A program made the translations under genes and the position numbers. DNA of 64,000 nucleotides from Escherichia coli (lineage in GTDB: Bacteria > Pseudomonadota > Gammaproteobacteria > Enterobacterales > Enterobacteriaceae), in the NCBI RefSeq assembly GCF_003991155.1, contig NZ_CP031293.1, one strand, 5' to 3'. The notes under the pieces are model-generated. The model saw nothing but the letters and a program-made list of their open reading frames with translations, was not told where the DNA came from and searched no databases. This document shows positions 1-64,000 of the stretch, piece after piece; position 1 is the first letter of the stretch; every line of letters begins with the position of its first letter.

Positions 1-391
1 ATAACTCAGTGGCCATTTTAATGTTTTTTAAGCCCATCTGGCATTGCCCCATATAATAAACCAAAGAGAAATCGTTATCGGGAGATAGCATTAAACAGAT
101 ATGATACATGTCGAATGCCTTTTGATAATCTTTCTTCAATTGACAGACGGCGGCATATCCTTTTAGATAGTTATAATTTTGGAAATCATAAATACAGAGA
201 AATTTAAAAAAGAGTTCAGCTTCGTCAAGTCTTCCTTTTTCATAAAAGTTATAAGCGTAAGCATAAACGCCTTCAAGGGTATCCGGGGTTATGCCATGCA
301 GCTCTGCAAGTGTTGCTCCCATACCTAATGCACGTTCGAACTTACTGGCAATTTCTTTATTTTCTTCTAAATCCAGATTTGCGCTTTCCAT
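1..391 (-). CDS. Type III secretion class II chaperone-like protein (SycD/LcrH/SicA/IpgC family, TPR); first ~130 codons, 3' end beyond window start; possibly eicA of the ETT2-associated eip locus
   Basis: Minus-strand frame starts at ATG (plus 389-391) after an AAGGAG Shine-Dalgarno and runs off the window edge. Translation MESANLDLEENKEIASKFERALGMGATLAELHGITPDTLEGVYAYAYNFYEKGRLDEAELFFKFLCIYDF...AAVCQLKK closely resembles SicA/IpgC. Absent from ORF track because no stop lies inside the window. Confidence 0.55.
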   Translation of the reverse strand, partial: MESANLDLEENKEIASKFERALGMGATLAELHGITPDTLEGVYAYAYNFYEKGRLDEAELFFKFLCIYDFQNYNYLKGYAAVCQLKKDYQKAFDMYHICLMLSPDNDFSLVYYMGQCQMGLKNIKMATEL

Positions 392-692
392 CTCTACTCT
401 CTCCTTTCGAACATTCTTTGTTCAGACTTCACCATTTTTTAGAGGGTGGTGATATCAAAATTCGCTCATTTTTATGTCCATCCGTTGGGCTTCGTTTTCT
501 GCATTAAAAACAAGTATTGTTTCAATGAGATAAGATTTTCTATGTGATGAAATGAAAATAATGTAGAGGGAAATTTATCCACAATCCTGATGAACGGGTT
601 CAATTTTGATTGGAATTTAAAAAAGCAGGTGATTTACTGATGTGCGAGCTTAAGTCAGCGGCTGCTGGCCTGAGCGCGGAGGTGTGCGAAAT

Positions 693-986
693 TCACATAT
701 CCGGGCATTCCACCTTACCCAGCGCTTCCCAGTAGTTATTCTGATTATTACGCTCCATCGCCACAATAGCTTCGCGGATATGTTGTTTGTTACTCTCATC
801 AGACAACATTAATTTTTCCCACGCTTCGTCTGATAATGACGCCTGTGGCGTGCAAATTTTACGTAAATCTTGCAATACCGTGGTTTTCTCTTTTGCCGAC
901 TGTAGCGAGCTGAATGGCGACTCGGCCTGAGAAATGGCTGGAAAAGTCAGGAATACGGTAATCATGAGTAGCATCGTTGGCTTCAT
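693..986 (-). CDS. yicS: YicS, small periplasmic protein (97 aa)
   Basis: ORF 693..1055 trimmed to internal Met (MKPTMLLMITVF... signal peptide); matches remembered E. coli YicS. Confidence 0.8.
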   Translation of the reverse strand: MKPTMLLMITVFLTFPAISQAESPFSSLQSAKEKTTVLQDLRKICTPQASLSDEAWEKLMLSDESNKQHIREAIVAMERNNQNNYWEALGKVECPDM

Positions 987-1194
987 AGCGGCAACCTTCT
1001 GCAAATGTGCATCGAATGAAGCATAAGTGTAGTTTGCTTTTACCGCTCTCATCATGCTGTACGAAAGGTGTTTGCGTGGTCAGTAAGAAGTGCCAGTTTT
1101 TTATACCTTTTTCTTCTATTCGATAGCTTTTCGTTTTTTAAATCGTAGTGATCTTGCCATTATAGTCAGTTAATGATTAAAAAAAGGATAAAAA

Positions 1195-2013
1195 ATGAAA
1201 CTGACAACACATCATCTACGGGCGGGGGCCGCATTATTGCTGGCAGGAATTCTGCTGGCAGGTTGCGACCAGAGTAGCAGCGATGCAAAACACATTAAAG
1301 TTGGCGTTATAAATGGCGCAGAACAAGATGTCGCGGAAGTCGCTAAAAAGGTGGCAAAAGAGAAATATGGCCTCGATGTTGAACTGGTAGGATTTAGCGG
1401 TTCGTTGCTACCGAACGATGCGACAAATCATGGCGAGCTTGATGCGAACGTCTTCCAGCATCGGCCCTTTCTTGAACAAGATAATCAGGCGCATGGTTAT
1501 AAACTGGTAGCGGTGGGAAATACGTTTGTCTTCCCTATGGCGGGTTATTCCAAAAAAATCAAAACCGTGGCGCAAATAAAAGAAGGCGCGACAGTGGCGA
1601 TCCCCAACGACCCGACCAACCTTGGTCGCGCGCTTTTACTGTTGCAAAAAGAGAAGCTAATTACTCTGAAAGAGGGAAAAGGGTTATTACCTACCGCACT
1701 GGATATAACCGATAATCCTCGTCATTTGCAGATTATGGAACTCGAGGGGGCGCAGCTCCCGCGCGTACTGGATGATCCCAAAGTTGATGTGGCGATTATC
1801 AGCACCACTTACATTCAGCAGACCGGACTTTCTCCGGTGCACGACAGCGTATTTATTGAAGATAAAAATTCGCCGTATGTGAACATTCTGGTAGCACGGG
1901 AAGATAATAAGAATGCAGAAAACGTGAAGGAATTTCTGCAATCTTATCAATCATCCGAAGTCGCTAAAGCGGCAGAAACCATCTTTAACGGTGGCGCGGT
2001 GCCTGGCTGGTAA
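1195..2013 (+). CDS. nlpA: Lipoprotein-28, methionine-binding lipoprotein family (MetQ paralog)
   Basis: 272 aa; lipobox LAGC after signal peptide; sequence matches E. coli NlpA. Confidence 0.9.
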   Translation: MKLTTHHLRAGAALLLAGILLAGCDQSSSDAKHIKVGVINGAEQDVAEVAKKVAKEKYGLDVELVGFSGSLLPNDATNHGELDANVFQHRPFLEQDNQAHGYKLVAVGNTFVFPMAGYSKKIKTVAQIKEGATVAIPNDPTNLGRALLLLQKEKLITLKEGKGLLPTALDITDNPRHLQIMELEGAQLPRVLDDPKVDVAIISTTYIQQTGLSPVHDSVFIEDKNSPYVNILVAREDNKNAENVKEFLQSYQSSEVAKAAETIFNGGAVPGW

Positions 2014-2016
2014 TTC

Positions 2017-2940
2017 TCACTCATCCCGCGCCGGACGATTTATTTTTCTGGCGCGGCGACGGGAATCCATTGAAATCAAAATCACTGATGACAGAATCAG
2101 AAGCGTTCCCAGCCAGTCCGGTAATGTGAATGTGATCCCCAGCAACAGCAAAGAGAGCAGCGCGCTACTTAATGGTTCTGCACAGCTCAAAATGCTGGCT
2201 TTTGGACCGCCAATTAATTGTGCTCCTTTCAGGTACAGACTAAATGTCAGGGACGTACCAATGACCACCAAATAAAAAAACGCCAGAATCAAACTGCCGT
2301 TAACGACAAAGTTTGTCCCTTGTCTGGCATAAAAAGGCAACAGAATCAGACCGCCGATCAGCATACTCCAGCCGACGACAGGCAACGTGCCATAGCGGGC
2401 AATTAGCGTTGAGGGATAGGTGGTATAGAATGCCGCAGCAAATGCCGAGGCAATGCCCCAGAATAACGCGGCAGGAGAGATCGATAATGACGTCGGATTA
2501 CCGTGTGTCACCAGTAAAAAAGTCCCGACCAGCGATGTCAAAATAGCGCAAAAAACCAGAATGCCCGGGCGCGATTTACGTACCAGTGAGAACCAGGCGA
2601 CGATAATCGTCGGTGAGAGGAATTGCAGCACCGTTGCCGTGGCTGCGTTCGATTTTTCGATGGTTAGCAAAAAAGTGAGCTGTACGGTTAGCGCGCCAAC
2701 CACGGAAAAAATCAGCAGACTAATGGCATCTTTGTGATTGTTAATAATAGAAAAGATTTTATCGCCATGAACAAATGACAGCGTCAGCAGAATCAAACCG
2801 GCGAATATCAAACGCGTCATAGTCAAAAACTGCGACGACATCTGGCTTTGCTCCATGATGTATTGCGCGCAGACCCCTGAACTTCCCCACAACACGGCGG
2901 CAATCAGAACGTTCAGCATCCCCTTTCTGGTGGAACCCAT
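2017..2940 (-). CDS. yicL: EamA/DMT-family inner membrane transporter YicL
   Basis: 307 aa polytopic membrane protein; position between nlpA and setC as in E. coli. Confidence 0.8.
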
Positions 2941-3050
2941 TTTTCCCTCTGCATACTGTTTTGTCGTTTATGTATGCAGGCATGATAGCAAAAATGGCGA
3001 GGATGGCTCTGTTTGCGCCACGCCGATTTTTCTTAGCCCAGACTGGTGAG

Positions 3051-4235
3051 CTAAATATCTTTAATAAACAGCAGGCAAATCATCGCAATACCCAACATCC
3101 CTATCGCCAGCCAGAACAACGCGTGGTAGCTCCAGATTTCAACCATAATTCCGTCAACAGAGCCGGCGATAATCCAGCCGACGCGTGAGGTATTTGCATA
3201 TAACGTTGTCGCAGAGCCTATTTTTTCAGGCATCAGATCCTGAAAATAAAGCATGCCGATACCACAGAGAATACCAAGGAAGATGGCATTAAGAATTTGC
3301 AATTCCAGCTCAACTGCCGGAGTCGTCGCCATGAGTACGCTGGCGTAAAAACACATTCCACTCACGATAGCAATGAGCATTAATAGCCGCTTGCCAATAC
3401 GTTTCATGTAATAGCCTGCGATTAACATCATCGGAATTTCCAGACCGGCAGCGATACCAATCATTTCTCCAGCCAGTTTATCGGTTAGATGCAGTTCATC
3501 AATAATAAATAGCGGCATATTTATCATGTAGAGATTATTCGCCGCCCACATCATTGAACAGACCACAAAAAGTAGCCGCGTATCCCGCTTCCTGTGGGTG
3601 GAGGGTAAAATTTCTATGGGTTGGGTAACGACAGGAATATTTCTTTGTATTGATGGCAAAAACAACCAGACTATCAGTCCGCAAACAACAAATGCGATGG
3701 CAGCGGTGAGATACATCACTTTAAAACTAAATCCCATTGCCAGTTCATAAGCGAGCGGTGGCCCGATAACCCAGGCAAGCGAGATCTGAGCACGTAAAAA
3801 TGTACTGAACATGACCGTCTCACGGCCTGTTCTGTCGGCGTGTTCACGGGCGAGGGCGAACATTTGCGGGTTTGCAGTGGAAGCAAAACTACTCAGAAGT
3901 ACGCCCGTTGAGAGGAGAATGAAGTAGTTGCGATTCCACGCAAAAAGCGTGCAGGCCAGCACTCCAAATAAGCAACATAGCAGGATCAGTAATTTACGGT
4001 CGCCTTGTTTATCGGAGTGCCTTGCCAGAAATTGACTGACCAGAATTCCCATAATAGCGCTACCGGTGAAGAAAAAACCTACCATTATAGGACGGGCTTT
4101 CAGTTCATCTGCGAGGAATATACTTAGGGTGGGAGTCTGGAGAGCGCCCGCAATACCCGTCAGAAAGGCGACAAGTAAAAATGCCGCGGCAGTGAGATCA
4201 AGTATTTTTGATGGAGTAGTAGCCGTTTTTTGCAT
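3051..4235 (-). CDS. setC: Sugar efflux transporter SetC (MFS)
   Basis: 394 aa MFS protein matching E. coli SetC; canonical neighbour of selC. Confidence 0.85.
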   Translation of the reverse strand: MQKTATTPSKILDLTAAAFLLVAFLTGIAGALQTPTLSIFLADELKARPIMVGFFFTGSAIMGILVSQFLARHSDKQGDRKLLILLCCLFGVLACTLFAWNRNYFILLSTGVLLSSFASTANPQMFALAREHADRTGRETVMFSTFLRAQISLAWVIGPPLAYELAMGFSFKVMYLTAAIAFVVCGLIVWLFLPSIQRNIPVVTQPIEILPSTHRKRDTRLLFVVCSMMWAANNLYMINMPLFIIDELHLTDKLAGEMIGIAAGLEIPMMLIAGYYMKRIGKRLLMLIAIVSGMCFYASVLMATTPAVELELQILNAIFLGILCGIGMLYFQDLMPEKIGSATTLYANTSRVGWIIAGSVDGIMVEIWSYHALFWLAIGMLGIAMICLLFIKDI

Positions 4236-4689
4236 TCTTCTGAATCACCGGGCGACAAAATATAACTGAGTTACAAATAAGTACCAGTCGAATGAGTATT
4301 GTATTAAGAATTTTTGAGTATCGCTGATACAACCAGAAAGCAATGCTAGCGCAATATTATAGGGCCAGCAATTGAGATTATTAGCAAAAGCATGTTAAGA
4401 GTTAATCACCGAATTTATATATTAATTATAGTAAGACAATGAGCTATTTTTGATAGTAAAAATAAAACAAATTTATTTGATATATTAAATGAACAAATTA
4501 ATCTTGATGGCAGTCTGATTATTGGTGAAGTTTACAGGTCAGTTTTTTTCGCCAGCGGTTAAAGGAATAGAATCGTCGTATAAAAAAAGGGTGTTCTGGG
4601 GCGTGTAAAACAACATCTTCACCTTAATGGCGATACAGTTGGCTGAGAGTCAGCAGGGGGGCAAATCACCTGCAAATAAACACGGCGCA

Positions 4690-4810
4690 TGCTGGCGCGA
4701 ATATCGCGGATGCGTTCGAGGACAGAAGAACCGACAGGCGGATTCTTCAGCCGCTCATCGTCCATCACAAAACCTTTGACCAGGTATTCCTGAAGCCGAT
4801 TGAATATTGA
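4690..4810 (-). pseudogene. Fragment of a RhuM-family (virulence protein RhuM-like) gene
   Basis: Minus-strand translation ...NRLQEYLVKGFVMDDERLKNPPVGSSVLERIRDIRASMRRV contains the LERIRDIRAS motif remembered from RhuM-family proteins; no intact ORF. Confidence 0.35.
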
Positions 4811-4872
4811 GCAGTAGAAAATATCTGGATTGACAGTATTACAAGGGATTGGAGAACGTCAGAAGAGGCATT

Positions 4873-4897
4873 TTGGCGGAAGATCACAGGAGTCGAA
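4873..4897. repeat. attR-like direct repeat: partial copy of selC 3' end (TTGGCGGAAGATCACAGGAGTCGAA)
   Basis: Exact 25-bp match to 49999..50023 (3' end of selC); additional AGAAGAGG shared just upstream. Confidence 0.8.
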
Positions 4898-5032
4898 TAT
4901 GAGAGTTAATGTTTTGATTTTAAATGATTAATACGTGTTGGATAAATGAGTAACCCCCATAAGAACCCCCAAATGACTTTGCGTAAGGGAATGAGGCTAA
5001 AATACACAATCGAATCAATTCTTAGAGCTTTA

Positions 5033-5878
5033 TTATGAAGGTAACACTCCCGGATAGTGTTTCGCAATAATCTCATTAAGTCTGTCAACCAGTTCTGGTT
5101 TCCTGAACGTGATGTGCGCGGAGCCCTTCTTAAAGTATCTGATGCTGAACATCTCATCTTCATAGTCCTCTTTACCCTGAACTGAGTGGATGTGATCATC
5201 CAGACGAATAGTGATGTTTTCCCGGTTGTCGGGGATCGGTTTGCCGCTGAACAGGTGTAGCATTCTTTCCAGATCGGCAAGTCGATCTGCCTGTTGCCCG
5301 GTGATAAGATGAAACCCCCACCGGTCCCACCTCACCAGGTTGTTGACGATAATTTTACTGCCAAATTTACAGGGCGAGTTGGTTTTGTAATCCCAGCCCA
5401 GTCCTCTGAAAACGTTGATCACCCCTCGCTCAAACACCTCATCCTTATTCTGGTGCAGTTGTTCAAATGTGCTCAGAATGTTCGCTTCATTGATTTTCGG
5501 AAAATTATCATATTCCAGTGACCGGTACCATGTATCACGGGCCTGTGCATCCATTAAGGAAAGCATCCCTGAACGTTGCATCAAGTTTCGCCAGATTTCA
5601 CGGTCAAGGTTCCGGGTGATGGCTTTCATTGCGGTTTCCGGTTTTTCCATCAGCCAGCAACCGCAGCGAAAATCCTGTTTCATCGCCCAGTCCAGGGCGG
5701 TTTTACCTCCAATACTTTCTGTCAGTACTGAGATTTCTGCCAGTTGCCGGATAAGTGTGTCGATTTGCAGCAGCGCACTCTTTCGTACAGCCAGAATGTG
5801 GCGGATACTGGTTGAGCAGATAACGTCCGTATGCCCGTTGACCAGTTCCGGGCGGGAGATTGTGATATCTGACATCAT
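5033..5878 (-). CDS. Conserved island-end protein, probably DUF4942 family
   Basis: 281-aa ORF at the integrase-distal island end downstream of the CbtA module; family assignment from memory. Confidence 0.55.
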   Translation of the reverse strand: MMSDITISRPELVNGHTDVICSTSIRHILAVRKSALLQIDTLIRQLAEISVLTESIGGKTALDWAMKQDFRCGCWLMEKPETAMKAITRNLDREIWRNLMQRSGMLSLMDAQARDTWYRSLEYDNFPKINEANILSTFEQLHQNKDEVFERGVINVFRGLGWDYKTNSPCKFGSKIIVNNLVRWDRWGFHLITGQQADRLADLERMLHLFSGKPIPDNRENITIRLDDHIHSVQGKEDYEDEMFSIRYFKKGSAHITFRKPELVDRLNEIIAKHYPGVLPS

Positions 5879-5890
5879 CGTTTTTCCTTT

Positions 5891-5930
5891 TGGTTTATAA
5901 ACGAAAACGCCAGCCCTGTTCAGGCTGGCG
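5891..5930 (-). terminator. Rho-independent terminator-like hairpin
   Basis: Stem CGCCAGCC/GGCTGGCG (5908-5930) followed on the minus strand by TTTTCGTTT. Confidence 0.5.
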
Positions 5931-5959
5931 TCAGTGGAATGAAGTCTGGTGAGTGAGAT

Positions 5960-6202
5960 TCACCGGTTCTGGTGCAGAAGCTGCAGTTGGCGCAGGGTAT
6001 GGATATCCTCCCTCGCCTGTTCAATACAGGACAACAGTGCTGCCGAATCCGTTTTATCCTCATTGTTGTCAAAGATAATTCCGGATTCGCAGTCGATATT
6101 GTCCTGCAGCCACGCAATCAGAATATCCAGTGCGGTTTCCGTGGTTAATGATTTCATGTTGCTCCTGGTTACCAGTTGAAAGTGGGTAAACCCGGCAGGC
6201 AT
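5960..6202 (-). CDS. Small YeeW-like protein
   Basis: 80-aa ORF (probable start at internal Met, ~6157) downstream of the cbtA-like toxin; resembles YeeW family. Confidence 0.4.
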   Translation of the reverse strand: MPAGFTHFQLVTRSNMKSLTTETALDILIAWLQDNIDCESGIIFDNNEDKTDSAALLSCIEQAREDIHTLRQLQLLHQNR

Positions 6203-6657
6203 TCAGCGCTGGCATCCAGATGAATGAGACTGACGCCATAACGTCGGGTAAGTGTGATAACCAGACGACGGAACGTTTTTGACAGCCCCAGGCGTTTAAG
6301 CCGCAGAACCGGATATGACCACGCATCGGTACGTAACAGATATCCGCTACCTGTGAAATGAATCCATTCTGATTCACCGAAGTCACTGGTCTGGTGTGAC
6401 AGCGAGTACAGCCAGGCGTTGTCCGTTTCCGTGATATGTGCGGTACTGCAGCGTATACCGGTCAGGGCAGCAAATGGTGGCATGCAGTCTGTTGAGGCCC
6501 GGTCAGATGCATCAACAACACGAAGGGAGTGGCCATTATCACAGACCACGTTAATCAGTTCAGCGAGATTAACACCATCGACGTCAACGACAATGCGTCC
6601 CATGTTCAGTGCCTGCACGTTAATGCTGTCGGCTTCCAGCGTCAGGGCCAGTTTCAT
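6169..6657 (-). CDS. Hypothetical protein, possibly DUF5983 family
   Basis: 162-aa ORF whose start overlaps the toxin stop (ATGA coupling). Confidence 0.5.
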
Positions 6658-7031
6658 TGTTTCGCCTCCGGATGTTTCCCCTGGGTAATGTTATTTACCG
6701 TTCTGTAGTTATCGCGGGTCATCAGGCCGGTTGCCCTGCGAGCCCGGAGAATATCAATACTGTTTATTAACTGAGAGCGGGTACAGGCGCTGAATCCCGG
6801 CTGGTCGGTACGTATCAGTGCGTATTTTTCAACGAGAAAGTTCACCGCATCACACAGTGAAATGCCAGCTTCAATATGCTGCTCAATCACACGTTCATCG
6901 GCGAACGGTGTGTCATTCAGTGTGAGGCCATAGTGCTGGTCCAGCAACCGGGACAGCAGTGTCTGCCAGATGGTGACGGGAGACGGGCAGCGAGATACCT
7001 CCCGTACATGTGTGTCGGATAATGTTTTCAT
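6654..7031 (-). CDS. Type IV toxin, CbtA/YeeV/YkfI family
   Basis: 125 aa; near-identical in long stretches to remembered YeeV (…[50 protein letters not shown]…). Confidence 0.85.
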
Positions 7032-7077
7032 CTTAAGTTCTCTGTAACTGGTAGTGCTAAAGGTGAGAGCTTCGGGG

Positions 7078-7452
7078 TTATGAGGTGGTTGCGGGTGCTG
7101 GTGTCGGATAAACAGTCAGATAAACGTAACCACAGGAGCCGAGGGTGTCGGCTTCGCAGGTCAGCCCTTTTGCATACAGCGTGACGGTATGCTGATGTCG
7201 GGGATTCAGTTCACCGCTGGTGAGCATGAGTTCCAGTTGTTTCATCAGCAGCGGAAAGGCCTGGTCCAGATGGTATGCATCTGCGTCGCTGAAGCGGCCT
7301 CTGATACCCGCGCGGTCGGCAAGGTAATGCAGGTGGTTACCCTCCTGCACCAGACGGGCGCCAAAACAGGGCCTCACTGTGCAGGGAAGCCCCCACCAGG
7401 GGCGGTCGTGATTGTCGTCGGGATGAGTTATCCCGGAGAGTTTGTCTGACAC
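7078..7452 (-). CDS. Type IV antitoxin, CbeA/YeeU/YfjZ family
   Basis: 124 aa; [43 protein letters not shown] matches YeeU. Confidence 0.85.
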
Positions 7453-7614
7453 GATAAAATCCTCTCTGAAAAGTGGTTAAGAATGGTTTAACGATGACAG
7501 GTCAGCCGGCGCGCTGACCGGTTTCGGTGAAGATGTATGCATTGATGAGAATGGCCTCATCCACAGCGGCGTCTGAGGTCATCTGGTCGTACTCGTTTCC
7601 CGGGTGACGGAACA

Positions 7615-7836
7615 TCAGTTCAGGGTGACACTCATCAGCCGGACATACGGGCCAAAACTGTCCTTACGGCGTTCTGCAAACACAGCCAGCACACCGGGAA
7701 TATCCTGCACTTCACGACCGGTATACGCTTCAGTGCCACCGTGCCAGCGGTACTTACCTGTGCAGAACGGAAAAAGACGGGATGCAGGATGCTGTTGGTG
7801 AATACGCATGGCTTCACCACGGGTGATGATTCTCAT
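7615..7836 (-). CDS. YeeT/YkfH-like protein (DUF987)
   Basis: 73-aa ORF in the conserved position between the RadC-like gene and the antitoxin. Confidence 0.55.
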   Translation of the reverse strand: MRIITRGEAMRIHQQHPASRLFPFCTGKYRWHGGTEAYTGREVQDIPGVLAVFAERRKDSFGPYVRLMSVTLN

Positions 7837-7898
7837 GATGTGATACCTCTGAAGACAGAAGATAAAAGTGAAAACAGGTGTGATGTGGTTGTGACGGG

Positions 7899-8375
7899 TT
7901 AAAGCAGACCATGTTCGGCAAAGGAGAATACCTGGCTGCCACCGACTATCAGATGGTCCGGCACCCGGATATCCACCAGGGCCAGCGCCTGAACCAGACG
8001 TTCCGTAATAAGCCGGTCTGCCTTACTGGGTGTGACTTCACCGGACGGATGATTGTGCGCCAGCACCACGGCAGCGGCATTGTGGTACAGGGCGCGTTTA
8101 ATCACCTCCCGGGGATGAACTTCCGTGCGGTTGATGGTGCCGGTGAAGAGGGTTTCACCGGCAATCAGCTGATTCTGGTTGTTCAGATACAGCACCCGGA
8201 ACTCTTCACGCTCCAGTCCCGCCATGTTCAGAATCAGCCATTCTCGTGCCGCACGGGTGGAGGTGAAGGCCACGCCGGGTTCATGAAGATGGCGGTCCAG
8301 GGTTTTCAGGGCCCGTTGAATGAGGCTGCGCTCACCGGGCGTCATTTCTCCGGGCAGAAAGGAAATCTGTTGCAT
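7899..8375 (-). CDS. RadC-like JAB-domain protein (YeeS/YfjY/YkfG family)
   Basis: 158 aa; HNHPSGEVTPSKADRLITERL matches the JAMM/RadC motif. Confidence 0.8.
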   Translation of the reverse strand: MQQISFLPGEMTPGERSLIQRALKTLDRHLHEPGVAFTSTRAAREWLILNMAGLEREEFRVLYLNNQNQLIAGETLFTGTINRTEVHPREVIKRALYHNAAAVVLAHNHPSGEVTPSKADRLITERLVQALALVDIRVPDHLIVGGSQVFSFAEHGLL

Positions 8376-8389
8376 TGTTCCGGCCCCTT

Positions 8390-8869
8390 TCAGTCAATGA
8401 TGCGCATAATGGCGCTGCATTCCGGATGCTGCAGGGCGTAATCCCGCAGCCGGTAATAATGGACCGTCATGGCATAACATTCCGTACGACAGGCATGATG
8501 GCTGTACGTCATCAGACAGGCGGCAATACCGGCAGCTTCCGGACTCATTTCAGCGCGGTTACCGTTCATGGCATTGAACAGTACCCATGTTTCGTCATCA
8601 TCGTCATCCGGTTCAGGTGCCATAAATGCGCCACCGTTGTTCAGGGTGTACAGATTCCAGATGCCCCCGCAGTAGTCTTCGCACAGACGGTCCATCCAGC
8701 CGAAGACACGGGGCTCCAGGGTCACCCACTGTGGAATGAGGCCAAAATGCTGCGGCCAGAAGCTGATACGTTGTTCATCAGGGACGGGAGTAGCAACCAG
8801 TTGGGGCTGGTTATTCCCTGGTGCTGTGGCTGAAGAAAGAGCAGTTGTGTTCTGAGAAACGATTTTCAT
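8390..8869 (-). CDS. Antirestriction protein, KlcA/ArdB-like (YfjX/YeeR-position)
   Basis: ORF 8390..8941 trimmed to Met25 (MKIVSQ...) with an upstream AAGGAT ribosome-binding site; acidic DDDDDE tract. Confidence 0.65.
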   Translation of the reverse strand: MKIVSQNTTALSSATAPGNNQPQLVATPVPDEQRISFWPQHFGLIPQWVTLEPRVFGWMDRLCEDYCGGIWNLYTLNNGGAFMAPEPDDDDDETWVLFNAMNGNRAEMSPEAAGIAACLMTYSHHACRTECYAMTVHYYRLRDYALQHPECSAIMRIID

Positions 8870-9134
8870 GAGTGAAATCCTTACAATGTGTATAAATGAG
8901 AGGAAATAAAGGCCGGGGGCTGACAACATCACGTTCATCACTGACCGTGAGACCCGGCAATATCAGGGATGAATGATATTCGGCTGAAATTCCGGACAGC
9001 CGTACGCGTAACCGTTCCGGTCACAGACGGATGGCCAGAAGATGCCATTGCCTGTACTCAGTCTGCACAGACTGAGTTCTCCGGGGCGTCGGGTGATTCT
9101 GGTGCCTGAATCACGCCTTCAGGGACAGATTGCA

Positions 9135-9953
9135 TCAGCGCAGGCTCTCCAGTAGCGTTTCTGCCATCACCCACAATGCGCGATTGAGCTTAATGTCGGT
9201 GTCGATGCTGTGAATGGCACGGGTGTGGATACGTTTTCCTCTGGCACTGCGACCGGAAATTCCGCCTTTCAGCATATTCTCCTGGATGGTCTGATAAGTA
9301 CTCCACAGGTCCTTACCGTAATCCTCCCGGCGTCGTGGCGTCAGAATGTCGGTAGTGGTGACGGGCTGATGTTCATCACCATAACGGTAAGTCAGCGCCG
9401 CCTGTGCCAGCGCCTGGCGTGCCGGTGGCGGCAGGACCAGCGACTGCATGGCATCACGCTTTTCCTCAATCCGGTCAAACACGCCCACCACTTCGTAAGC
9501 ACCTTCTATGACCCTGTCCACCACGTTTCCCCGGTGTGGCACCCGGACTTCTCCCAGCGACTGACCGCAGACCAGGCCATTGGTACAAATGGCACGAAAA
9601 TATCCGGGTAACATCTGGTAGCTGGATGAACCGTCATGGGAGTTGAGCAGAATAATTTCAGGCACATGCTGACCGGTTATCTGTCCGGCCCGCCGCAGAC
9701 GCAGCATATGTTTGGTATATTCCCGGCGGCTCTGGTCGCGCACACGGGTCTGGCAGGCGAAGAACGGCTGAAAGCCTTCCCGCTGCAGATTTTCCAGGAC
9801 GGTGATGGTGGGAATGTACGCATACCGTTCACTGCGGGAGGTGTGCCGGTCTTCTCCAAAAATACTCGGGACGTGGTACATCAGTTCTTCGCGTGTCAGT
9901 GGGCGCTCCCGACGGATCTGATTTACATGACCAAAACGACTGGCTAATTGCAT
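9135..9953 (-). CDS. DUF932-family protein (YfjQ-like)
   Basis: 272 aa; size, position and sequence resemble YfjQ of CP4-57. Confidence 0.65.
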   Translation of the reverse strand: MQLASRFGHVNQIRRERPLTREELMYHVPSIFGEDRHTSRSERYAYIPTITVLENLQREGFQPFFACQTRVRDQSRREYTKHMLRLRRAGQITGQHVPEIILLNSHDGSSSYQMLPGYFRAICTNGLVCGQSLGEVRVPHRGNVVDRVIEGAYEVVGVFDRIEEKRDAMQSLVLPPPARQALAQAALTYRYGDEHQPVTTTDILTPRRREDYGKDLWSTYQTIQENMLKGGISGRSARGKRIHTRAIHSIDTDIKLNRALWVMAETLLESLR

Positions 9954-9979
9954 ACTTTGCTCCTTATGAATGAATTAGC

Positions 9980-10021
9980 GGTATAAACGAAAAGGCCGCG
10001 TCTCCCGGAGAAGACGCGGCC
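9980..10021 (-). terminator. Rho-independent terminator-like hairpin
   Basis: Stem GGCCGCGTCT/AGACGCGGCC followed on the minus strand by TTTTCGTTTATA; same TATAAACGAAAA motif as the hairpin at 5891-5930. Confidence 0.5.
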
Positions 10022-10042
10022 TGATGGATGAAATGAAGACGT

Positions 10043-10276
10043 TTATTGCCTGAGAATTCCCTCACTGGCGAGGTACGAATTTAGCTGTTTTCCGGCGTCA
10101 GACTCAAAATTCCAGCACCGCCAGCGTAGTTGCCCTTCGGCATTGCGGATAACCAGCAGGAAATGCGTTCCATGGTCATCTTCAATAAGCACATTGCGGT
10201 AAGCTGTTGTGGCAGCCATTGCCTGTTTGCGTGAGAAAGGGCCTTCGGGCAATAAAACAGGGTGACAGTCCGACAT
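10043..10276 (-). CDS. Small hypothetical protein (77 aa)
   Basis: ORF sits in the operon-like minus-strand array and is followed by a terminator hairpin. Confidence 0.4.
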
Positions 10277-10281
10277 ACCGG

Positions 10282-10959
10282 CTATTTTCCGATAAATTCA
10301 ACGCTGGCACTGGTGGCATTACCGTCAGCACCAACCGTGACGGTCACTTTGTCGTACGCACGGTCTTCAGGATTGAATACTTCAAACTCAACCTTATTGC
10401 CTTTTACTTCGTAAGAGCCAAAATCAGCGGTTTCTGTTGTTTCCTCGTCATATTCCCGGGCGTATGCCTGCCGGGCAGCCTGCAGGACGGAGTCTTTATT
10501 AATAGTGGTCGTCTGTTTCGGGGAAAAACCGGCAAGTGATGTGACAAATTTCGGACAGACCTTCAGCATATCACCGCGGGTGAATTCCATTCGTACACCA
10601 AATGCCTGTAAAACGGACACATCACGCTCTGCTATGGAGTGAACGGCTTTTTTGACCATTTCCGGCGCCTGTCCGATTTCCACCTCAACAGCCCTGAATC
10701 CCGTCTGCTGATTACACATTTGTGATGTGGGGATCAGGTTACCGTTAATACTGATACGGCTGCCCAGGAGCGTCTGTACGCCATTCGGGCATCCCTGCAT
10801 CAGGCCGGTAATACCAATCGTGCCATTTTTCAGCATTACCAGCGCCTGACCATCTTCCGTCATGGTCTGACACCAGCCGTTTTTGACAGCCCAGTTGCCG
10901 GCGGAGGCGGAGAATGATGCCACAGTGAACAGCAGGGGAAAAAGAGCTCTGGTATTCAT
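10282..10959 (-). CDS. Secreted hypothetical protein (signal peptide, ~225 aa)
   Basis: ORF 10282..11064 trimmed to the internal Met preceding [20 protein letters not shown] (typical signal peptide). Confidence 0.5.
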
Positions 10960-11106
10960 GACTGACCTCTGAAATGAACGTACGGTGTTATTGATAATGA
11001 TGGAAGGTATGCAGTGACTGTTCAGGGAATGACGTAGCCGTATATTTAGTTTTCTGTTCAACATATTGTCTCCATACCTGTCGGGACGGCTTTGGCAGGC
11101 CGGCGA

Positions 11107-11787
11107 TCACAGGTTAAAGGTGTTGATAAGTTTATGGATGAAAGAGAAATGTGGCAGGGCGGAGATAAAACGCTCTTCAGCGACCAGACTGTGGATGTGG
11201 CCTCTCCGTTCAAACCGTTCTGATGTCAGGCTGACTGATTTGATATCTGCCAGAGGAAAGACCTGCAGTTTTCCCTTCTGTAACGCGATCAGATACCAGC
11301 TACCGCTGTAATAAATGAGCCGGCAGGGCTCCAGTGACGGATACCATCGCTCAGTCATCAGAGAGATGTGGATACACTGTCTTATTGCCAGGATGAGTTG
11401 CGAGAAACACTCGGGGAACGTTGCAGTGATATTCGGCGCCGGTAGCCAGATAAGGCAGGGAGAGGGCTCCTGGTTGTCGGTAAGACAGGTTATCAGTCGT
11501 CCGTTCCGGAGCGGAAGTATCCGTGCGATCCCGGTATTCTGTATAAAAGAAAGCATTTCAGGGATCGCACCTGGGCTGCTCTGTCGTCTGAGGCTGTACC
11601 TGCCATTTCTGTACTCTAAATCCAGGTGAACCAGACGCTGATGAAAATCGCGCTGTAAAGTACGTTCTGTAACGCCAAATTCATCTGACAGTGTTTTTAG
11701 TGACAGAGATTCTCCGGCCATCAGTCGGCTGATAATGAGTGATAAGCGAACCGCCAGGCGATCATGCCGGGAACGATTATCAGACAT
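11107..11787 (-). CDS. WYL-domain transcriptional regulator (YfjR-like, DeoR-type HTH)
   Basis: 226 aa; N-terminal HTH (LKTLSDEFGVTERTLQRDF); position next to the YfjP-like GTPase. Confidence 0.65.
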   Translation of the reverse strand: MSDNRSRHDRLAVRLSLIISRLMAGESLSLKTLSDEFGVTERTLQRDFHQRLVHLDLEYRNGRYSLRRQSSPGAIPEMLSFIQNTGIARILPLRNGRLITCLTDNQEPSPCLIWLPAPNITATFPECFSQLILAIRQCIHISLMTERWYPSLEPCRLIYYSGSWYLIALQKGKLQVFPLADIKSVSLTSERFERRGHIHSLVAEERFISALPHFSFIHKLINTFNL

Positions 11788-11989
11788 AGATGTGCACTCC
11801 GTAAGAAAACATCTTTTATTTCATGATGTTATTATGCCTCATGGTGTTGAAAGGATGTGTCGTATCTGAATAATCAGGAATAAAATGCAGCAGAAAAAAT
11901 ATTCCTTTAATTATCTGATTTTTAATGATGATTTCATAAAAAGAAGAATACTCATTAATCCAGCGACACATCCTGTCGGCGTGAGTGTG

Positions 11990-12874
11990 TCAGAACAGAC
12001 GATCCCACAGTGTTTCCAGCAGGCGGATAATGCGGTCCCGGGCTTTACGCAGAAGCTGTAACATCCAGACCGGAAAAGTGAACCGGGCAACGGCGTCGTC
12101 AAAACTTTTCCCGATGGCGTCACCAAAAGTCTGTTGTGCGTGTTTCTGGGCCTGTTCAGAGCGGTTTTCCCCCCGGATATGTGAATAAACCGCACTGGTT
12201 GCCTGCGGTGGCAGGGCGTGGATCATCAGCGACACAAACGCCGGAAGATTCCAGCCGACAGGCGCAGCAACGGGGAGTACCGGAAATGATGACGGGAACA
12301 GGGTTGCCACCCTGGCTGTAACAGTTGCCAGTGAGAGTTCCTGGTGACGGGATGGGCATTTTTCTGTGGCATTCCATTCTTCAGCAGGAAACACGCGATC
12401 GGCATGGCTGAGAACAAACAGAAAACGCGAGGGATCTGCACCTTCATTCAGTAAAAACTGATGCATGGCAATATCGGCAGCATACGCACGTTCATCAGCC
12501 CGCAGGATCCAGATAATCAGATCCAGTTCCGGCAGTAACTGACGGTAAAGCTCCCGGTATTCCTGATCATGCTGCGGTGTCTCACCAATGCCGGGCAGAT
12601 CGACCAGCGTCATTCTGCGTTCACCAATCTGCAGGGTGAGGCGATGAGCCTGGCGGGTGCAGCCGTTCAGGGGATGCGTGGCGCAGATACGGGACTGAAA
12701 AATGGCATTACACAGACTGCTTTTGCCGGAGCCGGATTTACCCATAATGCCAATCACGGGCTCGTAATGAATAACACCGTGGAGATGTTCAAGGATTTTC
12801 TGGCGAATTTCTTCAGGAAGAAACGTCAGATATGATTTCACTTGCGCGGAGAGGGAAGAATTGCTGAATGGCAT
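11990..12874 (-). CDS. YfjP/YkfA-like GTPase
   Basis: 294 aa; P-loop GIMGKSGSGKSS and DLPG motif. Confidence 0.8.
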   Translation of the reverse strand: MPFSNSSLSAQVKSYLTFLPEEIRQKILEHLHGVIHYEPVIGIMGKSGSGKSSLCNAIFQSRICATHPLNGCTRQAHRLTLQIGERRMTLVDLPGIGETPQHDQEYRELYRQLLPELDLIIWILRADERAYAADIAMHQFLLNEGADPSRFLFVLSHADRVFPAEEWNATEKCPSRHQELSLATVTARVATLFPSSFPVLPVAAPVGWNLPAFVSLMIHALPPQATSAVYSHIRGENRSEQAQKHAQQTFGDAIGKSFDDAVARFTFPVWMLQLLRKARDRIIRLLETLWDRLF

Positions 12875-12974
12875 ACCGGTATCCTGTTGATTTCACTGAA
12901 CCGGATCACACTAATCCGGTTTATCATTCAGGTAATATGGGTGTGAAAATTTTTCCATTGACGGGAAGAAGAGT

Positions 12975-14198
12975 ATGGCTAAAAACAAAGGTATCTGTCG
13001 GAATAAAAAATGCAGTAATCCTGTTTCAGAATTTGATGAGGCAAATGCCTTAAGGTTATGCGATGATCATTATAAGCTATGGAAGCGAAATAAAGAGAAT
13101 CGTCGGGTCAGGAATATTTGTCGTATAATTAGTAGATATGACAAAAGTCTGGACTGGGAGATATTTTATAGAGTAAGAGATGCTGCAAAAAATAAAACGG
13201 GAAAGAGAATTATTGAGGACGCAAAAATATTACATCAATGGCGTGCTTCAAAGCAAGTAAGAAAAAGTTTTCACAAGGGTGTGCTTCGGTCACGGGAATG
13301 GCTTAATACACAGGAGTTACTGAGCAGAAAACATATATCTGTTACAGGTGAACTATTTAAATTTTACATAAAAGATATTATCAGATTATATTGCTATAAG
13401 TTTCTCTACAGCAGAGAATATCTTAATGAAAACGCATACAAAAAACGATATCAGAGAGATATTCACCCCAGAAAAGTTAATGTTCCGATACTGCAACTTG
13501 AAGTTGCATGGATAAATAATAATTGCCGCTCAAGTGATTCAAGCACTGATATTATTATCCTTCCGAGGATGATAAGAAGAATGGTTGTATTTAATTATAC
13601 GAAGATAAATAAACAATTAGAGAAAGTGTTGGGGGGGATAGCACGAAAACAAACCTCAGAAAGGAATAAAGGCGGTCTCTATACCAGAATAAAAAAAGAA
13701 AGTGACTTTCTTTCTATGGATAGATTTATGGTGGAAATAGAAAATATCATAAGACCTGAAAGGTTTCCTACATCAATTTATCCAGTCTTTTCACATTCAT
13801 TTATTGAACGAGAGCTTCCGCTACTGAATCTTGCCCGATCACAGTATAAAAGAGCAATAAGTAAAAGAGTGGCGAATTCAATTTTTTATACTTTGCAAAA
13901 AACTAACGTGGCATTATGGCTATATCTTGAAATGTTTGCTCTGGTGGCATTCATTAAACTGTATACAGGAAAAGGTTTTGAATTCATAAAGAACATGTGT
14001 GTATTTATCGATTATGAGAAAGGGATAATAAAATCCACACATGAAGAACTGCTGGGTGAAATTAAGCGTAACATTCAAGTGAATTTGAAGGTGAATCCTG
14101 ATAATTTTCCAGAGTTAATAGACATATACAATTCATGCTTTAGTGAAAATATATTGTCATATGATATTCAGGATGGTAATTTTAAATGGCGCTCATGA
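12975..14198 (+). CDS. Orphan hypothetical protein, 407 aa, AT-rich, lysine/arginine-rich with N-terminal Cys/His cluster
   Basis: Long uninterrupted ORF in strongly AT-rich DNA, divergent from the GTPase gene; no family recognised. Confidence 0.6.
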   Translation: MAKNKGICRNKKCSNPVSEFDEANALRLCDDHYKLWKRNKENRRVRNICRIISRYDKSLDWEIFYRVRDAAKNKTGKRIIEDAKILHQWRASKQVRKSFHKGVLRSREWLNTQELLSRKHISVTGELFKFYIKDIIRLYCYKFLYSREYLNENAYKKRYQRDIHPRKVNVPILQLEVAWINNNCRSSDSSTDIIILPRMIRRMVVFNYTKINKQLEKVLGGIARKQTSERNKGGLYTRIKKESDFLSMDRFMVEIENIIRPERFPTSIYPVFSHSFIERELPLLNLARSQYKRAISKRVANSIFYTLQKTNVALWLYLEMFALVAFIKLYTGKGFEFIKNMCVFIDYEKGIIKSTHEELLGEIKRNIQVNLKVNPDNFPELIDIYNSCFSENILSYDIQDGNFKWRS

Positions 14199-15434
14199 TG
14201 TAAAAATATTAATTTCACATTACATATTAATTATTCACAAAAAACATATAATTAATTTCAATGAGTTACATATAAAAATGTTGATGATTAGCCAGCTTAG
14301 TATGGTTATGCAATGTGATGCTTAACGCTTACAGATAATAACACATTCATATGAGCTATATATCATAATATTCAATAATCATGATATGCTAATCTGATTA
14401 TGGATAAAAATTACTGAATGACGCCATATTATGATTGGCAGTGTTTCCTGTATACGATGACTTATCTCTCCCGCATCATATGGGGGCACGTTTCTTAGGA
14501 AAAGTGACGGGGTTACAGAAGCCAATTACGATAGTTTGTTGTAGAGTTATCACGAGTTTTTGTTGTTCTGAAGACGGAATCAAAAAAATAATTCCAGAGT
14601 AAACCTGTCTGTTTTTTGACCAGTAAAGATCCATGCTGGCCGTGAAAAACTGAAATCAACACTCAGTCTGCATGGATGTCTGAAGATATTGAGAATGTCG
14701 GGAATGGTACTATATACGTATTATACAGACATATCTTCACTAAGTGTTATACACGCATTTTCATAAACAATTCTACAAGTGTTTTCATTAAGCATTGCTG
14801 TACACATTGTTTGATCTGATACACATCCAGTTTAGTAAATCTTTACGTTAGCTAAAATCAGTTTAAAGCTGCTACAAAACAATTTTTCTTGTTTAAGTAA
14901 TCAGGATGATATTCTATTTTTCTGAAGTTACGTTTAACCTTTTCTTAGTTTTTGTGTTTTTAGTCGTTAACCTGAGACAAGTGTCTTTATGTAAAAACGC
15001 AAATCCGGCTGAGATAACCTGGCGTGATTTACTGTGTGCTTACGATGATTTTGTTAAATGGTTTTATGGATGATTTTGTAACGATGAGATTGATGAGATG
15101 ATTAACTGGCCCTGGTGTTTTTTCTCAGCGCAAGACTCTTTTCAGGAAAAGCGTGATGATTGGTTCTGGTGTTTTGATTCAGATGAGGTTTACGTTATCG
15201 ATGGTTAACCGTTTTTATGGAGCGTAGTTAAAAGTAACGTTTTCAGTATAAGAAAATCGATTCTGATGTTGGTGGTTTTTGTTCTTGGGGCGGGGGTGTC
15301 TGTAAACAGGTTTTAATCGCGCTGTTCGGCTCTGTGATTGAGTTGTGTGGTTAAGCTGTAGGTGTGGTGTGATCTTACACAGCAATAGTGGACACGCGGC
15401 TAAGTGAGTAAACTCTCAGTCAGAGGTGACTCAC

Positions 15435-15734
15435 ATGACAAAAACAGTATCAACCAGTAAAAAACCCCGTAAACAGCATTCGCCTGAATTTCGCAGTGAA
15501 GCCCTGAAGCTTGCTGAACGCATCGGTGTTACTGCCGCAGCCCGTGAACTCAGCCTGTATGAATCACAGCTCTACAACTGGCGCAGTAAACAGCAAAATC
15601 AGCAGACGTCTTCTGAACGTGAACTGGAGATGTCTACCGAGATTGCACGTCTCAAACGCCAGCTGGCAGAACGGGATGAAGAGCTGGCTATCCTCCAAAA
15701 GGCCGCGACATACTTCGCGAAGCGCCTGAAATGA
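15435..15734 (+). CDS. insE: IS3 transposase OrfA
   Basis: [29 protein letters not shown]... matches IS3 OrfA; ORF-track start 15426 is an upstream GTG. Confidence 0.85.
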
Positions 15735-16597
15735 AGTATGTCTTTATTGAAAAACATCAGGCTGAGTTCAGCATCAAAGCAATGTGCCGCGTGCTCCGGG
15801 TGGCCCGCAGCGGCTGGTATACGTGGTGTCAGCGGCGGACAAGGATAAGCACGCGTCAGCAGTTCCGCCAACACTGCGACAGCGTTGTCCTCGCGGCTTT
15901 TACCCGGTCAAAACAGCGTTACGGTGCCCCACGCCTGACGGATGAACTGCGTGCTCAGGGTTACCCCTTTAACGTAAAAACCGTGGCGGCAAGCCTGCGC
16001 CGTCAGGGACTGAGGGCAAAGGCCTCCCGGAAGTTCAGCCCGGTCAGCTACCGCGCACACGGCCTGCCTGTGTCAGAAAATCTGTTGGAGCAGGATTTTT
16101 ACGCCAGTGGCCCGAACCAGAAGTGGGCAGGAGACATCACGTACTTACGTACAGATGAAGGCTGGCTGTATCTGGCAGTGGTCATTGACCTGTGGTCACG
16201 TGCCGTTATTGGCTGGTCAATGTCGCCACGCATGACGGCGCAACTGGCCTGCGATGCCCTGCAGATGGCGCTGTGGCGGCGTAAGAGGCCCCGGAACGTT
16301 ATCGTTCACACGGACCGTGGAGGCCAGTACTGTTCAGCAGATTATCAGGCGCAACTGAAGCGGCATAATCTGCGTGGAAGTATGAGCGCAAAAGGTTGCT
16401 GCTACGATAATGCCTGCGTGGAAAGCTTCTTTCATTCGCTGAAAGTGGAATGTATCCATGGAGAACACTTTATCAGCCGGGAAATAATGCGGGTAACGGT
16501 GTTTAATTATATCGAATGTGATTACAATCGGTGGCGGCGGCACAGTTGGTGTGGCGGCCTCAGTCCGGAACAATTTGAAAACAAGAACCTCGCTTAG
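15731..16597 (+). CDS. insF: IS3 transposase OrfB (DDE integrase domain; made as OrfAB fusion by -1 frameshift)
   Basis: 288 aa with DDE motif region (…HTDRGGQY…CYDNA…). Confidence 0.85.
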
Positions 16598-16911
16598 GCC
16601 TGTGTCCATATTACGTGGGTAGGATCAGTGTTGCTGTTGATTTACAGCGCCAGAAAGCGTTCTGATTGCGTTTCTGACGTTTTGTTTGCGCGTTCTGTTG
16701 ATCCGTTTCCCTTCAGGCTTTGTAGTTTTTAAAAAACATTTATGCCGTTGTTGTGTGTTTTACTCTGCGTGTAGGTTTATTTTTTCTTCGTGGGGGATTC
16801 ATTCTGTTTTAATCAGGAGCCATTGGCGTTGCTCAATGGCGGGATGCCGTAAAGTTTTACCGCAGTGATTAATGATGTGAAGTCAATCCAAATCAACGGA
16901 GATCTCTCATC

Positions 16912-17643
16912 ATGAATCAACCAATACACAATGCTTACTGGTTATCCCGTTTTGAAAGTATTCTCAACAGTGCCCTGGCGCAACACCGTGCCGTCTCGTT
17001 AATCCGGGTGGATTTACGTTTCCCTGAGTATATGCCTGTCACCATCATGGATCCCGATCCGGATTCAGCGGTGATTTCCCGTTTTTTCGCATCCCTGAAA
17101 GCCAAAATTCAGGCTTACCAGCGGAAAAAAAGATGGGCCAATCAGCGTGTGCATGCAACCAGCCTGCGTTATTTCTGGTGCCGGGAGTTCGGCAAGATGT
17201 ATGGCAGGAAACATTATCACGTGATATTACTGCTCAACAAAGATACCTGGTGCTCGCTCGGGGATTTCAGCGAACCGTCTTCGCTGGCGACGATGATCCA
17301 GGAGGCATGGTGCAGCGCCCTGCATCTTGAGCCCTGGCAAGGCGATGGCCTGGTCCATTTTTCCAGGTGGACGCCTTCCCGTAAACCGACATCGTCTGAT
17401 GCTCGCCCTTCTTCCGATGACACGCCTTTGTCGGGTGGATGTTCTGATACCAGGAAGGCTTCAGACAAAAAGCCAGGTGAAGCCGCTGTGCTCTGGATCA
17501 AGCGTGGTGATGTGGAAGCGCTGCAGAAAGCCCGGAACAGAGCCAGTTATCTCGTGAAATATGAGACGAAGCAGCATGACGGTTCCGGGCAACGTAATTA
17601 TGGTTGCAGTCGTGGGCCGGGGCGTCTACTGGATGGCAGGTGA
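16912..17643 (+). CDS. YagK/YfjJ-family protein (inovirus Gp2-like domain)
   Basis: 243 aa; …SLIRVDLRFPEY… and …HYHVILLL… motifs typical of the family. Confidence 0.55.
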   Translation: MNQPIHNAYWLSRFESILNSALAQHRAVSLIRVDLRFPEYMPVTIMDPDPDSAVISRFFASLKAKIQAYQRKKRWANQRVHATSLRYFWCREFGKMYGRKHYHVILLLNKDTWCSLGDFSEPSSLATMIQEAWCSALHLEPWQGDGLVHFSRWTPSRKPTSSDARPSSDDTPLSGGCSDTRKASDKKPGEAAVLWIKRGDVEALQKARNRASYLVKYETKQHDGSGQRNYGCSRGPGRLLDGR

Positions 17644-18163
17644 ACCCGGTAAAACAGCATCCGGTGCCTGAGCGTATACCACGGTCAGGACGTTGGCTGA
17701 CGCCCTTAGCTCGTTTTCTGATAATCGCCCTGAAGTCATGAAACGGTATTTTTATCTGCTTCCATTCTCATGTTCATATTTCCCCTTACACTTTCACTGT
17801 CTGTCATTGGAAGTACCGATTTATTTTGGTGCTGCTCACTTACTGCCATTCACGGAAGAGGATAGTGGTGAACCGTACGATCCTGACTGCTGGCGAGGGA
17901 AGGTTCAGAACTGGTATGAGGTTTAGTGCTGGAAGATGACTTTGAATCCCGGACTGAGCAGTGAGGGGGCAGTGGGAGGATGCTCTGGTGTAACAGGCCT
18001 GGATTGCAAAATACAAAACCGGTTGTACACTCGTAACGGGCAAAAGGATACGGGCAATAACACGTGGTACCCGGTGAGACAGGATCTTGTATCGCATTAC
18101 CGGGAATATTCTGACAGGTGAAATGTTCTGATAAGAATCATCCTGAGGGAGGATACAACGGAT

Positions 18164-18616
18164 ATGCACGTTATTAACAGCGGCATTCGTGATGTGAAAT
18201 TTGGTGAAAATGTGAAAGTCGTCATGCCAGTAAACCTCTATGAATGTGAACTGGGGGATGATGTTTTTATCGGTCCCTTTGTGGAAATACAGAAGGGATG
18301 CATCATTGGCAAGCGGAGCCGAATTCAGTCCCACAGTTTCATCTGTGAGAACGTCATTTTAGGTGATGGCTGTTTCATCGGTCATGGCGTAACTTTTGCT
18401 AATGATCTTTTTAAGTGTGGTGGTCCCGATGCCTCTGCAGAAAGCTGGATACGTATCGTATTAGGTAACACTGTAACAGTGGGTAGCGGAGCGACTATTT
18501 TAACAACAGAAATTTGCAGTGGAGCAGTGATTGGGGCTGGTAGTGTGGTTACAAAGCCCGTGCTGGTAAAAGGCGTGTATGCCGGTAATCCAGCCAGACT
18601 TTTGAGAACGCTTTAA
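18164..18616 (+). CDS. Hexapeptide-repeat (left-handed beta-helix) acetyltransferase
   Basis: 150 aa with repeated [LIV]G..[LIV] hexapeptide pattern. Confidence 0.65.
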   Translation: MHVINSGIRDVKFGENVKVVMPVNLYECELGDDVFIGPFVEIQKGCIIGKRSRIQSHSFICENVILGDGCFIGHGVTFANDLFKCGGPDASAESWIRIVLGNTVTVGSGATILTTEICSGAVIGAGSVVTKPVLVKGVYAGNPARLLRTL

Positions 18617-19151
18617 TTATTATATTTACAAATCGTAAGCCAGAATTGACTCCAGACCATTATGTGCCTTATTCACCATGAGTGAAATGCGGGATGAGCC
18701 TGCAAGTTAAGAGGATATCGGAAACCAGCAACCAGGGCAGTGAGAGCGCTGTCGGGGTCATTGATATCTCCGAAGGGAAGCCCTGGTATAAGGTGTTTGC
18801 ATAAAATTATTAAACAGGCTCATTTTTAGCGATCCTCATGAAATTCATCGTAACATCCTGAATATCTTATGGTGTTTCCTGTCATCTCCGGTATTTATTC
18901 CGTTCATGCAAATAACCTGATGAAACAGGGCAACGCCATAAAACCGGATAAGGACAACATGGATTAACGATAAAAATTGTGATCCTGTTTTCATTTTTCA
19001 CTTTTTGATTCTGGACTGGTATTTACATTTCTAAAAACAGGCATAAAGTGAACACATGTTTGATTTTGAATATATGTTCAACTCTATCTGCGTGGTCGAA
19101 TAGAAATACAGATTTATTATTTTTGTGTTTTTAAATGTCAGGAGATGTGCC

Positions 19152-20087
19152 ATGTGTGATAAGGAATACATCATCACAATTGGCTCTGCCAATATAGATA
19201 TAGCCGGATATTCGTATGCCTCCTTAAATTATGCTGATTCTAACCCGGGGAAGATTAAATTCACGCCCGGAGGTGTGGGGCGTAATATTGCACATAATCT
19301 TGCTCTGCTGGGTAAAAAATCATGGCTGATGTCAGCTGTGGGAGATGATTTCTACGGGCAATCATTATTAGCACAAACGACTCAGTCCGGCGTTAATGTT
19401 GATAAATGTCTGATTGTTAATGGAGAAAATACCTCAAGTTATTTATCACTTCTCGATAAAACCGGTGAAATGTTGGTGGCAATAAATGACATGACGATTA
19501 GTGAACATATTTCAGCTGAGTTTTTATCACAGCATATTGATTTTATTCAGGGAGCGAAGGTTATTGTTGCAGACTGTAATATCAGTGAGTCAACACTTGT
19601 CTGGCTACTGAATAATGCAGGTAAGGTTCCGGTATTTGTTGACCCGGTATCTGCATGGAAGTGTGTCAAAATTCGTGAACATTTAGCACAAATTCATACT
19701 CTCAAGCCCAACCGGCTTGAAGCAGAAACACTCAGTGGTATTTCGCTTTCAGATCGGAATGATGCTGAAAAAGTGGCGGTATGGTTCCATACACATGGTC
19801 TGAATCGCCTTGTGCTCAGCATGGGGGGGGATGGAGTTTATTACAGCGAACTGTACGGAGCCAGCGGCTGGTCGCCGCCAGTAAAAACACAGGTGGTGAA
19901 CGTTACGGGGGCAGGGGATGCCATGATGGCAGGGCTGGCTTCCTGCTGGGTTGATAATATGCCATTTATTGATTCCATTCGATTTGCACAGGGGTGTTCA
20001 TCAATGGCGCTGGCCAGTGAGTATACCAATAATCCTGAATTATCTGTTGCTAACGTTAAAAGCTTAGTGGAGAAACAGAATGTCTGA
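19152..20087 (+). CDS. PfkB-family kinase, pseudouridine kinase (PsuK/YeiC)-like
   Basis: ORF 19125..20087 trimmed to Met10 after an AGGAGA ribosome-binding site; PfkB motifs GGVGRNIA and GAGDA. Confidence 0.75.
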   Translation: MCDKEYIITIGSANIDIAGYSYASLNYADSNPGKIKFTPGGVGRNIAHNLALLGKKSWLMSAVGDDFYGQSLLAQTTQSGVNVDKCLIVNGENTSSYLSLLDKTGEMLVAINDMTISEHISAEFLSQHIDFIQGAKVIVADCNISESTLVWLLNNAGKVPVFVDPVSAWKCVKIREHLAQIHTLKPNRLEAETLSGISLSDRNDAEKVAVWFHTHGLNRLVLSMGGDGVYYSELYGASGWSPPVKTQVVNVTGAGDAMMAGLASCWVDNMPFIDSIRFAQGCSSMALASEYTNNPELSVANVKSLVEKQNV

Positions 20088-21015
20088 AATAACCATTTCT
20101 TCTGAATTACTGCAAATTTCACCGGAAGTACAGGATGCCATTAACAGTAAAAAACCTGTTGTTGCTCTCGAGTCAACAATTATCTCACATGGTATGCCTT
20201 TTCCTCAGAATGCTCAGACGGCTATTGAAGTCGAAGAAACTATACGTAAACACGGAGCAGTACCAGCCACCATTGCCGTTATTGGCGGTGTAATGAAAGT
20301 CGGGTTAAGTAAAGATGAGATTGAATTACTGGGTCGCGAAGGACATAACGTTACCAAAGTCAGTCGCCGGGATTTACCTTTCGTTATTGCTGAAGGAAAA
20401 CATGGTGCAACAACGGTAGCTTCAACCATGATTATTGCTGCTCTTGCCGGAATTAAAGTTTTTGCCACAGGAGGAATTGGCGGCGTTCATCGCGGTGCAG
20501 AACACACTTTTGATATTTCAGCCGACCTACAGGAACTGGCACATACTAATGTCACCGTGGTTTGTGCAGGCGCGAAATCCATTCTCGATTTAGGGTTAAC
20601 CACGGAATATTTAGAAACATTTGGTGTACCTTTAATTGGCTATCAGACAAGATCATTGCCGGCATTTTTTTGCCGCACCAGTCCGTTTGAGGTCAGTATA
20701 CGTCTGGACAGTGCAAAAGAGATTGCCCGCGCGATGGCAGTGAAATGGCAAACCGGCCTGAACGGTGGTCTGGTTGTTGCCAATCCGATTCCGGAAGCTT
20801 ACGCCATGGCGGAAGAGAAAATTAATGCAGCAATTGACCAGGCCGTAAAAGAAGCGGAAGTGCAGGGCATTACCGGTAAAGAAAGCACACCGTTCCTGCT
20901 GGCACGGGTGGCAGAATTAACCGGTGGTGACAGTCTGAAATCAAATATTCAGCTGGTATTCAACAACGCAGTTCTGGCCTGTGAGATAGCAAAAGAATAT
21001 CAACAAATTGTCTGA
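20080..21015 (+). CDS. Pseudouridine-5'-phosphate glycosidase (PsuG/YeiN, IndA family)-like
   Basis: 311 aa, collinear with PsuG; start overlaps the upstream kinase stop. Confidence 0.8.
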   Translation: MSEITISSELLQISPEVQDAINSKKPVVALESTIISHGMPFPQNAQTAIEVEETIRKHGAVPATIAVIGGVMKVGLSKDEIELLGREGHNVTKVSRRDLPFVIAEGKHGATTVASTMIIAALAGIKVFATGGIGGVHRGAEHTFDISADLQELAHTNVTVVCAGAKSILDLGLTTEYLETFGVPLIGYQTRSLPAFFCRTSPFEVSIRLDSAKEIARAMAVKWQTGLNGGLVVANPIPEAYAMAEEKINAAIDQAVKEAEVQGITGKESTPFLLARVAELTGGDSLKSNIQLVFNNAVLACEIAKEYQQIV

Positions 21016-21098
21016 TATAAATGAACGGGCAGTGTGAGGTCGCCCGAAATTACCTGAACCAGATTCCGTGTCTGGTTCAGGTATAAGGGGAGAGCATT

Positions 21099-22349
21099 AT
21101 GGACATCATGAGAAGTATAGTGGGAATGGCAGTATTGCTGATAATTGCATTTCTACTATCAGTGAATAAAAAACGTATCAGTTTACGTACCACAGGAGCT
21201 GCACTGGTTCTTCAAATCGCGATTGGTGGGATCATGCTCTATTTCCCCCCGGGGAAATGGCTGGTTGAACAGGCTGCACTGGGCGTACATAAAATTATGT
21301 CTTACAGTGATGCGGGCAGTGCCTTTATTTTTGGCTCTCTGGTAGGGGACAAAATGGACGTACTGTTCGATGGGGCGGGTTTTATCTTCGCCTTCCGTGT
21401 ACTTCCTGCCATCATTTTTGTTACAGCGCTTATCAGTCTGCTGTACTACATCAGAGTGATGGGGGGGCTTATCCGTATTCTGGGGGGGATTTTTCAGAAA
21501 GCTCTGAACATAAGTAAAGTTGAGTCATTTGTGGCAGTAACGACAATTTTCCTGGGGCAAAACGAGATCCCGGCAATTGTAAAACCGTTTATTAATCGTC
21601 TGAATCGTAATGAATTATTTACTGTCATCTGCAGTGGGATGGCTTCGATTGCCGGTTCAATGATGATCGGCTATGCCGGGATGGGGGTTCCGATTGACTA
21701 TTTGCTGGCGGCGTCGTTGATGGCGATCCCGGGGGGGATCCTTTTTGCCCGTATTCTGAGTCCGGCCACAGAAGAATCAAAAGTCACTTTTGAAAATCTT
21801 TCTTTCACTGATACTCCTCCCAAAAGTGTTATTGAAGCAGTGGCCAGCGGGGCGATGACCGGGTTGAAAATCGCTGTCGGAGTTGCAACGGTAGTGATGA
21901 CCTTTGTTGCTATTATTGCTCTGATTAACGGTATAATCGGTGGTATCGGAGGCTGGTTTGGTTATGGTAATATTACCCTTGAGGGCATTTTCGGCTGGAT
22001 TTTGGCTCCCCTTGCGTGGATCATGGGCGTTGACTGGGCGGATGCTTCACTGGCAGGAAGTCTGATTGGTCAGAAGCTGGCAATTAACGAATTTGTTGCT
22101 TATCTCAATCTTTCACCCTATTTACAGCCAGGCAGTACGCTTGATGTGAAAACCACCGCAATTATTTCTTTTGCACTGTGTGGTTTTGCCAACTTTGGCT
22201 CCATTGGTGTGGTGGTGGGTGCCTTTTCAGCCATATCACCTCAGCGTGCACCTGAAATTGCACAACTGGGCATGCGTGCACTGGCGGCGGCCACCCTGTC
22301 AAACCTGATGAGTGCGACTATCGCTGGTTTTTTCATTGGGCTGGCATAA
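21099..22349 (+). CDS. NupC-family nucleoside transporter (PsuT/YeiM-like)
   Basis: 416-aa polytopic membrane protein with NupC-like sequence. Confidence 0.8.
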   Translation: MDIMRSIVGMAVLLIIAFLLSVNKKRISLRTTGAALVLQIAIGGIMLYFPPGKWLVEQAALGVHKIMSYSDAGSAFIFGSLVGDKMDVLFDGAGFIFAFRVLPAIIFVTALISLLYYIRVMGGLIRILGGIFQKALNISKVESFVAVTTIFLGQNEIPAIVKPFINRLNRNELFTVICSGMASIAGSMMIGYAGMGVPIDYLLAASLMAIPGGILFARILSPATEESKVTFENLSFTDTPPKSVIEAVASGAMTGLKIAVGVATVVMTFVAIIALINGIIGGIGGWFGYGNITLEGIFGWILAPLAWIMGVDWADASLAGSLIGQKLAINEFVAYLNLSPYLQPGSTLDVKTTAIISFALCGFANFGSIGVVVGAFSAISPQRAPEIAQLGMRALAAATLSNLMSATIAGFFIGLA

Positions 22350-22367
22350 AAAATACAATCCCGGGTG

Positions 22368-23462
22368 TTACCCCCGGGATGTTTTTAACAGATATTGCGC
22401 GTTATTAACGGAAAGTGTTGGGTTATTGATGCTGGTGCTGGCACGTGACAGTGCTGCACATGCCATCGCAAAGTGAGCACTTTCCTGGAAACTACTTCCT
22501 TCCAGAAAACTGTAAAGCAGACCTGCCATAAAGCCATCATCTGCACCAAAGCTGTCCACAACGGCATGAACGGGCGGTGTGAGCAGAAATTGTTCTCCCT
22601 CTCTTTGGCTACAGAAAACGGATTCATCTCCCATCCAGACAAAAATCTGTTGCACACCCTGCTGATGTAGTGCGTTCACTGCGGTGAGTAGATCGGTCTC
22701 ATTGTTGACAGGGGAACCCCATAATATCTCCAGTTCTTTTTGTGTGGGTTTCAGGGTATGGATATGCGGAAGCCAGTTTTTTACATTAACAGCCTTAAAT
22801 TTCGACACTGTATCAATAAAAACGGGAATGCCGTCAGCGACCGTAAAGATCCATTCAAGGGCGGCAGGTGTCAGATTACAGTCAGCCAGCACCACGCCAG
22901 CGTGACGGATTAACATACGTGAGGCGTCCAGCAACTGCGGCGTCAGTTGTTGCAGAATATGGGTATCATTAATCGCCATCACTGTTTCTGCCTGTAGGTC
23001 GGCGATGGAGACATAAGTTGAAGTATTTTGTCCGTTCAGTCGAATACAATTGGTGACATTAACGCCGGCCAGGCGGGTCTGCTCCAGTAATGTTTCGCCA
23101 TAAAAATCATTGCCTACAGCAGATATCAGATGCACATTGCGGCCCAGAAGGGCGAGATTATGGGCGATGTTGCGTCCGACACCTCCGGCAGAGCAGTAAA
23201 TACTGCCCGGACTGGAGGATTTCTGTGGATAATGGATATCCGCCACCCCACGGATATCCATGTTAATCGCCCCAAGAACAACACAGTATTCCTGTTCTGT
23301 CAGGATGTAGCCTTTCCCTTTAATCGCACCTTTGCGCATCAGATCCATAATGTGTGCAGCAACACGCGACCGACTGATTTGTAAAATCTCAGCAATTTCA
23401 TTCTGCTGGATCAGTGGGTTGTGACGCAGGATCCTGAGTATCTCTTTTTCTCTGTTGTCCAT
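22368..23462 (-). CDS. HTH-domain + PfkB kinase fusion protein (YeiI-like)
   Basis: 364 aa; N-terminal winged-helix (ILRILRHNPLIQQNEIAEILQISRSRVAAHI) plus PfkB kinase motifs. Confidence 0.75.
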   Translation of the reverse strand: MDNREKEILRILRHNPLIQQNEIAEILQISRSRVAAHIMDLMRKGAIKGKGYILTEQEYCVVLGAINMDIRGVADIHYPQKSSSPGSIYCSAGGVGRNIAHNLALLGRNVHLISAVGNDFYGETLLEQTRLAGVNVTNCIRLNGQNTSTYVSIADLQAETVMAINDTHILQQLTPQLLDASRMLIRHAGVVLADCNLTPAALEWIFTVADGIPVFIDTVSKFKAVNVKNWLPHIHTLKPTQKELEILWGSPVNNETDLLTAVNALHQQGVQQIFVWMGDESVFCSQREGEQFLLTPPVHAVVDSFGADDGFMAGLLYSFLEGSSFQESAHFAMACAALSRASTSINNPTLSVNNAQYLLKTSRG

Positions 23463-23900
23463 GATTATGCAACTGCCTGTTCGGTTTTTCGTCAGCGATC
23501 ATCAAAGTAAATAGCTTCGTTTTTCCCGGTGAACGTGAAGCTAGGGGAGATTATACTTCCGGATGTTCATTCAGGGCAGAAGAATAATACATCAGTTAAT
23601 TTTCTGTTAGTACTTTGTAGTCGAATGTTTGGGGAGTGTGTCTGAATGACAGCCAGATGGAATGACTTTTTGTAGCCAGGTCATGACTACGACTCATACG
23701 CTATTCTTAATTCTTATTTCTTTCCATTATACGCAAGTATTTTTAATTTAGGTTTATTACTATAATTATATTCACTTTGTCTTTATTCACTCTGTTTTTA
23801 CTTACTCTCTATCTTTACTCATTCCATTACTCTGACCCTCACCCGATTATACTTACTCCCTTCCTTGTCTAATCTTCATTGCCACCATTATCATGGTATC

Positions 23901-23927
23901 CACCTTCTCCACCTTCTCCACCTTCTC
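23901..23927. repeat. Tandem repeat 3 x CACCTTCTC inside a ~200-bp polypyrimidine (CT-rich) tract
   Basis: Direct reading of sequence. Confidence 0.6.
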
Positions 23928-24762
23928 CTTCATTCAATCATAACTACTGTAATTCATACGATACTCAGATAAGTTATTTTACTACGTTGTTGCTAATATC
24001 TACCTGTTATCAGTCTTCACTGAAACAGCAATTGATTTTAGTCATTATCCATAATGAACTGTATTGACTTAACGATGATTGTTGTTGACCTGAAGTGTTT
24101 TAACTATTCTGGTAAATATCAATACTTCTGTCATCACTGATTAACTGGATGTTTACTCTTTGATAAGGTATCCATGATTTCGTCATGTTTAACAGCGCAG
24201 GATAAACAATGAAATTAACAGAGTGAATTCCTGATTATATTTGTTCGTTTCTGATTATCTTGTATGTTAAACAAAATGAAAATTATCCATCCATGGTATA
24301 TTTTATTCTGGTACCGTGTACCCGTTAACGCTCATGTTTTGAAGTGAGTTGTTTTTAACAGATTAAATGAGAGTGTATGATTTTATCAGGTTACAGATAT
24401 GTGTTGGCCTTGTACACGTTTTTGCAGACTCACTGAGAGCAAGTTTGTAGTTTATGATGTGATTGGTCGCAATATGTTTCTTAATCTCCAGGTAGTGGGG
24501 TTTTAGCTCGTATTTTACAGTATTTCGTGATGTTTTATTGAGTCTGTATTTTCTTTACTCCTCGTTTATCTCATCTCTTTAGCTAATACCATCAGATAAT
24601 CCATTTCTTTCTGCATAATGCTGCGTATCGTTAATAACCCGTCGTATCCATTCTGCTACAGCATGCCTGATAAATACCATCTGTAAGTTATTACCGTTAT
24701 GAGCGAAAGCATTAATTCGTTCACAGAGCTTAAAACATCATTAACTTTCAGGAGTCATCAAC

Positions 24763-25329
24763 ATGCCTAAATCTTACACACCAAACTGGTTTTTTACCGC
24801 TTTACTTGACAATCACATCAATCAAATGCTGGCACGTTATTCCTGCCTGCGAGCTTTACGGATGGATTTCTTCTACAGGAAAGATACGCCTGATTTCTTA
24901 CAACCTGATCATCGCTGGCTTGAATTGCAGTTGCGTATGATGCTGGAACAGGTTGAACAATTTGAAAATATCGTTGGCTTCTTCTGGGTGATTGAATGGA
25001 CGGCTGATCATGGTTTTCATGCGCATGCGGTTTTCTGGATCGATCGTCAGAGGGTTAAAAAAATATATCCCTTTGCGGAGCGGATTACGGAATGCTGGCG
25101 GTCTATTACGCATAACAGCGGTTCGGTACATCGCTGTACATATCAGCCGCATTATACATACAACATCAACATTCCTGTGCGCCACAACGATCCTGAAAGC
25201 ATCAATAATATTCGCGGTGCCCTGCATTATCTGGCGAAAGAAGAGCAAAAAGACGGGTTGTGTGCCTACGGCTGCAATGAAGTTCCTGAACGTCCTGCTG
25301 CAGGGCGTCCTCGTAAGCCTCACTTCTGA
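24763..25329 (+). CDS. YagK/YfjJ-family protein (paralog)
   Basis: 188 aa; …LRALRMDFFYRKD… motif; upstream region similar to that of the 16912 gene. Confidence 0.5.
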   Translation: MPKSYTPNWFFTALLDNHINQMLARYSCLRALRMDFFYRKDTPDFLQPDHRWLELQLRMMLEQVEQFENIVGFFWVIEWTADHGFHAHAVFWIDRQRVKKIYPFAERITECWRSITHNSGSVHRCTYQPHYTYNINIPVRHNDPESINNIRGALHYLAKEEQKDGLCAYGCNEVPERPAAGRPRKPHF

Positions 25330-25575
25330 AGCTTAAGGCCTGAGCCTCCGCTCCTGGAAACACTCCGTCGGTAAAACCTTACCACCTTGCTTAATGATGT
25401 GAACTGAAGTCAACGGAGATCATTCATCCTGAACCTGAATCCGGTGTTCTGTCCCTTATCTTCCCGTTCTGCTTCAGTTCTTCACTTATTCCATCAACCC
25501 CATCCGCAAACCATAACACGTCAGCGCATCCACGGGCAGGACGCGTTGTGGGCTGCGCATAACGGAACATATCTT

Positions 25576-25959
25576 ATGAATGCTATTCCTTATTTCGACT
25601 ATAGCCTGGCACCCTTCTGGCCATCTTATCAGAACAAAGTCATCGGCGTCCTTGAGCGTGCGCTACGTGAGCAGTCCTGCGCCCGGGTACGGCGGATCCT
25701 GCTTCGCCTGCCGGGGGAACATGACAACATCTTCAGTGACAGAAAAACCTGGTTCGGTATGGCCTTTATCGAAACTGTCAGTGCGCTGATGAATGCAACC
25801 CCCGGACGCGACCTCTGCTGGCTCCTGACCCGTCATCCTGAAAAGCCGGAATACCACGTGGTGCTGTGTGTCAGACAGGAGTATTTCGACGGCCCTGAAC
25901 TGGACCGGCTGATTCTGGATGCCTGGAGCAACGTACTGGGCTTCGCGTCACCGGGTTAA
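25576..25959 (+). CDS. YagK/YfjJ-family-like protein, short (paralog or fragment)
   Basis: ORF 25444..25959 trimmed to Met45; …ARVRRILLRLPGEHD… and …YHVVLCV… motifs. Confidence 0.4.
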   Translation: MNAIPYFDYSLAPFWPSYQNKVIGVLERALREQSCARVRRILLRLPGEHDNIFSDRKTWFGMAFIETVSALMNATPGRDLCWLLTRHPEKPEYHVVLCVRQEYFDGPELDRLILDAWSNVLGFASPG

Positions 25960-26219
25960 GCAAAGCCGTATCAGAAGCAGATCACCCGGGATGTAGTACT
26001 GGACAGTCGTTCGCCGGACTGCGAAGACCTGTTTAAAGACCTGATCTGGGCATTCAGCGATTTTGCCCGCGATCGTCGTGGTGTGTGCGATCCGGAAGCT
26101 CGTTGCCTTGCCGGTAATCCCGGGTATCCCGGATCTGCAGGACCGTTCTGAAAACACGGCTCAGCATCTTCTTCCGCATTTGCACAACCTTCATAAATCT
26201 CACAAAGGACATTCTGACC

Positions 26220-26453
26220 ATGTTGACCACAACAAACCACGACAGCGTGTTGCTGCGTGCCGACGATCCCCTGATCGACATGAACTACATCACCAGTTTC
26301 ACTGGCATGACAGATAAATGGTTTTACAAGCTGATCAGTGAAGGCCATTTCCCTAAACCCATCAAACTGGGGCGCAGCAGCCGCTGGTACAAAAGTGAGG
26401 TGGAGCAGTGGATGCAGCAACGAATCGAGGAATCCCGGGGGGCAGCAGCATGA
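26220..26453 (+). CDS. AlpA-family phage/island transcriptional regulator
   Basis: …MNYITSFTGMTDKWFYKLISEGHFPKPIKLGRSSRWYKSEVEQWM… is a typical AlpA HTH. Confidence 0.7.
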   Translation: MLTTTNHDSVLLRADDPLIDMNYITSFTGMTDKWFYKLISEGHFPKPIKLGRSSRWYKSEVEQWMQQRIEESRGAAA

Positions 26454-26704
26454 AACGTGTTGTAATGCCGGCGCTGGTATTGCGGAAATCAGCCCTGTCC
26501 CCGATGCTGGCGACACTCCCGCTCATCTTTCAGCTGACTCCTCTGGTCAGCCAACTGTTTGTCATCATTTCCTGACTGATTCGTCATTCCCTTCGTCCCG
26601 CCAGTCGCTGGTGTTTGTATTGTACCGTGCCGGTGTTGATGTGCGCTTTCCGTGTGTCTGCACCGGCTTAACAAAATTCAACAGGGTTTGAAAAGGAACA
26701 TTTC

Positions 26705-27253
26705 GTGCAAATAACCGAAGCCTTAATTTCAGAGCCGGGAGACATCCGGCGTTTTGTTCAGCAGGCGGTGGACCACTGGCCGCATCTGCTGGCATTTTAC
26801 TTCACACTCCATTCGGCAGAAGGAAATATCAACGGGCGACAGATTCATGCATTCTGTACTTCCTTTTACCGACAGGTGCACGAACGTATTACTGAGCGTA
26901 ATCACACGGCCAGTCCATCCTCGCCGGTGGTATTACGCTGGTTGCGGGAACAACATGGAGGAGCAACAATACGATGCCTGTTGCTGCTCAGCCAGACGAG
27001 CATTTGCCATCCGCGGGCCAGTGCCACGGTTGATGAACAATGTTCGCAAGTGGTGGATTTGCTGCAACAGAGCTGGCAGGTGATAAGTGCTGGCGGACAA
27101 TGCCGGGTGGAAAGGTGTTTTCGGGTTGCCCGGGGTGATACATCCGGCCAGTATGTTGCGTTAAAAACAGTCGCATTGTCTCTGGGGTTACCGGTTGTGA
27201 CCGCCATTACCCATCGTCCGGTACAGCGCTGTACATTGATTACAGCTCAGTGA
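26705..27253 (+). CDS. Hypothetical protein (possibly degenerate YagK/YfjJ-family)
   Basis: 182-aa ORF downstream of alpA. Confidence 0.4.
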   Translation: MQITEALISEPGDIRRFVQQAVDHWPHLLAFYFTLHSAEGNINGRQIHAFCTSFYRQVHERITERNHTASPSSPVVLRWLREQHGGATIRCLLLLSQTSICHPRASATVDEQCSQVVDLLQQSWQVISAGGQCRVERCFRVARGDTSGQYVALKTVALSLGLPVVTAITHRPVQRCTLITAQ

Positions 27254-27484
27254 ATCAGCGCTTTCTGGCTTTTCGTCGGTCATTCTGTCAACGCCACGAT
27301 GTTTGACCGTTATGGGGATGCGGACGATTTCCTGCACAGCGTTGTTTCACGGTGGTGGATGATGCAGCACCGCTGTTAAAAACAGTCGTTCAGTCCTTTG
27401 TGTTACCGGTTATGACAACAATCAGCTGGTGATGGTCGTGTGAACCAGCTGCGCTTCCGTTGATTCTTATGGACTGATAAAGTT

Positions 27485-27859
27485 TTGTCTGCTGAATCTT
27501 TATACGGAATTCTTTTCAGTATGCGTACACGAATTGATTATCTGGCGGATAAATACAGTTTTACTGAGCTGAATGAGTCTCCCCGTCTTCGCCGGCAGTG
27601 GCAGGATGTTCTGGAGGAGTGTCGGCAGACAGAGGCAGGGCCAGAAGAACGGTTGCGTATTGCACTGTTGAATGTGGATTACGTCACCAGTTTTGAACTG
27701 CCTTTTCGCTTGTTGCTTACCCGTACACCACAACTGACTGCTATGCTGCGTGAAGAATGGGATATCAGCCAGAAAAATGTGGTGTTCAACGATAAACGCT
27801 TTGGCTGCGTGTACAGCCTGAAGGCCAGTCTTTGTGGTGTGCTTCAGGCCGATGCTTAG
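27485..27859 (+). CDS. Hypothetical protein
   Basis: 124-aa ORF; no family recognised. Confidence 0.35.
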   Translation: MSAESLYGILFSMRTRIDYLADKYSFTELNESPRLRRQWQDVLEECRQTEAGPEERLRIALLNVDYVTSFELPFRLLLTRTPQLTAMLREEWDISQKNVVFNDKRFGCVYSLKASLCGVLQADA

Positions 27860-27862
27860 GCG

Positions 27863-28315
27863 TTATACGAATCCGGCAGAGTAACGGAAGCCGCGTGTAT
27901 GGCTCATTCCCGGAGAAGAATCCACGATGTGCATGTAAGAGTGCCAACCGACATCACCACGGAAGCCCTGCAGCGTATCGGCAATGGTTTGTTCCAGACC
28001 ATGCCGCTTACAGACCTCGAAATCAGTCACCGTGCAAGGTTCATAACCGCCAATCTGAAATGCCACCACCACAAAATCGGCATCCTGTAAGGCTTCTTTC
28101 TGTTGGGTGTGGCAGGTGATTTTGCCGCTGGCCCCTGCTGAATCCATCAGCTTACGCACCACAATATGCGACTCTTCCCGGCGGGTGGGATCAATGTCCA
28201 TCAGGGCAATATGCGCCGTTTTCAGCGCCTCACGATGGAACACATCACCAAGAATATTTTTAACGAAAATCGTCGAACCAGCGCCGATAAATGTAATTTT
28301 GGGTGCAGACATCAT
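27863..28315 (-). pseudogene. melA: 5' fragment of alpha-galactosidase gene melA (GH4)
   Basis: MMSAPKITFIGAGSTIFVKNILGDVFHREALKTAHIALMDIDP… matches the MelA N-terminus; reading frame ends after ~150 codons. Confidence 0.7.
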
Positions 28316-28596
28316 GCAGATCTCCTGGCTTGCTTGATAACTTCATCATGGCAGGCGAATCTGCAGAAAACCTCCGGCTTCCAGATTGAGAATTCCCATA
28401 AACTCAGATCCTGCGTGAAGCATCAGTAAATCTGAGTTTATGGGAATAAATTACCTGAAAAGAAGAGTTTTCGGCCTCATGATGCTCGGACGGACCCCTC
28501 TCCTCTCTGGGTAGAGGGTGAAAACCGTGCTCCCACTCGCAGTCATCCTCCCTCACTCCTGCCATAATTCTGATATTCCAGGAAAGAGAGCCATCC

Positions 28597-28764
28597 ATGA
28601 ATACAGATCTCTTTATGTGCAGCAGTGCTTTAATCATCCCCGTGCCAGTAATAGCAGGGGTGAAAGATCTCGAAATAACACTGATAATCAGGGCGACGAT
28701 CCCAGCCGGCTTCGCGTTTTTATCGCTGCCTGCCGCGCCTTTCTTCTCCAGCAGCACATTATAG
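28597..28764 (+). pseudogene. melR: Degenerate 5' end of melR (AraC-family melibiose regulator)
   Basis: Frame begins MNTDLFMCSS (MelR N-terminus) then diverges; divergent from the melA fragment across a ~280-bp gap, as in the mel locus. Confidence 0.35.
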
Positions 28765-28801
28765 AGCAGGCGATAAACCTGCTGTACCTCATTACCAATA
28801 A

Positions 28802-28978
28802 CTATCTGGAACTGAAGCCTTTCTCCACCACGCAGATCAGGCCAGGGAGGGCACCAATCTGCGCATTGTTAACCTTTGAGCTGTCGTTGAACTCGGGGTA
28901 AGCAATGGTGAGCATACGGATGTTTTCCGCACCGCCCATCACGTAGAGGATTTTGTCTGCTGTTTCGTTATAGTTCAT
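28802..28978 (-). pseudogene. Degenerate N-terminal fragment of a glucose-family PTS EIIB domain
   Basis: …ADKILYVMGGAENIRML…KVNNAQIGALPGLICVVEKG resembles BglF-type EIIB but lacks the catalytic Cys motif. Confidence 0.3.
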
Positions 28979-29398
28979 AGTGTCCCCTAGTGTTGGCGCA
29001 AAAAAGACCAAAACGGCAGTGGCAATGGCATTCTCCAGCGTTTAAACGGAGAGCCGGATGCGTTGAAAGGTGCTGCTCCGGTTCGGAGAGGAGATACTGG
29101 GAAATAGTTCGACTACCCCCTATCTCTTACTCTACTCTGGACAGGTTAACGATGAGATACCTCACAGTAATATTTGCTCTGTTCGCAAGAAAGCTAGTGG
29201 GATGGGTAATGTTGTTGGACTGAATCGCCACGGATAATCAGGCATTTCTGAGTTGTTTCAAGAAGGCGGCATTATTTGTGCTGCTCGTATCCCGGTCATC
29301 AGTGAACCGGTGAACGTAAATCAGCCGGAGGCACGATTTGGGCAAAAGAGATTTCCTGACAGGCAAGAAGCCAGCGAATGGCTGGCTTCCTGAAGGAT

Positions 29399-30646
29399 TT
29401 AGCCAAATTTAGGTAACACGTTAAAGACGTTACCGAACCAGCATAAAATTACGGTTATACCAAAGAGAATGACAATCGCCGGAATAAGATTGCCGCCCCA
29501 GACTGTGAACATCTGATTGGGAAATTTCTTGCGGGCTTTGATTGCCAGCACTGCGGGAATAATGACCGCCCAGATGGTGGCGCACAGTCCGGCACCGCCG
29601 ATCCCGTAAATAAAGCCGTTCGGGAAGATCAGATACAACAACGCGGGTGGCAGGAAGGTTAACAGCACGGTTTTGAAACGCCCGGCGTGGGAGTTATCAA
29701 TCTTAAACAGATCCGCCAGATAATCGAACAATCCCAGCGTGACACCAAAGAACGAACTGGCAACAGCTAAGTTAGAGAACACCAGCAGGCAAAACTCGAT
29801 AATCCCATGCTGTTTGGTGCCGAGGAATGATTTCACCAGCGAATCAACGTTGCCGCCTGAGGAGATTATCGCCTTAAAGCTTTCTCGCGGGATATTCCCC
29901 ATCGTGCAATAGAGCCAGAAGAGATAAATCACCAGCGCCAGCAGCGAACCGAAGACCACGCTTTTGATTAGCTTATCTTTGCGTTTTCCATAGCAAATAA
30001 TCAGGCTGGGAATATTGCCGTGGAAACCAAATGACGCCAGACACACCGGCAAAGCCATAAAGATATACGGGAAGTAAGACTTACCCGCAGTGGAGCTGGC
30101 TGCATCGCGCAGAATGGAATAATCGGCCTGGAAGAAGAGAGAGCCAAACACGATCACAAAGGAGATAATCTTCAGCCCGAGGAACAATGAGGTAATACGA
30201 CTGGCGGCTAACGAACTTATCCACAATACGCTGGCAACGAAAATGGCTGTGCAGACTCCGACAATACGTGGATTAGCGTGATAACTCAGATTCATTGATA
30301 TCGTTTCGCTAATGATTGCGCCGTTAGCAGAAATATAGGCATAAGTGAGGATATAGAGAACGAAGGCAACGGTAATACCGCTGATAATGTTCCAGGTGTT
30401 ACCGATTAAATCTTTGGCGATGGTGTTAAAACTGGATCCGACGGGATAGTTTAAATTTGCTTCTAATAACAATAACCCGGAATGAAGCATTGAAAACCAG
30501 GCAATGATAAGGATAAAGGCTCCCCAGAAAAACCAGGCACCGGCAAGATCAACAGGTAAAGCAAACATCCCACCGCCAATTACCGTACCGGCTATAACCA
30601 TAACACCCCAAAATGCAGAGTGTTTTTTTTCAGCTTGTTCAGTCAT
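29399..30646 (-). CDS. tnaB: Low-affinity tryptophan permease TnaB
   Basis: 415 aa; matches E. coli TnaB. Confidence 0.9.
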   Translation of the reverse strand: MTEQAEKKHSAFWGVMVIAGTVIGGGMFALPVDLAGAWFFWGAFILIIAWFSMLHSGLLLLEANLNYPVGSSFNTIAKDLIGNTWNIISGITVAFVLYILTYAYISANGAIISETISMNLSYHANPRIVGVCTAIFVASVLWISSLAASRITSLFLGLKIISFVIVFGSLFFQADYSILRDAASSTAGKSYFPYIFMALPVCLASFGFHGNIPSLIICYGKRKDKLIKSVVFGSLLALVIYLFWLYCTMGNIPRESFKAIISSGGNVDSLVKSFLGTKQHGIIEFCLLVFSNLAVASSFFGVTLGLFDYLADLFKIDNSHAGRFKTVLLTFLPPALLYLIFPNGFIYGIGGAGLCATIWAVIIPAVLAIKARKKFPNQMFTVWGGNLIPAIVILFGITVILCWFGNVFNVLPKFG

Positions 30647-30737
30647 GATGCCACCTTTAGATGAAGGCTATTTTTATTATTGAGGATGTAGGGTAAGAGA
30701 GTGGCTAACATCCTTATAGCCACTCTGAGTGTTTTAA

Positions 30738-32153
30738 TTAAACTTCTTTCAGTTTTGCGGTGAAGTGACGCAATACTTTCGGTTCGTAGGTAAAGGTTAA
30801 CCCTTTAATATTCGCCGCGTTCTCTTTCACATGTTTAAAGGCTTCAATAATGAAGTCCATATGTGTTTGAGTATATGTTGCGCGCGGAATGGTTAAACGC
30901 AGCAGTTCAGCCGGGCATGGCAGTTGTTTACCGGTTTTCGGATCGCGGCCTAACAGGAAAGAGCCAATTTCTACCGCACGGATACCGGCGACTTTATACA
31001 GCTCGCAGGCCAGCGCCTGTGCCGGGAACTGATCTGCCGGGATATGCGGCAGTAGTTTACCGGCATCAACGAATGCCGCGTGACCGCCCGCCTGCTGGCA
31101 GACAACGCCAATCTCTTCCAGGCCATCGACCAGATACTGCACCTGCGCAATACGATAAGCCAGCCAGTCCAGATTCATGCCGTCATACAGACCTACCGCC
31201 AGACGCTCCATAGCGCCGCCTTCCAGGCCGCCATATGTCGGGAAGCCTTCCTGCACCACGCAAAGGGTTCTGCATTCGGTGTACACATCAAAGAAGCTGT
31301 CGTCTTTCATGCACAGCAGGCCGCCCATCGGCACCATCGCATCTTTCTTGGCGGACATCGCCAGCATATCGGCATATTTGTAGGTTTCGCGGGTGATTTG
31401 CTCGATGGTCCAGTCTTTGTATTCTGCTTCACGCTGCTTGATGAAATAGGCGTTTTCGGCAAAGCGTGCGGAGTCCATTACCACCGGAATATCGTATTTC
31501 TTCGCGATGCTGTACATCGCTTTTAAGTTTGCCAGTGAAACCGGCTGACCACCTGCGGAGTTACTGGTGATGGTTGCAACGATATACGGCACGTTATTCG
31601 GGCCAACTTCTTCAATACCGCGTTCTAATCCCTCAAGGTCAAAGTTGCCTTTAAAGTCGTAACGCACGCCCGTATCGAAGGCTTCTTTGATATAGACGTT
31701 ACGCACGGTACAGCCGTTAATCTGGCTATGGCCCTGCGTGGTATCAAAGAAATAGTTAGAGAACGCCACCATTTTGCTGCGATCCAGGCCTTTTTCCTGC
31801 TCGCGTTTTTTAATCAGTACCGGAATATAGATTTGCTCTGCACCACGGCCCTGGTGAGTCGGAATAGTGTATTGATAACCAAAGATATTTTTCACTGACT
31901 CGGCTAACGCGTAGTAGCTGCGGCTGCCGCTGTAAGCTTCGTCGCCGCGCATCATCGCGGCCTGCATACTCTGCGTCACCGCCCCGGTACCGCTGTCGGT
32001 CAGTAAATCGATAAACACATCTTCACTATCCAGCAGGAACGGGTTCATGCCGGCTTTAATAATTGCTTCTTCACGATAAGCGCGAGTGGTACGTTTTACT
32101 GGCTCAATAACACGAATGCGGAACGGTTCAGGGAGATGTTTAAAGTTTTCCAT
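30738..32153 (-). CDS. tnaA: Tryptophanase TnaA
   Basis: ORF 30738..32168 trimmed to [11 protein letters not shown] (471 aa); matches E. coli TnaA. Confidence 0.9.
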
Positions 32154-32359
32154 TACGTAATCCTTCATTTATTTTAAGGACAGAAAATTACGGAGATATT
32201 GCAAATGCAATACCCGATAGTTCGCTAAAATATTTGCAAGAGACATCATTTATAAAAATGAATGATAGTCTTTACAAAAGCAGAAATAAGATATGCCAAA
32301 CAGACAGGTTAGATGGAATTCAATCTATTTGACAAAAATGATGGTTACAGAAAGGCAAG

Positions 32360-32434
32360 TTAAGGGTGGTGTTCAACAATCTTGTTGTCGATATTGAACC
32401 ATTTTGAGGTCACACATATATGTAAGATATTCAT
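32360..32434 (-). CDS. tnaC: tna operon leader peptide TnaC (24 aa)
   Basis: Minus-strand ATG AAT ATC TTA CAT ATA TGT GTG ACC TCA AAA TGG TTC AAT ATC GAC AAC AAG ATT GTT … CCT TAA gives MNILHICVTSKWFNIDNKIV..P with Trp12 and Pro24, ~205 bp upstream of tnaA. Confidence 0.75.
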   Translation of the reverse strand: MNILHICVTSKWFNIDNKIVEHHP

Positions 32435-32509
32435 AATGCACTTATCCTCGAAAGACACGAGGTTACAGTATAATACTCAAGAAATTTGTCTATCCTGAAA
32501 TTGTTTAAA

Positions 32510-32525
32510 TGTGAATCGAATCACA
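32510..32525 (-). promoter_or_regulatory. CRP (CAP) binding site of the tna promoter
   Basis: TGTGAatcgaaTCACA perfect consensus half-sites ~80 bp upstream of tnaC; tna promoter is known to be CRP-dependent. Confidence 0.55.
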
Positions 32526-33488
32526 GTTGGTTATTAGTGATATAAAATGACAATGATTTTGCATCATTAAAAATATTTATCAATTACGTTGATAAAACTA
32601 TTACATGCAGGTGTTAATAAATGGTGATAAAAATGGTAAATGACAGAGATGTAATGTTGAAGATGATTCCTTGATGAGAATTATGTTCTACGGAAGTGGT
32701 ACATCAACTTTTTGGGAAGGTATATAAATAAAGCAGAATAGATCACGTTTGGCACACATCTGATTACTCATGTAATTAACTAATTTCAGCACGGTTTTTC
32801 TTGCTTTTTTAGAGTAATTAATATACCGATGCCCAAGATGAATATCATAAGAAATACTATCAAAATAATGTCTGGAATGAAATATTATACAGATGAATGA
32901 TTGCGGTTACCTGATGATTTAAATAATGAATATGTGATTTGCTTGTTATATAAGAAAATTTAAATATTGCCGATAGTGTATTGAATAGTGCCTGCTTAAC
33001 GGGGTCCCCTGTTAAGTTGTCAAGCATGTTTATGAGACTGCTGGGGGATAAAAAGTCCCGGCACACATCCTGCTAACAGGACATCACTGCACTGTCTGAG
33101 CGATAAACGCTTGGTTGTGTCGTATTCCACGGCTCATTTTACGTGTGTAGTACGTTTGGGTATTGGTTTTCGGAGAGCAGCAAAGGCTGACAGGAACAAT
33201 GCCCGTTTGATGAGTTTATTGTCTCGTCTTGGCGGATGTTCGCCACATATTGATGAACCGTAACGCTAGGTAAAAAGGGGAAGCAAGACCCCACTGTTTC
33301 ACTTCAAAAGCCTTGCTTATGTAGAGTGATGAGATGGAGTGCCAGAAGGCCTGGAGTGGCAGAATAACGACTGCGGCATGCGTACCGGGAGCGATCATGG
33401 TTTGTTGTACCAGTGCCTGAGTGATGTCTGCCGCGGGGCGTTTTTCAAGATGAGGCTCAAGCTTGCAGGGCTGCCAGCTTCTTTTCAC

Positions 33489-34883
33489 TTAGCGAAGCCA
33501 GTTTTTCCGGCCTACGGCTACTCCCCGTAAGGCGTTCTCTGCGATGTTGTTGTCGATTTCCACCCAGCCATTGCTGCAGTACACGTTCAGGCCATCCCAC
33601 TGTTTCAGCAGGTATGCGAACGCTTTTGCCGTATCTGAGTGACGCGACAGTGTTTTCATCTGTTGCTGTATCCAGTCATACAGTGACTGCATCAGTGGCG
33701 CGGCTCTGGCTTTTCTTGCCGCCAGACGCTGTTCTGCTGAACAGCCCCGGACCTCTGCCTCGATGGCATACAGTTCACCGATACGCTGCAGGGCTTCCGT
33801 GGTGATGTAGGTGGGCGCTCTTGCATGCACATCGTGGATTTTTCTCCGGGCATGAGCCATACACGCGGCTTCCGTTATTCTGCCGGATTCGTATAACGCC
33901 CGGTAACCACCGTAAGCATCGGCCTGAAGCACACCGCTGTAACCGGCCAGGTGATTTTGTGGATGGATACCTTTCCGGTCCGGACTGTACGCGAACCAGA
34001 CCGCCGGGGGCATCTGTGAACCGGCGTTACGGTCATCACGGACGTAGACCCACAGCCGGGCTGTCCGGGTTTTACCGCTGCCCGGCTCCTGGACCGGGAC
34101 GGGGATATCATCAGCATGGACTTTACCGGGCATCAGCACATACTGGCGCAGGACGTCATACAGCGGCTCCAGCAGTTCAGCAACAGCACCTGTCCAGCGC
34201 CCCAGTGTGGCACGGCTCAGCTCCACTCCCTGACGACGGTATATTTCTGACTGGCGGTATAACGGCAGATGGTCTGCATATTTCCCGGTGACAACATGGG
34301 CCAGAAGCCCCGCTCCGGCATAACTGCGTGCAATGGGTTTTGAAGGTACTGGTGCCTGCACGATATGGTCGCACCGGCAACAGGCCTGTTTCGGACGTTG
34401 TGTTTCGATAACCTTAAAGGCGCTGCTGATAAGCTCCAGTTGCTCTGACACATCACATCCCAGAGAACTGAGTTCACCACCACAGGCAGGACAGCATTCC
34501 TCTTCCGGCCGGATAACCCGGGTTTCACGGGGAAGTGAGGCCGGTAACGGTTTACGGGCTGAAGACTGGCGCAGGGCGGATGGCAGTACCGGGTCATATT
34601 GCTCACCCAGCGTTTCCGCCATTTCTTCCTGAAGTGCGCTGATTCGCTCCTGTGCTTCCTGTATCTGCCGTTCGGTTTTTGCACGAAGTTTTTCTGAGCT
34701 TTTACCGAACTGCATACGTTGCAGTTTCGCAACCAGCGCCTTCAGCCGGTTGATTTCGGAAGCATAAGCCGCCACCCGCTGTGAGAGCAGGCGGTTGTAT
34801 TCAGCCATCTGGCGGATGGTGTCCTGTTGCGTCTGCAACAGTGCCCGCAGGCGGGCGTTCTCATGAGCAAGTGAGGTGTCCAT
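33489..34883 (-). CDS. IS66-family transposase TnpC (orf3), C-terminally truncated
   Basis: 464 aa with the CxxC…CxxC zinc-finger region and DDE domain typical of IS66 TnpC. Confidence 0.75.
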
Positions 34884-34902
34884 ATCCTCACTTTACAACG
34901 GG

Positions 34903-35250
34903 TTATATGCGGATTCCAGCGCGTTCCGTTCGTTTCGGGTGCTTCCAGTTGATACCTTCAAGAAGCATGGATAACTGAGCCGGAGTAAGGTGCACCTTGC
35001 CGTCACGGGTGACTGGCCAGACGAAGCGGCCCCGCTCCAGGCGTTTGGTGAAGAGGCACAGTCCGTCACTGTCAGCCCACAACACTTTTATCTGGTCACC
35101 CCGGCGTCCGCGGAAGATGAACAGGTGTCCGGAGAACGGGTCATCCTTCAGGACGTTCTGAACTTTTGATGCCAGGCCGTTAAAGCCATTTCGCATATCG
35201 GTGATACCTGCAACCAGCCAGATACGCGAACCTGCAGGGAGAGATATCAT
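34903..35250 (-). CDS. IS66-family TnpB (orf2)
   Basis: 115 aa; MISLPAGSRIWLVAGITDMRNGFNGL… typical of IS66 orf2. Confidence 0.75.
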   Translation of the reverse strand: MISLPAGSRIWLVAGITDMRNGFNGLASKVQNVLKDDPFSGHLFIFRGRRGDQIKVLWADSDGLCLFTKRLERGRFVWPVTRDGKVHLTPAQLSMLLEGINWKHPKRTERAGIRI

Positions 35251-35927
35251 CAGTGGCTGCTCCCTTTTATTTCGCGGATAAGTGTCTGTAATAACGCCGG
35301 CGTCAGTTTACCTTTAAGCCTGAGAGTTCCGGCCGGCAGAACCAGCTCACAACACAGACTGTCGGACGGTGTATTTATCTGCTCTGGTTCCTGTGCGGGG
35401 GCCGGGATTTTATTATCCGGCTCCGGCGTTAACGTCACGGGAAGCAGTGCCGGCATATTTTTTCCGGAAGGCAGCAGGCCACCTTTCCGGTATTGATGGC
35501 GCCAGTTGAAGAGCAGGTTATCGTTGATTCCGTTTTCCCGGGCGATCTGCGCCACACAGGCTCCGGGCTGCAGTGACTGCTCCACTAAGGCGATTTTAAA
35601 CTCATAAGGGAAGTTGGGCCGCCGGGGACGTTTTTTTACCACGGGGGCTTCGGATATAACGGTGCTTTCAGGACGTACGACTGGTACCGTGGAAAATTGT
35701 CCGTAAAGGCAGGCATCAAGTTCCTGCTCCGACATGCCTGCGGGCAAAGGCCACGAAAGGCCAGCTCTCCGAAAGCGCACGAACATACTACAAACTGTTG
35801 ATTTTGGTACACCCAGGCGACGCCCGGCCACAACCCGGGGTAAATGTTCTTCAAAGTGAAGACGTAAAGCTTCAGTGATCCAGGTCCGGTGTTTCATACG
35901 ATAGTGTCCATTAAAAATGATGGACAT
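35250..35927 (-). CDS. IS66-family orf1 (TnpA) with N-terminal extension
   Basis: C-terminal half (…FPYEFKIALVEQSLQPGACVAQIARENGINDNLLFNWRHQY…) is IS66 orf1-like; N-terminal ~65 aa of unclear origin. Confidence 0.55.
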   Translation of the reverse strand: MSIIFNGHYRMKHRTWITEALRLHFEEHLPRVVAGRRLGVPKSTVCSMFVRFRRAGLSWPLPAGMSEQELDACLYGQFSTVPVVRPESTVISEAPVVKKRPRRPNFPYEFKIALVEQSLQPGACVAQIARENGINDNLLFNWRHQYRKGGLLPSGKNMPALLPVTLTPEPDNKIPAPAQEPEQINTPSDSLCCELVLPAGTLRLKGKLTPALLQTLIREIKGSSH

Positions 35928-35976
35928 TATTTTTGTAGAGCCGGAGGAAACAGACCAGACGGTTTAAATGAGCCGG

Positions 35977-36180
35977 TTACTTTCCCTCGCGCCATTGTTG
36001 TCGCCATTTGAACAACAGATTGGCGTTAATGCCATTTTCAAGAGCAAGTTTTGAGATGGATATCCCGGGTTCACAGGAGGCAGCAACGAGCTGCTGTTTA
36101 AATTCGGGAGGATAATTAGGGCAGCCTTTTCGCCTGCCGGGAGTCACATTTTTCTGCATATCTGACACTTTGGTTCCCAC
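35977..36180 (-). pseudogene. IS66-family orf1 N-terminal fragment
   Basis: …NYPPEFKQQLVAASCEPGISISKLALENGINANLLFKWRQQW… paralogous to the adjacent orf1. Confidence 0.5.
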
Positions 36181-36836
36181 TACTTATTTGGTGGACACCA
36201 CTTTGTCTAATTCGTCAGATTCTGACCAGACGGTTCAGGCTGTACGCTTACGTAGAACGCAGGTTCGTTTCGGTTCAGGATCGCGACAGTGCCCCCTCAC
36301 CTTCAGCTACAGTTCCCATAGAATTTTTTTCAGGTCAGTAATACTGGCTGCTGTTGTTGTCAGGATTTGATAGCTCATAAGCCCCGTTTGTCTTATTGGT
36401 ATAAGAGCATCTTTAAAAGCACTCTTAAAAGTACTCGTGTTGAAAAAACAGCCAGAACAAATGAAGTATGGCTCTTTCCGACAACTCTCTAAAACGTTCT
36501 GTAACACATTCTGAGCGTTTTTACGTCAGTTAGGCACGCCGCTCAGTGCTTCTGAGCGGCCTTGTTGCCGCGATCTGTTGTCCTGATCTTGATAAATGAA
36601 CATCAATACGGCGTTCCGTCAGTGTTTACAATAACTCCCAATTCATAACTACTTTTAACACATTTGTGTGATTCCCCCTTTCTGCTGAAAATATAGTTAT
36701 TTCCAATATAATCAATGAGTTTTATTAATTTGTTGATTTTTTTTTTCATGTTTTTTTTGTGATAATTATCATTTGAATGTGAATGTTGCTCCTGAATAAT
36801 GTTTATCAAAGTTGTCTGGTACGAGGGAGAAATTTC

Positions 36837-38099
36837 ATGGCTATCATCATGGGGATCATCGCTGACGATTTTACTGGCGCGACTGATATTGCCTGCTTTA
36901 TGGCAGAGAATGGTTTTCGGGTTGCGCTGTTGCCCGGTTTGCATGCACTCACGCAGTCATGGGATGAAGAGGCTGATGCAATAGTCATTTCACTGAAAAG
37001 TCGTTCATTACCCGCGAATCAGGCAATTGAGCAGACTTTGCTAAGTTATCATTGGTTGCGTGACTGTGCGGGGGCGCAGCAGATCTATTTCAAATATTGC
37101 TCAACATTTGATTCCACTGCAGATGGCAATATCGGCCCGGTCAGCGATGCACTGATGAAGGTGATGGGCACACCTTATGTCGTGCATTGTCCCGCTTTGC
37201 CCCAAAATGGCCGAACAGTTATCCATGGACATCTTTTTGTTAACGGTATACCCCTTAACGAATCCGGCATGGAAAAACACCCCCTGAATCCAATGACCGA
37301 CACTAACCTGCTGCGCGTACTGGCTGCACAAACCCCCAATAGAGTTGGTAATCTTGATCTGAGGACAGTTCAACAGGGCGAGCAAGCCATCACCACCGCA
37401 CTTTCCCGTTGTCAGGCTGAAGGGAAGCAACACATTATTGTCGATACATTAACTGAAAATGATCTGCAAAGCCTGGCAAATGTATTACGCCATACACCTT
37501 TACTGGCTGGGGGATCCGGACTGGGTGGGGCGTTAGCCGCTTTTTTACAGCAACATCCTTATACGCCAGCCTCCGCGTTTCCCAATCCTGCCAGAACGGT
37601 AATCTTCTCCGGAAGTTGTTCAGTGATGAGTAATCGACAGGTGGATGCTTATAAATCGCATGCAGCCACGCAGTTGCTTGATGTTGCTCGTTGTCTGGAC
37701 GATGGCAATAGATATATCGATCAATTACTTGAATGGACAATTGCGCACATCAATGATCCGCTTGCTCCGTTGATTTACGCCACTCAACCTGCGGATGTGT
37801 TGAAATCTATACAGCAAACCTGGGGTGAACACGCGGCAAGTAAAGCCATTGAACAAACTTTTGCGCAGCTTAGCCAAAAATTGCAGGTCGCGGGTGTCAA
37901 CACTTTTATTGTTGCTGGGGGAGAAACTTCCGGGACTGTAGTGGAAGCGCTAAATGTGAAACGGCTAACAGTGGGGAGCACTATTACGCCGGGCGTACCA
38001 TGGGTTTTTTCGGCAGAACCGCCCCTGGCACTGGCGCTGAAATCTGGCAATTTTGGGGAGCCTGATTTTTTCATTAAGGCTCAGGAGCATGGATTATGA
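36837..38099 (+). CDS. Four-carbon acid-sugar kinase family protein (DUF1537; OtnK/YgbK-like)
   Basis: ORF 36783..38099 trimmed to Met19 after a GAGGGAG ribosome-binding site; N-terminal MGIIADDFTGATD motif. Confidence 0.75.
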   Translation: MAIIMGIIADDFTGATDIACFMAENGFRVALLPGLHALTQSWDEEADAIVISLKSRSLPANQAIEQTLLSYHWLRDCAGAQQIYFKYCSTFDSTADGNIGPVSDALMKVMGTPYVVHCPALPQNGRTVIHGHLFVNGIPLNESGMEKHPLNPMTDTNLLRVLAAQTPNRVGNLDLRTVQQGEQAITTALSRCQAEGKQHIIVDTLTENDLQSLANVLRHTPLLAGGSGLGGALAAFLQQHPYTPASAFPNPARTVIFSGSCSVMSNRQVDAYKSHAATQLLDVARCLDDGNRYIDQLLEWTIAHINDPLAPLIYATQPADVLKSIQQTWGEHAASKAIEQTFAQLSQKLQVAGVNTFIVAGGETSGTVVEALNVKRLTVGSTITPGVPWVFSAEPPLALALKSGNFGEPDFFIKAQEHGL

Positions 38100-38734
38100 G
38101 TGAACTCATCGAACAAAAATTACGTGAACAACTCGTCTATTACGGGCGTTCGCTCTTTATGCGCGGTTTCAGTAGTGGCGGTTCCGGCAATATCAGCGTC
38201 AAACTGGCTGAAGACCGTTTTTTGGTCACGCCGACCAATTCCTGTCTTGGCGAGTTAGATAGTGAAAGAGTGAGTCTTATCGATATTCATGGCAACCATA
38301 TCAGTGGTGATAAGCCGTCAAAAGAGGTGCCTATGCATCTTGCCTGGTATCGACATCGTCCGAACTGTGGAGCGGTGGTACATCTGCACTCGCCATGGCT
38401 GACGGCACTTTCGTGTTTACCTTGCACAACACCAGAGAATTGCTTACCGCCGCTCACTCCCTATTACGTGATGCGTGTGGGGAAATTACCATTATTGCCT
38501 TATTTCAAACCAGGACATGAGGATATCGCTACGGCATTAAGCCATATAGCGGCCGACTCTACCGCAGCTCTGTTGGCGAATCATGGCCCCGTTGTCAGCG
38601 GAAGAACATTGCGCGAAGCGGTATTTAATGCCGAAGAGCTGGAAGACAGTGCCCGTATCTGGCTGACCTTAAAACCACTTGGCTATGTTCCTCTTTCGGC
38701 AAAAGACATCGCTGAACTGGAACAGGCCAGATGA
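38096..38734 (+). CDS. Class II aldolase/adducin-family protein (OtnC/YgbL-like decarboxylase)
   Basis: 212 aa; start overlaps the kinase stop; class II aldolase-fold motifs. Confidence 0.7.
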   Translation: MSELIEQKLREQLVYYGRSLFMRGFSSGGSGNISVKLAEDRFLVTPTNSCLGELDSERVSLIDIHGNHISGDKPSKEVPMHLAWYRHRPNCGAVVHLHSPWLTALSCLPCTTPENCLPPLTPYYVMRVGKLPLLPYFKPGHEDIATALSHIAADSTAALLANHGPVVSGRTLREAVFNAEELEDSARIWLTLKPLGYVPLSAKDIAELEQAR

Positions 38735-38749
38735 TAACGAGGTGAGAGG

Positions 38750-39556
38750 ATGATACCCGAGCAAAGGCGAGACTTTATTTACCGCTATGTCCATGAGAAA
38801 AACGTTGCTTCATTTAATGAACTGGCTGAGTTGATGAGCGTTTCGCATATGACAGTGCGTCGTGATATTCAATTACTGGAAGAAGAAGGCAAAGTTATTA
38901 CCATAAATGGCGGCGTTAAGCTGAACAACCAACTTAAATTGGAGTTACCGTGGCGAGAAAAAGCTGAACTGCATCATGATATTAAGCGTGACATGGGGCA
39001 GCTTGCTGCGATGTTGATCGAACCCGGGCAGACACTCTATTTAGATGCCGGAACCTCATTATTTGAGGTCGCAAAAGCAATCGTTGCCAGCCAGTGCTTT
39101 AATCTCACTATCGTGACAAATGATTTCTCTATCAGCCATTACCTGATGGATATGCAACATATCACGCTTTACCACACCGGGGGATTGGTAGATCAACGCA
39201 ATCGTTCTTGTTTGGGGAAAAGTGCAGCTGATTTTCTGCGCACGATTAATATCGATGTTGCATTTCTTAGCTCCTCTTCATGGGATACACAAAGAGGAAT
39301 GTCAACACCAAATGAAGGTAAAGCTACAGTGAAAGAGGCGGCGCTTACGGTCTCCCGTCGCCGCGTATTAGTGTGTGATAGCAGTAAATTCGGTAAATAC
39401 GGAATGTTCCATATATGCGAGCTCAGCCAATTGACCGATATCATTTCAGATAACCAGTTGCCTTTATCGGCGCAGGAAAGCATTACACAGCTGGGCGTGA
39501 AATTACATCTGGTTAATAGCCGGGAGGGAACGCAGCATGTTGAAGCTGGCGGCTAA
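38750..39556 (+). CDS. DeoR-family transcriptional regulator (YgbI-like)
   Basis: 268 aa; N-terminal HTH (…FNELAELMSVSHMTVRRDIQLLEEEGKV…) plus sugar-binding domain. Confidence 0.75.
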   Translation: MIPEQRRDFIYRYVHEKNVASFNELAELMSVSHMTVRRDIQLLEEEGKVITINGGVKLNNQLKLELPWREKAELHHDIKRDMGQLAAMLIEPGQTLYLDAGTSLFEVAKAIVASQCFNLTIVTNDFSISHYLMDMQHITLYHTGGLVDQRNRSCLGKSAADFLRTINIDVAFLSSSSWDTQRGMSTPNEGKATVKEAALTVSRRRVLVCDSSKFGKYGMFHICELSQLTDIISDNQLPLSAQESITQLGVKLHLVNSREGTQHVEAGG

Positions 39557-40313
39557 TCTCGACTGGTTGTTCACAGAACTGCCGATGTCTGCACGGTTTC
39601 ATGCAGCCAGACGGGAGGGGTTTCGTGCTGTTGAAGGAATGTTTTTCTGTCAGCATTCTCTGGATATGCTGAGAATTGCGCAGCAAGAATCGGGAATGAG
39701 CGTGGTGCTGATGAATGCTCCGGCAGGTGACTGGCTACGAGGTGAGCGTGGCCTGGCTGCACTTCCTGGCCGCGATGATGAATACCTGAACAGTTTGCTC
39801 ATTGCCCGCCGATATGCAGGGACGCTGGGATGCAGGCAGGTTCATGTTATGGCGGGCCTTCGGGATCACTCTGTGACAGAAGATGAACAACTGGAGTTAC
39901 TGGTTAATCGCTTGTGCATAGCCTGCGATGTGCTGGCGGAAAAAGATATTACAGTATTAATCGAACCCCTGAATTCTGAAGATATGCCTGGCTATATTAT
40001 TAATAGCCTTCCTCGAGCAAAAGATATTATCCGGCGGGTTTCTCACCAAAATATTGGTTTGCAGTTTGATATTTATCATTGCCAGAAAATTCATGGTAAT
40101 GTCACCCAAAATATAGATAAATATTTATCAATAGTTAAGCATTTTCAGATTGCCTCTGTGCCTGGTCGCCACGAACCAGGTTCTGGTGAGCTAAATGATA
40201 CGTGGATATTAAATTTTATTAATCAAAAAAACTTCCAGGGCTGGATTGGCTGTGAGTATAAACCTTCCACACTGACAACCGAGTCATTACGCTGGATGAA
40301 ACCATATTTATAA
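39537..40313 (+). CDS. Hydroxypyruvate isomerase-family TIM-barrel protein (OtnI/YgbM-like)
   Basis: 258 aa, xylose-isomerase-like TIM barrel; overlaps regulator stop. Confidence 0.65.
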   Translation: MLKLAANLDWLFTELPMSARFHAARREGFRAVEGMFFCQHSLDMLRIAQQESGMSVVLMNAPAGDWLRGERGLAALPGRDDEYLNSLLIARRYAGTLGCRQVHVMAGLRDHSVTEDEQLELLVNRLCIACDVLAEKDITVLIEPLNSEDMPGYIINSLPRAKDIIRRVSHQNIGLQFDIYHCQKIHGNVTQNIDKYLSIVKHFQIASVPGRHEPGSGELNDTWILNFINQKNFQGWIGCEYKPSTLTTESLRWMKPYL

Positions 40314-40334
40314 AATCTTTTTCTGGAGGAAAAT

Positions 40335-41147
40335 ATGTCGGATACCGTCATAATTTCGTTGGCACCTGTGGCCGCAGACTGCACCAGAGTCATACCCGAA
40401 GAATTGGCGCAGGAAATTTTGGCTTGCGTTGAATATGGAGCAGCAATTGTTCATTTACACGTTCGTGATAAGCAAGGCAAGTTAACGCCAGATACAACCG
40501 ATTTCCAGTCAACCATTGATCTCGTCAGACATCAATCAGACTTAATTATTCAGGCTTCTACGGGCGGAGTCTCTGCCATGTCAATAGCCGAGCGTTGCGC
40601 GCCTCTGGACTGCCCTGGCGTTGAAATGGCGTCGCTGAATGTAGGGTCGGTGAACCTTGGTGATGCCGTCTACGCTAATCCAACACCGGATGTCGAATAT
40701 TGTTCACAGCAAATTACCGCGCGTAGTATTGTTCCTGAATTTGAAGTGTTTGAAATTGGAATGGTTAATAATATTTTAACCCTCAATGAAAAGATAAAAT
40801 TCAGAAACCCCATGTTATTTAATATTGTACTTGGTCATAGAGGAAGTTCTCCGGCGACAATAGATGCATTAATTGCGATGCGCAGTATGATCCCGCGAGA
40901 TGCATTATGGGGTATTACTCACTTTGGCAGAAAGAATTTTGATGTTATTGCTGCTGCGGTAGCTATGGGAGCTAGCGAGGTCAGAATTGGTTTTGAAGAT
41001 AGTTATTATTTAAGTGCAGAGGAGATGGCGGAACAAAATTATCAGCAAGTTAAAAAACTCGCCAGACTTATTCGTAGTATGGATAAACAAGTGGCCTCAC
41101 CGGAAATTGCCCGACGGATATTAAATATCCCAATCCGGCAGCAATGA
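40335..41147 (+). CDS. Beta-keto acid cleavage enzyme (BKACE/DUF849, 3-keto-5-aminohexanoate cleavage enzyme family)
   Basis: 270 aa; …AAIVHLHVRDKQGK… resembles the BKACE metal-binding motif. Confidence 0.6.
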   Translation: MSDTVIISLAPVAADCTRVIPEELAQEILACVEYGAAIVHLHVRDKQGKLTPDTTDFQSTIDLVRHQSDLIIQASTGGVSAMSIAERCAPLDCPGVEMASLNVGSVNLGDAVYANPTPDVEYCSQQITARSIVPEFEVFEIGMVNNILTLNEKIKFRNPMLFNIVLGHRGSSPATIDALIAMRSMIPRDALWGITHFGRKNFDVIAAAVAMGASEVRIGFEDSYYLSAEEMAEQNYQQVKKLARLIRSMDKQVASPEIARRILNIPIRQQ

Positions 41148-41168
41148 CGACAGACAGGACATTTTACT

Positions 41169-42479
41169 ATGACTATAACAACCCTAATACAAAAAGCAGG
41201 ACTTACAATCTGTATAGCTGGCGGTGTACTCGCGGCAACAGGCGGGTTGATGCAATCCGCTGTGCTCTGGCAACCTGGATTGGTGATGCTTACTGCAGGC
41301 TTTGCCCTCGGTGCTGGTTACTGGCCGATACTTCGAAGTTATCAATTCACGTTATGGATTATCGCAGGTTTCGTGGCTGCGATGACCTGGTCGATGGATT
41401 TGATTGTCTGGGGCGGGTTTAACATTACTCACAAATGGATCGTGTTTTTAGTCATTCAGGCAACGATGTTCAGTATGGGTACCAAACTGACGATTCAGGA
41501 TTTTATCGATGTTGCCAAAATGCCATGGGCGGTGTTTATTGGCACCTTCTGCCACTTTGTGATTATGCCGTTGCTGGGGCTAACCATTACGCTGTTATTT
41601 GATTTTCCGCCAGAAGTTGCGGTGGGGATCCTGCTCATAGGTGCCTGCCCTAGCGGTTTATCATCAACTGTTATGGTTTATATCGCTAACGCGAACCTCG
41701 CGCTGGCGGTATCAATCGCCGCAGTTTCTACGCTGGCAGCAACGGTTATGACGCCGTTGTGGGTAAATTTGCTGGCTGGCTCCATGATTGACATCCAACT
41801 TACCGCAATGGTTATGGACGTGGTGAAAATTGTCCTTATACCAATTGGTGCAGCAATTTTGCATGACTACCTGAAAACGTACGCTGGAGTTCGAGGTCGA
41901 CGAACCGTGCAGCTTCTCGCCGGGATCTGCGCCCTGTGGCTAATTTACATGAGCTCTGGTGGTTGGGACTATCTCTTTGACAACGCCAGTGCAGACGTAC
42001 AAATGTATGCCGTGGTACTGAACTTTGTCACGGGTGGCATTGTATGGGCGTTGTTCTATAACTGGCTGTACAGTCGCGTGGAAGGCATTCAAAAGATTAT
42101 GCCAACCATCTCTATGATTGGGATCATCTTCTTTACCACCACCGCTGCGGCAGCTGGTCGTGATAACCTGTTGCAGGTTGGTTTCCTGCTTTGTTTCGCC
42201 ATGTTGTTGCATAACCTTGGCGGTTTCCTGATTGGCTATCTGATGAGTCGCTGGATATTCCGCATGGACGAACAATCGTCCCGTACCGTAGCCTTTGAAG
42301 TGGGATTGCAAAACGGAGGTATGGCGTCAGGTCTGGCAGCGGCAATGGGCAAACTGGCTACAGTTGGCCTTGCCTCTGCAGTCATGACACCTCTCGGCAA
42401 TGTGAGTGGTTCGCTGTTGGCAAACTACTGGCGCAAAAAAGACGCTCGTAAAGCACAGACTGCGAATAAAGACAAATAG
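41169..42479 (+). CDS. BASS-fold (bile acid:Na+ symporter-like) membrane transporter
   Basis: 436-aa polytopic protein; …GACPSGLSSTVMVYIANANLALAVSIAAVSTLAA… resembles BASS crossover motifs. Confidence 0.6.
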   Translation: MTITTLIQKAGLTICIAGGVLAATGGLMQSAVLWQPGLVMLTAGFALGAGYWPILRSYQFTLWIIAGFVAAMTWSMDLIVWGGFNITHKWIVFLVIQATMFSMGTKLTIQDFIDVAKMPWAVFIGTFCHFVIMPLLGLTITLLFDFPPEVAVGILLIGACPSGLSSTVMVYIANANLALAVSIAAVSTLAATVMTPLWVNLLAGSMIDIQLTAMVMDVVKIVLIPIGAAILHDYLKTYAGVRGRRTVQLLAGICALWLIYMSSGGWDYLFDNASADVQMYAVVLNFVTGGIVWALFYNWLYSRVEGIQKIMPTISMIGIIFFTTTAAAAGRDNLLQVGFLLCFAMLLHNLGGFLIGYLMSRWIFRMDEQSSRTVAFEVGLQNGGMASGLAAAMGKLATVGLASAVMTPLGNVSGSLLANYWRKKDARKAQTANKDK

Positions 42480-42514
42480 TCTGCCTGTTGTAACCTTTCA
42501 AAAGGAAACTCAAT

Positions 42515-42934
42515 ATGACGACATTGACCCTGAAACAAGCATTGCTTGCAGTAGAGTATGCGCTTGATCTTGCAGTGCAACAATATGCTGGCCGTCCTTT
42601 AAGTGTGGCAGTATGCGATGTTAATGGTGAATTGCTGAGCTTTGCCCGCATGGATAGAGCCAAACTGTTAACTATTGAATTAACGCAGCGTAAAGCACGA
42701 ACCAGTAGTCGTCTGGGCTGTACGACAGCAGCATTCTTACAGCGTCTACAAAAAGAGCAACTTGATATCAGCTATTTTGGAGATCCCCGGTTTACCGCAT
42801 TACCAGGAGGGATCCCTATTCTGGTTAAAGGAAAATGCATTGGTGCTGTTGCTGTGGGGGGATTATCCGCACGAGAAGATCATGATGCGGCACAGGCTGT
42901 CGCAGATAAACTGCTTGAGGAGATGACCAAATGA
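42515..42934 (+). CDS. GlcG/HbpS-like protein (DUF336)
   Basis: 139 aa; …GGIPILVKGKCIGAVAVGG… typical of GlcG-like proteins. Confidence 0.65.
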   Translation: MTTLTLKQALLAVEYALDLAVQQYAGRPLSVAVCDVNGELLSFARMDRAKLLTIELTQRKARTSSRLGCTTAAFLQRLQKEQLDISYFGDPRFTALPGGIPILVKGKCIGAVAVGGLSAREDHDAAQAVADKLLEEMTK

Positions 42935-43581
42935 AAAAAATAGCCATGCTTCACACCAGTTCAGCCACGCTTGCGGTGATGCAACAACTGATAGGCGATA
43001 TCATGCCTGAGGCTGAAGTGATGCATCTGGTTGAGGAGTCTATGATTAAGCAGGTGATGAAAGCGGGCGGTGTTACGCCAGATATCGCCGCACGGATCGC
43101 TGATTACATACGGATCGCTGAAAAAGCCGACTGCGATATTTTCATTACCGCTTGTTCATCAATTGGTACTGCTGTCGAACAGTGTCAATTTATGACTTCA
43201 GTACAACTGGCACGGATTGACTGTGCGATGGTGGATGAAGCAATCAACAAAGGGGAACACATTGCTGTGCTGGCAACGGTGGCCACAACGCTGAAACCGA
43301 CGCTTGATTTTGTCCGGCGAAAAGTTCAGGAAAGTGGAAAACAGCGGATTATTACACCTGTTTTAATGGAAGAAGCCTTCCATGCGTTATTGAATGGTGA
43401 TATGGGAACGCATGACCGCATTGTGAGTGAAGGATTACAAAAGGCCTTTGGGCAGGCAGATGTTATTATGTTAGCGCAGGCATCGATGGCACGGGTGCTG
43501 CAAAATATGCCTGAGCCTCCGGTTCCGGTATTAACATCGCCAGAAAGCGGTATTCGCTGGTTGAAAACATTCGCGAGTTAA
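42931..43581 (+). CDS. Asp/Glu/hydantoin racemase-family enzyme
   Basis: 216 aa; start overlaps GlcG stop; conserved Cys-containing ACSS segment. Confidence 0.6.
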   Translation: MKKIAMLHTSSATLAVMQQLIGDIMPEAEVMHLVEESMIKQVMKAGGVTPDIAARIADYIRIAEKADCDIFITACSSIGTAVEQCQFMTSVQLARIDCAMVDEAINKGEHIAVLATVATTLKPTLDFVRRKVQESGKQRIITPVLMEEAFHALLNGDMGTHDRIVSEGLQKAFGQADVIMLAQASMARVLQNMPEPPVPVLTSPESGIRWLKTFAS

Positions 43582-44101
43582 GTCAGGTATAGTTTCTATA
43601 TTAAAGACGTTTACACATAATGGTGTACAGGCCCATTCAGAAACGGAACTGGGAATTTATTAACGGATAATCCGGAAACGTATTAAATGGCAGAAGGTAA
43701 CTACTTTCTGCCATTTCACAGACAGGATGTACATATTAATCGGCCATGATGGTTGACATAAAAAATGCATCGGCAGTGATGTGGCAAGTTTTTCCCGGAC
43801 AATGTTTTTCTTCATCCCACTTGCAGAAAATATATAATATTATATTTTATATAACATTTTCTAACTCATTGAATACACTTGCAAATCTTCTCATTCTTAC
43901 TTAGAAATATTATTAATTTTAACGTTCTTTGTTGAATGTTTGTTTGGTTACAGCCATCTAATTTTTTAAATGCACAGTATCTGTGGATAACTTTGCGTAA
44001 ACACTGGGGACAGAGCTCGTTGAACCAGAGAAAGCACGCATGAAAACAAAATACTCATTCTTTAACCATTCTGTATAAGATCAGATGTCAGATCTGCTCA
44101 A

Positions 44102-44157
44102 TTCCGCTTTCCCGGTCACTGACTCGCTACGCTCGATCGTTCGGTTGCGGCGAGCGG
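44102..44157. other. ColE1/pBR322-type primosome assembly site (pas/ssi)-like sequence
   Basis: TTCCGCTTTCCCGGTCACTGACTCGCTACGCTCGATCGTTCGGTTGCGGCGAGCGG is ~90% identical to the remembered pBR322 segment TTCCGCTTCCTCGCTCACTGACTCGCTGCGCTCGGTCGTTCGGCTGCGGCGAGCGG. Confidence 0.4.
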
Positions 44158-44455
44158 AGTCTCCTTTCTCAAAATCAGGCTTCGTGCATCTGGTCACAAA
44201 CCCGTATATCAATCATCATTGATGAGAAATTATCTTTATGAGGGCGTTTTTTTGGTTTCAGTTTTGCACGGAACCAGGAGATTTTTGGGAGTTGTTTTAT
44301 GTATGTTGTAAATAAAATTTTAATATTGACATCTACTGTACGTGCATAGAGTACGCCGGTGACCAACGTCAGCATTCCACTGTTCCAGTAACTAATTAAC
44401 GTAAGTGAAGTTATCGAGGAAGCAATACTGGATGGAGAAGTCGTCCTTGAGGTAT

Positions 44456-44737
44456 TCACTTTCCTTTCGTTCTGCCCATTAGTGGACAGCTAACTAGTGG
44501 CAGGACATCGGAGTACAGCACCTTCCCGTTGTTATTTATCAGCACGGCAGCTTTCTGGTTATTGACGAGCACAGTTTTCACGCCGCCGCCAAAGTTGTGG
44601 AAGACTCGCACCAGTGACTCATGGGTATGTTCAGCATCCTGTATGGGGCAGCAAAGAGATAGAAGCGACGTGAGAACCCCCTGCGTATTAGTCGCGAAGT
44701 TAATGCAGCATCGTTGTCTGACCAGTACCCCAGTCAT
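44456..44737 (-). pseudogene. IS21-family IstA transposase fragment
   Basis: …DAEHTHESLVRVFHNFGGGVKTVLVNNQKAAVLINNNGKV… matches the IstA segment …DAEHTYESLVRAFRYFGGCVKTVLVDNQKAAVLKNNNGKV…. Confidence 0.55.
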
Positions 44738-44952
44738 GCTGGAGCTGGTAATCCGGCTGAGTTTTGAAGCGAACCGTTTTCTTCGATTTCCGTCTGGGAA
44801 GTAATCAGACTCAGCACGGACAAAAATTGCAGCGCCCGGATGGCACGGGTAATGGTCAGATTACCGGATGCGGATTAGGTGCCGCGTAGTGAAGCGCGCC
44901 GGATTCAGAGTCGCTAGTATGGTCATACAGCGAAGGAAAGCCGCCAATTTTT

Positions 44953-45225
44953 GTGCCGGACGTGGAATATACAGCGAATGCTGATGTAAAAGGCGCTCGT
45001 AATATTTTAGCTGCGGGACATACTGTGCTTGCCAGGGAAGGGATGGTGCAGTCAGACCACCCGTTGAAGCGAAATGAACCTGAACCATACGACAACCTGA
45101 AAGTAGCAGGAATCCACGCCCTGAAGGACGTGGAGGAAGTCAAATCGATGGTAGGTTGTAGGTTTATGGCAACATCTGCTTCATTAGATACATGTCGATA
45201 TACAGAACATATATCACATTTATGA
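44953..45225 (+). pseudogene. 3' fragment of an IS200/IS605-family tnpB (RNA-guided nuclease) gene
   Basis: …ANADVKGARNILAAGHTVLAREGMVQ… resembles the conserved TnpB C-terminus; no N-terminal part upstream. Confidence 0.4.
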
Positions 45226-45903
45226 ATTTTCTTTTATCCTGCTATTTTGGGGTTTATTGTGAAAGTAACTTTCAAGAACAGGCAGATAGTACCAGGATTC
45301 AGGATGTTTTTTCAGGAATTCATTTAAAAATGATTGCATTGTTAAATATAAATCTTTGTTATTTCCTTTATGTATAAAATCATAAATCCACACGTAATTA
45401 CTGTAATTAGAATCAAAGTATGATGCAATAAAATACGCATTAGCACCTGCGCGTCTTACAATATATTCCCAACCACCGTGCAACCATGCTTTCTTATTCA
45501 GTAGACAAGCTTCTCTTACAGAACCATAGTTTTCGCTACTATACACTGAGGGTATATCTGGTAATATAATCAAATTAGCTCCGTTTTTTACAAGCTTAAT
45601 CATGGCCTTTATTTCTGTAATGCCATTTTTTTCGAAAACAGTAATCTGATGCCCAAGTCCAGAAAGTGAATGTATTAATTCCAACTCATTGAGACCATTT
45701 ACAGAACTTCTATAAAAAATAAAATGTGAGTTAGATTTATATGAAAGTAGAATTTTATGAATGGCTGTCCAGTATTCACCAGAATGTAAAACTACAAACA
45801 CAGAATTATTAAGTGTTTTATGTAATGCATCCAAAAAACAGTCTTCATATATAAATTTTGTACGGTGTGCATACTCATGAAGGGTATTCATAGACACAAT
45901 CAT
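45220..45903 (-). CDS. Orphan hypothetical protein, 227 aa, AT-rich (weak resemblance to LpxL/LPLAT-type acyltransferases)
   Basis: Uninterrupted ORF in low-GC DNA; family assignment uncertain. Confidence 0.5.
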   Translation of the reverse strand: MIVSMNTLHEYAHRTKFIYEDCFLDALHKTLNNSVFVVLHSGEYWTAIHKILLSYKSNSHFIFYRSSVNGLNELELIHSLSGLGHQITVFEKNGITEIKAMIKLVKNGANLIILPDIPSVYSSENYGSVREACLLNKKAWLHGGWEYIVRRAGANAYFIASYFDSNYSNYVWIYDFIHKGNNKDLYLTMQSFLNEFLKKHPESWYYLPVLESYFHNKPQNSRIKENS

Positions 45904-45983
45904 TTTAGCCCTATTACTGACAATAATGATAATTGATATTCTGAGCGTATCGAAAATAAGTCCGAATTATCAGAAGGTTTATT

Positions 45984-46756
45984 ATGAAAATACTCATTGC
46001 AGGGGCAACCGGAAGTATTGGTCTTCATGTCGTGAATACCGCTATTGAAATGGGTCATCAGCCCGTGGCGCTGGTCAGAAATAAACGCAAAGTAAAATCT
46101 CTTCCTCGTGGAACAGATGTTTTTTACGGCGATGTTTCAATGCCGGAAACACTCACCGAATTGCCGAAAGATATTGATGCCATCATCTTCACTCTCGGTT
46201 CTGATGGCCAGGGGCGTATTGGTGCCAGAGCGATCGATTACGGAGGAGTGCGTAATATTTTGCGAATATTCAGGGATACACCTGTTCGTATCAGCTAATG
46301 ACCACGATTGGCGTGACTGAGCGGCTCAGCACTTGGAATCAACGCACTGAGGTTCATGACAGGAAAAGACGTGCCGAGCGTCTGGTCAGGGCCAGCGGTC
46401 ATCCCTATATTATCGTCCGGCCCGGCTGGTTTGATTACAACAATGATGATGAACACAGGATCGTTATGCTTCAGGGGGATCGTCGCCATGCAGGAACACC
46501 GGAAGATGGTGTGATATCCCGGGAGCAAATCGCCCAGGTTCTGGTCAGTGCCCTGACCAACGACGAGGCAAAAAATAAAACGTTCGAGCTGGTGGCTGAA
46601 CGAGGTGAAGCACCACAGGATCTTACCCCACTGTTTGCAGAACTGCAGACTGATGATGCACAAAAAAATGATGGGGTTCTGGACATAGACAATATGCAGC
46701 TGAGAGAAGAACCGGAGTGCATTATTAACGAGCTGAACCTGTATTCAAAAAATTAA
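45984..46756 (+). pseudogene. NAD(P)-binding SDR/NmrA-like oxidoreductase gene split into two ORFs (104 aa + 152 aa)
   Basis: N-terminal Rossmann motif GATGSIGLHVV in ORF1; ORF2 continues the same fold in a different frame; ORFs overlap at TAATG (46296-46300). Confidence 0.5.
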
Positions 46757-46897
46757 ACAATCTACAACCCTGACAATTTTGTCATATAGCGGTCAGCCTC
46801 ATGACAGTTTAAGTCTGTATATTTACATACACAAACGGGGATAGTTCCCTTGATACGAATCCAGTTTTAAACATAGATTTTAAAAGAGGTATTAAAT

Positions 46898-47149
46898 ATG
46901 AAAGCATTACTTATTACTACATTGGTCATGGGGTTTATTTCAGTGAATGCCGCATCTGCAGCTCAGGAAATTAACCATGCAGATGGGAAAGAAAAGATAG
47001 GTGTAGTCTCAGCCAGCAATGCCTATACGCTTGATGAATTATCGAATACGCTTTCTCGTAAGGCTGATGAACAAGGAGCAACATCGTTCAAAATTCTGTC
47101 AACCACGGGGAATAACCGGCTGCACGGGGTTGCTGAAATCTATAAGTAA
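46898..47149 (+). CDS. DUF1471 (YdgH/BhsA/McbA-family) periplasmic stress protein
   Basis: 83 aa with signal peptide and the family's C-terminal …FKI.S..G.N.L.G.AEIYK motif. Confidence 0.7.
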   Translation: MKALLITTLVMGFISVNAASAAQEINHADGKEKIGVVSASNAYTLDELSNTLSRKADEQGATSFKILSTTGNNRLHGVAEIYK

Positions 47150-47205
47150 ATCATTAGTATCCTGAGCAGGATGTGTCTTAACCCTCTTATAGCGAGCGTC
47201 GATTT

Positions 47206-47541
47206 ATGTTTAGAACAGAAGACATCATCGATGAGATAACCCAATGGATTGATTCAAATTTACATAAGCCGCTGAAGATAGAGGATGTTGCTGCGCGGGC
47301 AGGATACTCGAGGTGGCATCTTCAGCGGATTTTTGTGCAGGTGAGAGAAATTAGCCTTGGGAAGTACATAAGAGATACGAAACTTAGACTTGCAGCAAAA
47401 GATCTTATCGCGACTAATGAGCCAGTGATGGTTATCGCCTTTAAATATGGATTCGATTCACAACAAACTTTTACTCGGATTTTCTTTAAAAAATATAAAT
47501 TGCCACCATTGAAATATAGGGTAATGACTCCAACTTATTGA
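47206..47541 (+). CDS. MarA/SoxS-like small AraC-family regulator, C-terminus replaced by IS1 insertion
   Basis: 111-aa ORF with two HTH motifs; its last 7 codons lie inside IS1. Confidence 0.6.
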
Positions 47542-48038
47542 TAGTGTTTTATGTTCAGATAATGCCCGATGACTTTGTCATGCAGCTCCACCGATTTTGA
47601 AAACGACAGCGACTTCCGTCCCAGCCGTGCCAGGTGCTGCCTCAGATTCAGGTTATGCCGCTCAATTCGCTGCGTATATCGCTTGCTGATTACGTGCAGC
47701 TTTCCCTTCAGGCGGGATTCATACAGCGGCCAGCCATCCGTCATCCATATCACCACGTCAAAGGGTGACAGCAGGCTCATAAGACGCCCCAGCGTCGCCA
47801 TAGTGCGTTCACCGAATACGTGCGCAACAACCGTCTTCCGGAGCCTGTCATACGCGTAAAACAGCCAGCGCTGGCGCGATTTAGCCCCGACGTATCCCCA
47901 CTGTTCGTCCATTTCCGCGCAGACGATGACGTCACTGCCCGGCTGTATGCGCGAGGTTACCGACTGCGGCCTGAGTTTTTTAAATGGCGGAAAATCGTGT
48001 TGAGGCCAACGCCCATAATGCGGGCGGTTGCCCGGCAT
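47535..48038 (-). CDS. insB: IS1 transposase InsB
   Basis: 167 aa matching IS1 InsB. Confidence 0.9.
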
Positions 48039-48232
48039 CCAACGCCATTCATGGCCATATCAATGATTTTCTGGTGCGTACCGGGTTGAGAAGCGGTGTA
48101 AGTGAACTGCAGTTGCCATGTTTTACGGCAATGAGAGCAGAGATAGCGCTGATGTCCGGCGGTGCTTTTGCCGTTACGCACCACTCCGTCAGTAGCTGAA
48201 CAGGAGGGACAGCTGATAGAAACAGAAGCCAC
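47957..48232 (-). CDS. insA: IS1 InsA
   Basis: 91 aa matching IS1 InsA (zinc finger CPSC…CSHC). Confidence 0.9.
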
Positions 48233-48522
48233 TGGAGCACCTCAAAAACACCATCATACACTAAATCAGTAAGTTGGCAGCATCACCGAAATATAGAAAC
48301 GCGGAAAGGAGAAAAAAACTTCACCAGCCCATGTCTTAAGTTCTGTCAGTATGGCTACAGCCTGTTTGCTGAGTGGCACAAGGTGTGGTGTTCGAATCTT
48401 GGTTCCCCAATGAGAGTTCAGGCGGTGTGGGCAAATAAAAAAGAAAACATAAATAAAACCATCCGACCGTTGGTGGGGCTGGATGGTTATTCATTATTTC
48501 TATGTCACTGAACTTTCATTCA

Positions 48523-49704
48523 TCAGATCTGCTCAGAAAGTGAATCAATGTAGTCAGCATACCACTGCATCATTTCACGGCGACCATCCAGATACTGGGC
48601 ATGATTATAGGTACCTCTGATAGCGTTTTTATCCATATGAGCTAACTGCATTTCAATCCAGGCAGAATTAAAGCCCTGTTCGTGCAGAATTGTACTCATG
48701 GTGTGTCTGAAACCGTGCCCTGTGAGTCTTCCCTTATATCCTAGTAATTCAATGACTTGGTTTATGCTTTCCTTACTAATTGGTTTGCGAGGATCGTTCC
48801 TACCGATAAAGACCAGAGGATGATGTTTTGAGATTGGTTCAAGTTGCTTAAATAGCGCAATGACCTGCTCAGAGAGCGGCACAATATGAGGTCGCTTCAT
48901 CTTCATTACTTCTGCCGGGATCTCCCATAATTTTGTCTCAAAATCGATATCCTCCCAGCGTGCGAAACGCAATTCTTGAGTTCGTACACCAGTTAGCATA
49001 ATGATTTGAGTGGCTGTCTTAGTGATAATACTTCCGGTATAACCCGCCAGATCATTGAGGAAGTGGGGAAGTTCATTAGCAGTAAGAAAGGGAAAATGTA
49101 CTTTTTTCGGTGTAGCTAAAGCACTGGCAAGATCGGGAGCAGGGTTGTAGTTAGCCCGACCAGTAACAATTGCATAGCGGAACACCTCTCCACAGCGCTG
49201 GCGGACCTTACGCATTTTCTCCAGAGCTCCACGTTTTTCCATTTTACGCAATGCTTCCAGTAACTCCATTGGTTTGATTTCAGCAATAGGGCGTTTGCCA
49301 ATATAGGGAAAAATATCTTTTTCAAAGGTATCAATGATTTCATCACGATAGCGTAATGACCACCGATCGGCTTTTGACTGATGCCATTCTCGAGCAACGG
49401 CCTCAAATGTGTTTTTCAAACTCATTTGCAGCGCGATTTTTTCTTCTTTTTTTGTCTCACCCGGATCGCATCCTGCAGCGAGGATTTTCCTAGCTTCACT
49501 GCGTTTTTCGCGAGCGTCGGCTAGAGTTACATCGGGGTATACGCCAATAGAAAGCATCTTTTCTTTGCCAGCAAAGCGGTACTTCATACGCCAATATTTA
49601 GAACCATTAGTGTTAATGAGTAGATACATACCGCCACCATCAGACAGCTTATAGGGCTTTTCTTTTGGTTTTGCGGTTTTCACTTTAATATCAGTTAACG
49701 CCAT
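48523..49704 (-). CDS. P4-type tyrosine integrase (site-specific recombinase)
   Basis: 393 aa; catalytic HGFRHT and C-terminal Tyr region; immediately adjacent to selC. Confidence 0.9.
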   Translation of the reverse strand: MALTDIKVKTAKPKEKPYKLSDGGGMYLLINTNGSKYWRMKYRFAGKEKMLSIGVYPDVTLADAREKRSEARKILAAGCDPGETKKEEKIALQMSLKNTFEAVAREWHQSKADRWSLRYRDEIIDTFEKDIFPYIGKRPIAEIKPMELLEALRKMEKRGALEKMRKVRQRCGEVFRYAIVTGRANYNPAPDLASALATPKKVHFPFLTANELPHFLNDLAGYTGSIITKTATQIIMLTGVRTQELRFARWEDIDFETKLWEIPAEVMKMKRPHIVPLSEQVIALFKQLEPISKHHPLVFIGRNDPRKPISKESINQVIELLGYKGRLTGHGFRHTMSTILHEQGFNSAWIEMQLAHMDKNAIRGTYNHAQYLDGRREMMQWYADYIDSLSEQI

Positions 49705-49998
49705 GACATCCTCCGGATTTTGATGAATCCATGTTCCTGGACTTCTGCCAGTAACTGACCTGATATCCCCAATGCACCCCCATGTATAACAAAGATGTTG
49801 TTAAAAGCCGTTGTTATATATCACATTTTTTCCATTATGGGGGTGCTGATATTTTAAGAGAAAATAGTACCCCCTAAAGTACCCCCAAAAGCAACTTGAT
49901 ATGGGGTGATACCGGTTGACCTCGGGATACAAAGAAATCCTGATATACAATAGGTTATATGGAGATTGTTGATATAAGGAGAGTTCAGAAGAGGTTAA

Positions 49999-50023
49999 TT
50001 GGCGGAAGATCACAGGAGTCGAA
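49999..50023. repeat. attL core: 25-bp direct repeat overlapping the 3' end of selC
   Basis: Identical to 4873..4897. Confidence 0.8.
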
Positions 50024-50094
50024 CCTGCCCGGGACCGCTGGCGGCCCCAACTGGATTTGAAGTCCAGCCGCCTCACCGGAGACGACGATCTTCC
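50000..50094 (-). tRNA. selC: tRNA-Sec (selenocysteine tRNA)
   Basis: Reverse complement matches the 95-nt E. coli selC sequence GGAAGATCGTCGTCTCCGGTGAGGCGGCTGGACTTCAAATCCAGTTGGGGCCGCCAGCGGTCCCGGGCAGGTTCGACTCCTGTGATCTTCCGCCA. Confidence 0.95.
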
Positions 50095-50386
50095 GCGCCT
50101 CGATTGCTACATGGAGGCGGGGCGCATTATAGCTACTTCCTTGAGTTTCTACATCCCCCAGATCAGTTTTTTCCGCCTAATACACGCAGCGTATTATCAC
50201 GAAAGCATTATAATTCATATAAAACCCATACTTTACAATGATATATGAGCGTAATTTACGCTACCACGATCACATAAAACAAGAATCATAAATTAATAAC
50301 CAGATATCGGAATATTCGCTCTCACAGGGATGGTTTACAAAATGCGTTATCGGTCTCAGCACCCCTATAGCATCAAGGAAAAGCAG

Positions 50387-51769
50387 ATGAAGAGTGAAGT
50401 GTTGTCCGTTAAAGAGAAAATTGGTTATGGCATGGGAGACGCCGCCAGCCACATTATTTTCGATAACGTAATGTTATATATGATGTTCTTTTATACCGAT
50501 ATTTTTGGCATTCCTGCCGGATTTGTCGGAACCATGTTTTTGGTCGCTCGTGCACTGGATGCGATTTCCGATCCTTGCATGGGGTTGTTGGCCGATCGAA
50601 CGCGCTCTCGCTGGGGTAAATTTCGTCCGTGGGTACTGTTTGGCGCACTGCCATTTGGGATCGTCTGTGTACTGGCCTATAGCACGCCAGATCTCAGTAT
50701 GAACGGAAAAATGATTTATGCAGCAATTACTTACACCCTACTTACCTTACTTTATACCATCGTTAATATCCCTTACTGCGCATTGGGTGGGGTAATCACC
50801 AATGACCCGACTCAGCGTATCTCGCTGCAATCCTGGCGTTTTGTGCTGGCGACCGCGGGAGGCATGCTCTCTACTGTTCTGATGATGCCACTGGTTAATT
50901 TAATTGGTGGTGATAATAAACCACTCGGTTTCCAGGGCGGAATCGCGGTCCTTTCCGTGGTGGCATTTATGATGCTGGCATTTTGTTTCTTCACCACTAA
51001 AGAACGCGTTGAAGCACCACCTACAACGACGTCTATGCGGGAAGATTTACGTGATATCTGGCAAAACGACCAGTGGCGTATTGTCGGTTTACTAACCATT
51101 TTCAATATTCTGGCGGTATGCGTACGCGGTGGGGCGATGATGTATTACGTCACATGGATTTTGGGTACGCCGGAAGTGTTTGTCGCTTTTCTTACCACTT
51201 ATTGCGTGGGTAACCTGATTGGTTCCGCACTGGCGAAACCGCTGACCGACTGGAAATGTAAAGTCACTATCTTCTGGTGGACGAACGCCCTGCTGGCAGT
51301 GATTAGCCTGGCGATGTTCTTTGTTCCTATGCAGGCCAGCATCACCATGTTTGTCTTCATCTTCGTGATTGGTGTGCTGCATCAACTGGTGACACCTATC
51401 CAGTGGGTAATGATGTCCGATACCGTCGATTACGGCGAGTGGTGCAATGGTAAACGCCTGACCGGGATCAGTTTTGCTGGCACGCTGTTTGTGCTCAAAC
51501 TGGGGTTGGCCTTCGGCGGCGCTCTTATCGGCTGGATGCTGGCTTATGGCGGATATGATGCGGCAGAAAAAGCGCAGAACAGCGCCACGATTAGCATCAT
51601 TATTGCGCTATTCACGATTGTTCCGGCGATCTGTTATTTGCTGAGCGCGATTATCGCTAAACGCTACTACTCACTCACGACGCACAATCTGAAAACCGTT
51701 ATGGAACAGCTGGCCCAGGGCAAACGCCGTTGCCAGCAACAATTCACCTCTCAAGAAGTGCAGAACTAA
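50387..51769 (+). CDS. yicJ: GPH-family transporter YicJ
   Basis: ORF 50330..51769 trimmed to MKSEVLSVKEKIGYG (460 aa); matches E. coli YicJ. Confidence 0.85.
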   Translation: MKSEVLSVKEKIGYGMGDAASHIIFDNVMLYMMFFYTDIFGIPAGFVGTMFLVARALDAISDPCMGLLADRTRSRWGKFRPWVLFGALPFGIVCVLAYSTPDLSMNGKMIYAAITYTLLTLLYTIVNIPYCALGGVITNDPTQRISLQSWRFVLATAGGMLSTVLMMPLVNLIGGDNKPLGFQGGIAVLSVVAFMMLAFCFFTTKERVEAPPTTTSMREDLRDIWQNDQWRIVGLLTIFNILAVCVRGGAMMYYVTWILGTPEVFVAFLTTYCVGNLIGSALAKPLTDWKCKVTIFWWTNALLAVISLAMFFVPMQASITMFVFIFVIGVLHQLVTPIQWVMMSDTVDYGEWCNGKRLTGISFAGTLFVLKLGLAFGGALIGWMLAYGGYDAAEKAQNSATISIIIALFTIVPAICYLLSAIIAKRYYSLTTHNLKTVMEQLAQGKRRCQQQFTSQEVQN

Positions 51770-51778
51770 GGAACGGCA

Positions 51779-54097
51779 ATGAAAATTAGCGACGGAAACT
51801 GGTTGATTCAACCTGGCCTCAATTTGATTCACCCGCTTCAGGTGTTCGAGGTTGAACAGCAGGGTAATGAAATGGTGGTCTATGCTGCCCCTCGTGATGT
51901 GCGTGAACGTACCTGGCAGCTTGATACGCCTTTATTTACGCTGCGCTTTTTCTCCCCACAGGAAGGTATTGTCGGTGTACGGATTGAGCATTTTCAGGGG
52001 GCGCTGAATAACGGTCCTCATTATCCGCTCAATATTTTGCAGGACGTGAAGGTCACAATCGAAAACACAGAACGTTACGCTGAGTTTAAAAGTGGCAACT
52101 TAAGCGCGCGTGTCAGCAAAGGTGAGTTCTGGTCACTGGATTTTCTGCGCAACGGCGAACGTATTACCGGTAGTCAGGTGAAAAATAACGGCTACGTGCA
52201 GGACACGAATAATCAACGAAATTATATGTTTGAGCGGCTGGATCTTGGCGTTGGCGAAACAGTTTACGGTCTGGGAGAGCGCTTTACTGCCCTGGTGCGC
52301 AATGGCCAGACGGTAGAGACCTGGAACCGGGACGGCGGCACAAGTACTGAACAGGCGTATAAAAATATTCCGTTCTATATGACTAACCGTGGTTATGGGG
52401 TACTGGTCAATCATCCTCAATGCGTCTCTTTTGAAGTGGGATCGGAGAAAGTCTCCAAAGTGCAGTTCAGCGTTGAGAGTGAATATCTCGAATACTTTGT
52501 TATCGACGGCCCGACGCCGAAAGCGGTACTTGATAGTTATACCCGTTTTACTGGTCGTCCGGCGCTGCCGCCCGCGTGGTCCTTCGGCCTGTGGCTAACC
52601 ACTTCATTTACCACCAACTACGACGAAGCGACGGTAAACAGCTTTATCGATGGTATGGCGGAACGCAATCTGCCGCTGCATGTTTTCCACTTTGACTGTT
52701 TCTGGATGAAAGCCTTCCAGTGGTGCGATTTTGAGTGGGACCCGCTGACTTTCCCGGACCCGGAAGGGATGATCCGCCGCCTGAAAGCGAAAGGGCTAAA
52801 AATCTGCGTCTGGATTAACCCCTATATCGGGCAAAAATCCCCTGTCTTTAAAGAGTTACAAGAGAAAGGTTATTTACTCAAACGCCCGGACGGTTCGCTG
52901 TGGCAGTGGGATAAATGGCAGCCAGGTCTGGCGATTTATGACTTTACCAATCCGGATGCCTGCAAATGGTACGCCGACAAACTGAAAGGTCTGGTCGCGA
53001 TGGGCGTTGATTGCTTTAAGACCGACTTTGGCGAACGTATTCCAACCGATGTTCAATGGTTTGATGGTTCCGATCCGCAGAAAATGCATAACCATTATGC
53101 GTACATCTACAACGAACTGGTGTGGAACGTGCTCAAGGAAACCGTTGGCGAGGAAGAAGCCGTCTTGTTTGCCCGCTCGGCCTCCGTCGGTGCGCAGAAA
53201 TTCCCGGTACATTGGGGTGGCGACTGTTACGCTAACTACGAATCAATGGCGGAAAGCCTGCGCGGTGGTTTGTCTATTGGCCTTTCTGGTTTTGGCTTCT
53301 GGAGCCACGATATCGGCGGCTTTGAGAATACCGCTCCGGCGCACGTTTACAAACGCTGGTGCGCGTTTGGTTTGCTCTCCAGCCATAGCCGTTTACACGG
53401 CAGCAAATCTTATCGTGTGCCGTGGGCCTATGATGATGAGTCCTGTGATGTGGTGCGCTTCTTCACGCAACTGAAATGCCGCATGATGCCGTATCTGTAT
53501 CGTGAAGCTGCACGTGCAAACGCCCGGGGTACCCCGATGATGCGGGCCATGATGATGGAGTTCCCGGACGATCCGGCTTGTGATTACCTTGACCGTCAAT
53601 ACATGTTAGGCGATAACGTGATGGTTGCTCCGGTGTTCACTGAAGCGGGCGATGTGCAGTTCTACCTGCCGGAAGGTCGCTGGACACACCTGTGGCACAA
53701 CGATGAACTCGACGGTAGTCGCTGGCATAAACAGCAGCACGGCTTCCTGAGTCTGCCCGTTTATGTGCGTGATAACACCCTACTGGCGCTGGGCAACAAC
53801 GAGCAACGTCCCGATTACGCGTGGCACGAAGGCACGGCATTCCAGCTCTTTAATCTGCAAGACGGGCATGAAGCCATCTGTGAAGTGCCCGCTGCCGATG
53901 GTTCCGTTCTTTTCACCCTGAAAGCGGCGCGTACTAGCAACACAATTACTGTGACTGGTGCGGGCGTGGCGAAGAACTGGACGCTGTGCTTGCGCAATGT
54001 TGTGAAAGTAAATGGTCTGCAAGGCGGTTCGCAGGCTGAAAGTGAGCAGGGGCTGGTGGTGACGCCTCAAGGGAATGCGCTGACAATTACGTTGTAA
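51779..54097 (+). CDS. yicI: Alpha-xylosidase YicI (GH31)
   Basis: 772 aa; matches E. coli YicI. Confidence 0.9.
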
Positions 54098-54111
54098 TCT
54101 ATTGAAGAATG

Positions 54112-54142
54112 CCGGATACGAATGGTTTTGTGTCGTATCCGG
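54112..54142 (+). terminator. Hairpin downstream of yicI (possible terminator; no clear T-tract)
   Basis: Stem CCGGATACGA/TCGTATCCGG with 11-nt loop. Confidence 0.3.
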
Positions 54143-54391
54143 TAAATAATCTCACATCTGGTAATAAATATTTCTTCCATCGTATTTGCGAGCATGATCA
54201 CGATTATTCATCACGAAAATGTGATCTGTGCTGAAAAATATCCCTTAACCGCCTTGCTTTGTTTTATCACTGTCCGGATTACGGACATATTTTAGTATTG
54301 TTGTGAAATTATTCTGCTTTATATTTACCCTCAGAGATGGCAACTGAAGCTCTTCCTCATAGGGCTTCTTAATCTGTGATAAGGGTAAAAA

Positions 54392-55945
54392 ATGCAAATG
54401 ATTACCTCGCGACAAAACAGATTATTACGATTCCTTTTACCTCGAAGGGAATATACGACTATTGTTACGATTGCCGGCTATTTAAATGTTTCGGAAAAAA
54501 CCATTCAACGTGATTTACGTTTACTTGAGCAATGGCTGGGGCAATGGAGAATAAATGTTGAGAAGCGTGCTGGCGCGGGTGTGATGTTAAGCGCGGAGAA
54601 TATTGCTGATTTGCTGCATCTTGATCATTTGTTGGGAGCAGAATGTGAAGAGATTGATGGTGTAATGAATAATGCCAGGCGCGTTAAAATAGCGTCGCAG
54701 TTATTAAGTGAAACACCGAATGAAACGTCGATCAGTAAATTGTCAGAACGCTACTTTATCAGCGGAGCCTCTATTGTTAATGACCTGAGAGTAATTGAGT
54801 CCTGGCTTGCGCCGTTGGGGTTATCATTGATCCGCAGCCCAAGTGGTACGCATATTGAAGGTAGTGAAGGGCAAGTCCGACAGGCAATGGCATTACTGAT
54901 TAACGGCATTATTAACCATAATGAGCCGCAAGGTGTCGTGTATTCACGTCTGGATCCCGGAAGTTATAAAGCATTAGTCCATTATTTTGGAGAAGAAGAG
55001 GTGTTATTTGTCCAGTCATTGTTACTGGATATGGAAAATGAATTAAGTTGGTCTTTGGGAGAGCCTTATTACGTTAACATTTTTACTCACATCCTTATTA
55101 TGATGTATCGCAACACGCACGGGAATGCGTTATCCAGAGAAGAAGATCAAACCAGGCAATATGATGAAAATATCTTTAATGTTGCCAGTCAGATGATTCA
55201 TAAGATAGAACAACGAATTGCACATACATTGCCCGATGATGAAGTCTGGTTTATTTATCAATATATCATTTCATCAGGTGTGGCGATTGATGGACAAAAA
55301 GATGTGAGCATTATTTCACATATGCAGGCCAGCAATGAAGCGCGTCTGATTACCTGGCGTTTAATTACGGTATTCAGTGACATCGTGGACTGCGATTTTA
55401 GTGAAGACAGCGCATTATATGATGGCTTGTTGGTTCATATTAAGCCGCTGATTAACCGACTAAATTATCGCATTCATATCCGTAATCCATTGCTGGAAGA
55501 TATTAAAGCAGAATTAGCGGATGTCTGGCGGTTGACGCAATATGTGGTGAATCAGGTATTTAAAACCTGGGGTGAGAATGCAGTGAGCGAGGATGAAGTG
55601 GGTTACCTGACCGTTCATTTTCAGGCTGCGATGGAGCGGCAAATTGCCCGTAAACGCGTATTACTGGTCTGTTCAACCGGAATCGGAACTTCGCATCTAC
55701 TGAAAAGCCGTATTCTGCGAGCGTTTCCTGAATGGACGATTGTTGATGTTATTTCAGCAGCGAATTTATCACAGGTTTTGCCTGACAATATCGAACTGAT
55801 TATTTCGACCATTAATTTGCCTACAGTCACTATGCCGGTCGCTTATGTTACCGCTTTTTTTAATGATGCCGATATTAAGCGGGTCACTGAAATGGTGATT
55901 ACGGAAAAATTACATCATGCGACGTCTCGGGTCGTTGAAATTTAA
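54392..55945 (+). CDS. PRD-containing transcriptional activator (MtlR/LicR/Mga-type) with C-terminal PTS EIIB-like domain; frz-type operon
   Basis: 517 aa; N-terminal HTH, PRD-like central region, C-terminal …VLLVCSTGIGTSHLL… EIIB-like phosphorylation motif. Confidence 0.7.
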   Translation: MQMITSRQNRLLRFLLPRREYTTIVTIAGYLNVSEKTIQRDLRLLEQWLGQWRINVEKRAGAGVMLSAENIADLLHLDHLLGAECEEIDGVMNNARRVKIASQLLSETPNETSISKLSERYFISGASIVNDLRVIESWLAPLGLSLIRSPSGTHIEGSEGQVRQAMALLINGIINHNEPQGVVYSRLDPGSYKALVHYFGEEEVLFVQSLLLDMENELSWSLGEPYYVNIFTHILIMMYRNTHGNALSREEDQTRQYDENIFNVASQMIHKIEQRIAHTLPDDEVWFIYQYIISSGVAIDGQKDVSIISHMQASNEARLITWRLITVFSDIVDCDFSEDSALYDGLLVHIKPLINRLNYRIHIRNPLLEDIKAELADVWRLTQYVVNQVFKTWGENAVSEDEVGYLTVHFQAAMERQIARKRVLLVCSTGIGTSHLLKSRILRAFPEWTIVDVISAANLSQVLPDNIELIISTINLPTVTMPVAYVTAFFNDADIKRVTEMVITEKLHHATSRVVEI

Positions 55946-55971
55946 TGTCAGAATTTTATGAGGTATGACGA

Positions 55972-56442
55972 ATGGACATAACAAAAATCCTGAATACGAA
56001 TCGCGTTATTTTAGATATGCAAGCGACGAATAAAGCGGAGGCGATTGAAGAATTAACTAATCTTCTCAAAAAAGATGGTGCGATCGATTGTCGGGAAACC
56101 TTTATTAAAGATGTCTGGCAGCGCGAAGCGGAAGGCTCGACTGGTTTTGAAAATCATATTGCGATCCCGCATGGTAAATCTTCTGCGGTAATTAATACTA
56201 CGCTGGCAATTGGCCGTACCCGCCAGGATATTCCCTGGGAAACGCTGGATGGCAGTAGCGTGCGCTGTATTATTTTATTTGCGGTACGTCTTGAAGATCA
56301 AAATACCACTCATATCCGTTTACTTTCCCAGGTCGCGGGCGCGCTGGCGGATGATGACATCATAGAACAATTGTTAGTTGAGACGAGTCCGCAAAAAATC
56401 ATTGATCTCTTTAGTCAGTATGCACAATCCGATGTCTGCTAA
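55972..56442 (+). CDS. PTS EIIA component, fructose/mannitol type
   Basis: 156 aa; …HIAIPHGK… active-site His motif. Confidence 0.75.
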   Translation: MDITKILNTNRVILDMQATNKAEAIEELTNLLKKDGAIDCRETFIKDVWQREAEGSTGFENHIAIPHGKSSAVINTTLAIGRTRQDIPWETLDGSSVRCIILFAVRLEDQNTTHIRLLSQVAGALADDDIIEQLLVETSPQKIIDLFSQYAQSDVC

Positions 56443-56459
56443 ATAACAGGGAGTATGTC

Positions 56460-56774
56460 ATGAATATTGTCTGTGTTGCCGCCTGTACGGCGGGTATTGC
56501 TCATACCTATATTGCTCGTGAAAAGTTAATCAAAGGAGCAAAAGCTCTGGGCCATACCATTAAAGTTGAAACCCAGGGAACCATTGGTACAGAAAATGAA
56601 TTACAGGCGGCAGATATCTCTGCTGCTGACGTCGTGATTCTTGCTGTAGATGTGAAAATAAAAGGAGAAGAACGCTTCACCAATAAACGTATTGTGCGAG
56701 TAAAGACAGAGATCGTCATTAAATCGCCCGTTCAATTTCTTGAAAAGGTCGAAAAATCACTGGGAAACAAATGA
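56460..56774 (+). CDS. PTS EIIB component, fructose type
   Basis: 104 aa; N-terminal …IVCVAACTAGIAHTY… Cys phosphorylation motif. Confidence 0.75.
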   Translation: MNIVCVAACTAGIAHTYIAREKLIKGAKALGHTIKVETQGTIGTENELQAADISAADVVILAVDVKIKGEERFTNKRIVRVKTEIVIKSPVQFLEKVEKSLGNK

Positions 56775-56798
56775 TCCTTATACTGGAGGGATCTTAAT

Positions 56799-57890
56799 AT
56801 GAAAGACAATAAAATTCCGGTTTCACAGGAAATTAAAAAACATTTATTAACCGGCATCTCGTGGATGATACCCCTTATTGTGGCCGCCGGGATATGTATT
56901 GCGTTGGGGCAAGTTCTTGGCGGTACAGATGTTGGTGAAAAAACAGGAACAATCCCGTGGATGCTTAATCAGATTGGCGGCTGGGGAATGGGGCTGATTG
57001 TGCCGCTGATTAGCGCGGCAATTGCCTATTCTATTGCCGATCGTCCCGGATTTGCCCCGGGTCTGATTGTCGGCTTTCTCTGTGGGCAAATCCATACCGG
57101 ATTTATTGGCGGTATGTTGGGTGGTTTCCTGGTGGGCTACACCATTTTGCTACTTAAACGCTATATCCGCCTGCCGCAGTCGATGCAAGGACTCATGCCA
57201 ATCATGGTGTTGCCGGTATTAAGCACCATTATCGGTGGGCTGTTAATGATGACGCTGATTGGTAAACCCATCGCCTGGTTACAAGAAGCACTGATTCATT
57301 TGCTCGAGTCGATGCAGGGCGGATCGCGCTTCCTGATGGGGGCCATACTTGGCGCGATGGCAACCTTCGATTTCGGTGGTCCGGTCAACAAAACCATGTC
57401 GCTGTTTTCCGATGGCTTGCTGGTCAGTGGCGTCTACGGACCAGAAGCCGTGAAATTTGTCGGCTCAATCATCCCTCCGTTTGGCATCACACTTTCGTTC
57501 TTACTGACACGCCATAAATACACCCGTGCGGAGCGCGAGGCGCTGAAAGCCGCGTTTCCGATGGGGATCTGCATGATCACTGAAGGAGTCATTCCGATCG
57601 CCGCGCGTGACCTGCTGCGAGTAGTGGGATCTTGTGTGGTGGCATCGGCGGTCGCGGGCGGCTTAATCATGGTGTGGGGCGTGGAGAGTCCGGTTCCGCA
57701 TGGCGGCATGTTTGTTGTGCCTCTGTTCACCCATCCTCTGCTGTTTTGCCTGGCGCTGGGTATAGGCACGGTGATTTGTGGCGTGATGCTTTCACTCTGG
57801 AAGAAACCGGTAACGGAACGCGACGAAGAGTTTGACGAACTGAGCGATCAAAAGCTGAAAGATGAAGAGATCACTTTCACCCTCGAATAA
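56799..57890 (+). CDS. PTS EIIC component, fructose-like
   Basis: 363-aa polytopic membrane protein. Confidence 0.75.
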   Translation: MKDNKIPVSQEIKKHLLTGISWMIPLIVAAGICIALGQVLGGTDVGEKTGTIPWMLNQIGGWGMGLIVPLISAAIAYSIADRPGFAPGLIVGFLCGQIHTGFIGGMLGGFLVGYTILLLKRYIRLPQSMQGLMPIMVLPVLSTIIGGLLMMTLIGKPIAWLQEALIHLLESMQGGSRFLMGAILGAMATFDFGGPVNKTMSLFSDGLLVSGVYGPEAVKFVGSIIPPFGITLSFLLTRHKYTRAEREALKAAFPMGICMITEGVIPIAARDLLRVVGSCVVASAVAGGLIMVWGVESPVPHGGMFVVPLFTHPLLFCLALGIGTVICGVMLSLWKKPVTERDEEFDELSDQKLKDEEITFTLE

Positions 57891-57901
57891 CCGGAGGCCC
57901 T

Positions 57902-58753
57902 ATGTTTGCCGATATGAAAAGTATGGTGATGAAAGCCTGGCATGAACATTACGCCTTACTGGCGATCAACTGTATGAATCTGGAAAGTGCTCACGCAGCT
58001 ATCCGCGTGGCGGAGAAGAATCGCGCTCCGATCATTCTCAATCTCTATCAGGGGCATCTGGCGCATTTTCCAGCACCCGTCGCGGCGGCAGTGGTTAAAA
58101 CGCTCGCGGAATCTGCCTCAGTACCGGTCGCTCTGGCGCTTGATCATGGCAAAAATCCGGACTGTATTCGTCAGGCGTTTCGTGCTGGTTTCAGCGGATT
58201 AATGATTGATGCTTCTGCTTTTCCCCTGGAGGAAAACGTGCGCCAGACCAGGGCGGTGGTGGAACTCGCCGCCAGCGTGCAGCTCTGCGTGGAAGGCGAA
58301 CTGGGCCATCTGGCAGATGCGCCGCGTTACGACCAGGCCGCCAATGCAGACCTGATGACGCAACCCACTGATGTGGAACCGTTTATCGCGCAGACAGGCA
58401 TTGATCTACTGGCCGTCTCGGTAGGCACGGCGCACGGCATGTACGCGCCTGGTGTTGTACCTGCTATTGATTTTCAGCGTCTGGCGGAGATTTTCCACTG
58501 CTCGAGCGTGCCTCTGGCATTACATGGCGGTAGCGGTACGCCGTTCGATCAGCTCCAGCTCTGTACGACGCTGGGGGTAGCAAAAATCAACGTGGGGGCG
58601 GCCATTTTTGAACGGGGGAAATCCGCGCTCCTGCATACCCTCTGTCACGATATATCCATTGAACTGGTGGACGCGCTGAAAGCTATGGAACTGGCCTTCG
58701 AAGAAGCGATTACACCGTATTTACAGGCGAGCGGCTCTATCGGCAAAGCCTGA
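57902..58753 (+). CDS. Class II ketose-bisphosphate aldolase (GatY/KbaY/FbaA family)
   Basis: 283 aa; …LDHG…, …GELG…, …TAHG… motifs. Confidence 0.7.
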   Translation: MFADMKSMVMKAWHEHYALLAINCMNLESAHAAIRVAEKNRAPIILNLYQGHLAHFPAPVAAAVVKTLAESASVPVALALDHGKNPDCIRQAFRAGFSGLMIDASAFPLEENVRQTRAVVELAASVQLCVEGELGHLADAPRYDQAANADLMTQPTDVEPFIAQTGIDLLAVSVGTAHGMYAPGVVPAIDFQRLAEIFHCSSVPLALHGGSGTPFDQLQLCTTLGVAKINVGAAIFERGKSALLHTLCHDISIELVDALKAMELAFEEAITPYLQASGSIGKA

Positions 58754-58833
58754 TTCATTTTCTGTCATGGCCTTTATGCCAGTGCAATAACGCACCGGCA
58801 GGGCGGACTACACGCTGAAACTGGAGATTTAAC

Positions 58834-59694
58834 ATGTTAGTTTCGATGAAAGAATTACTGCAACCTACCCGCCAGCACGGCTTTGCCATTGGCGCATTTA
58901 ATGTGGCGGATAACTGTTTCCTTCGCGCAGTCGTGGATGAAGCAGAAGCGACAAATACTCCGGCGATTATTGCCATCCATCCCAGCGAACATGATTTTGT
59001 GGGCGATGCCTTTTTCGCTCACGTTCGCGAAATTACCCAGCGTAGTCCGGTCCCGTTTGTACTGCACCTCGATCATGGTGCCTCTGTAGAGCATGTTTTG
59101 CGTGCGATTCGCTGCGGATTTACCTCAGTAATGATCGACGGTTCGCTGCTGCCGTATGAAGAAAACGTGGCGCTGACCGCAGAAGTGGTTCGCCTCGCTC
59201 ACGCGGTTGGAGTGTCGGTTGAGGGTGAACTGGGAACCATCGGACAAACAGGAACGTCGGTAGAAGGTGGTGTTTCACAAGTGACCTACACAGATCCGGC
59301 GCAGGCCGCCGATTTTATTGCTCGTACAGGTGCCGACACTCTGGCTGTGGCGATTGGTACAGCACATGGCATCTATCCAAAAGGGATGCAGCCGAAGCTG
59401 CAAATGGACATTTTGCGCGACATTGCCGGACGTATTGATATTCCGCTGGTGCTACACGGTGGTTCGGCAAACCCGGACGCGGAGATTGCTGAATCAGTTA
59501 CGCTCGGCGTCGGCAAAATCAATATCTCCAGCGATATGAAATACGCCTATTTCCAGAAAGTGCGTGAAATTCTCGCTAAAGAGAGCTGGTGGGACCCGAA
59601 CGTCATCTATCCGGATGCGATTAACGCGGCGCGGGAAGTCATTCGCCACAAAATGAAACTGTTCGGTTCGCTCGGTAAAGCATCACTGTACTAA
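58834..59694 (+). CDS. Class II ketose-bisphosphate aldolase (second paralog)
   Basis: 286 aa; …LHLDHG…, …EGELGTIG…, …TAHGIYP… motifs. Confidence 0.75.
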   Translation: MLVSMKELLQPTRQHGFAIGAFNVADNCFLRAVVDEAEATNTPAIIAIHPSEHDFVGDAFFAHVREITQRSPVPFVLHLDHGASVEHVLRAIRCGFTSVMIDGSLLPYEENVALTAEVVRLAHAVGVSVEGELGTIGQTGTSVEGGVSQVTYTDPAQAADFIARTGADTLAVAIGTAHGIYPKGMQPKLQMDILRDIAGRIDIPLVLHGGSANPDAEIAESVTLGVGKINISSDMKYAYFQKVREILAKESWWDPNVIYPDAINAAREVIRHKMKLFGSLGKASLY

Positions 59695-59741
59695 GCCAGA
59701 AGGGCGGGGTGACCCGCCTTTTACGCAACAAGGAACGAGAA

Positions 59742-60674
59742 ATGCACTATCTGGGGTTGGATATTGGTGGGACCAAAATCGCCGCCGTCGTCATGGATGC
59801 GCATGGCTGGGAGATTCGCCGTTACCGCTGCCCGACGCAAAAGTCGACATATCAACAATTTGTCTCATGTGTTGTGGCGCTTATCGAGCAGATTAGGCGG
59901 GACGTTCAACGACCGATGCTGACAGGGATCGCCTTACCCGGCAGTATCTCGCCACTCACTGGCCTGATTAAAAACGCGAATATTCAGGTGATTAACGGTC
60001 ATGCGTTACAGGCTGATTTGCAGCAATTGCTTGGGCAACCGGTGGTGATAGCCAATGATGGTAACTGTTTCGCGCTATCAGAAGCTTGCGACGGTGCCGG
60101 GCAAGATTATGACGTGGTATTTGGTATTACGCTTGGTACGGGCTGCGGCGGTGGCATTGCCATCAAGCAACGACCGTTTATAGGGGCCTGGGGAAATGCT
60201 GCCGAATGCGGTCATATCACGTTGCCAGGCTATACGGAGCAGGAAGATGGTCCATCAGTCAGTTGCTATTGCGGCAAACACAACTGCGTGGAGTCGTTTG
60301 TTTCCGGCAGCGGTTTTAGTGAACGCTATCAACAGATGACTGGTAACTTGCTCACTCCTGCGGCGATTGTCACCCTGGCACAACGTGGTGATGCTGGTGC
60401 CATGCAGCAGGTGGCACGTTTTCGCCAACAGCTTGCCCGCACGCTGGCAACCATCGTTAATGTTGTTGACCCTGGCGTGATTGTGATCGGCGGCGGGCTT
60501 TCGAATGTGGAACTGCTTATCACCGATCTGAACGCAGAAGTTGCTCCACTGGTTTTCACCGATCAATTCACCACTCCCATTGTAAAAGCACAGCACGGCG
60601 ACAGTAGCGGAATGCGTGGCGCTGCCTGGCTTGCTATGCGCAACGGAGAAGCCAATGAAACGTTCACAAATTAA
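59742..60674 (+). CDS. ROK-family sugar kinase
   Basis: ORF 59709..60674 trimmed to MHYLGLDIGGTK; ROK zinc motif CYCGKHNCVE. Confidence 0.75.
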   Translation: MHYLGLDIGGTKIAAVVMDAHGWEIRRYRCPTQKSTYQQFVSCVVALIEQIRRDVQRPMLTGIALPGSISPLTGLIKNANIQVINGHALQADLQQLLGQPVVIANDGNCFALSEACDGAGQDYDVVFGITLGTGCGGGIAIKQRPFIGAWGNAAECGHITLPGYTEQEDGPSVSCYCGKHNCVESFVSGSGFSERYQQMTGNLLTPAAIVTLAQRGDAGAMQQVARFRQQLARTLATIVNVVDPGVIVIGGGLSNVELLITDLNAEVAPLVFTDQFTTPIVKAQHGDSSGMRGAAWLAMRNGEANETFTN

Positions 60675-61335
60675 TTATGTTATTGATAAAGCACATGCCA
60701 TTGCGCAGACCTTCCGCGTTTGTTTGCCAGAGTTCGCCTATTTTACGGTGGATGACTGGCTGCAGCGGGAACGGGATAACTGGCAAGAAGTGGTCGACTT
60801 ACAGCTCGGTTGGGATATCACCGATTTTGGTCGTGGTGATTTCAACCAAACGGGACTAACACTGCTAACGATGCGCAACGGCGCGCTGGGGTCGGCGGCA
60901 TATCCAAAACCGTATGCTGAGAAAATGTTGCAGATCCAACAAGATCAGCAGACTCCCTGGCATTTTCACACCCACAAAATGGAAGATATCCTCAATCGGG
61001 GCGGTGGAGACTTATGCATGCAGTTGGCCTGGGCCAACGAAGCCAATCTCTGTGATGATCAACGAGTCATTACCGTGAGTGTTGATGGTCAGCGGCGTAC
61101 CATGAAACCTGGTGAAACGCTGGTGCTAAAGCCGGGGCAGGGCATTTGCCTGCCGCCGCGTCTGTATCATCGCTTCTGGGCGGAAAAAGCGTTTGTTCTC
61201 GGCTGGGAAATTTCGATGGTAAATGATGACCAACACGATAATTATTTTCTTGAGCCGGGAGGACGTTTTCCGGCGATAGAAGAAGATGAACCGGTGAAAT
61301 GGTTATTGTGCAGTGAGTATGGAATTTTGCGCTAA
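60655..61335 (+). CDS. Cupin-superfamily sugar isomerase-like protein (D-lyxose/mannose isomerase type)
   Basis: ORF 60616..61335 trimmed to Met14 after a GGAGAAG ribosome-binding site; …WHFH.H…E… cupin metal-site pattern. Confidence 0.6.
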   Translation: MKRSQINYVIDKAHAIAQTFRVCLPEFAYFTVDDWLQRERDNWQEVVDLQLGWDITDFGRGDFNQTGLTLLTMRNGALGSAAYPKPYAEKMLQIQQDQQTPWHFHTHKMEDILNRGGGDLCMQLAWANEANLCDDQRVITVSVDGQRRTMKPGETLVLKPGQGICLPPRLYHRFWAEKAFVLGWEISMVNDDQHDNYFLEPGGRFPAIEEDEPVKWLLCSEYGILR

Positions 61336-61344
61336 TAACGGGGA

Positions 61345-61380
61345 ACGCTAGCGCTGATATCCGCTAGCGTCCTTATTTTT
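61345..61380 (+). terminator. Rho-independent terminator between the frz-type operon and yicH
   Basis: Stem ACGCTAGCG/CGCTAGCGT followed by CCTTATTTTT. Confidence 0.6.
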
Positions 61381-63088
61381 ACTGCACCGGCTCCGTCGAC
61401 GTAACTTCACCACTGGAAACGACGCCCGCATTTATGGTTTGAGTCACTTGCTGCTTTGCGGCATTCACGGCATGCAATTGCCCGCTAACCGTAGGTTTCA
61501 GCGGGACATTGGCCTGAATATCGCCACTGGCGGTAAGCTGAATATTGCCGTCGCCAGTCAACGGTAATTCAGGCCATCCCCAATGTTGCAAAATATTCAC
61601 CGGCACACCGCGTCCATTCAGGCTGATATGGGTCTGACGTTGTGGCGTTTGTGAAACACTGGCGGTGGCTTCCAGAATGCCTTTTTCAGTAAATGCACTC
61701 AGTTCGCTGATATTCACCGTGCTGCTGTTGGCGGTCAGCGCCAGCGATGGGCGACGAACATCAACACGATTGAATGTCGCGGCGGCGGCATTCAGATTCG
61801 CCGAACCACTCCAGACGCCCCATTTATGATCGGTAACCAGCGTCAGGTTGGCACCGTAACCATCGAGCGCGGTGAGCTGCCACGGGAAGTCAGGGTCGAT
61901 ATCAATGATCAGATTGCGGCTGGCGCTAAATCTCTTCAGTTGCAGGCTGTTTAACCAACCGGGTGTCGTTTCCATCCACAACTGTTGCCAGTTTTTTGGC
62001 AAGGTATATTCCAGTCCGGCAATTGCCGCATCATCGAGGATCAACATTTTCCCGTCACGCAACCAGTTCCCTGACGTTCTGACCATGCCCCCTTCCCAGC
62101 GGCTGGTGAACTGGCGCAGTGCTACGCCCTGCGGGGAAAATTCCGCGTTTATAATCGGGTCAAATAAATGCAGCGAACCATAAATGAACTCGCTGGCGTT
62201 CATCGACAGTTTGCCTTCCTGTGTCTGCCAGTCATCTTTACTGAAGGTCATGTTGCGCAAGCTGAGATCGAGGTCGGTCACCGCCCAGTCCGGACCTTGC
62301 AAACGAGCATCGATCACTTCCAGGCGACCAATCTGCAACGACGGGACAGAGCGTAATGGCGCAAAGAAGTCGGTTAGCGATTTTTCGCTTTGTAGACGGA
62401 TATCCGCCATGCGCAGATTTTCCACTTGCCAGCTGCCGTCGGCGTTACGCTGCGCGTTTCCGGTTAATGTCCCGCGGGCGATGTCGGCACCCAGGTTAGT
62501 CAGCGTAACGCGATCGTTATCAATACTGCCTTCAATCAGTACATTGGTGGCAGGAACATCATTGAGCGAAAGCGATCCGGCACTAAACTGAATCTGCGCC
62601 TTCGTACCCAGCACTTTACCGGCTTCTGGTGACCACGGAACCACGCCGCCATTTACCCGCTGCGCGCTCAGTTTCCATTCGCTATTCGGGCTATTAAACG
62701 CCATATTACGCAGTTGCAGACGATCGGCTTTGAACGGTAGCGGCGCGGTCTGGTCGGTGAGATTCAGCGTCCCGTTTTCCAGCAGGATGGTATCGACATG
62801 GCGTGGTTCGGTCAGTTGCCGACTGCTTAGCGCAATGTCGACACTTTTTGCCACCAGGGTCGCGGGCTGGCCATCACGACCAAACGTGACGTTCTCCAGC
62901 ACGATATGAGATGGCGCGGAAAAACGGTGATCCATCGCCCCGAAGGCCAGATGATAGTCGCTATTCTCGGAAACCCATGCGCTGATATGTTCTGCTCCCC
63001 AGCGAGTTTGCAGAAGAAAATAGAGGCCAGCGATCACCACTAACAGAGCGATGAGAATGTAGAGAAGCAGCTTCCCAATAAATTTCAT
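61379..63088 (-). CDS. yicH: AsmA-family protein YicH
   Basis: ORF 61379..63112 trimmed to MKFIGKLLLYIL (569 aa); matches E. coli YicH. Confidence 0.85.
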   Translation of the reverse strand: MKFIGKLLLYILIALLVVIAGLYFLLQTRWGAEHISAWVSENSDYHLAFGAMDHRFSAPSHIVLENVTFGRDGQPATLVAKSVDIALSSRQLTEPRHVDTILLENGTLNLTDQTAPLPFKADRLQLRNMAFNSPNSEWKLSAQRVNGGVVPWSPEAGKVLGTKAQIQFSAGSLSLNDVPATNVLIEGSIDNDRVTLTNLGADIARGTLTGNAQRNADGSWQVENLRMADIRLQSEKSLTDFFAPLRSVPSLQIGRLEVIDARLQGPDWAVTDLDLSLRNMTFSKDDWQTQEGKLSMNASEFIYGSLHLFDPIINAEFSPQGVALRQFTSRWEGGMVRTSGNWLRDGKMLILDDAAIAGLEYTLPKNWQQLWMETTPGWLNSLQLKRFSASRNLIIDIDPDFPWQLTALDGYGANLTLVTDHKWGVWSGSANLNAAAATFNRVDVRRPSLALTANSSTVNISELSAFTEKGILEATASVSQTPQRQTHISLNGRGVPVNILQHWGWPELPLTGDGNIQLTASGDIQANVPLKPTVSGQLHAVNAAKQQVTQTINAGVVSSGEVTSTEPVQ

Positions 63089-63208
63089 GGTCTTCCATCC
63101 CGTGAAATGCACATAAGGGAGTTATGCACGATTTACGCGCAATCCTCAAGGCGGGAATGGTGAAAGAGGTGAGACTGCGGCGGTAATTATCTTACCGCCG
63201 CCAGTGAA

Positions 63209-64000
63209 TTACTGTTTTTCTGGTGGGAAAATCAGATTCAGCACGATGGCAGTAATACCGCCCGCGGCGATCCCGGAGGAGAGCAGGTTTTTCAGCCATT
63301 CAGGGGCAAACTGCAAAATCAGCGGCTGCTGAGACACGCCCAGACCGACCGCCAGCGACAGCGCGATAATCAGAATCGCCCGGCGGTTCAGCGGCTCACG
63401 AGAAACGATACGCACACCGGAGGCGGCGATGGTGCCAAACATTACAAGCGTTGCGCCGCCCAGAACCGGTTCTGGAATGTGTTGTACAAAACCGCTCACT
63501 GCCGGGAACAGACCCAGCACGATCAACATCAGCGCGACGACAAAACCGACATAGCGGCTGGCAACACCGGTTAACTGGATCACCCCGTTGTTCTGCCCGA
63601 AGCAGGAGTTCGGGAAGGTATTAAATACCGCCGAGACAAACGAGTTCAGGCCGTTTGCCAGCACGCCGCCTTTCAGGCGTTTCATGTACAGCGGACCGGA
63701 AACCGGCTGTTCGGAAACGTCAGAGGTCGCCGTGATATCGCCAATGGTTTCCAGCGAAGTGATCATAAAGACCAGCATCAGCGGCAGCAGCAGACTCCAT
63801 TCAATGCCAAGACCGTAATAGAGCGGCGTTGGCACCATAATCAGTTCTTGCGTCATCGGTTCGTTGCTTTCTGGCAACATGTCCATAAACCACGCCAGCG
63901 CATATCCAGCCGCCATCGCAATCACCAGTGAGGCCACGCGTAAGTAAGGGTTACGTTGACGGTTAAGCAGGATAATTAAGGCTAAGACCACGCCTGCCAG
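63209..64000 (-). CDS. xanP: Xanthine permease XanP (YicE), C-terminal part; N-terminus beyond window end
   Basis: C-terminus …[21 protein letters not shown] matches XanP; frame remains open to the window edge. Confidence 0.85.

Follow-up and report, generated by a model that had tools for sequence, protein, structure and literature searches.

The known frz operon at the yicI-yicH locus of Escherichia coli: a lineage marker that looks like an old enterobacterial locus

In this genome of Escherichia coli the core genes yicI and yicH are separated by eight genes that K-12 lacks at this position, which raises the question of what the segment is, and whether it was inserted recently or is an old locus lost elsewhere. 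An initial annotation of the window, the 64,000-nucleotide stretch of DNA analysed here, had likened the genes to the frz operon of extraintestinal pathogenic E. coli (ExPEC) and called them an islet. Our analysis makes it very probable that the segment is the known frz operon of E. coli, an old Enterobacteriaceae locus linked to yicI/yicH and a lineage marker, for which we propose a catabolic mechanism based on domain content. The frz locus is already known and the finding is an ordinary one.

Extent of the segment and identity with frz

The left flanking core gene is yicI (51779..54097, + strand), a GH31 alpha-xylosidase scoring 1426.8 bits against NF007940. The right one is yicH (61379..63088, - strand), a member of the AsmA family (PF05170, 2.7e-23) convergent with the operon; RefSeq gives both genes the same names. 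Checking the ORFs of the interval revealed eight intact, co-directional reading frames on the + strand, from 54392 to 61335, with the domain content given for them in the initial annotation. RefSeq starts two of them downstream of the longest ORF, the ROK kinase gene at 59742 (ATG) versus 59709 (GTG), and the cupin gene at 60655 versus 60616 (GTG). The operon closes with a strong intrinsic terminator (61345..61380, + strand), rightly called clean: a 9-bp stem with 6 GC pairs and an 8-nt loop spans 61345-61370 and is followed by the tail CCTTATTTTT, the whole abutting the yicH stop codon. Of the limits originally given to the segment, 54392-61380, the start matches the first gene but the end falls inside the yicH stop codon.

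Alignment with K-12 delimited the extra DNA. A terminator-like hairpin following yicI (54111-54142) is also present in K-12; frz-specific AT-rich DNA starts at about 54136, after this hairpin, and the segment missing from K-12 runs from there to 61378 (7.24 kb). The K-12 site is empty, with 52 bp only. The frz promoter is presumed to lie in the intergenic region 5′ of the first gene (54098..54391, + strand; GC 36.7%), and a scan of this region for the sigma-70 consensus returned no promoter-like match.

The frz operon was defined in the avian ExPEC strain BEN2908 (Rouquet et al. 2009, J Bacteriol 191:4427), whose yicI-yicH interval has been labelled frz operon, genomic region 27 (PMC12928451). 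Direct comparison of the window with this interval gave 99.37% nucleotide identity over 7281 bp with 0 gaps, and the eight proteins were 98.9-100% identical, which bears out the identification initially made from gene composition. Position, gene number, gene order and RefSeq gene list all match. The two loci differ by 46 substitutions and 8 amino-acid changes and by their hosts, BEN2908 belonging to phylogroup B2 and the window most likely to an ST457-like phylogroup F lineage.

A phosphotransferase system, two aldolases and their regulator

The first gene (54392..55945, + strand) encodes a PRD-containing transcriptional activator, in which Pfam searches identified HTH_11 (2.4e-14), Mga (4e-13), two PRDs (1.9e-30) and a weak PTS_IIB match (4.8e-05), the latter an EIIB(Gat)-like domain at residues 422-498 of a protein ending at 517. 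The protein is similar to AtxA/AcpB and to the PRDs of LicT, and all six orthologues compared retain its His233, His349, His409 and Cys427. The combination of HTH/Mga with two PRDs, whose histidines are conserved, assigns it to the PRD activators. It shares with the MtlR/LicR/ManR- and Mga/AtxA-type activators the N-terminal HTH and Mga domains, the two PRDs and the EIIB(Gat)-like domain with its conserved cysteine; MtlR and LicR, however, have a C-terminal EIIA-like domain, and the Pfam search found no C-terminal EIIA(Mtl/Fru)-like domain in the frz regulator. RefSeq names this protein a 'BglG family antiterminator'. We rejected this name: the same search found no N-terminal CAT RNA-binding domain, the N-terminus being HTH_11/Mga, and LicT and GlcT matched the PRDs only, far below cutoff.

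The next three genes, all on the + strand, encode the components of a phosphotransferase system (PTS): a fructose/mannitol-type EIIA (55972..56442; PF00359, PTS_EIIA_2, 3.8e-35; TIGR00848, 127 bits, cutoff 103.5), a fructose-type EIIB (56460..56774; PF02302, 4.4e-19; TIGR00829, 100 bits, cutoff 76.85) and an EIIC membrane permease of the fructose subfamily (56799..57890; TIGR01427, 311.6 bits, cutoff 157.55). In the translations, His67 of EIIA sits in an IAIPHG motif and Cys9 of EIIB in an AACTAGIAHT motif; we take IAIPH67G and AAC9TAGIAHT to be the active-site motifs.

Four enzyme genes follow on the + strand, and none of the four products reached an NCBIfam equivalog cutoff. The first two are class II (zinc) aldolases, as indicated by the PF01116 domain and by Asp-His and His motifs in both. 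Aldolase 1 (57902..58753; PF01116, 3.1e-75) is divergent and falls below every specific NCBIfam cutoff (best 210 bits versus 343). Its LDHG, GTAHG and LHGGSG motifs align with the matching motifs of AgaY (PDB 1GVF), whose aligned Asp-His/His positions we take to be zinc ligand sites. Aldolase 2 (58834..59694; PF01116, 7.9e-91) belongs to an uncharacterised subfamily: it passes NF006042 (525.9 bits, cutoff 405), a family whose sole name is 'hypothetical protein', as well as the general ketose-bisphosphate aldolase subfamily model TIGR00167 (259.5 versus 215.6), and its HLDHG, GTAHG and LHGGS motifs were aligned to PDB 1RV8. Both aldolases remain below cutoff in the fructose- and tagatose-bisphosphate aldolase equivalog models. 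They share the PF01116 fold family with YdjI of E. coli K-12 (PDB 6OFU; E 1e-38 for aldolase 1 and 4e-49 for aldolase 2), which is only a distant paralogue. YdjI acts on a ketose 1-phosphate, and we regard it as a precedent for direct cleavage of ketose monophosphates, of which a PTS product would be one.

The third enzyme is a Mak/NagK-like sugar kinase of the ROK family (59742..60674; PF00480, 6.9e-74; PDB NagK, 5.6e-55), scoring 316.9 bits in the fructokinase model NF007108 (cutoff 443). Its gene is overlapped by 20 nt by the 5′ end of the last gene (60655..61335), which encodes a cupin aldose-ketose isomerase of the D-lyxose/D-mannose isomerase family (PF07385, 5.5e-87; equivalog NF051472 at 271.7 bits, cutoff 350 not reached). 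The cupin protein shares the PF07385 domain with EcSI/Z5688, the D-lyxose/D-mannose isomerase of E. coli O157:H7 (PDB 3KMH, 3MPB), and aligns with 3KMH over its full length (E 4.1e-64); the two are paralogues encoded by different genes.

What these proteins do was deduced from their domain families, because no report of an frz substrate or growth sugar was found in the literature searched, which did not include the primary frz paper. A ketose-like sugar would enter through EIIC and be phosphorylated on entry, phosphoryl groups passing from PEP through EI and HPr to EIIA (His67) and then EIIB (Cys9). The two zinc aldolases would split the phosphorylated ketose into DHAP and an aldehyde. None of the eight genes encodes a PfkB-type kinase for making a 1,6-bisphosphate, which leaves two candidate aldolase substrates: the ketose-1-phosphate directly, or a bisphosphate once made by a housekeeping kinase. 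In an optional side branch, the cupin isomerase may turn a free aldose of the mannose/lyxose type into a ketose, to be phosphorylated by the ROK kinase. The PRD activator would switch the operon on, and its activity is probably set by PTS-dependent phosphorylation at Cys427 and at the conserved PRD histidines.

Two more familiar sugars were considered. E. coli already carries fruBKA and fbaA, and a redundant fructose PTS with fructose-1,6-bisphosphate aldolases is very improbable here. RefSeq names such as 'PTS fructose transporter subunit IIB/IIC' and 'class II fructose-bisphosphate aldolase' point that way, as does the passing of the fructose-subfamily domain models by EIIA, EIIB and EIIC. 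The operon, however, has no 1-phosphofructokinase gene, and the FruA, FruB and FBA equivalogs are far below cutoff: NF007984 (FruA) gave 297 versus 793 for EIIC, NF008319 gave 56 versus 302, and the aldolases reached 210-279 versus 343-423. We are equally doubtful of a tagatose/galactitol-type pathway with GatY/KbaY-like tagatose-1,6-bisphosphate aldolases. Both aldolases do match the AgaY (1GVF) and KbaY structures (E 1e-40 to 1e-50), but they score 181-251 bits versus 383-443 in the tagatose-bisphosphate aldolase models, and the operon contains no GatZ/KbaZ partner, PfkB tagatose-phosphate kinase or galactitol-type EII.

Citing papers, from which transcription of frz as a single operon is also known, attribute to it phenotypes of another kind. 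They comprise fitness under oxygen or nutrient restriction, including late stationary phase survival at low oxygen, and a type 1 fimbriae promoter switch biased to ON. Such regulatory and fitness effects, together with the lack of a growth substrate report in the literature searched, would suit a locus acting mainly as a sensor, in which the PTS and PRD regulator sense sugar or energy status and act on other genes, for instance at the fim switch, while catabolic flux stays low. We consider this unlikely, since the four metabolic enzyme genes are retained with intact catalytic motifs, and across Enterobacterales the PTS genes and two aldolases stay together as one conserved unit, evidence for a functioning catabolic route.

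Distribution in E. coli and host lineage

The locus is not universal in E. coli, so the condition named at the outset as refuting the initial identification does not hold. Like K-12, most complete genomes (3816 of 5426) have a contiguous empty site, and frz is present in 1606 (∼30%). Phylogroups B2 and F and part of D have retained it; ∼70% of sequenced E. coli do not have it. According to citing papers, frz is associated with virulent avian strains and has been used as an APEC marker. It is also carried by Nissle 1917, the asymptomatic-bacteriuria strain 83972, LF82 and a porcine ETEC isolate. Its presence thus follows the lineage of a strain and not its pathotype.

Strain 2016C-3878 (NZ_CP029747.1), whose sequence is nearly identical to the window, was taken as a proxy for phylogroup typing with three markers (arpA, chuA and yjaA). 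This closest genome was isolated from a rectal swab. By synteny, arpA and yjaA are absent from it and chuA is present; the Clermont quadruplex defines phylogroup F as arpA-, chuA+, yjaA-, TspE4.C2-. 2016C-3878 and the ST457 strain CREC-544 share 100% identity in the frz operon and in the aceK-iclR junction, and ST457 has been called a high-risk ExPEC clone of phylogroup F. Because of this marker profile and this identity, the host of the window is most likely phylogroup F and ST457-like, with phylogroup G or a rare B2 profile as a less probable alternative. This is consistent with the ExPEC-like background initially suggested.

Age of the locus

The word islet suggests an insertion, whereas the comparative evidence favours an old locus since lost from most E. 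coli. That frz is a recently acquired, ExPEC-specific islet inserted horizontally between yicI and yicH is quite improbable. In its favour are the absence of frz from K-12 and 70% of genomes, the association with virulent avian strains reported in citing papers, and base composition, GC being ∼42% in the first three genes and 36.7% upstream of them, below the E. coli average. However, within or bracketing 54098-61378 we detected no integrase, transposase, IS element, tRNA/att site or flanking direct repeats. The lower GC of the regulator, EIIA and EIIB genes is also seen in their orthologues from Citrobacter, Phytobacter and Klebsiella, and commensal and probiotic strains carry frz.

Relatives in other genera also bear on the age of the locus. 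A frz-like cluster follows yicJ-yicI and/or lies beside yicH in ∼13 Citrobacter species, Phytobacter, Kosakonia, Superficieibacter, Mangrovibacter, Klebsiella aerogenes, K. michiganensis, K. grimontii and a divergent Escherichia, Escherichia sp. MOD1-EC7003. In such genomes frz and its flanks are about equally diverged, at identities of 77% versus 79-81% in Citrobacter, 78% versus 73-79% in Phytobacter and 94.6% versus 95.8-97.3% in MOD1-EC7003. Clusters of other genera share the core of regulator, EIIA, EIIB, EIIC and two aldolases, and in Enterobacteriaceae the neighbourhood too; they differ from frz in protein identity (52-96%), and many lack the ROK gene, the cupin gene or both. The two aldolases always occur paired with PTS genes. 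Clusters in Pantoea, Erwinia and Pectobacterium consist of the core six genes only; in other genera some clusters include the ROK and cupin genes and some do not. Those of Erwiniaceae and Pectobacteriaceae occupy a genome location other than yicI/yicH. The K. aerogenes cluster has additional RpiR, GH4 and EIICB genes.

Among E. coli strains, frz sequences differ by at most 1.6%, close to core genes, which again does not fit a recent arrival. Loss does occur: strain HS-02 retains only ∼266 bp of the regulator gene beside yicH. Between the F-lineage window and B2 strains, frz is 0.6% different whereas the flanks differ by 2.1-2.9%. This lower divergence could be read in favour of a recent insertion; it suggests that recombination has moved the segment between phylogroups to some extent. 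The species representatives of one genome collection were scanned by regulator-motif search, which may miss relatives, and no locus was found in an E. albertii, E. fergusonii or E. coli representative, so that pure vertical descent with loss would need several independent losses. Taken together, frz does not look like a recent insertion; it resembles an Enterobacteriaceae locus of long standing, since lost from most E. coli. Its presence is accordingly a lineage marker, here of an ST457-like phylogroup F background.

Gene content and identity of the operon

Eight co-directional open reading frames, all intact, occupy positions 54392-61335 on the + strand of the window. Pfam and NCBIfam models identified a regulator with HTH_11, Mga and two PRD domains plus a weak EIIB-like domain; EIIA, EIIB and EIIC proteins that each pass fructose-subfamily PTS models; two class II aldolases (PF01116; aldolase 1 at 57902-58753 and aldolase 2 at 58834-59694); a ROK kinase (start 59742 in RefSeq); and a cupin of the D-lyxose/D-mannose isomerase family (PF07385; start 60655 in RefSeq). 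RefSeq lists the same eight genes in an identical genome, with a 20-nt overlap between the ROK and cupin genes. The flanks are yicI, encoding an alpha-xylosidase (1427 bits), and yicH, of the AsmA family, which is convergent with the operon. A terminator at 61345-61380 (9-bp stem with 6 GC pairs, T-rich tail) abuts the yicH stop codon. In the 294-bp upstream region, a sigma-70 consensus scan revealed no promoter and inspection by eye no sigma-54 match. Every element of the eight-gene operon described in the initial annotation is correct.

The same annotation had matched this locus to the frz operon of extraintestinal pathogenic E. coli (ExPEC), and the match was upheld by alignment to the yicH..yicI interval of the avian ExPEC B2 strain BEN2908, which is 99.37% identical over 7281 bp with zero gaps. 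The eight proteins are 98.9-100% identical between the two. In PMC12928451 this interval of BEN2908 is named the frz operon, with Rouquet et al. 2009 cited as the source. Judged by its sequence, the operon in the window is frz, an already known accessory operon. It was first described in 2009, and frz orf4 is a routine PCR marker in avian pathogenic E. coli typing schemes; citing papers link frz to stress fitness and to a type 1 fimbriae switch biased to ON.

The His motif of EIIA and the Cys motif of EIIB are intact, and both aldolases keep motifs that we take to hold the zinc ligands and that align with their counterparts in AgaY and in the aldolase 1RV8. In aldolase 1 these are LDHG, GTAHG and LHGGSG. 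Since aldolase 1 falls below every model cutoff, we considered that it might be a catalytically dead partner; the intact motifs argue against this, and we rejected it. None of the frz enzymes reaches an NCBIfam equivalog cutoff. Along its whole length the cupin aligns with 3KMH, the D-lyxose/D-mannose isomerase of O157, and the ROK protein is Mak/NagK-like. The regulator conserves its PRD histidines and Cys427 and has neither an EIIA nor a CAT domain. This domain make-up identifies it as an activator and not, as RefSeq names it, a BglG antiterminator.

These components are compatible with a pathway in which the PTS relay would import and phosphorylate a ketose-like sugar, and the always-paired aldolases would split the phosphorylated sugar to DHAP and an aldehyde. 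Because the operon lacks a PfkB kinase, cleavage may act on the 1-phosphate directly; YdjI cleaves a 1-phosphate in this direct way. The cupin and ROK proteins would form an accessory branch leading from an aldose through a ketose to a sugar phosphate. Full-text literature searches found no paper naming the frz substrate and nothing relevant on the combination of lyxose isomerase, ROK, aldolase and PTS; two papers that mention yicI did not concern frz.

Distribution in E. coli and host lineage

The locus is not universal in E. coli. In K-12 MG1655 the site is empty, with just 52 bp separating yicI from yicH, and alignment places the DNA extra to K-12 at ∼54136-61378 of the window, starting right after a terminator-like hairpin common to both. 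The frz segment is present in 1606 of 5426 complete E. coli genomes (1601 near full length), and 3816 have a contiguous K-12-type empty site. Together the two classes account for 5422 genomes, so that the site is essentially two-state; the collection is skewed to clinical isolates, and the 30% carriage is therefore not a population frequency. Avian and porcine isolates and wastewater strains are among the carriers, as are LF82, Nissle 1917 and 83972, a strain from asymptomatic bacteriuria.

Apart from a single substitution and an additional IS1 of 768 bp, the window matches the genome of strain 2016C-3878 (NZ_CP029747.1; rectal swab, USA); we found no literature on this strain. In its genome aceK abuts iclR and rrf abuts yjaB, showing that arpA and yjaA are absent, and chuA was found. 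In the Clermont scheme this profile indicates phylogroup F; with TspE4.C2 present it would instead indicate G or a rare B2 type. In some 38 genomes both the frz segment (100% identity) and the aceK-iclR junction are the same, among them CREC-544, typed as ST457. The literature presents ST457 as an emerging high-risk ExPEC clone of phylogroup F. The window most likely comes from an ST457-like phylogroup F strain of a multidrug-resistant ExPEC clone. The ExPEC-like background proposed in the initial annotation is therefore valid as a statement of lineage; frz itself follows lineage rather than pathotype, and Nissle 1917 and 83972 carry it too.

Across complete E. coli genomes, 1316 are arpA-negative, 1324 carry frz at ≥99% identity and 283 at 95-99%; compared as totals, not genome by genome, these numbers fit a lineage pattern. 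WCHEC4533, one of the more divergent carriers, falls in an ST405 set; ST405 belongs to phylogroup D. For the source of the window, frz is of use as a lineage indicator.

Other features of the window

A mosaic island of ∼45.7 kb lies at selC (window ∼4240-49999), between setC and tRNA-Sec (50000-50094), with its integrase gene at 48523-49704. Its cargo consists of metabolic modules, not LEE-type virulence genes, and includes a cluster with an otnK-like 3-oxo-tetronate kinase (36783-43581) and a set encoding a pseudouridine kinase, a glycosidase and a nucleoside transporter (19125-22349). The island also holds a CbtA/YeeU toxin-antitoxin pair and IS66, IS3 and IS110 debris. A second tryptophanase operon, tnaC-tnaA-tnaB, is found within the island at 29383-32467, with only 94.6% DNA identity to K-12 tnaCAB; because the native copy persists between mnmE and mdtL in the 2016C-3878 genome, the strain has two diverged copies. 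Between the integrase gene and a helix-turn-helix gene sits a complete 768-bp IS1 (47520-48287); it has the usual terminal inverted repeats and is flanked by a target duplication of 9 bp (GAAATATAG). Its absence from the otherwise identical NZ_CP029747.1 marks it as a very recent insertion.

At the start of the window, positions 1-391 hold part of a SycD/LcrH-type type III secretion chaperone gene, cut by the window edge; in the 2016C-3878 genome a SipB-like translocator gene comes next, just beyond the window. This type III secretion remnant adjoins yicS and nlpA. The 3′ end of yicI contains a patch of 231 bp (53780-54010) that is ∼10% divergent from B2 strains, K-12 and Escherichia sp. MOD1-EC7003 and ∼96% like an ST405 strain and WP3-W18-ESBL-08, while neighbouring yicI is only ∼2% different. 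The patch looks like an old recombination import, ending near the frz junction.

Relatives and history of the locus

Homologues of aldolase 1 were found across Enterobacterales. All eight genes lie between yicI and yicH in Klebsiella aerogenes; they abut yicH in metagenomic enterobacteria and lie just upstream of yicJ-yicI-yicH in Salmonella Ituri. A regulator profile run against a single genome of each species gave 65 loci, each then scored for the eight genes and the flanks. The cluster adjoins yicJ-yicI and/or yicH in ∼13 Citrobacter species, Phytobacter, Kosakonia, Superficieibacter, Klebsiella michiganensis, K. grimontii, Mangrovibacter and Escherichia sp. MOD1-EC7003, whereas in Pantoea, Erwinia, Pectobacterium and Brenneria a six-gene core, made up of the regulator, the EIIA, EIIB and EIIC genes and both aldolases, lies at another genomic site. 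The ROK and cupin genes are variable: Escherichia and Klebsiella have both and Pantoea has neither, most Citrobacter carry the cupin gene alone, and Mangrovibacter and Gibbsiella carry the ROK gene alone.

The frz segment has diverged in step with its flanks. Identity to the window is 77% for frz and 79-81% for the flanks in Citrobacter sp. FP75, 78% and 73-79% in Phytobacter ursingii, and 94.6% and 95.8-97.3% in MOD1-EC7003; protein identities agree. The frz segment contains no integrase, transposase or tRNA, and no repeats bracket it, the repeat search giving short chance matches only. The regulator, EIIA and EIIB genes (54392-56774) have a GC content of ∼42%, compared to 50-56% for the other five. 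The same dip occurs in the Citrobacter, Phytobacter and Klebsiella orthologues, though not in Pantoea, and is therefore an old feature of the cluster rather than a mark of recent mosaic assembly. In the human stool strain HS-02 (NZ_CP172818.1, 3795-4060), all that is left of frz is the initial ∼266 bp of its regulator gene, directly abutting a slightly shortened yicH; this is the remnant of a natural deletion. Taken together, the lack of mobility genes and repeats, the conserved position, the flank-like divergence, the shared GC dip and the HS-02 remnant lead us to favour an old locus probably lost by most E. coli over a recent insertion.

A purely vertical history is complicated by two observations. 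Among the 65 loci none came from the representatives of E. albertii, E. fergusonii or E. coli, in a regulator-motif search that can miss relatives. Furthermore, the F-lineage window is only 0.6% diverged in frz from BEN2908 and LF82, both B2 strains, but 2.1-2.9% in yicI and yicH, the differences being mostly synonymous. This suggests that the frz segment may have been exchanged between phylogroups after their split.

A fuller scenario, to which we give only a low probability, is that frz is an ancestral Enterobacteriaceae operon of the yicI/yicH neighbourhood, deleted in the A/B1-type majority of E. coli, and that its core would encode an uncharacterised pathway of direct cleavage of a rare-sugar ketose 1-phosphate produced by the PTS, with ROK and cupin as an add-on salvaging the released aldose. 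If frz is indeed an old locus, its association with ExPEC would suggest phylogenetic hitch-hiking rather than selection for virulence.
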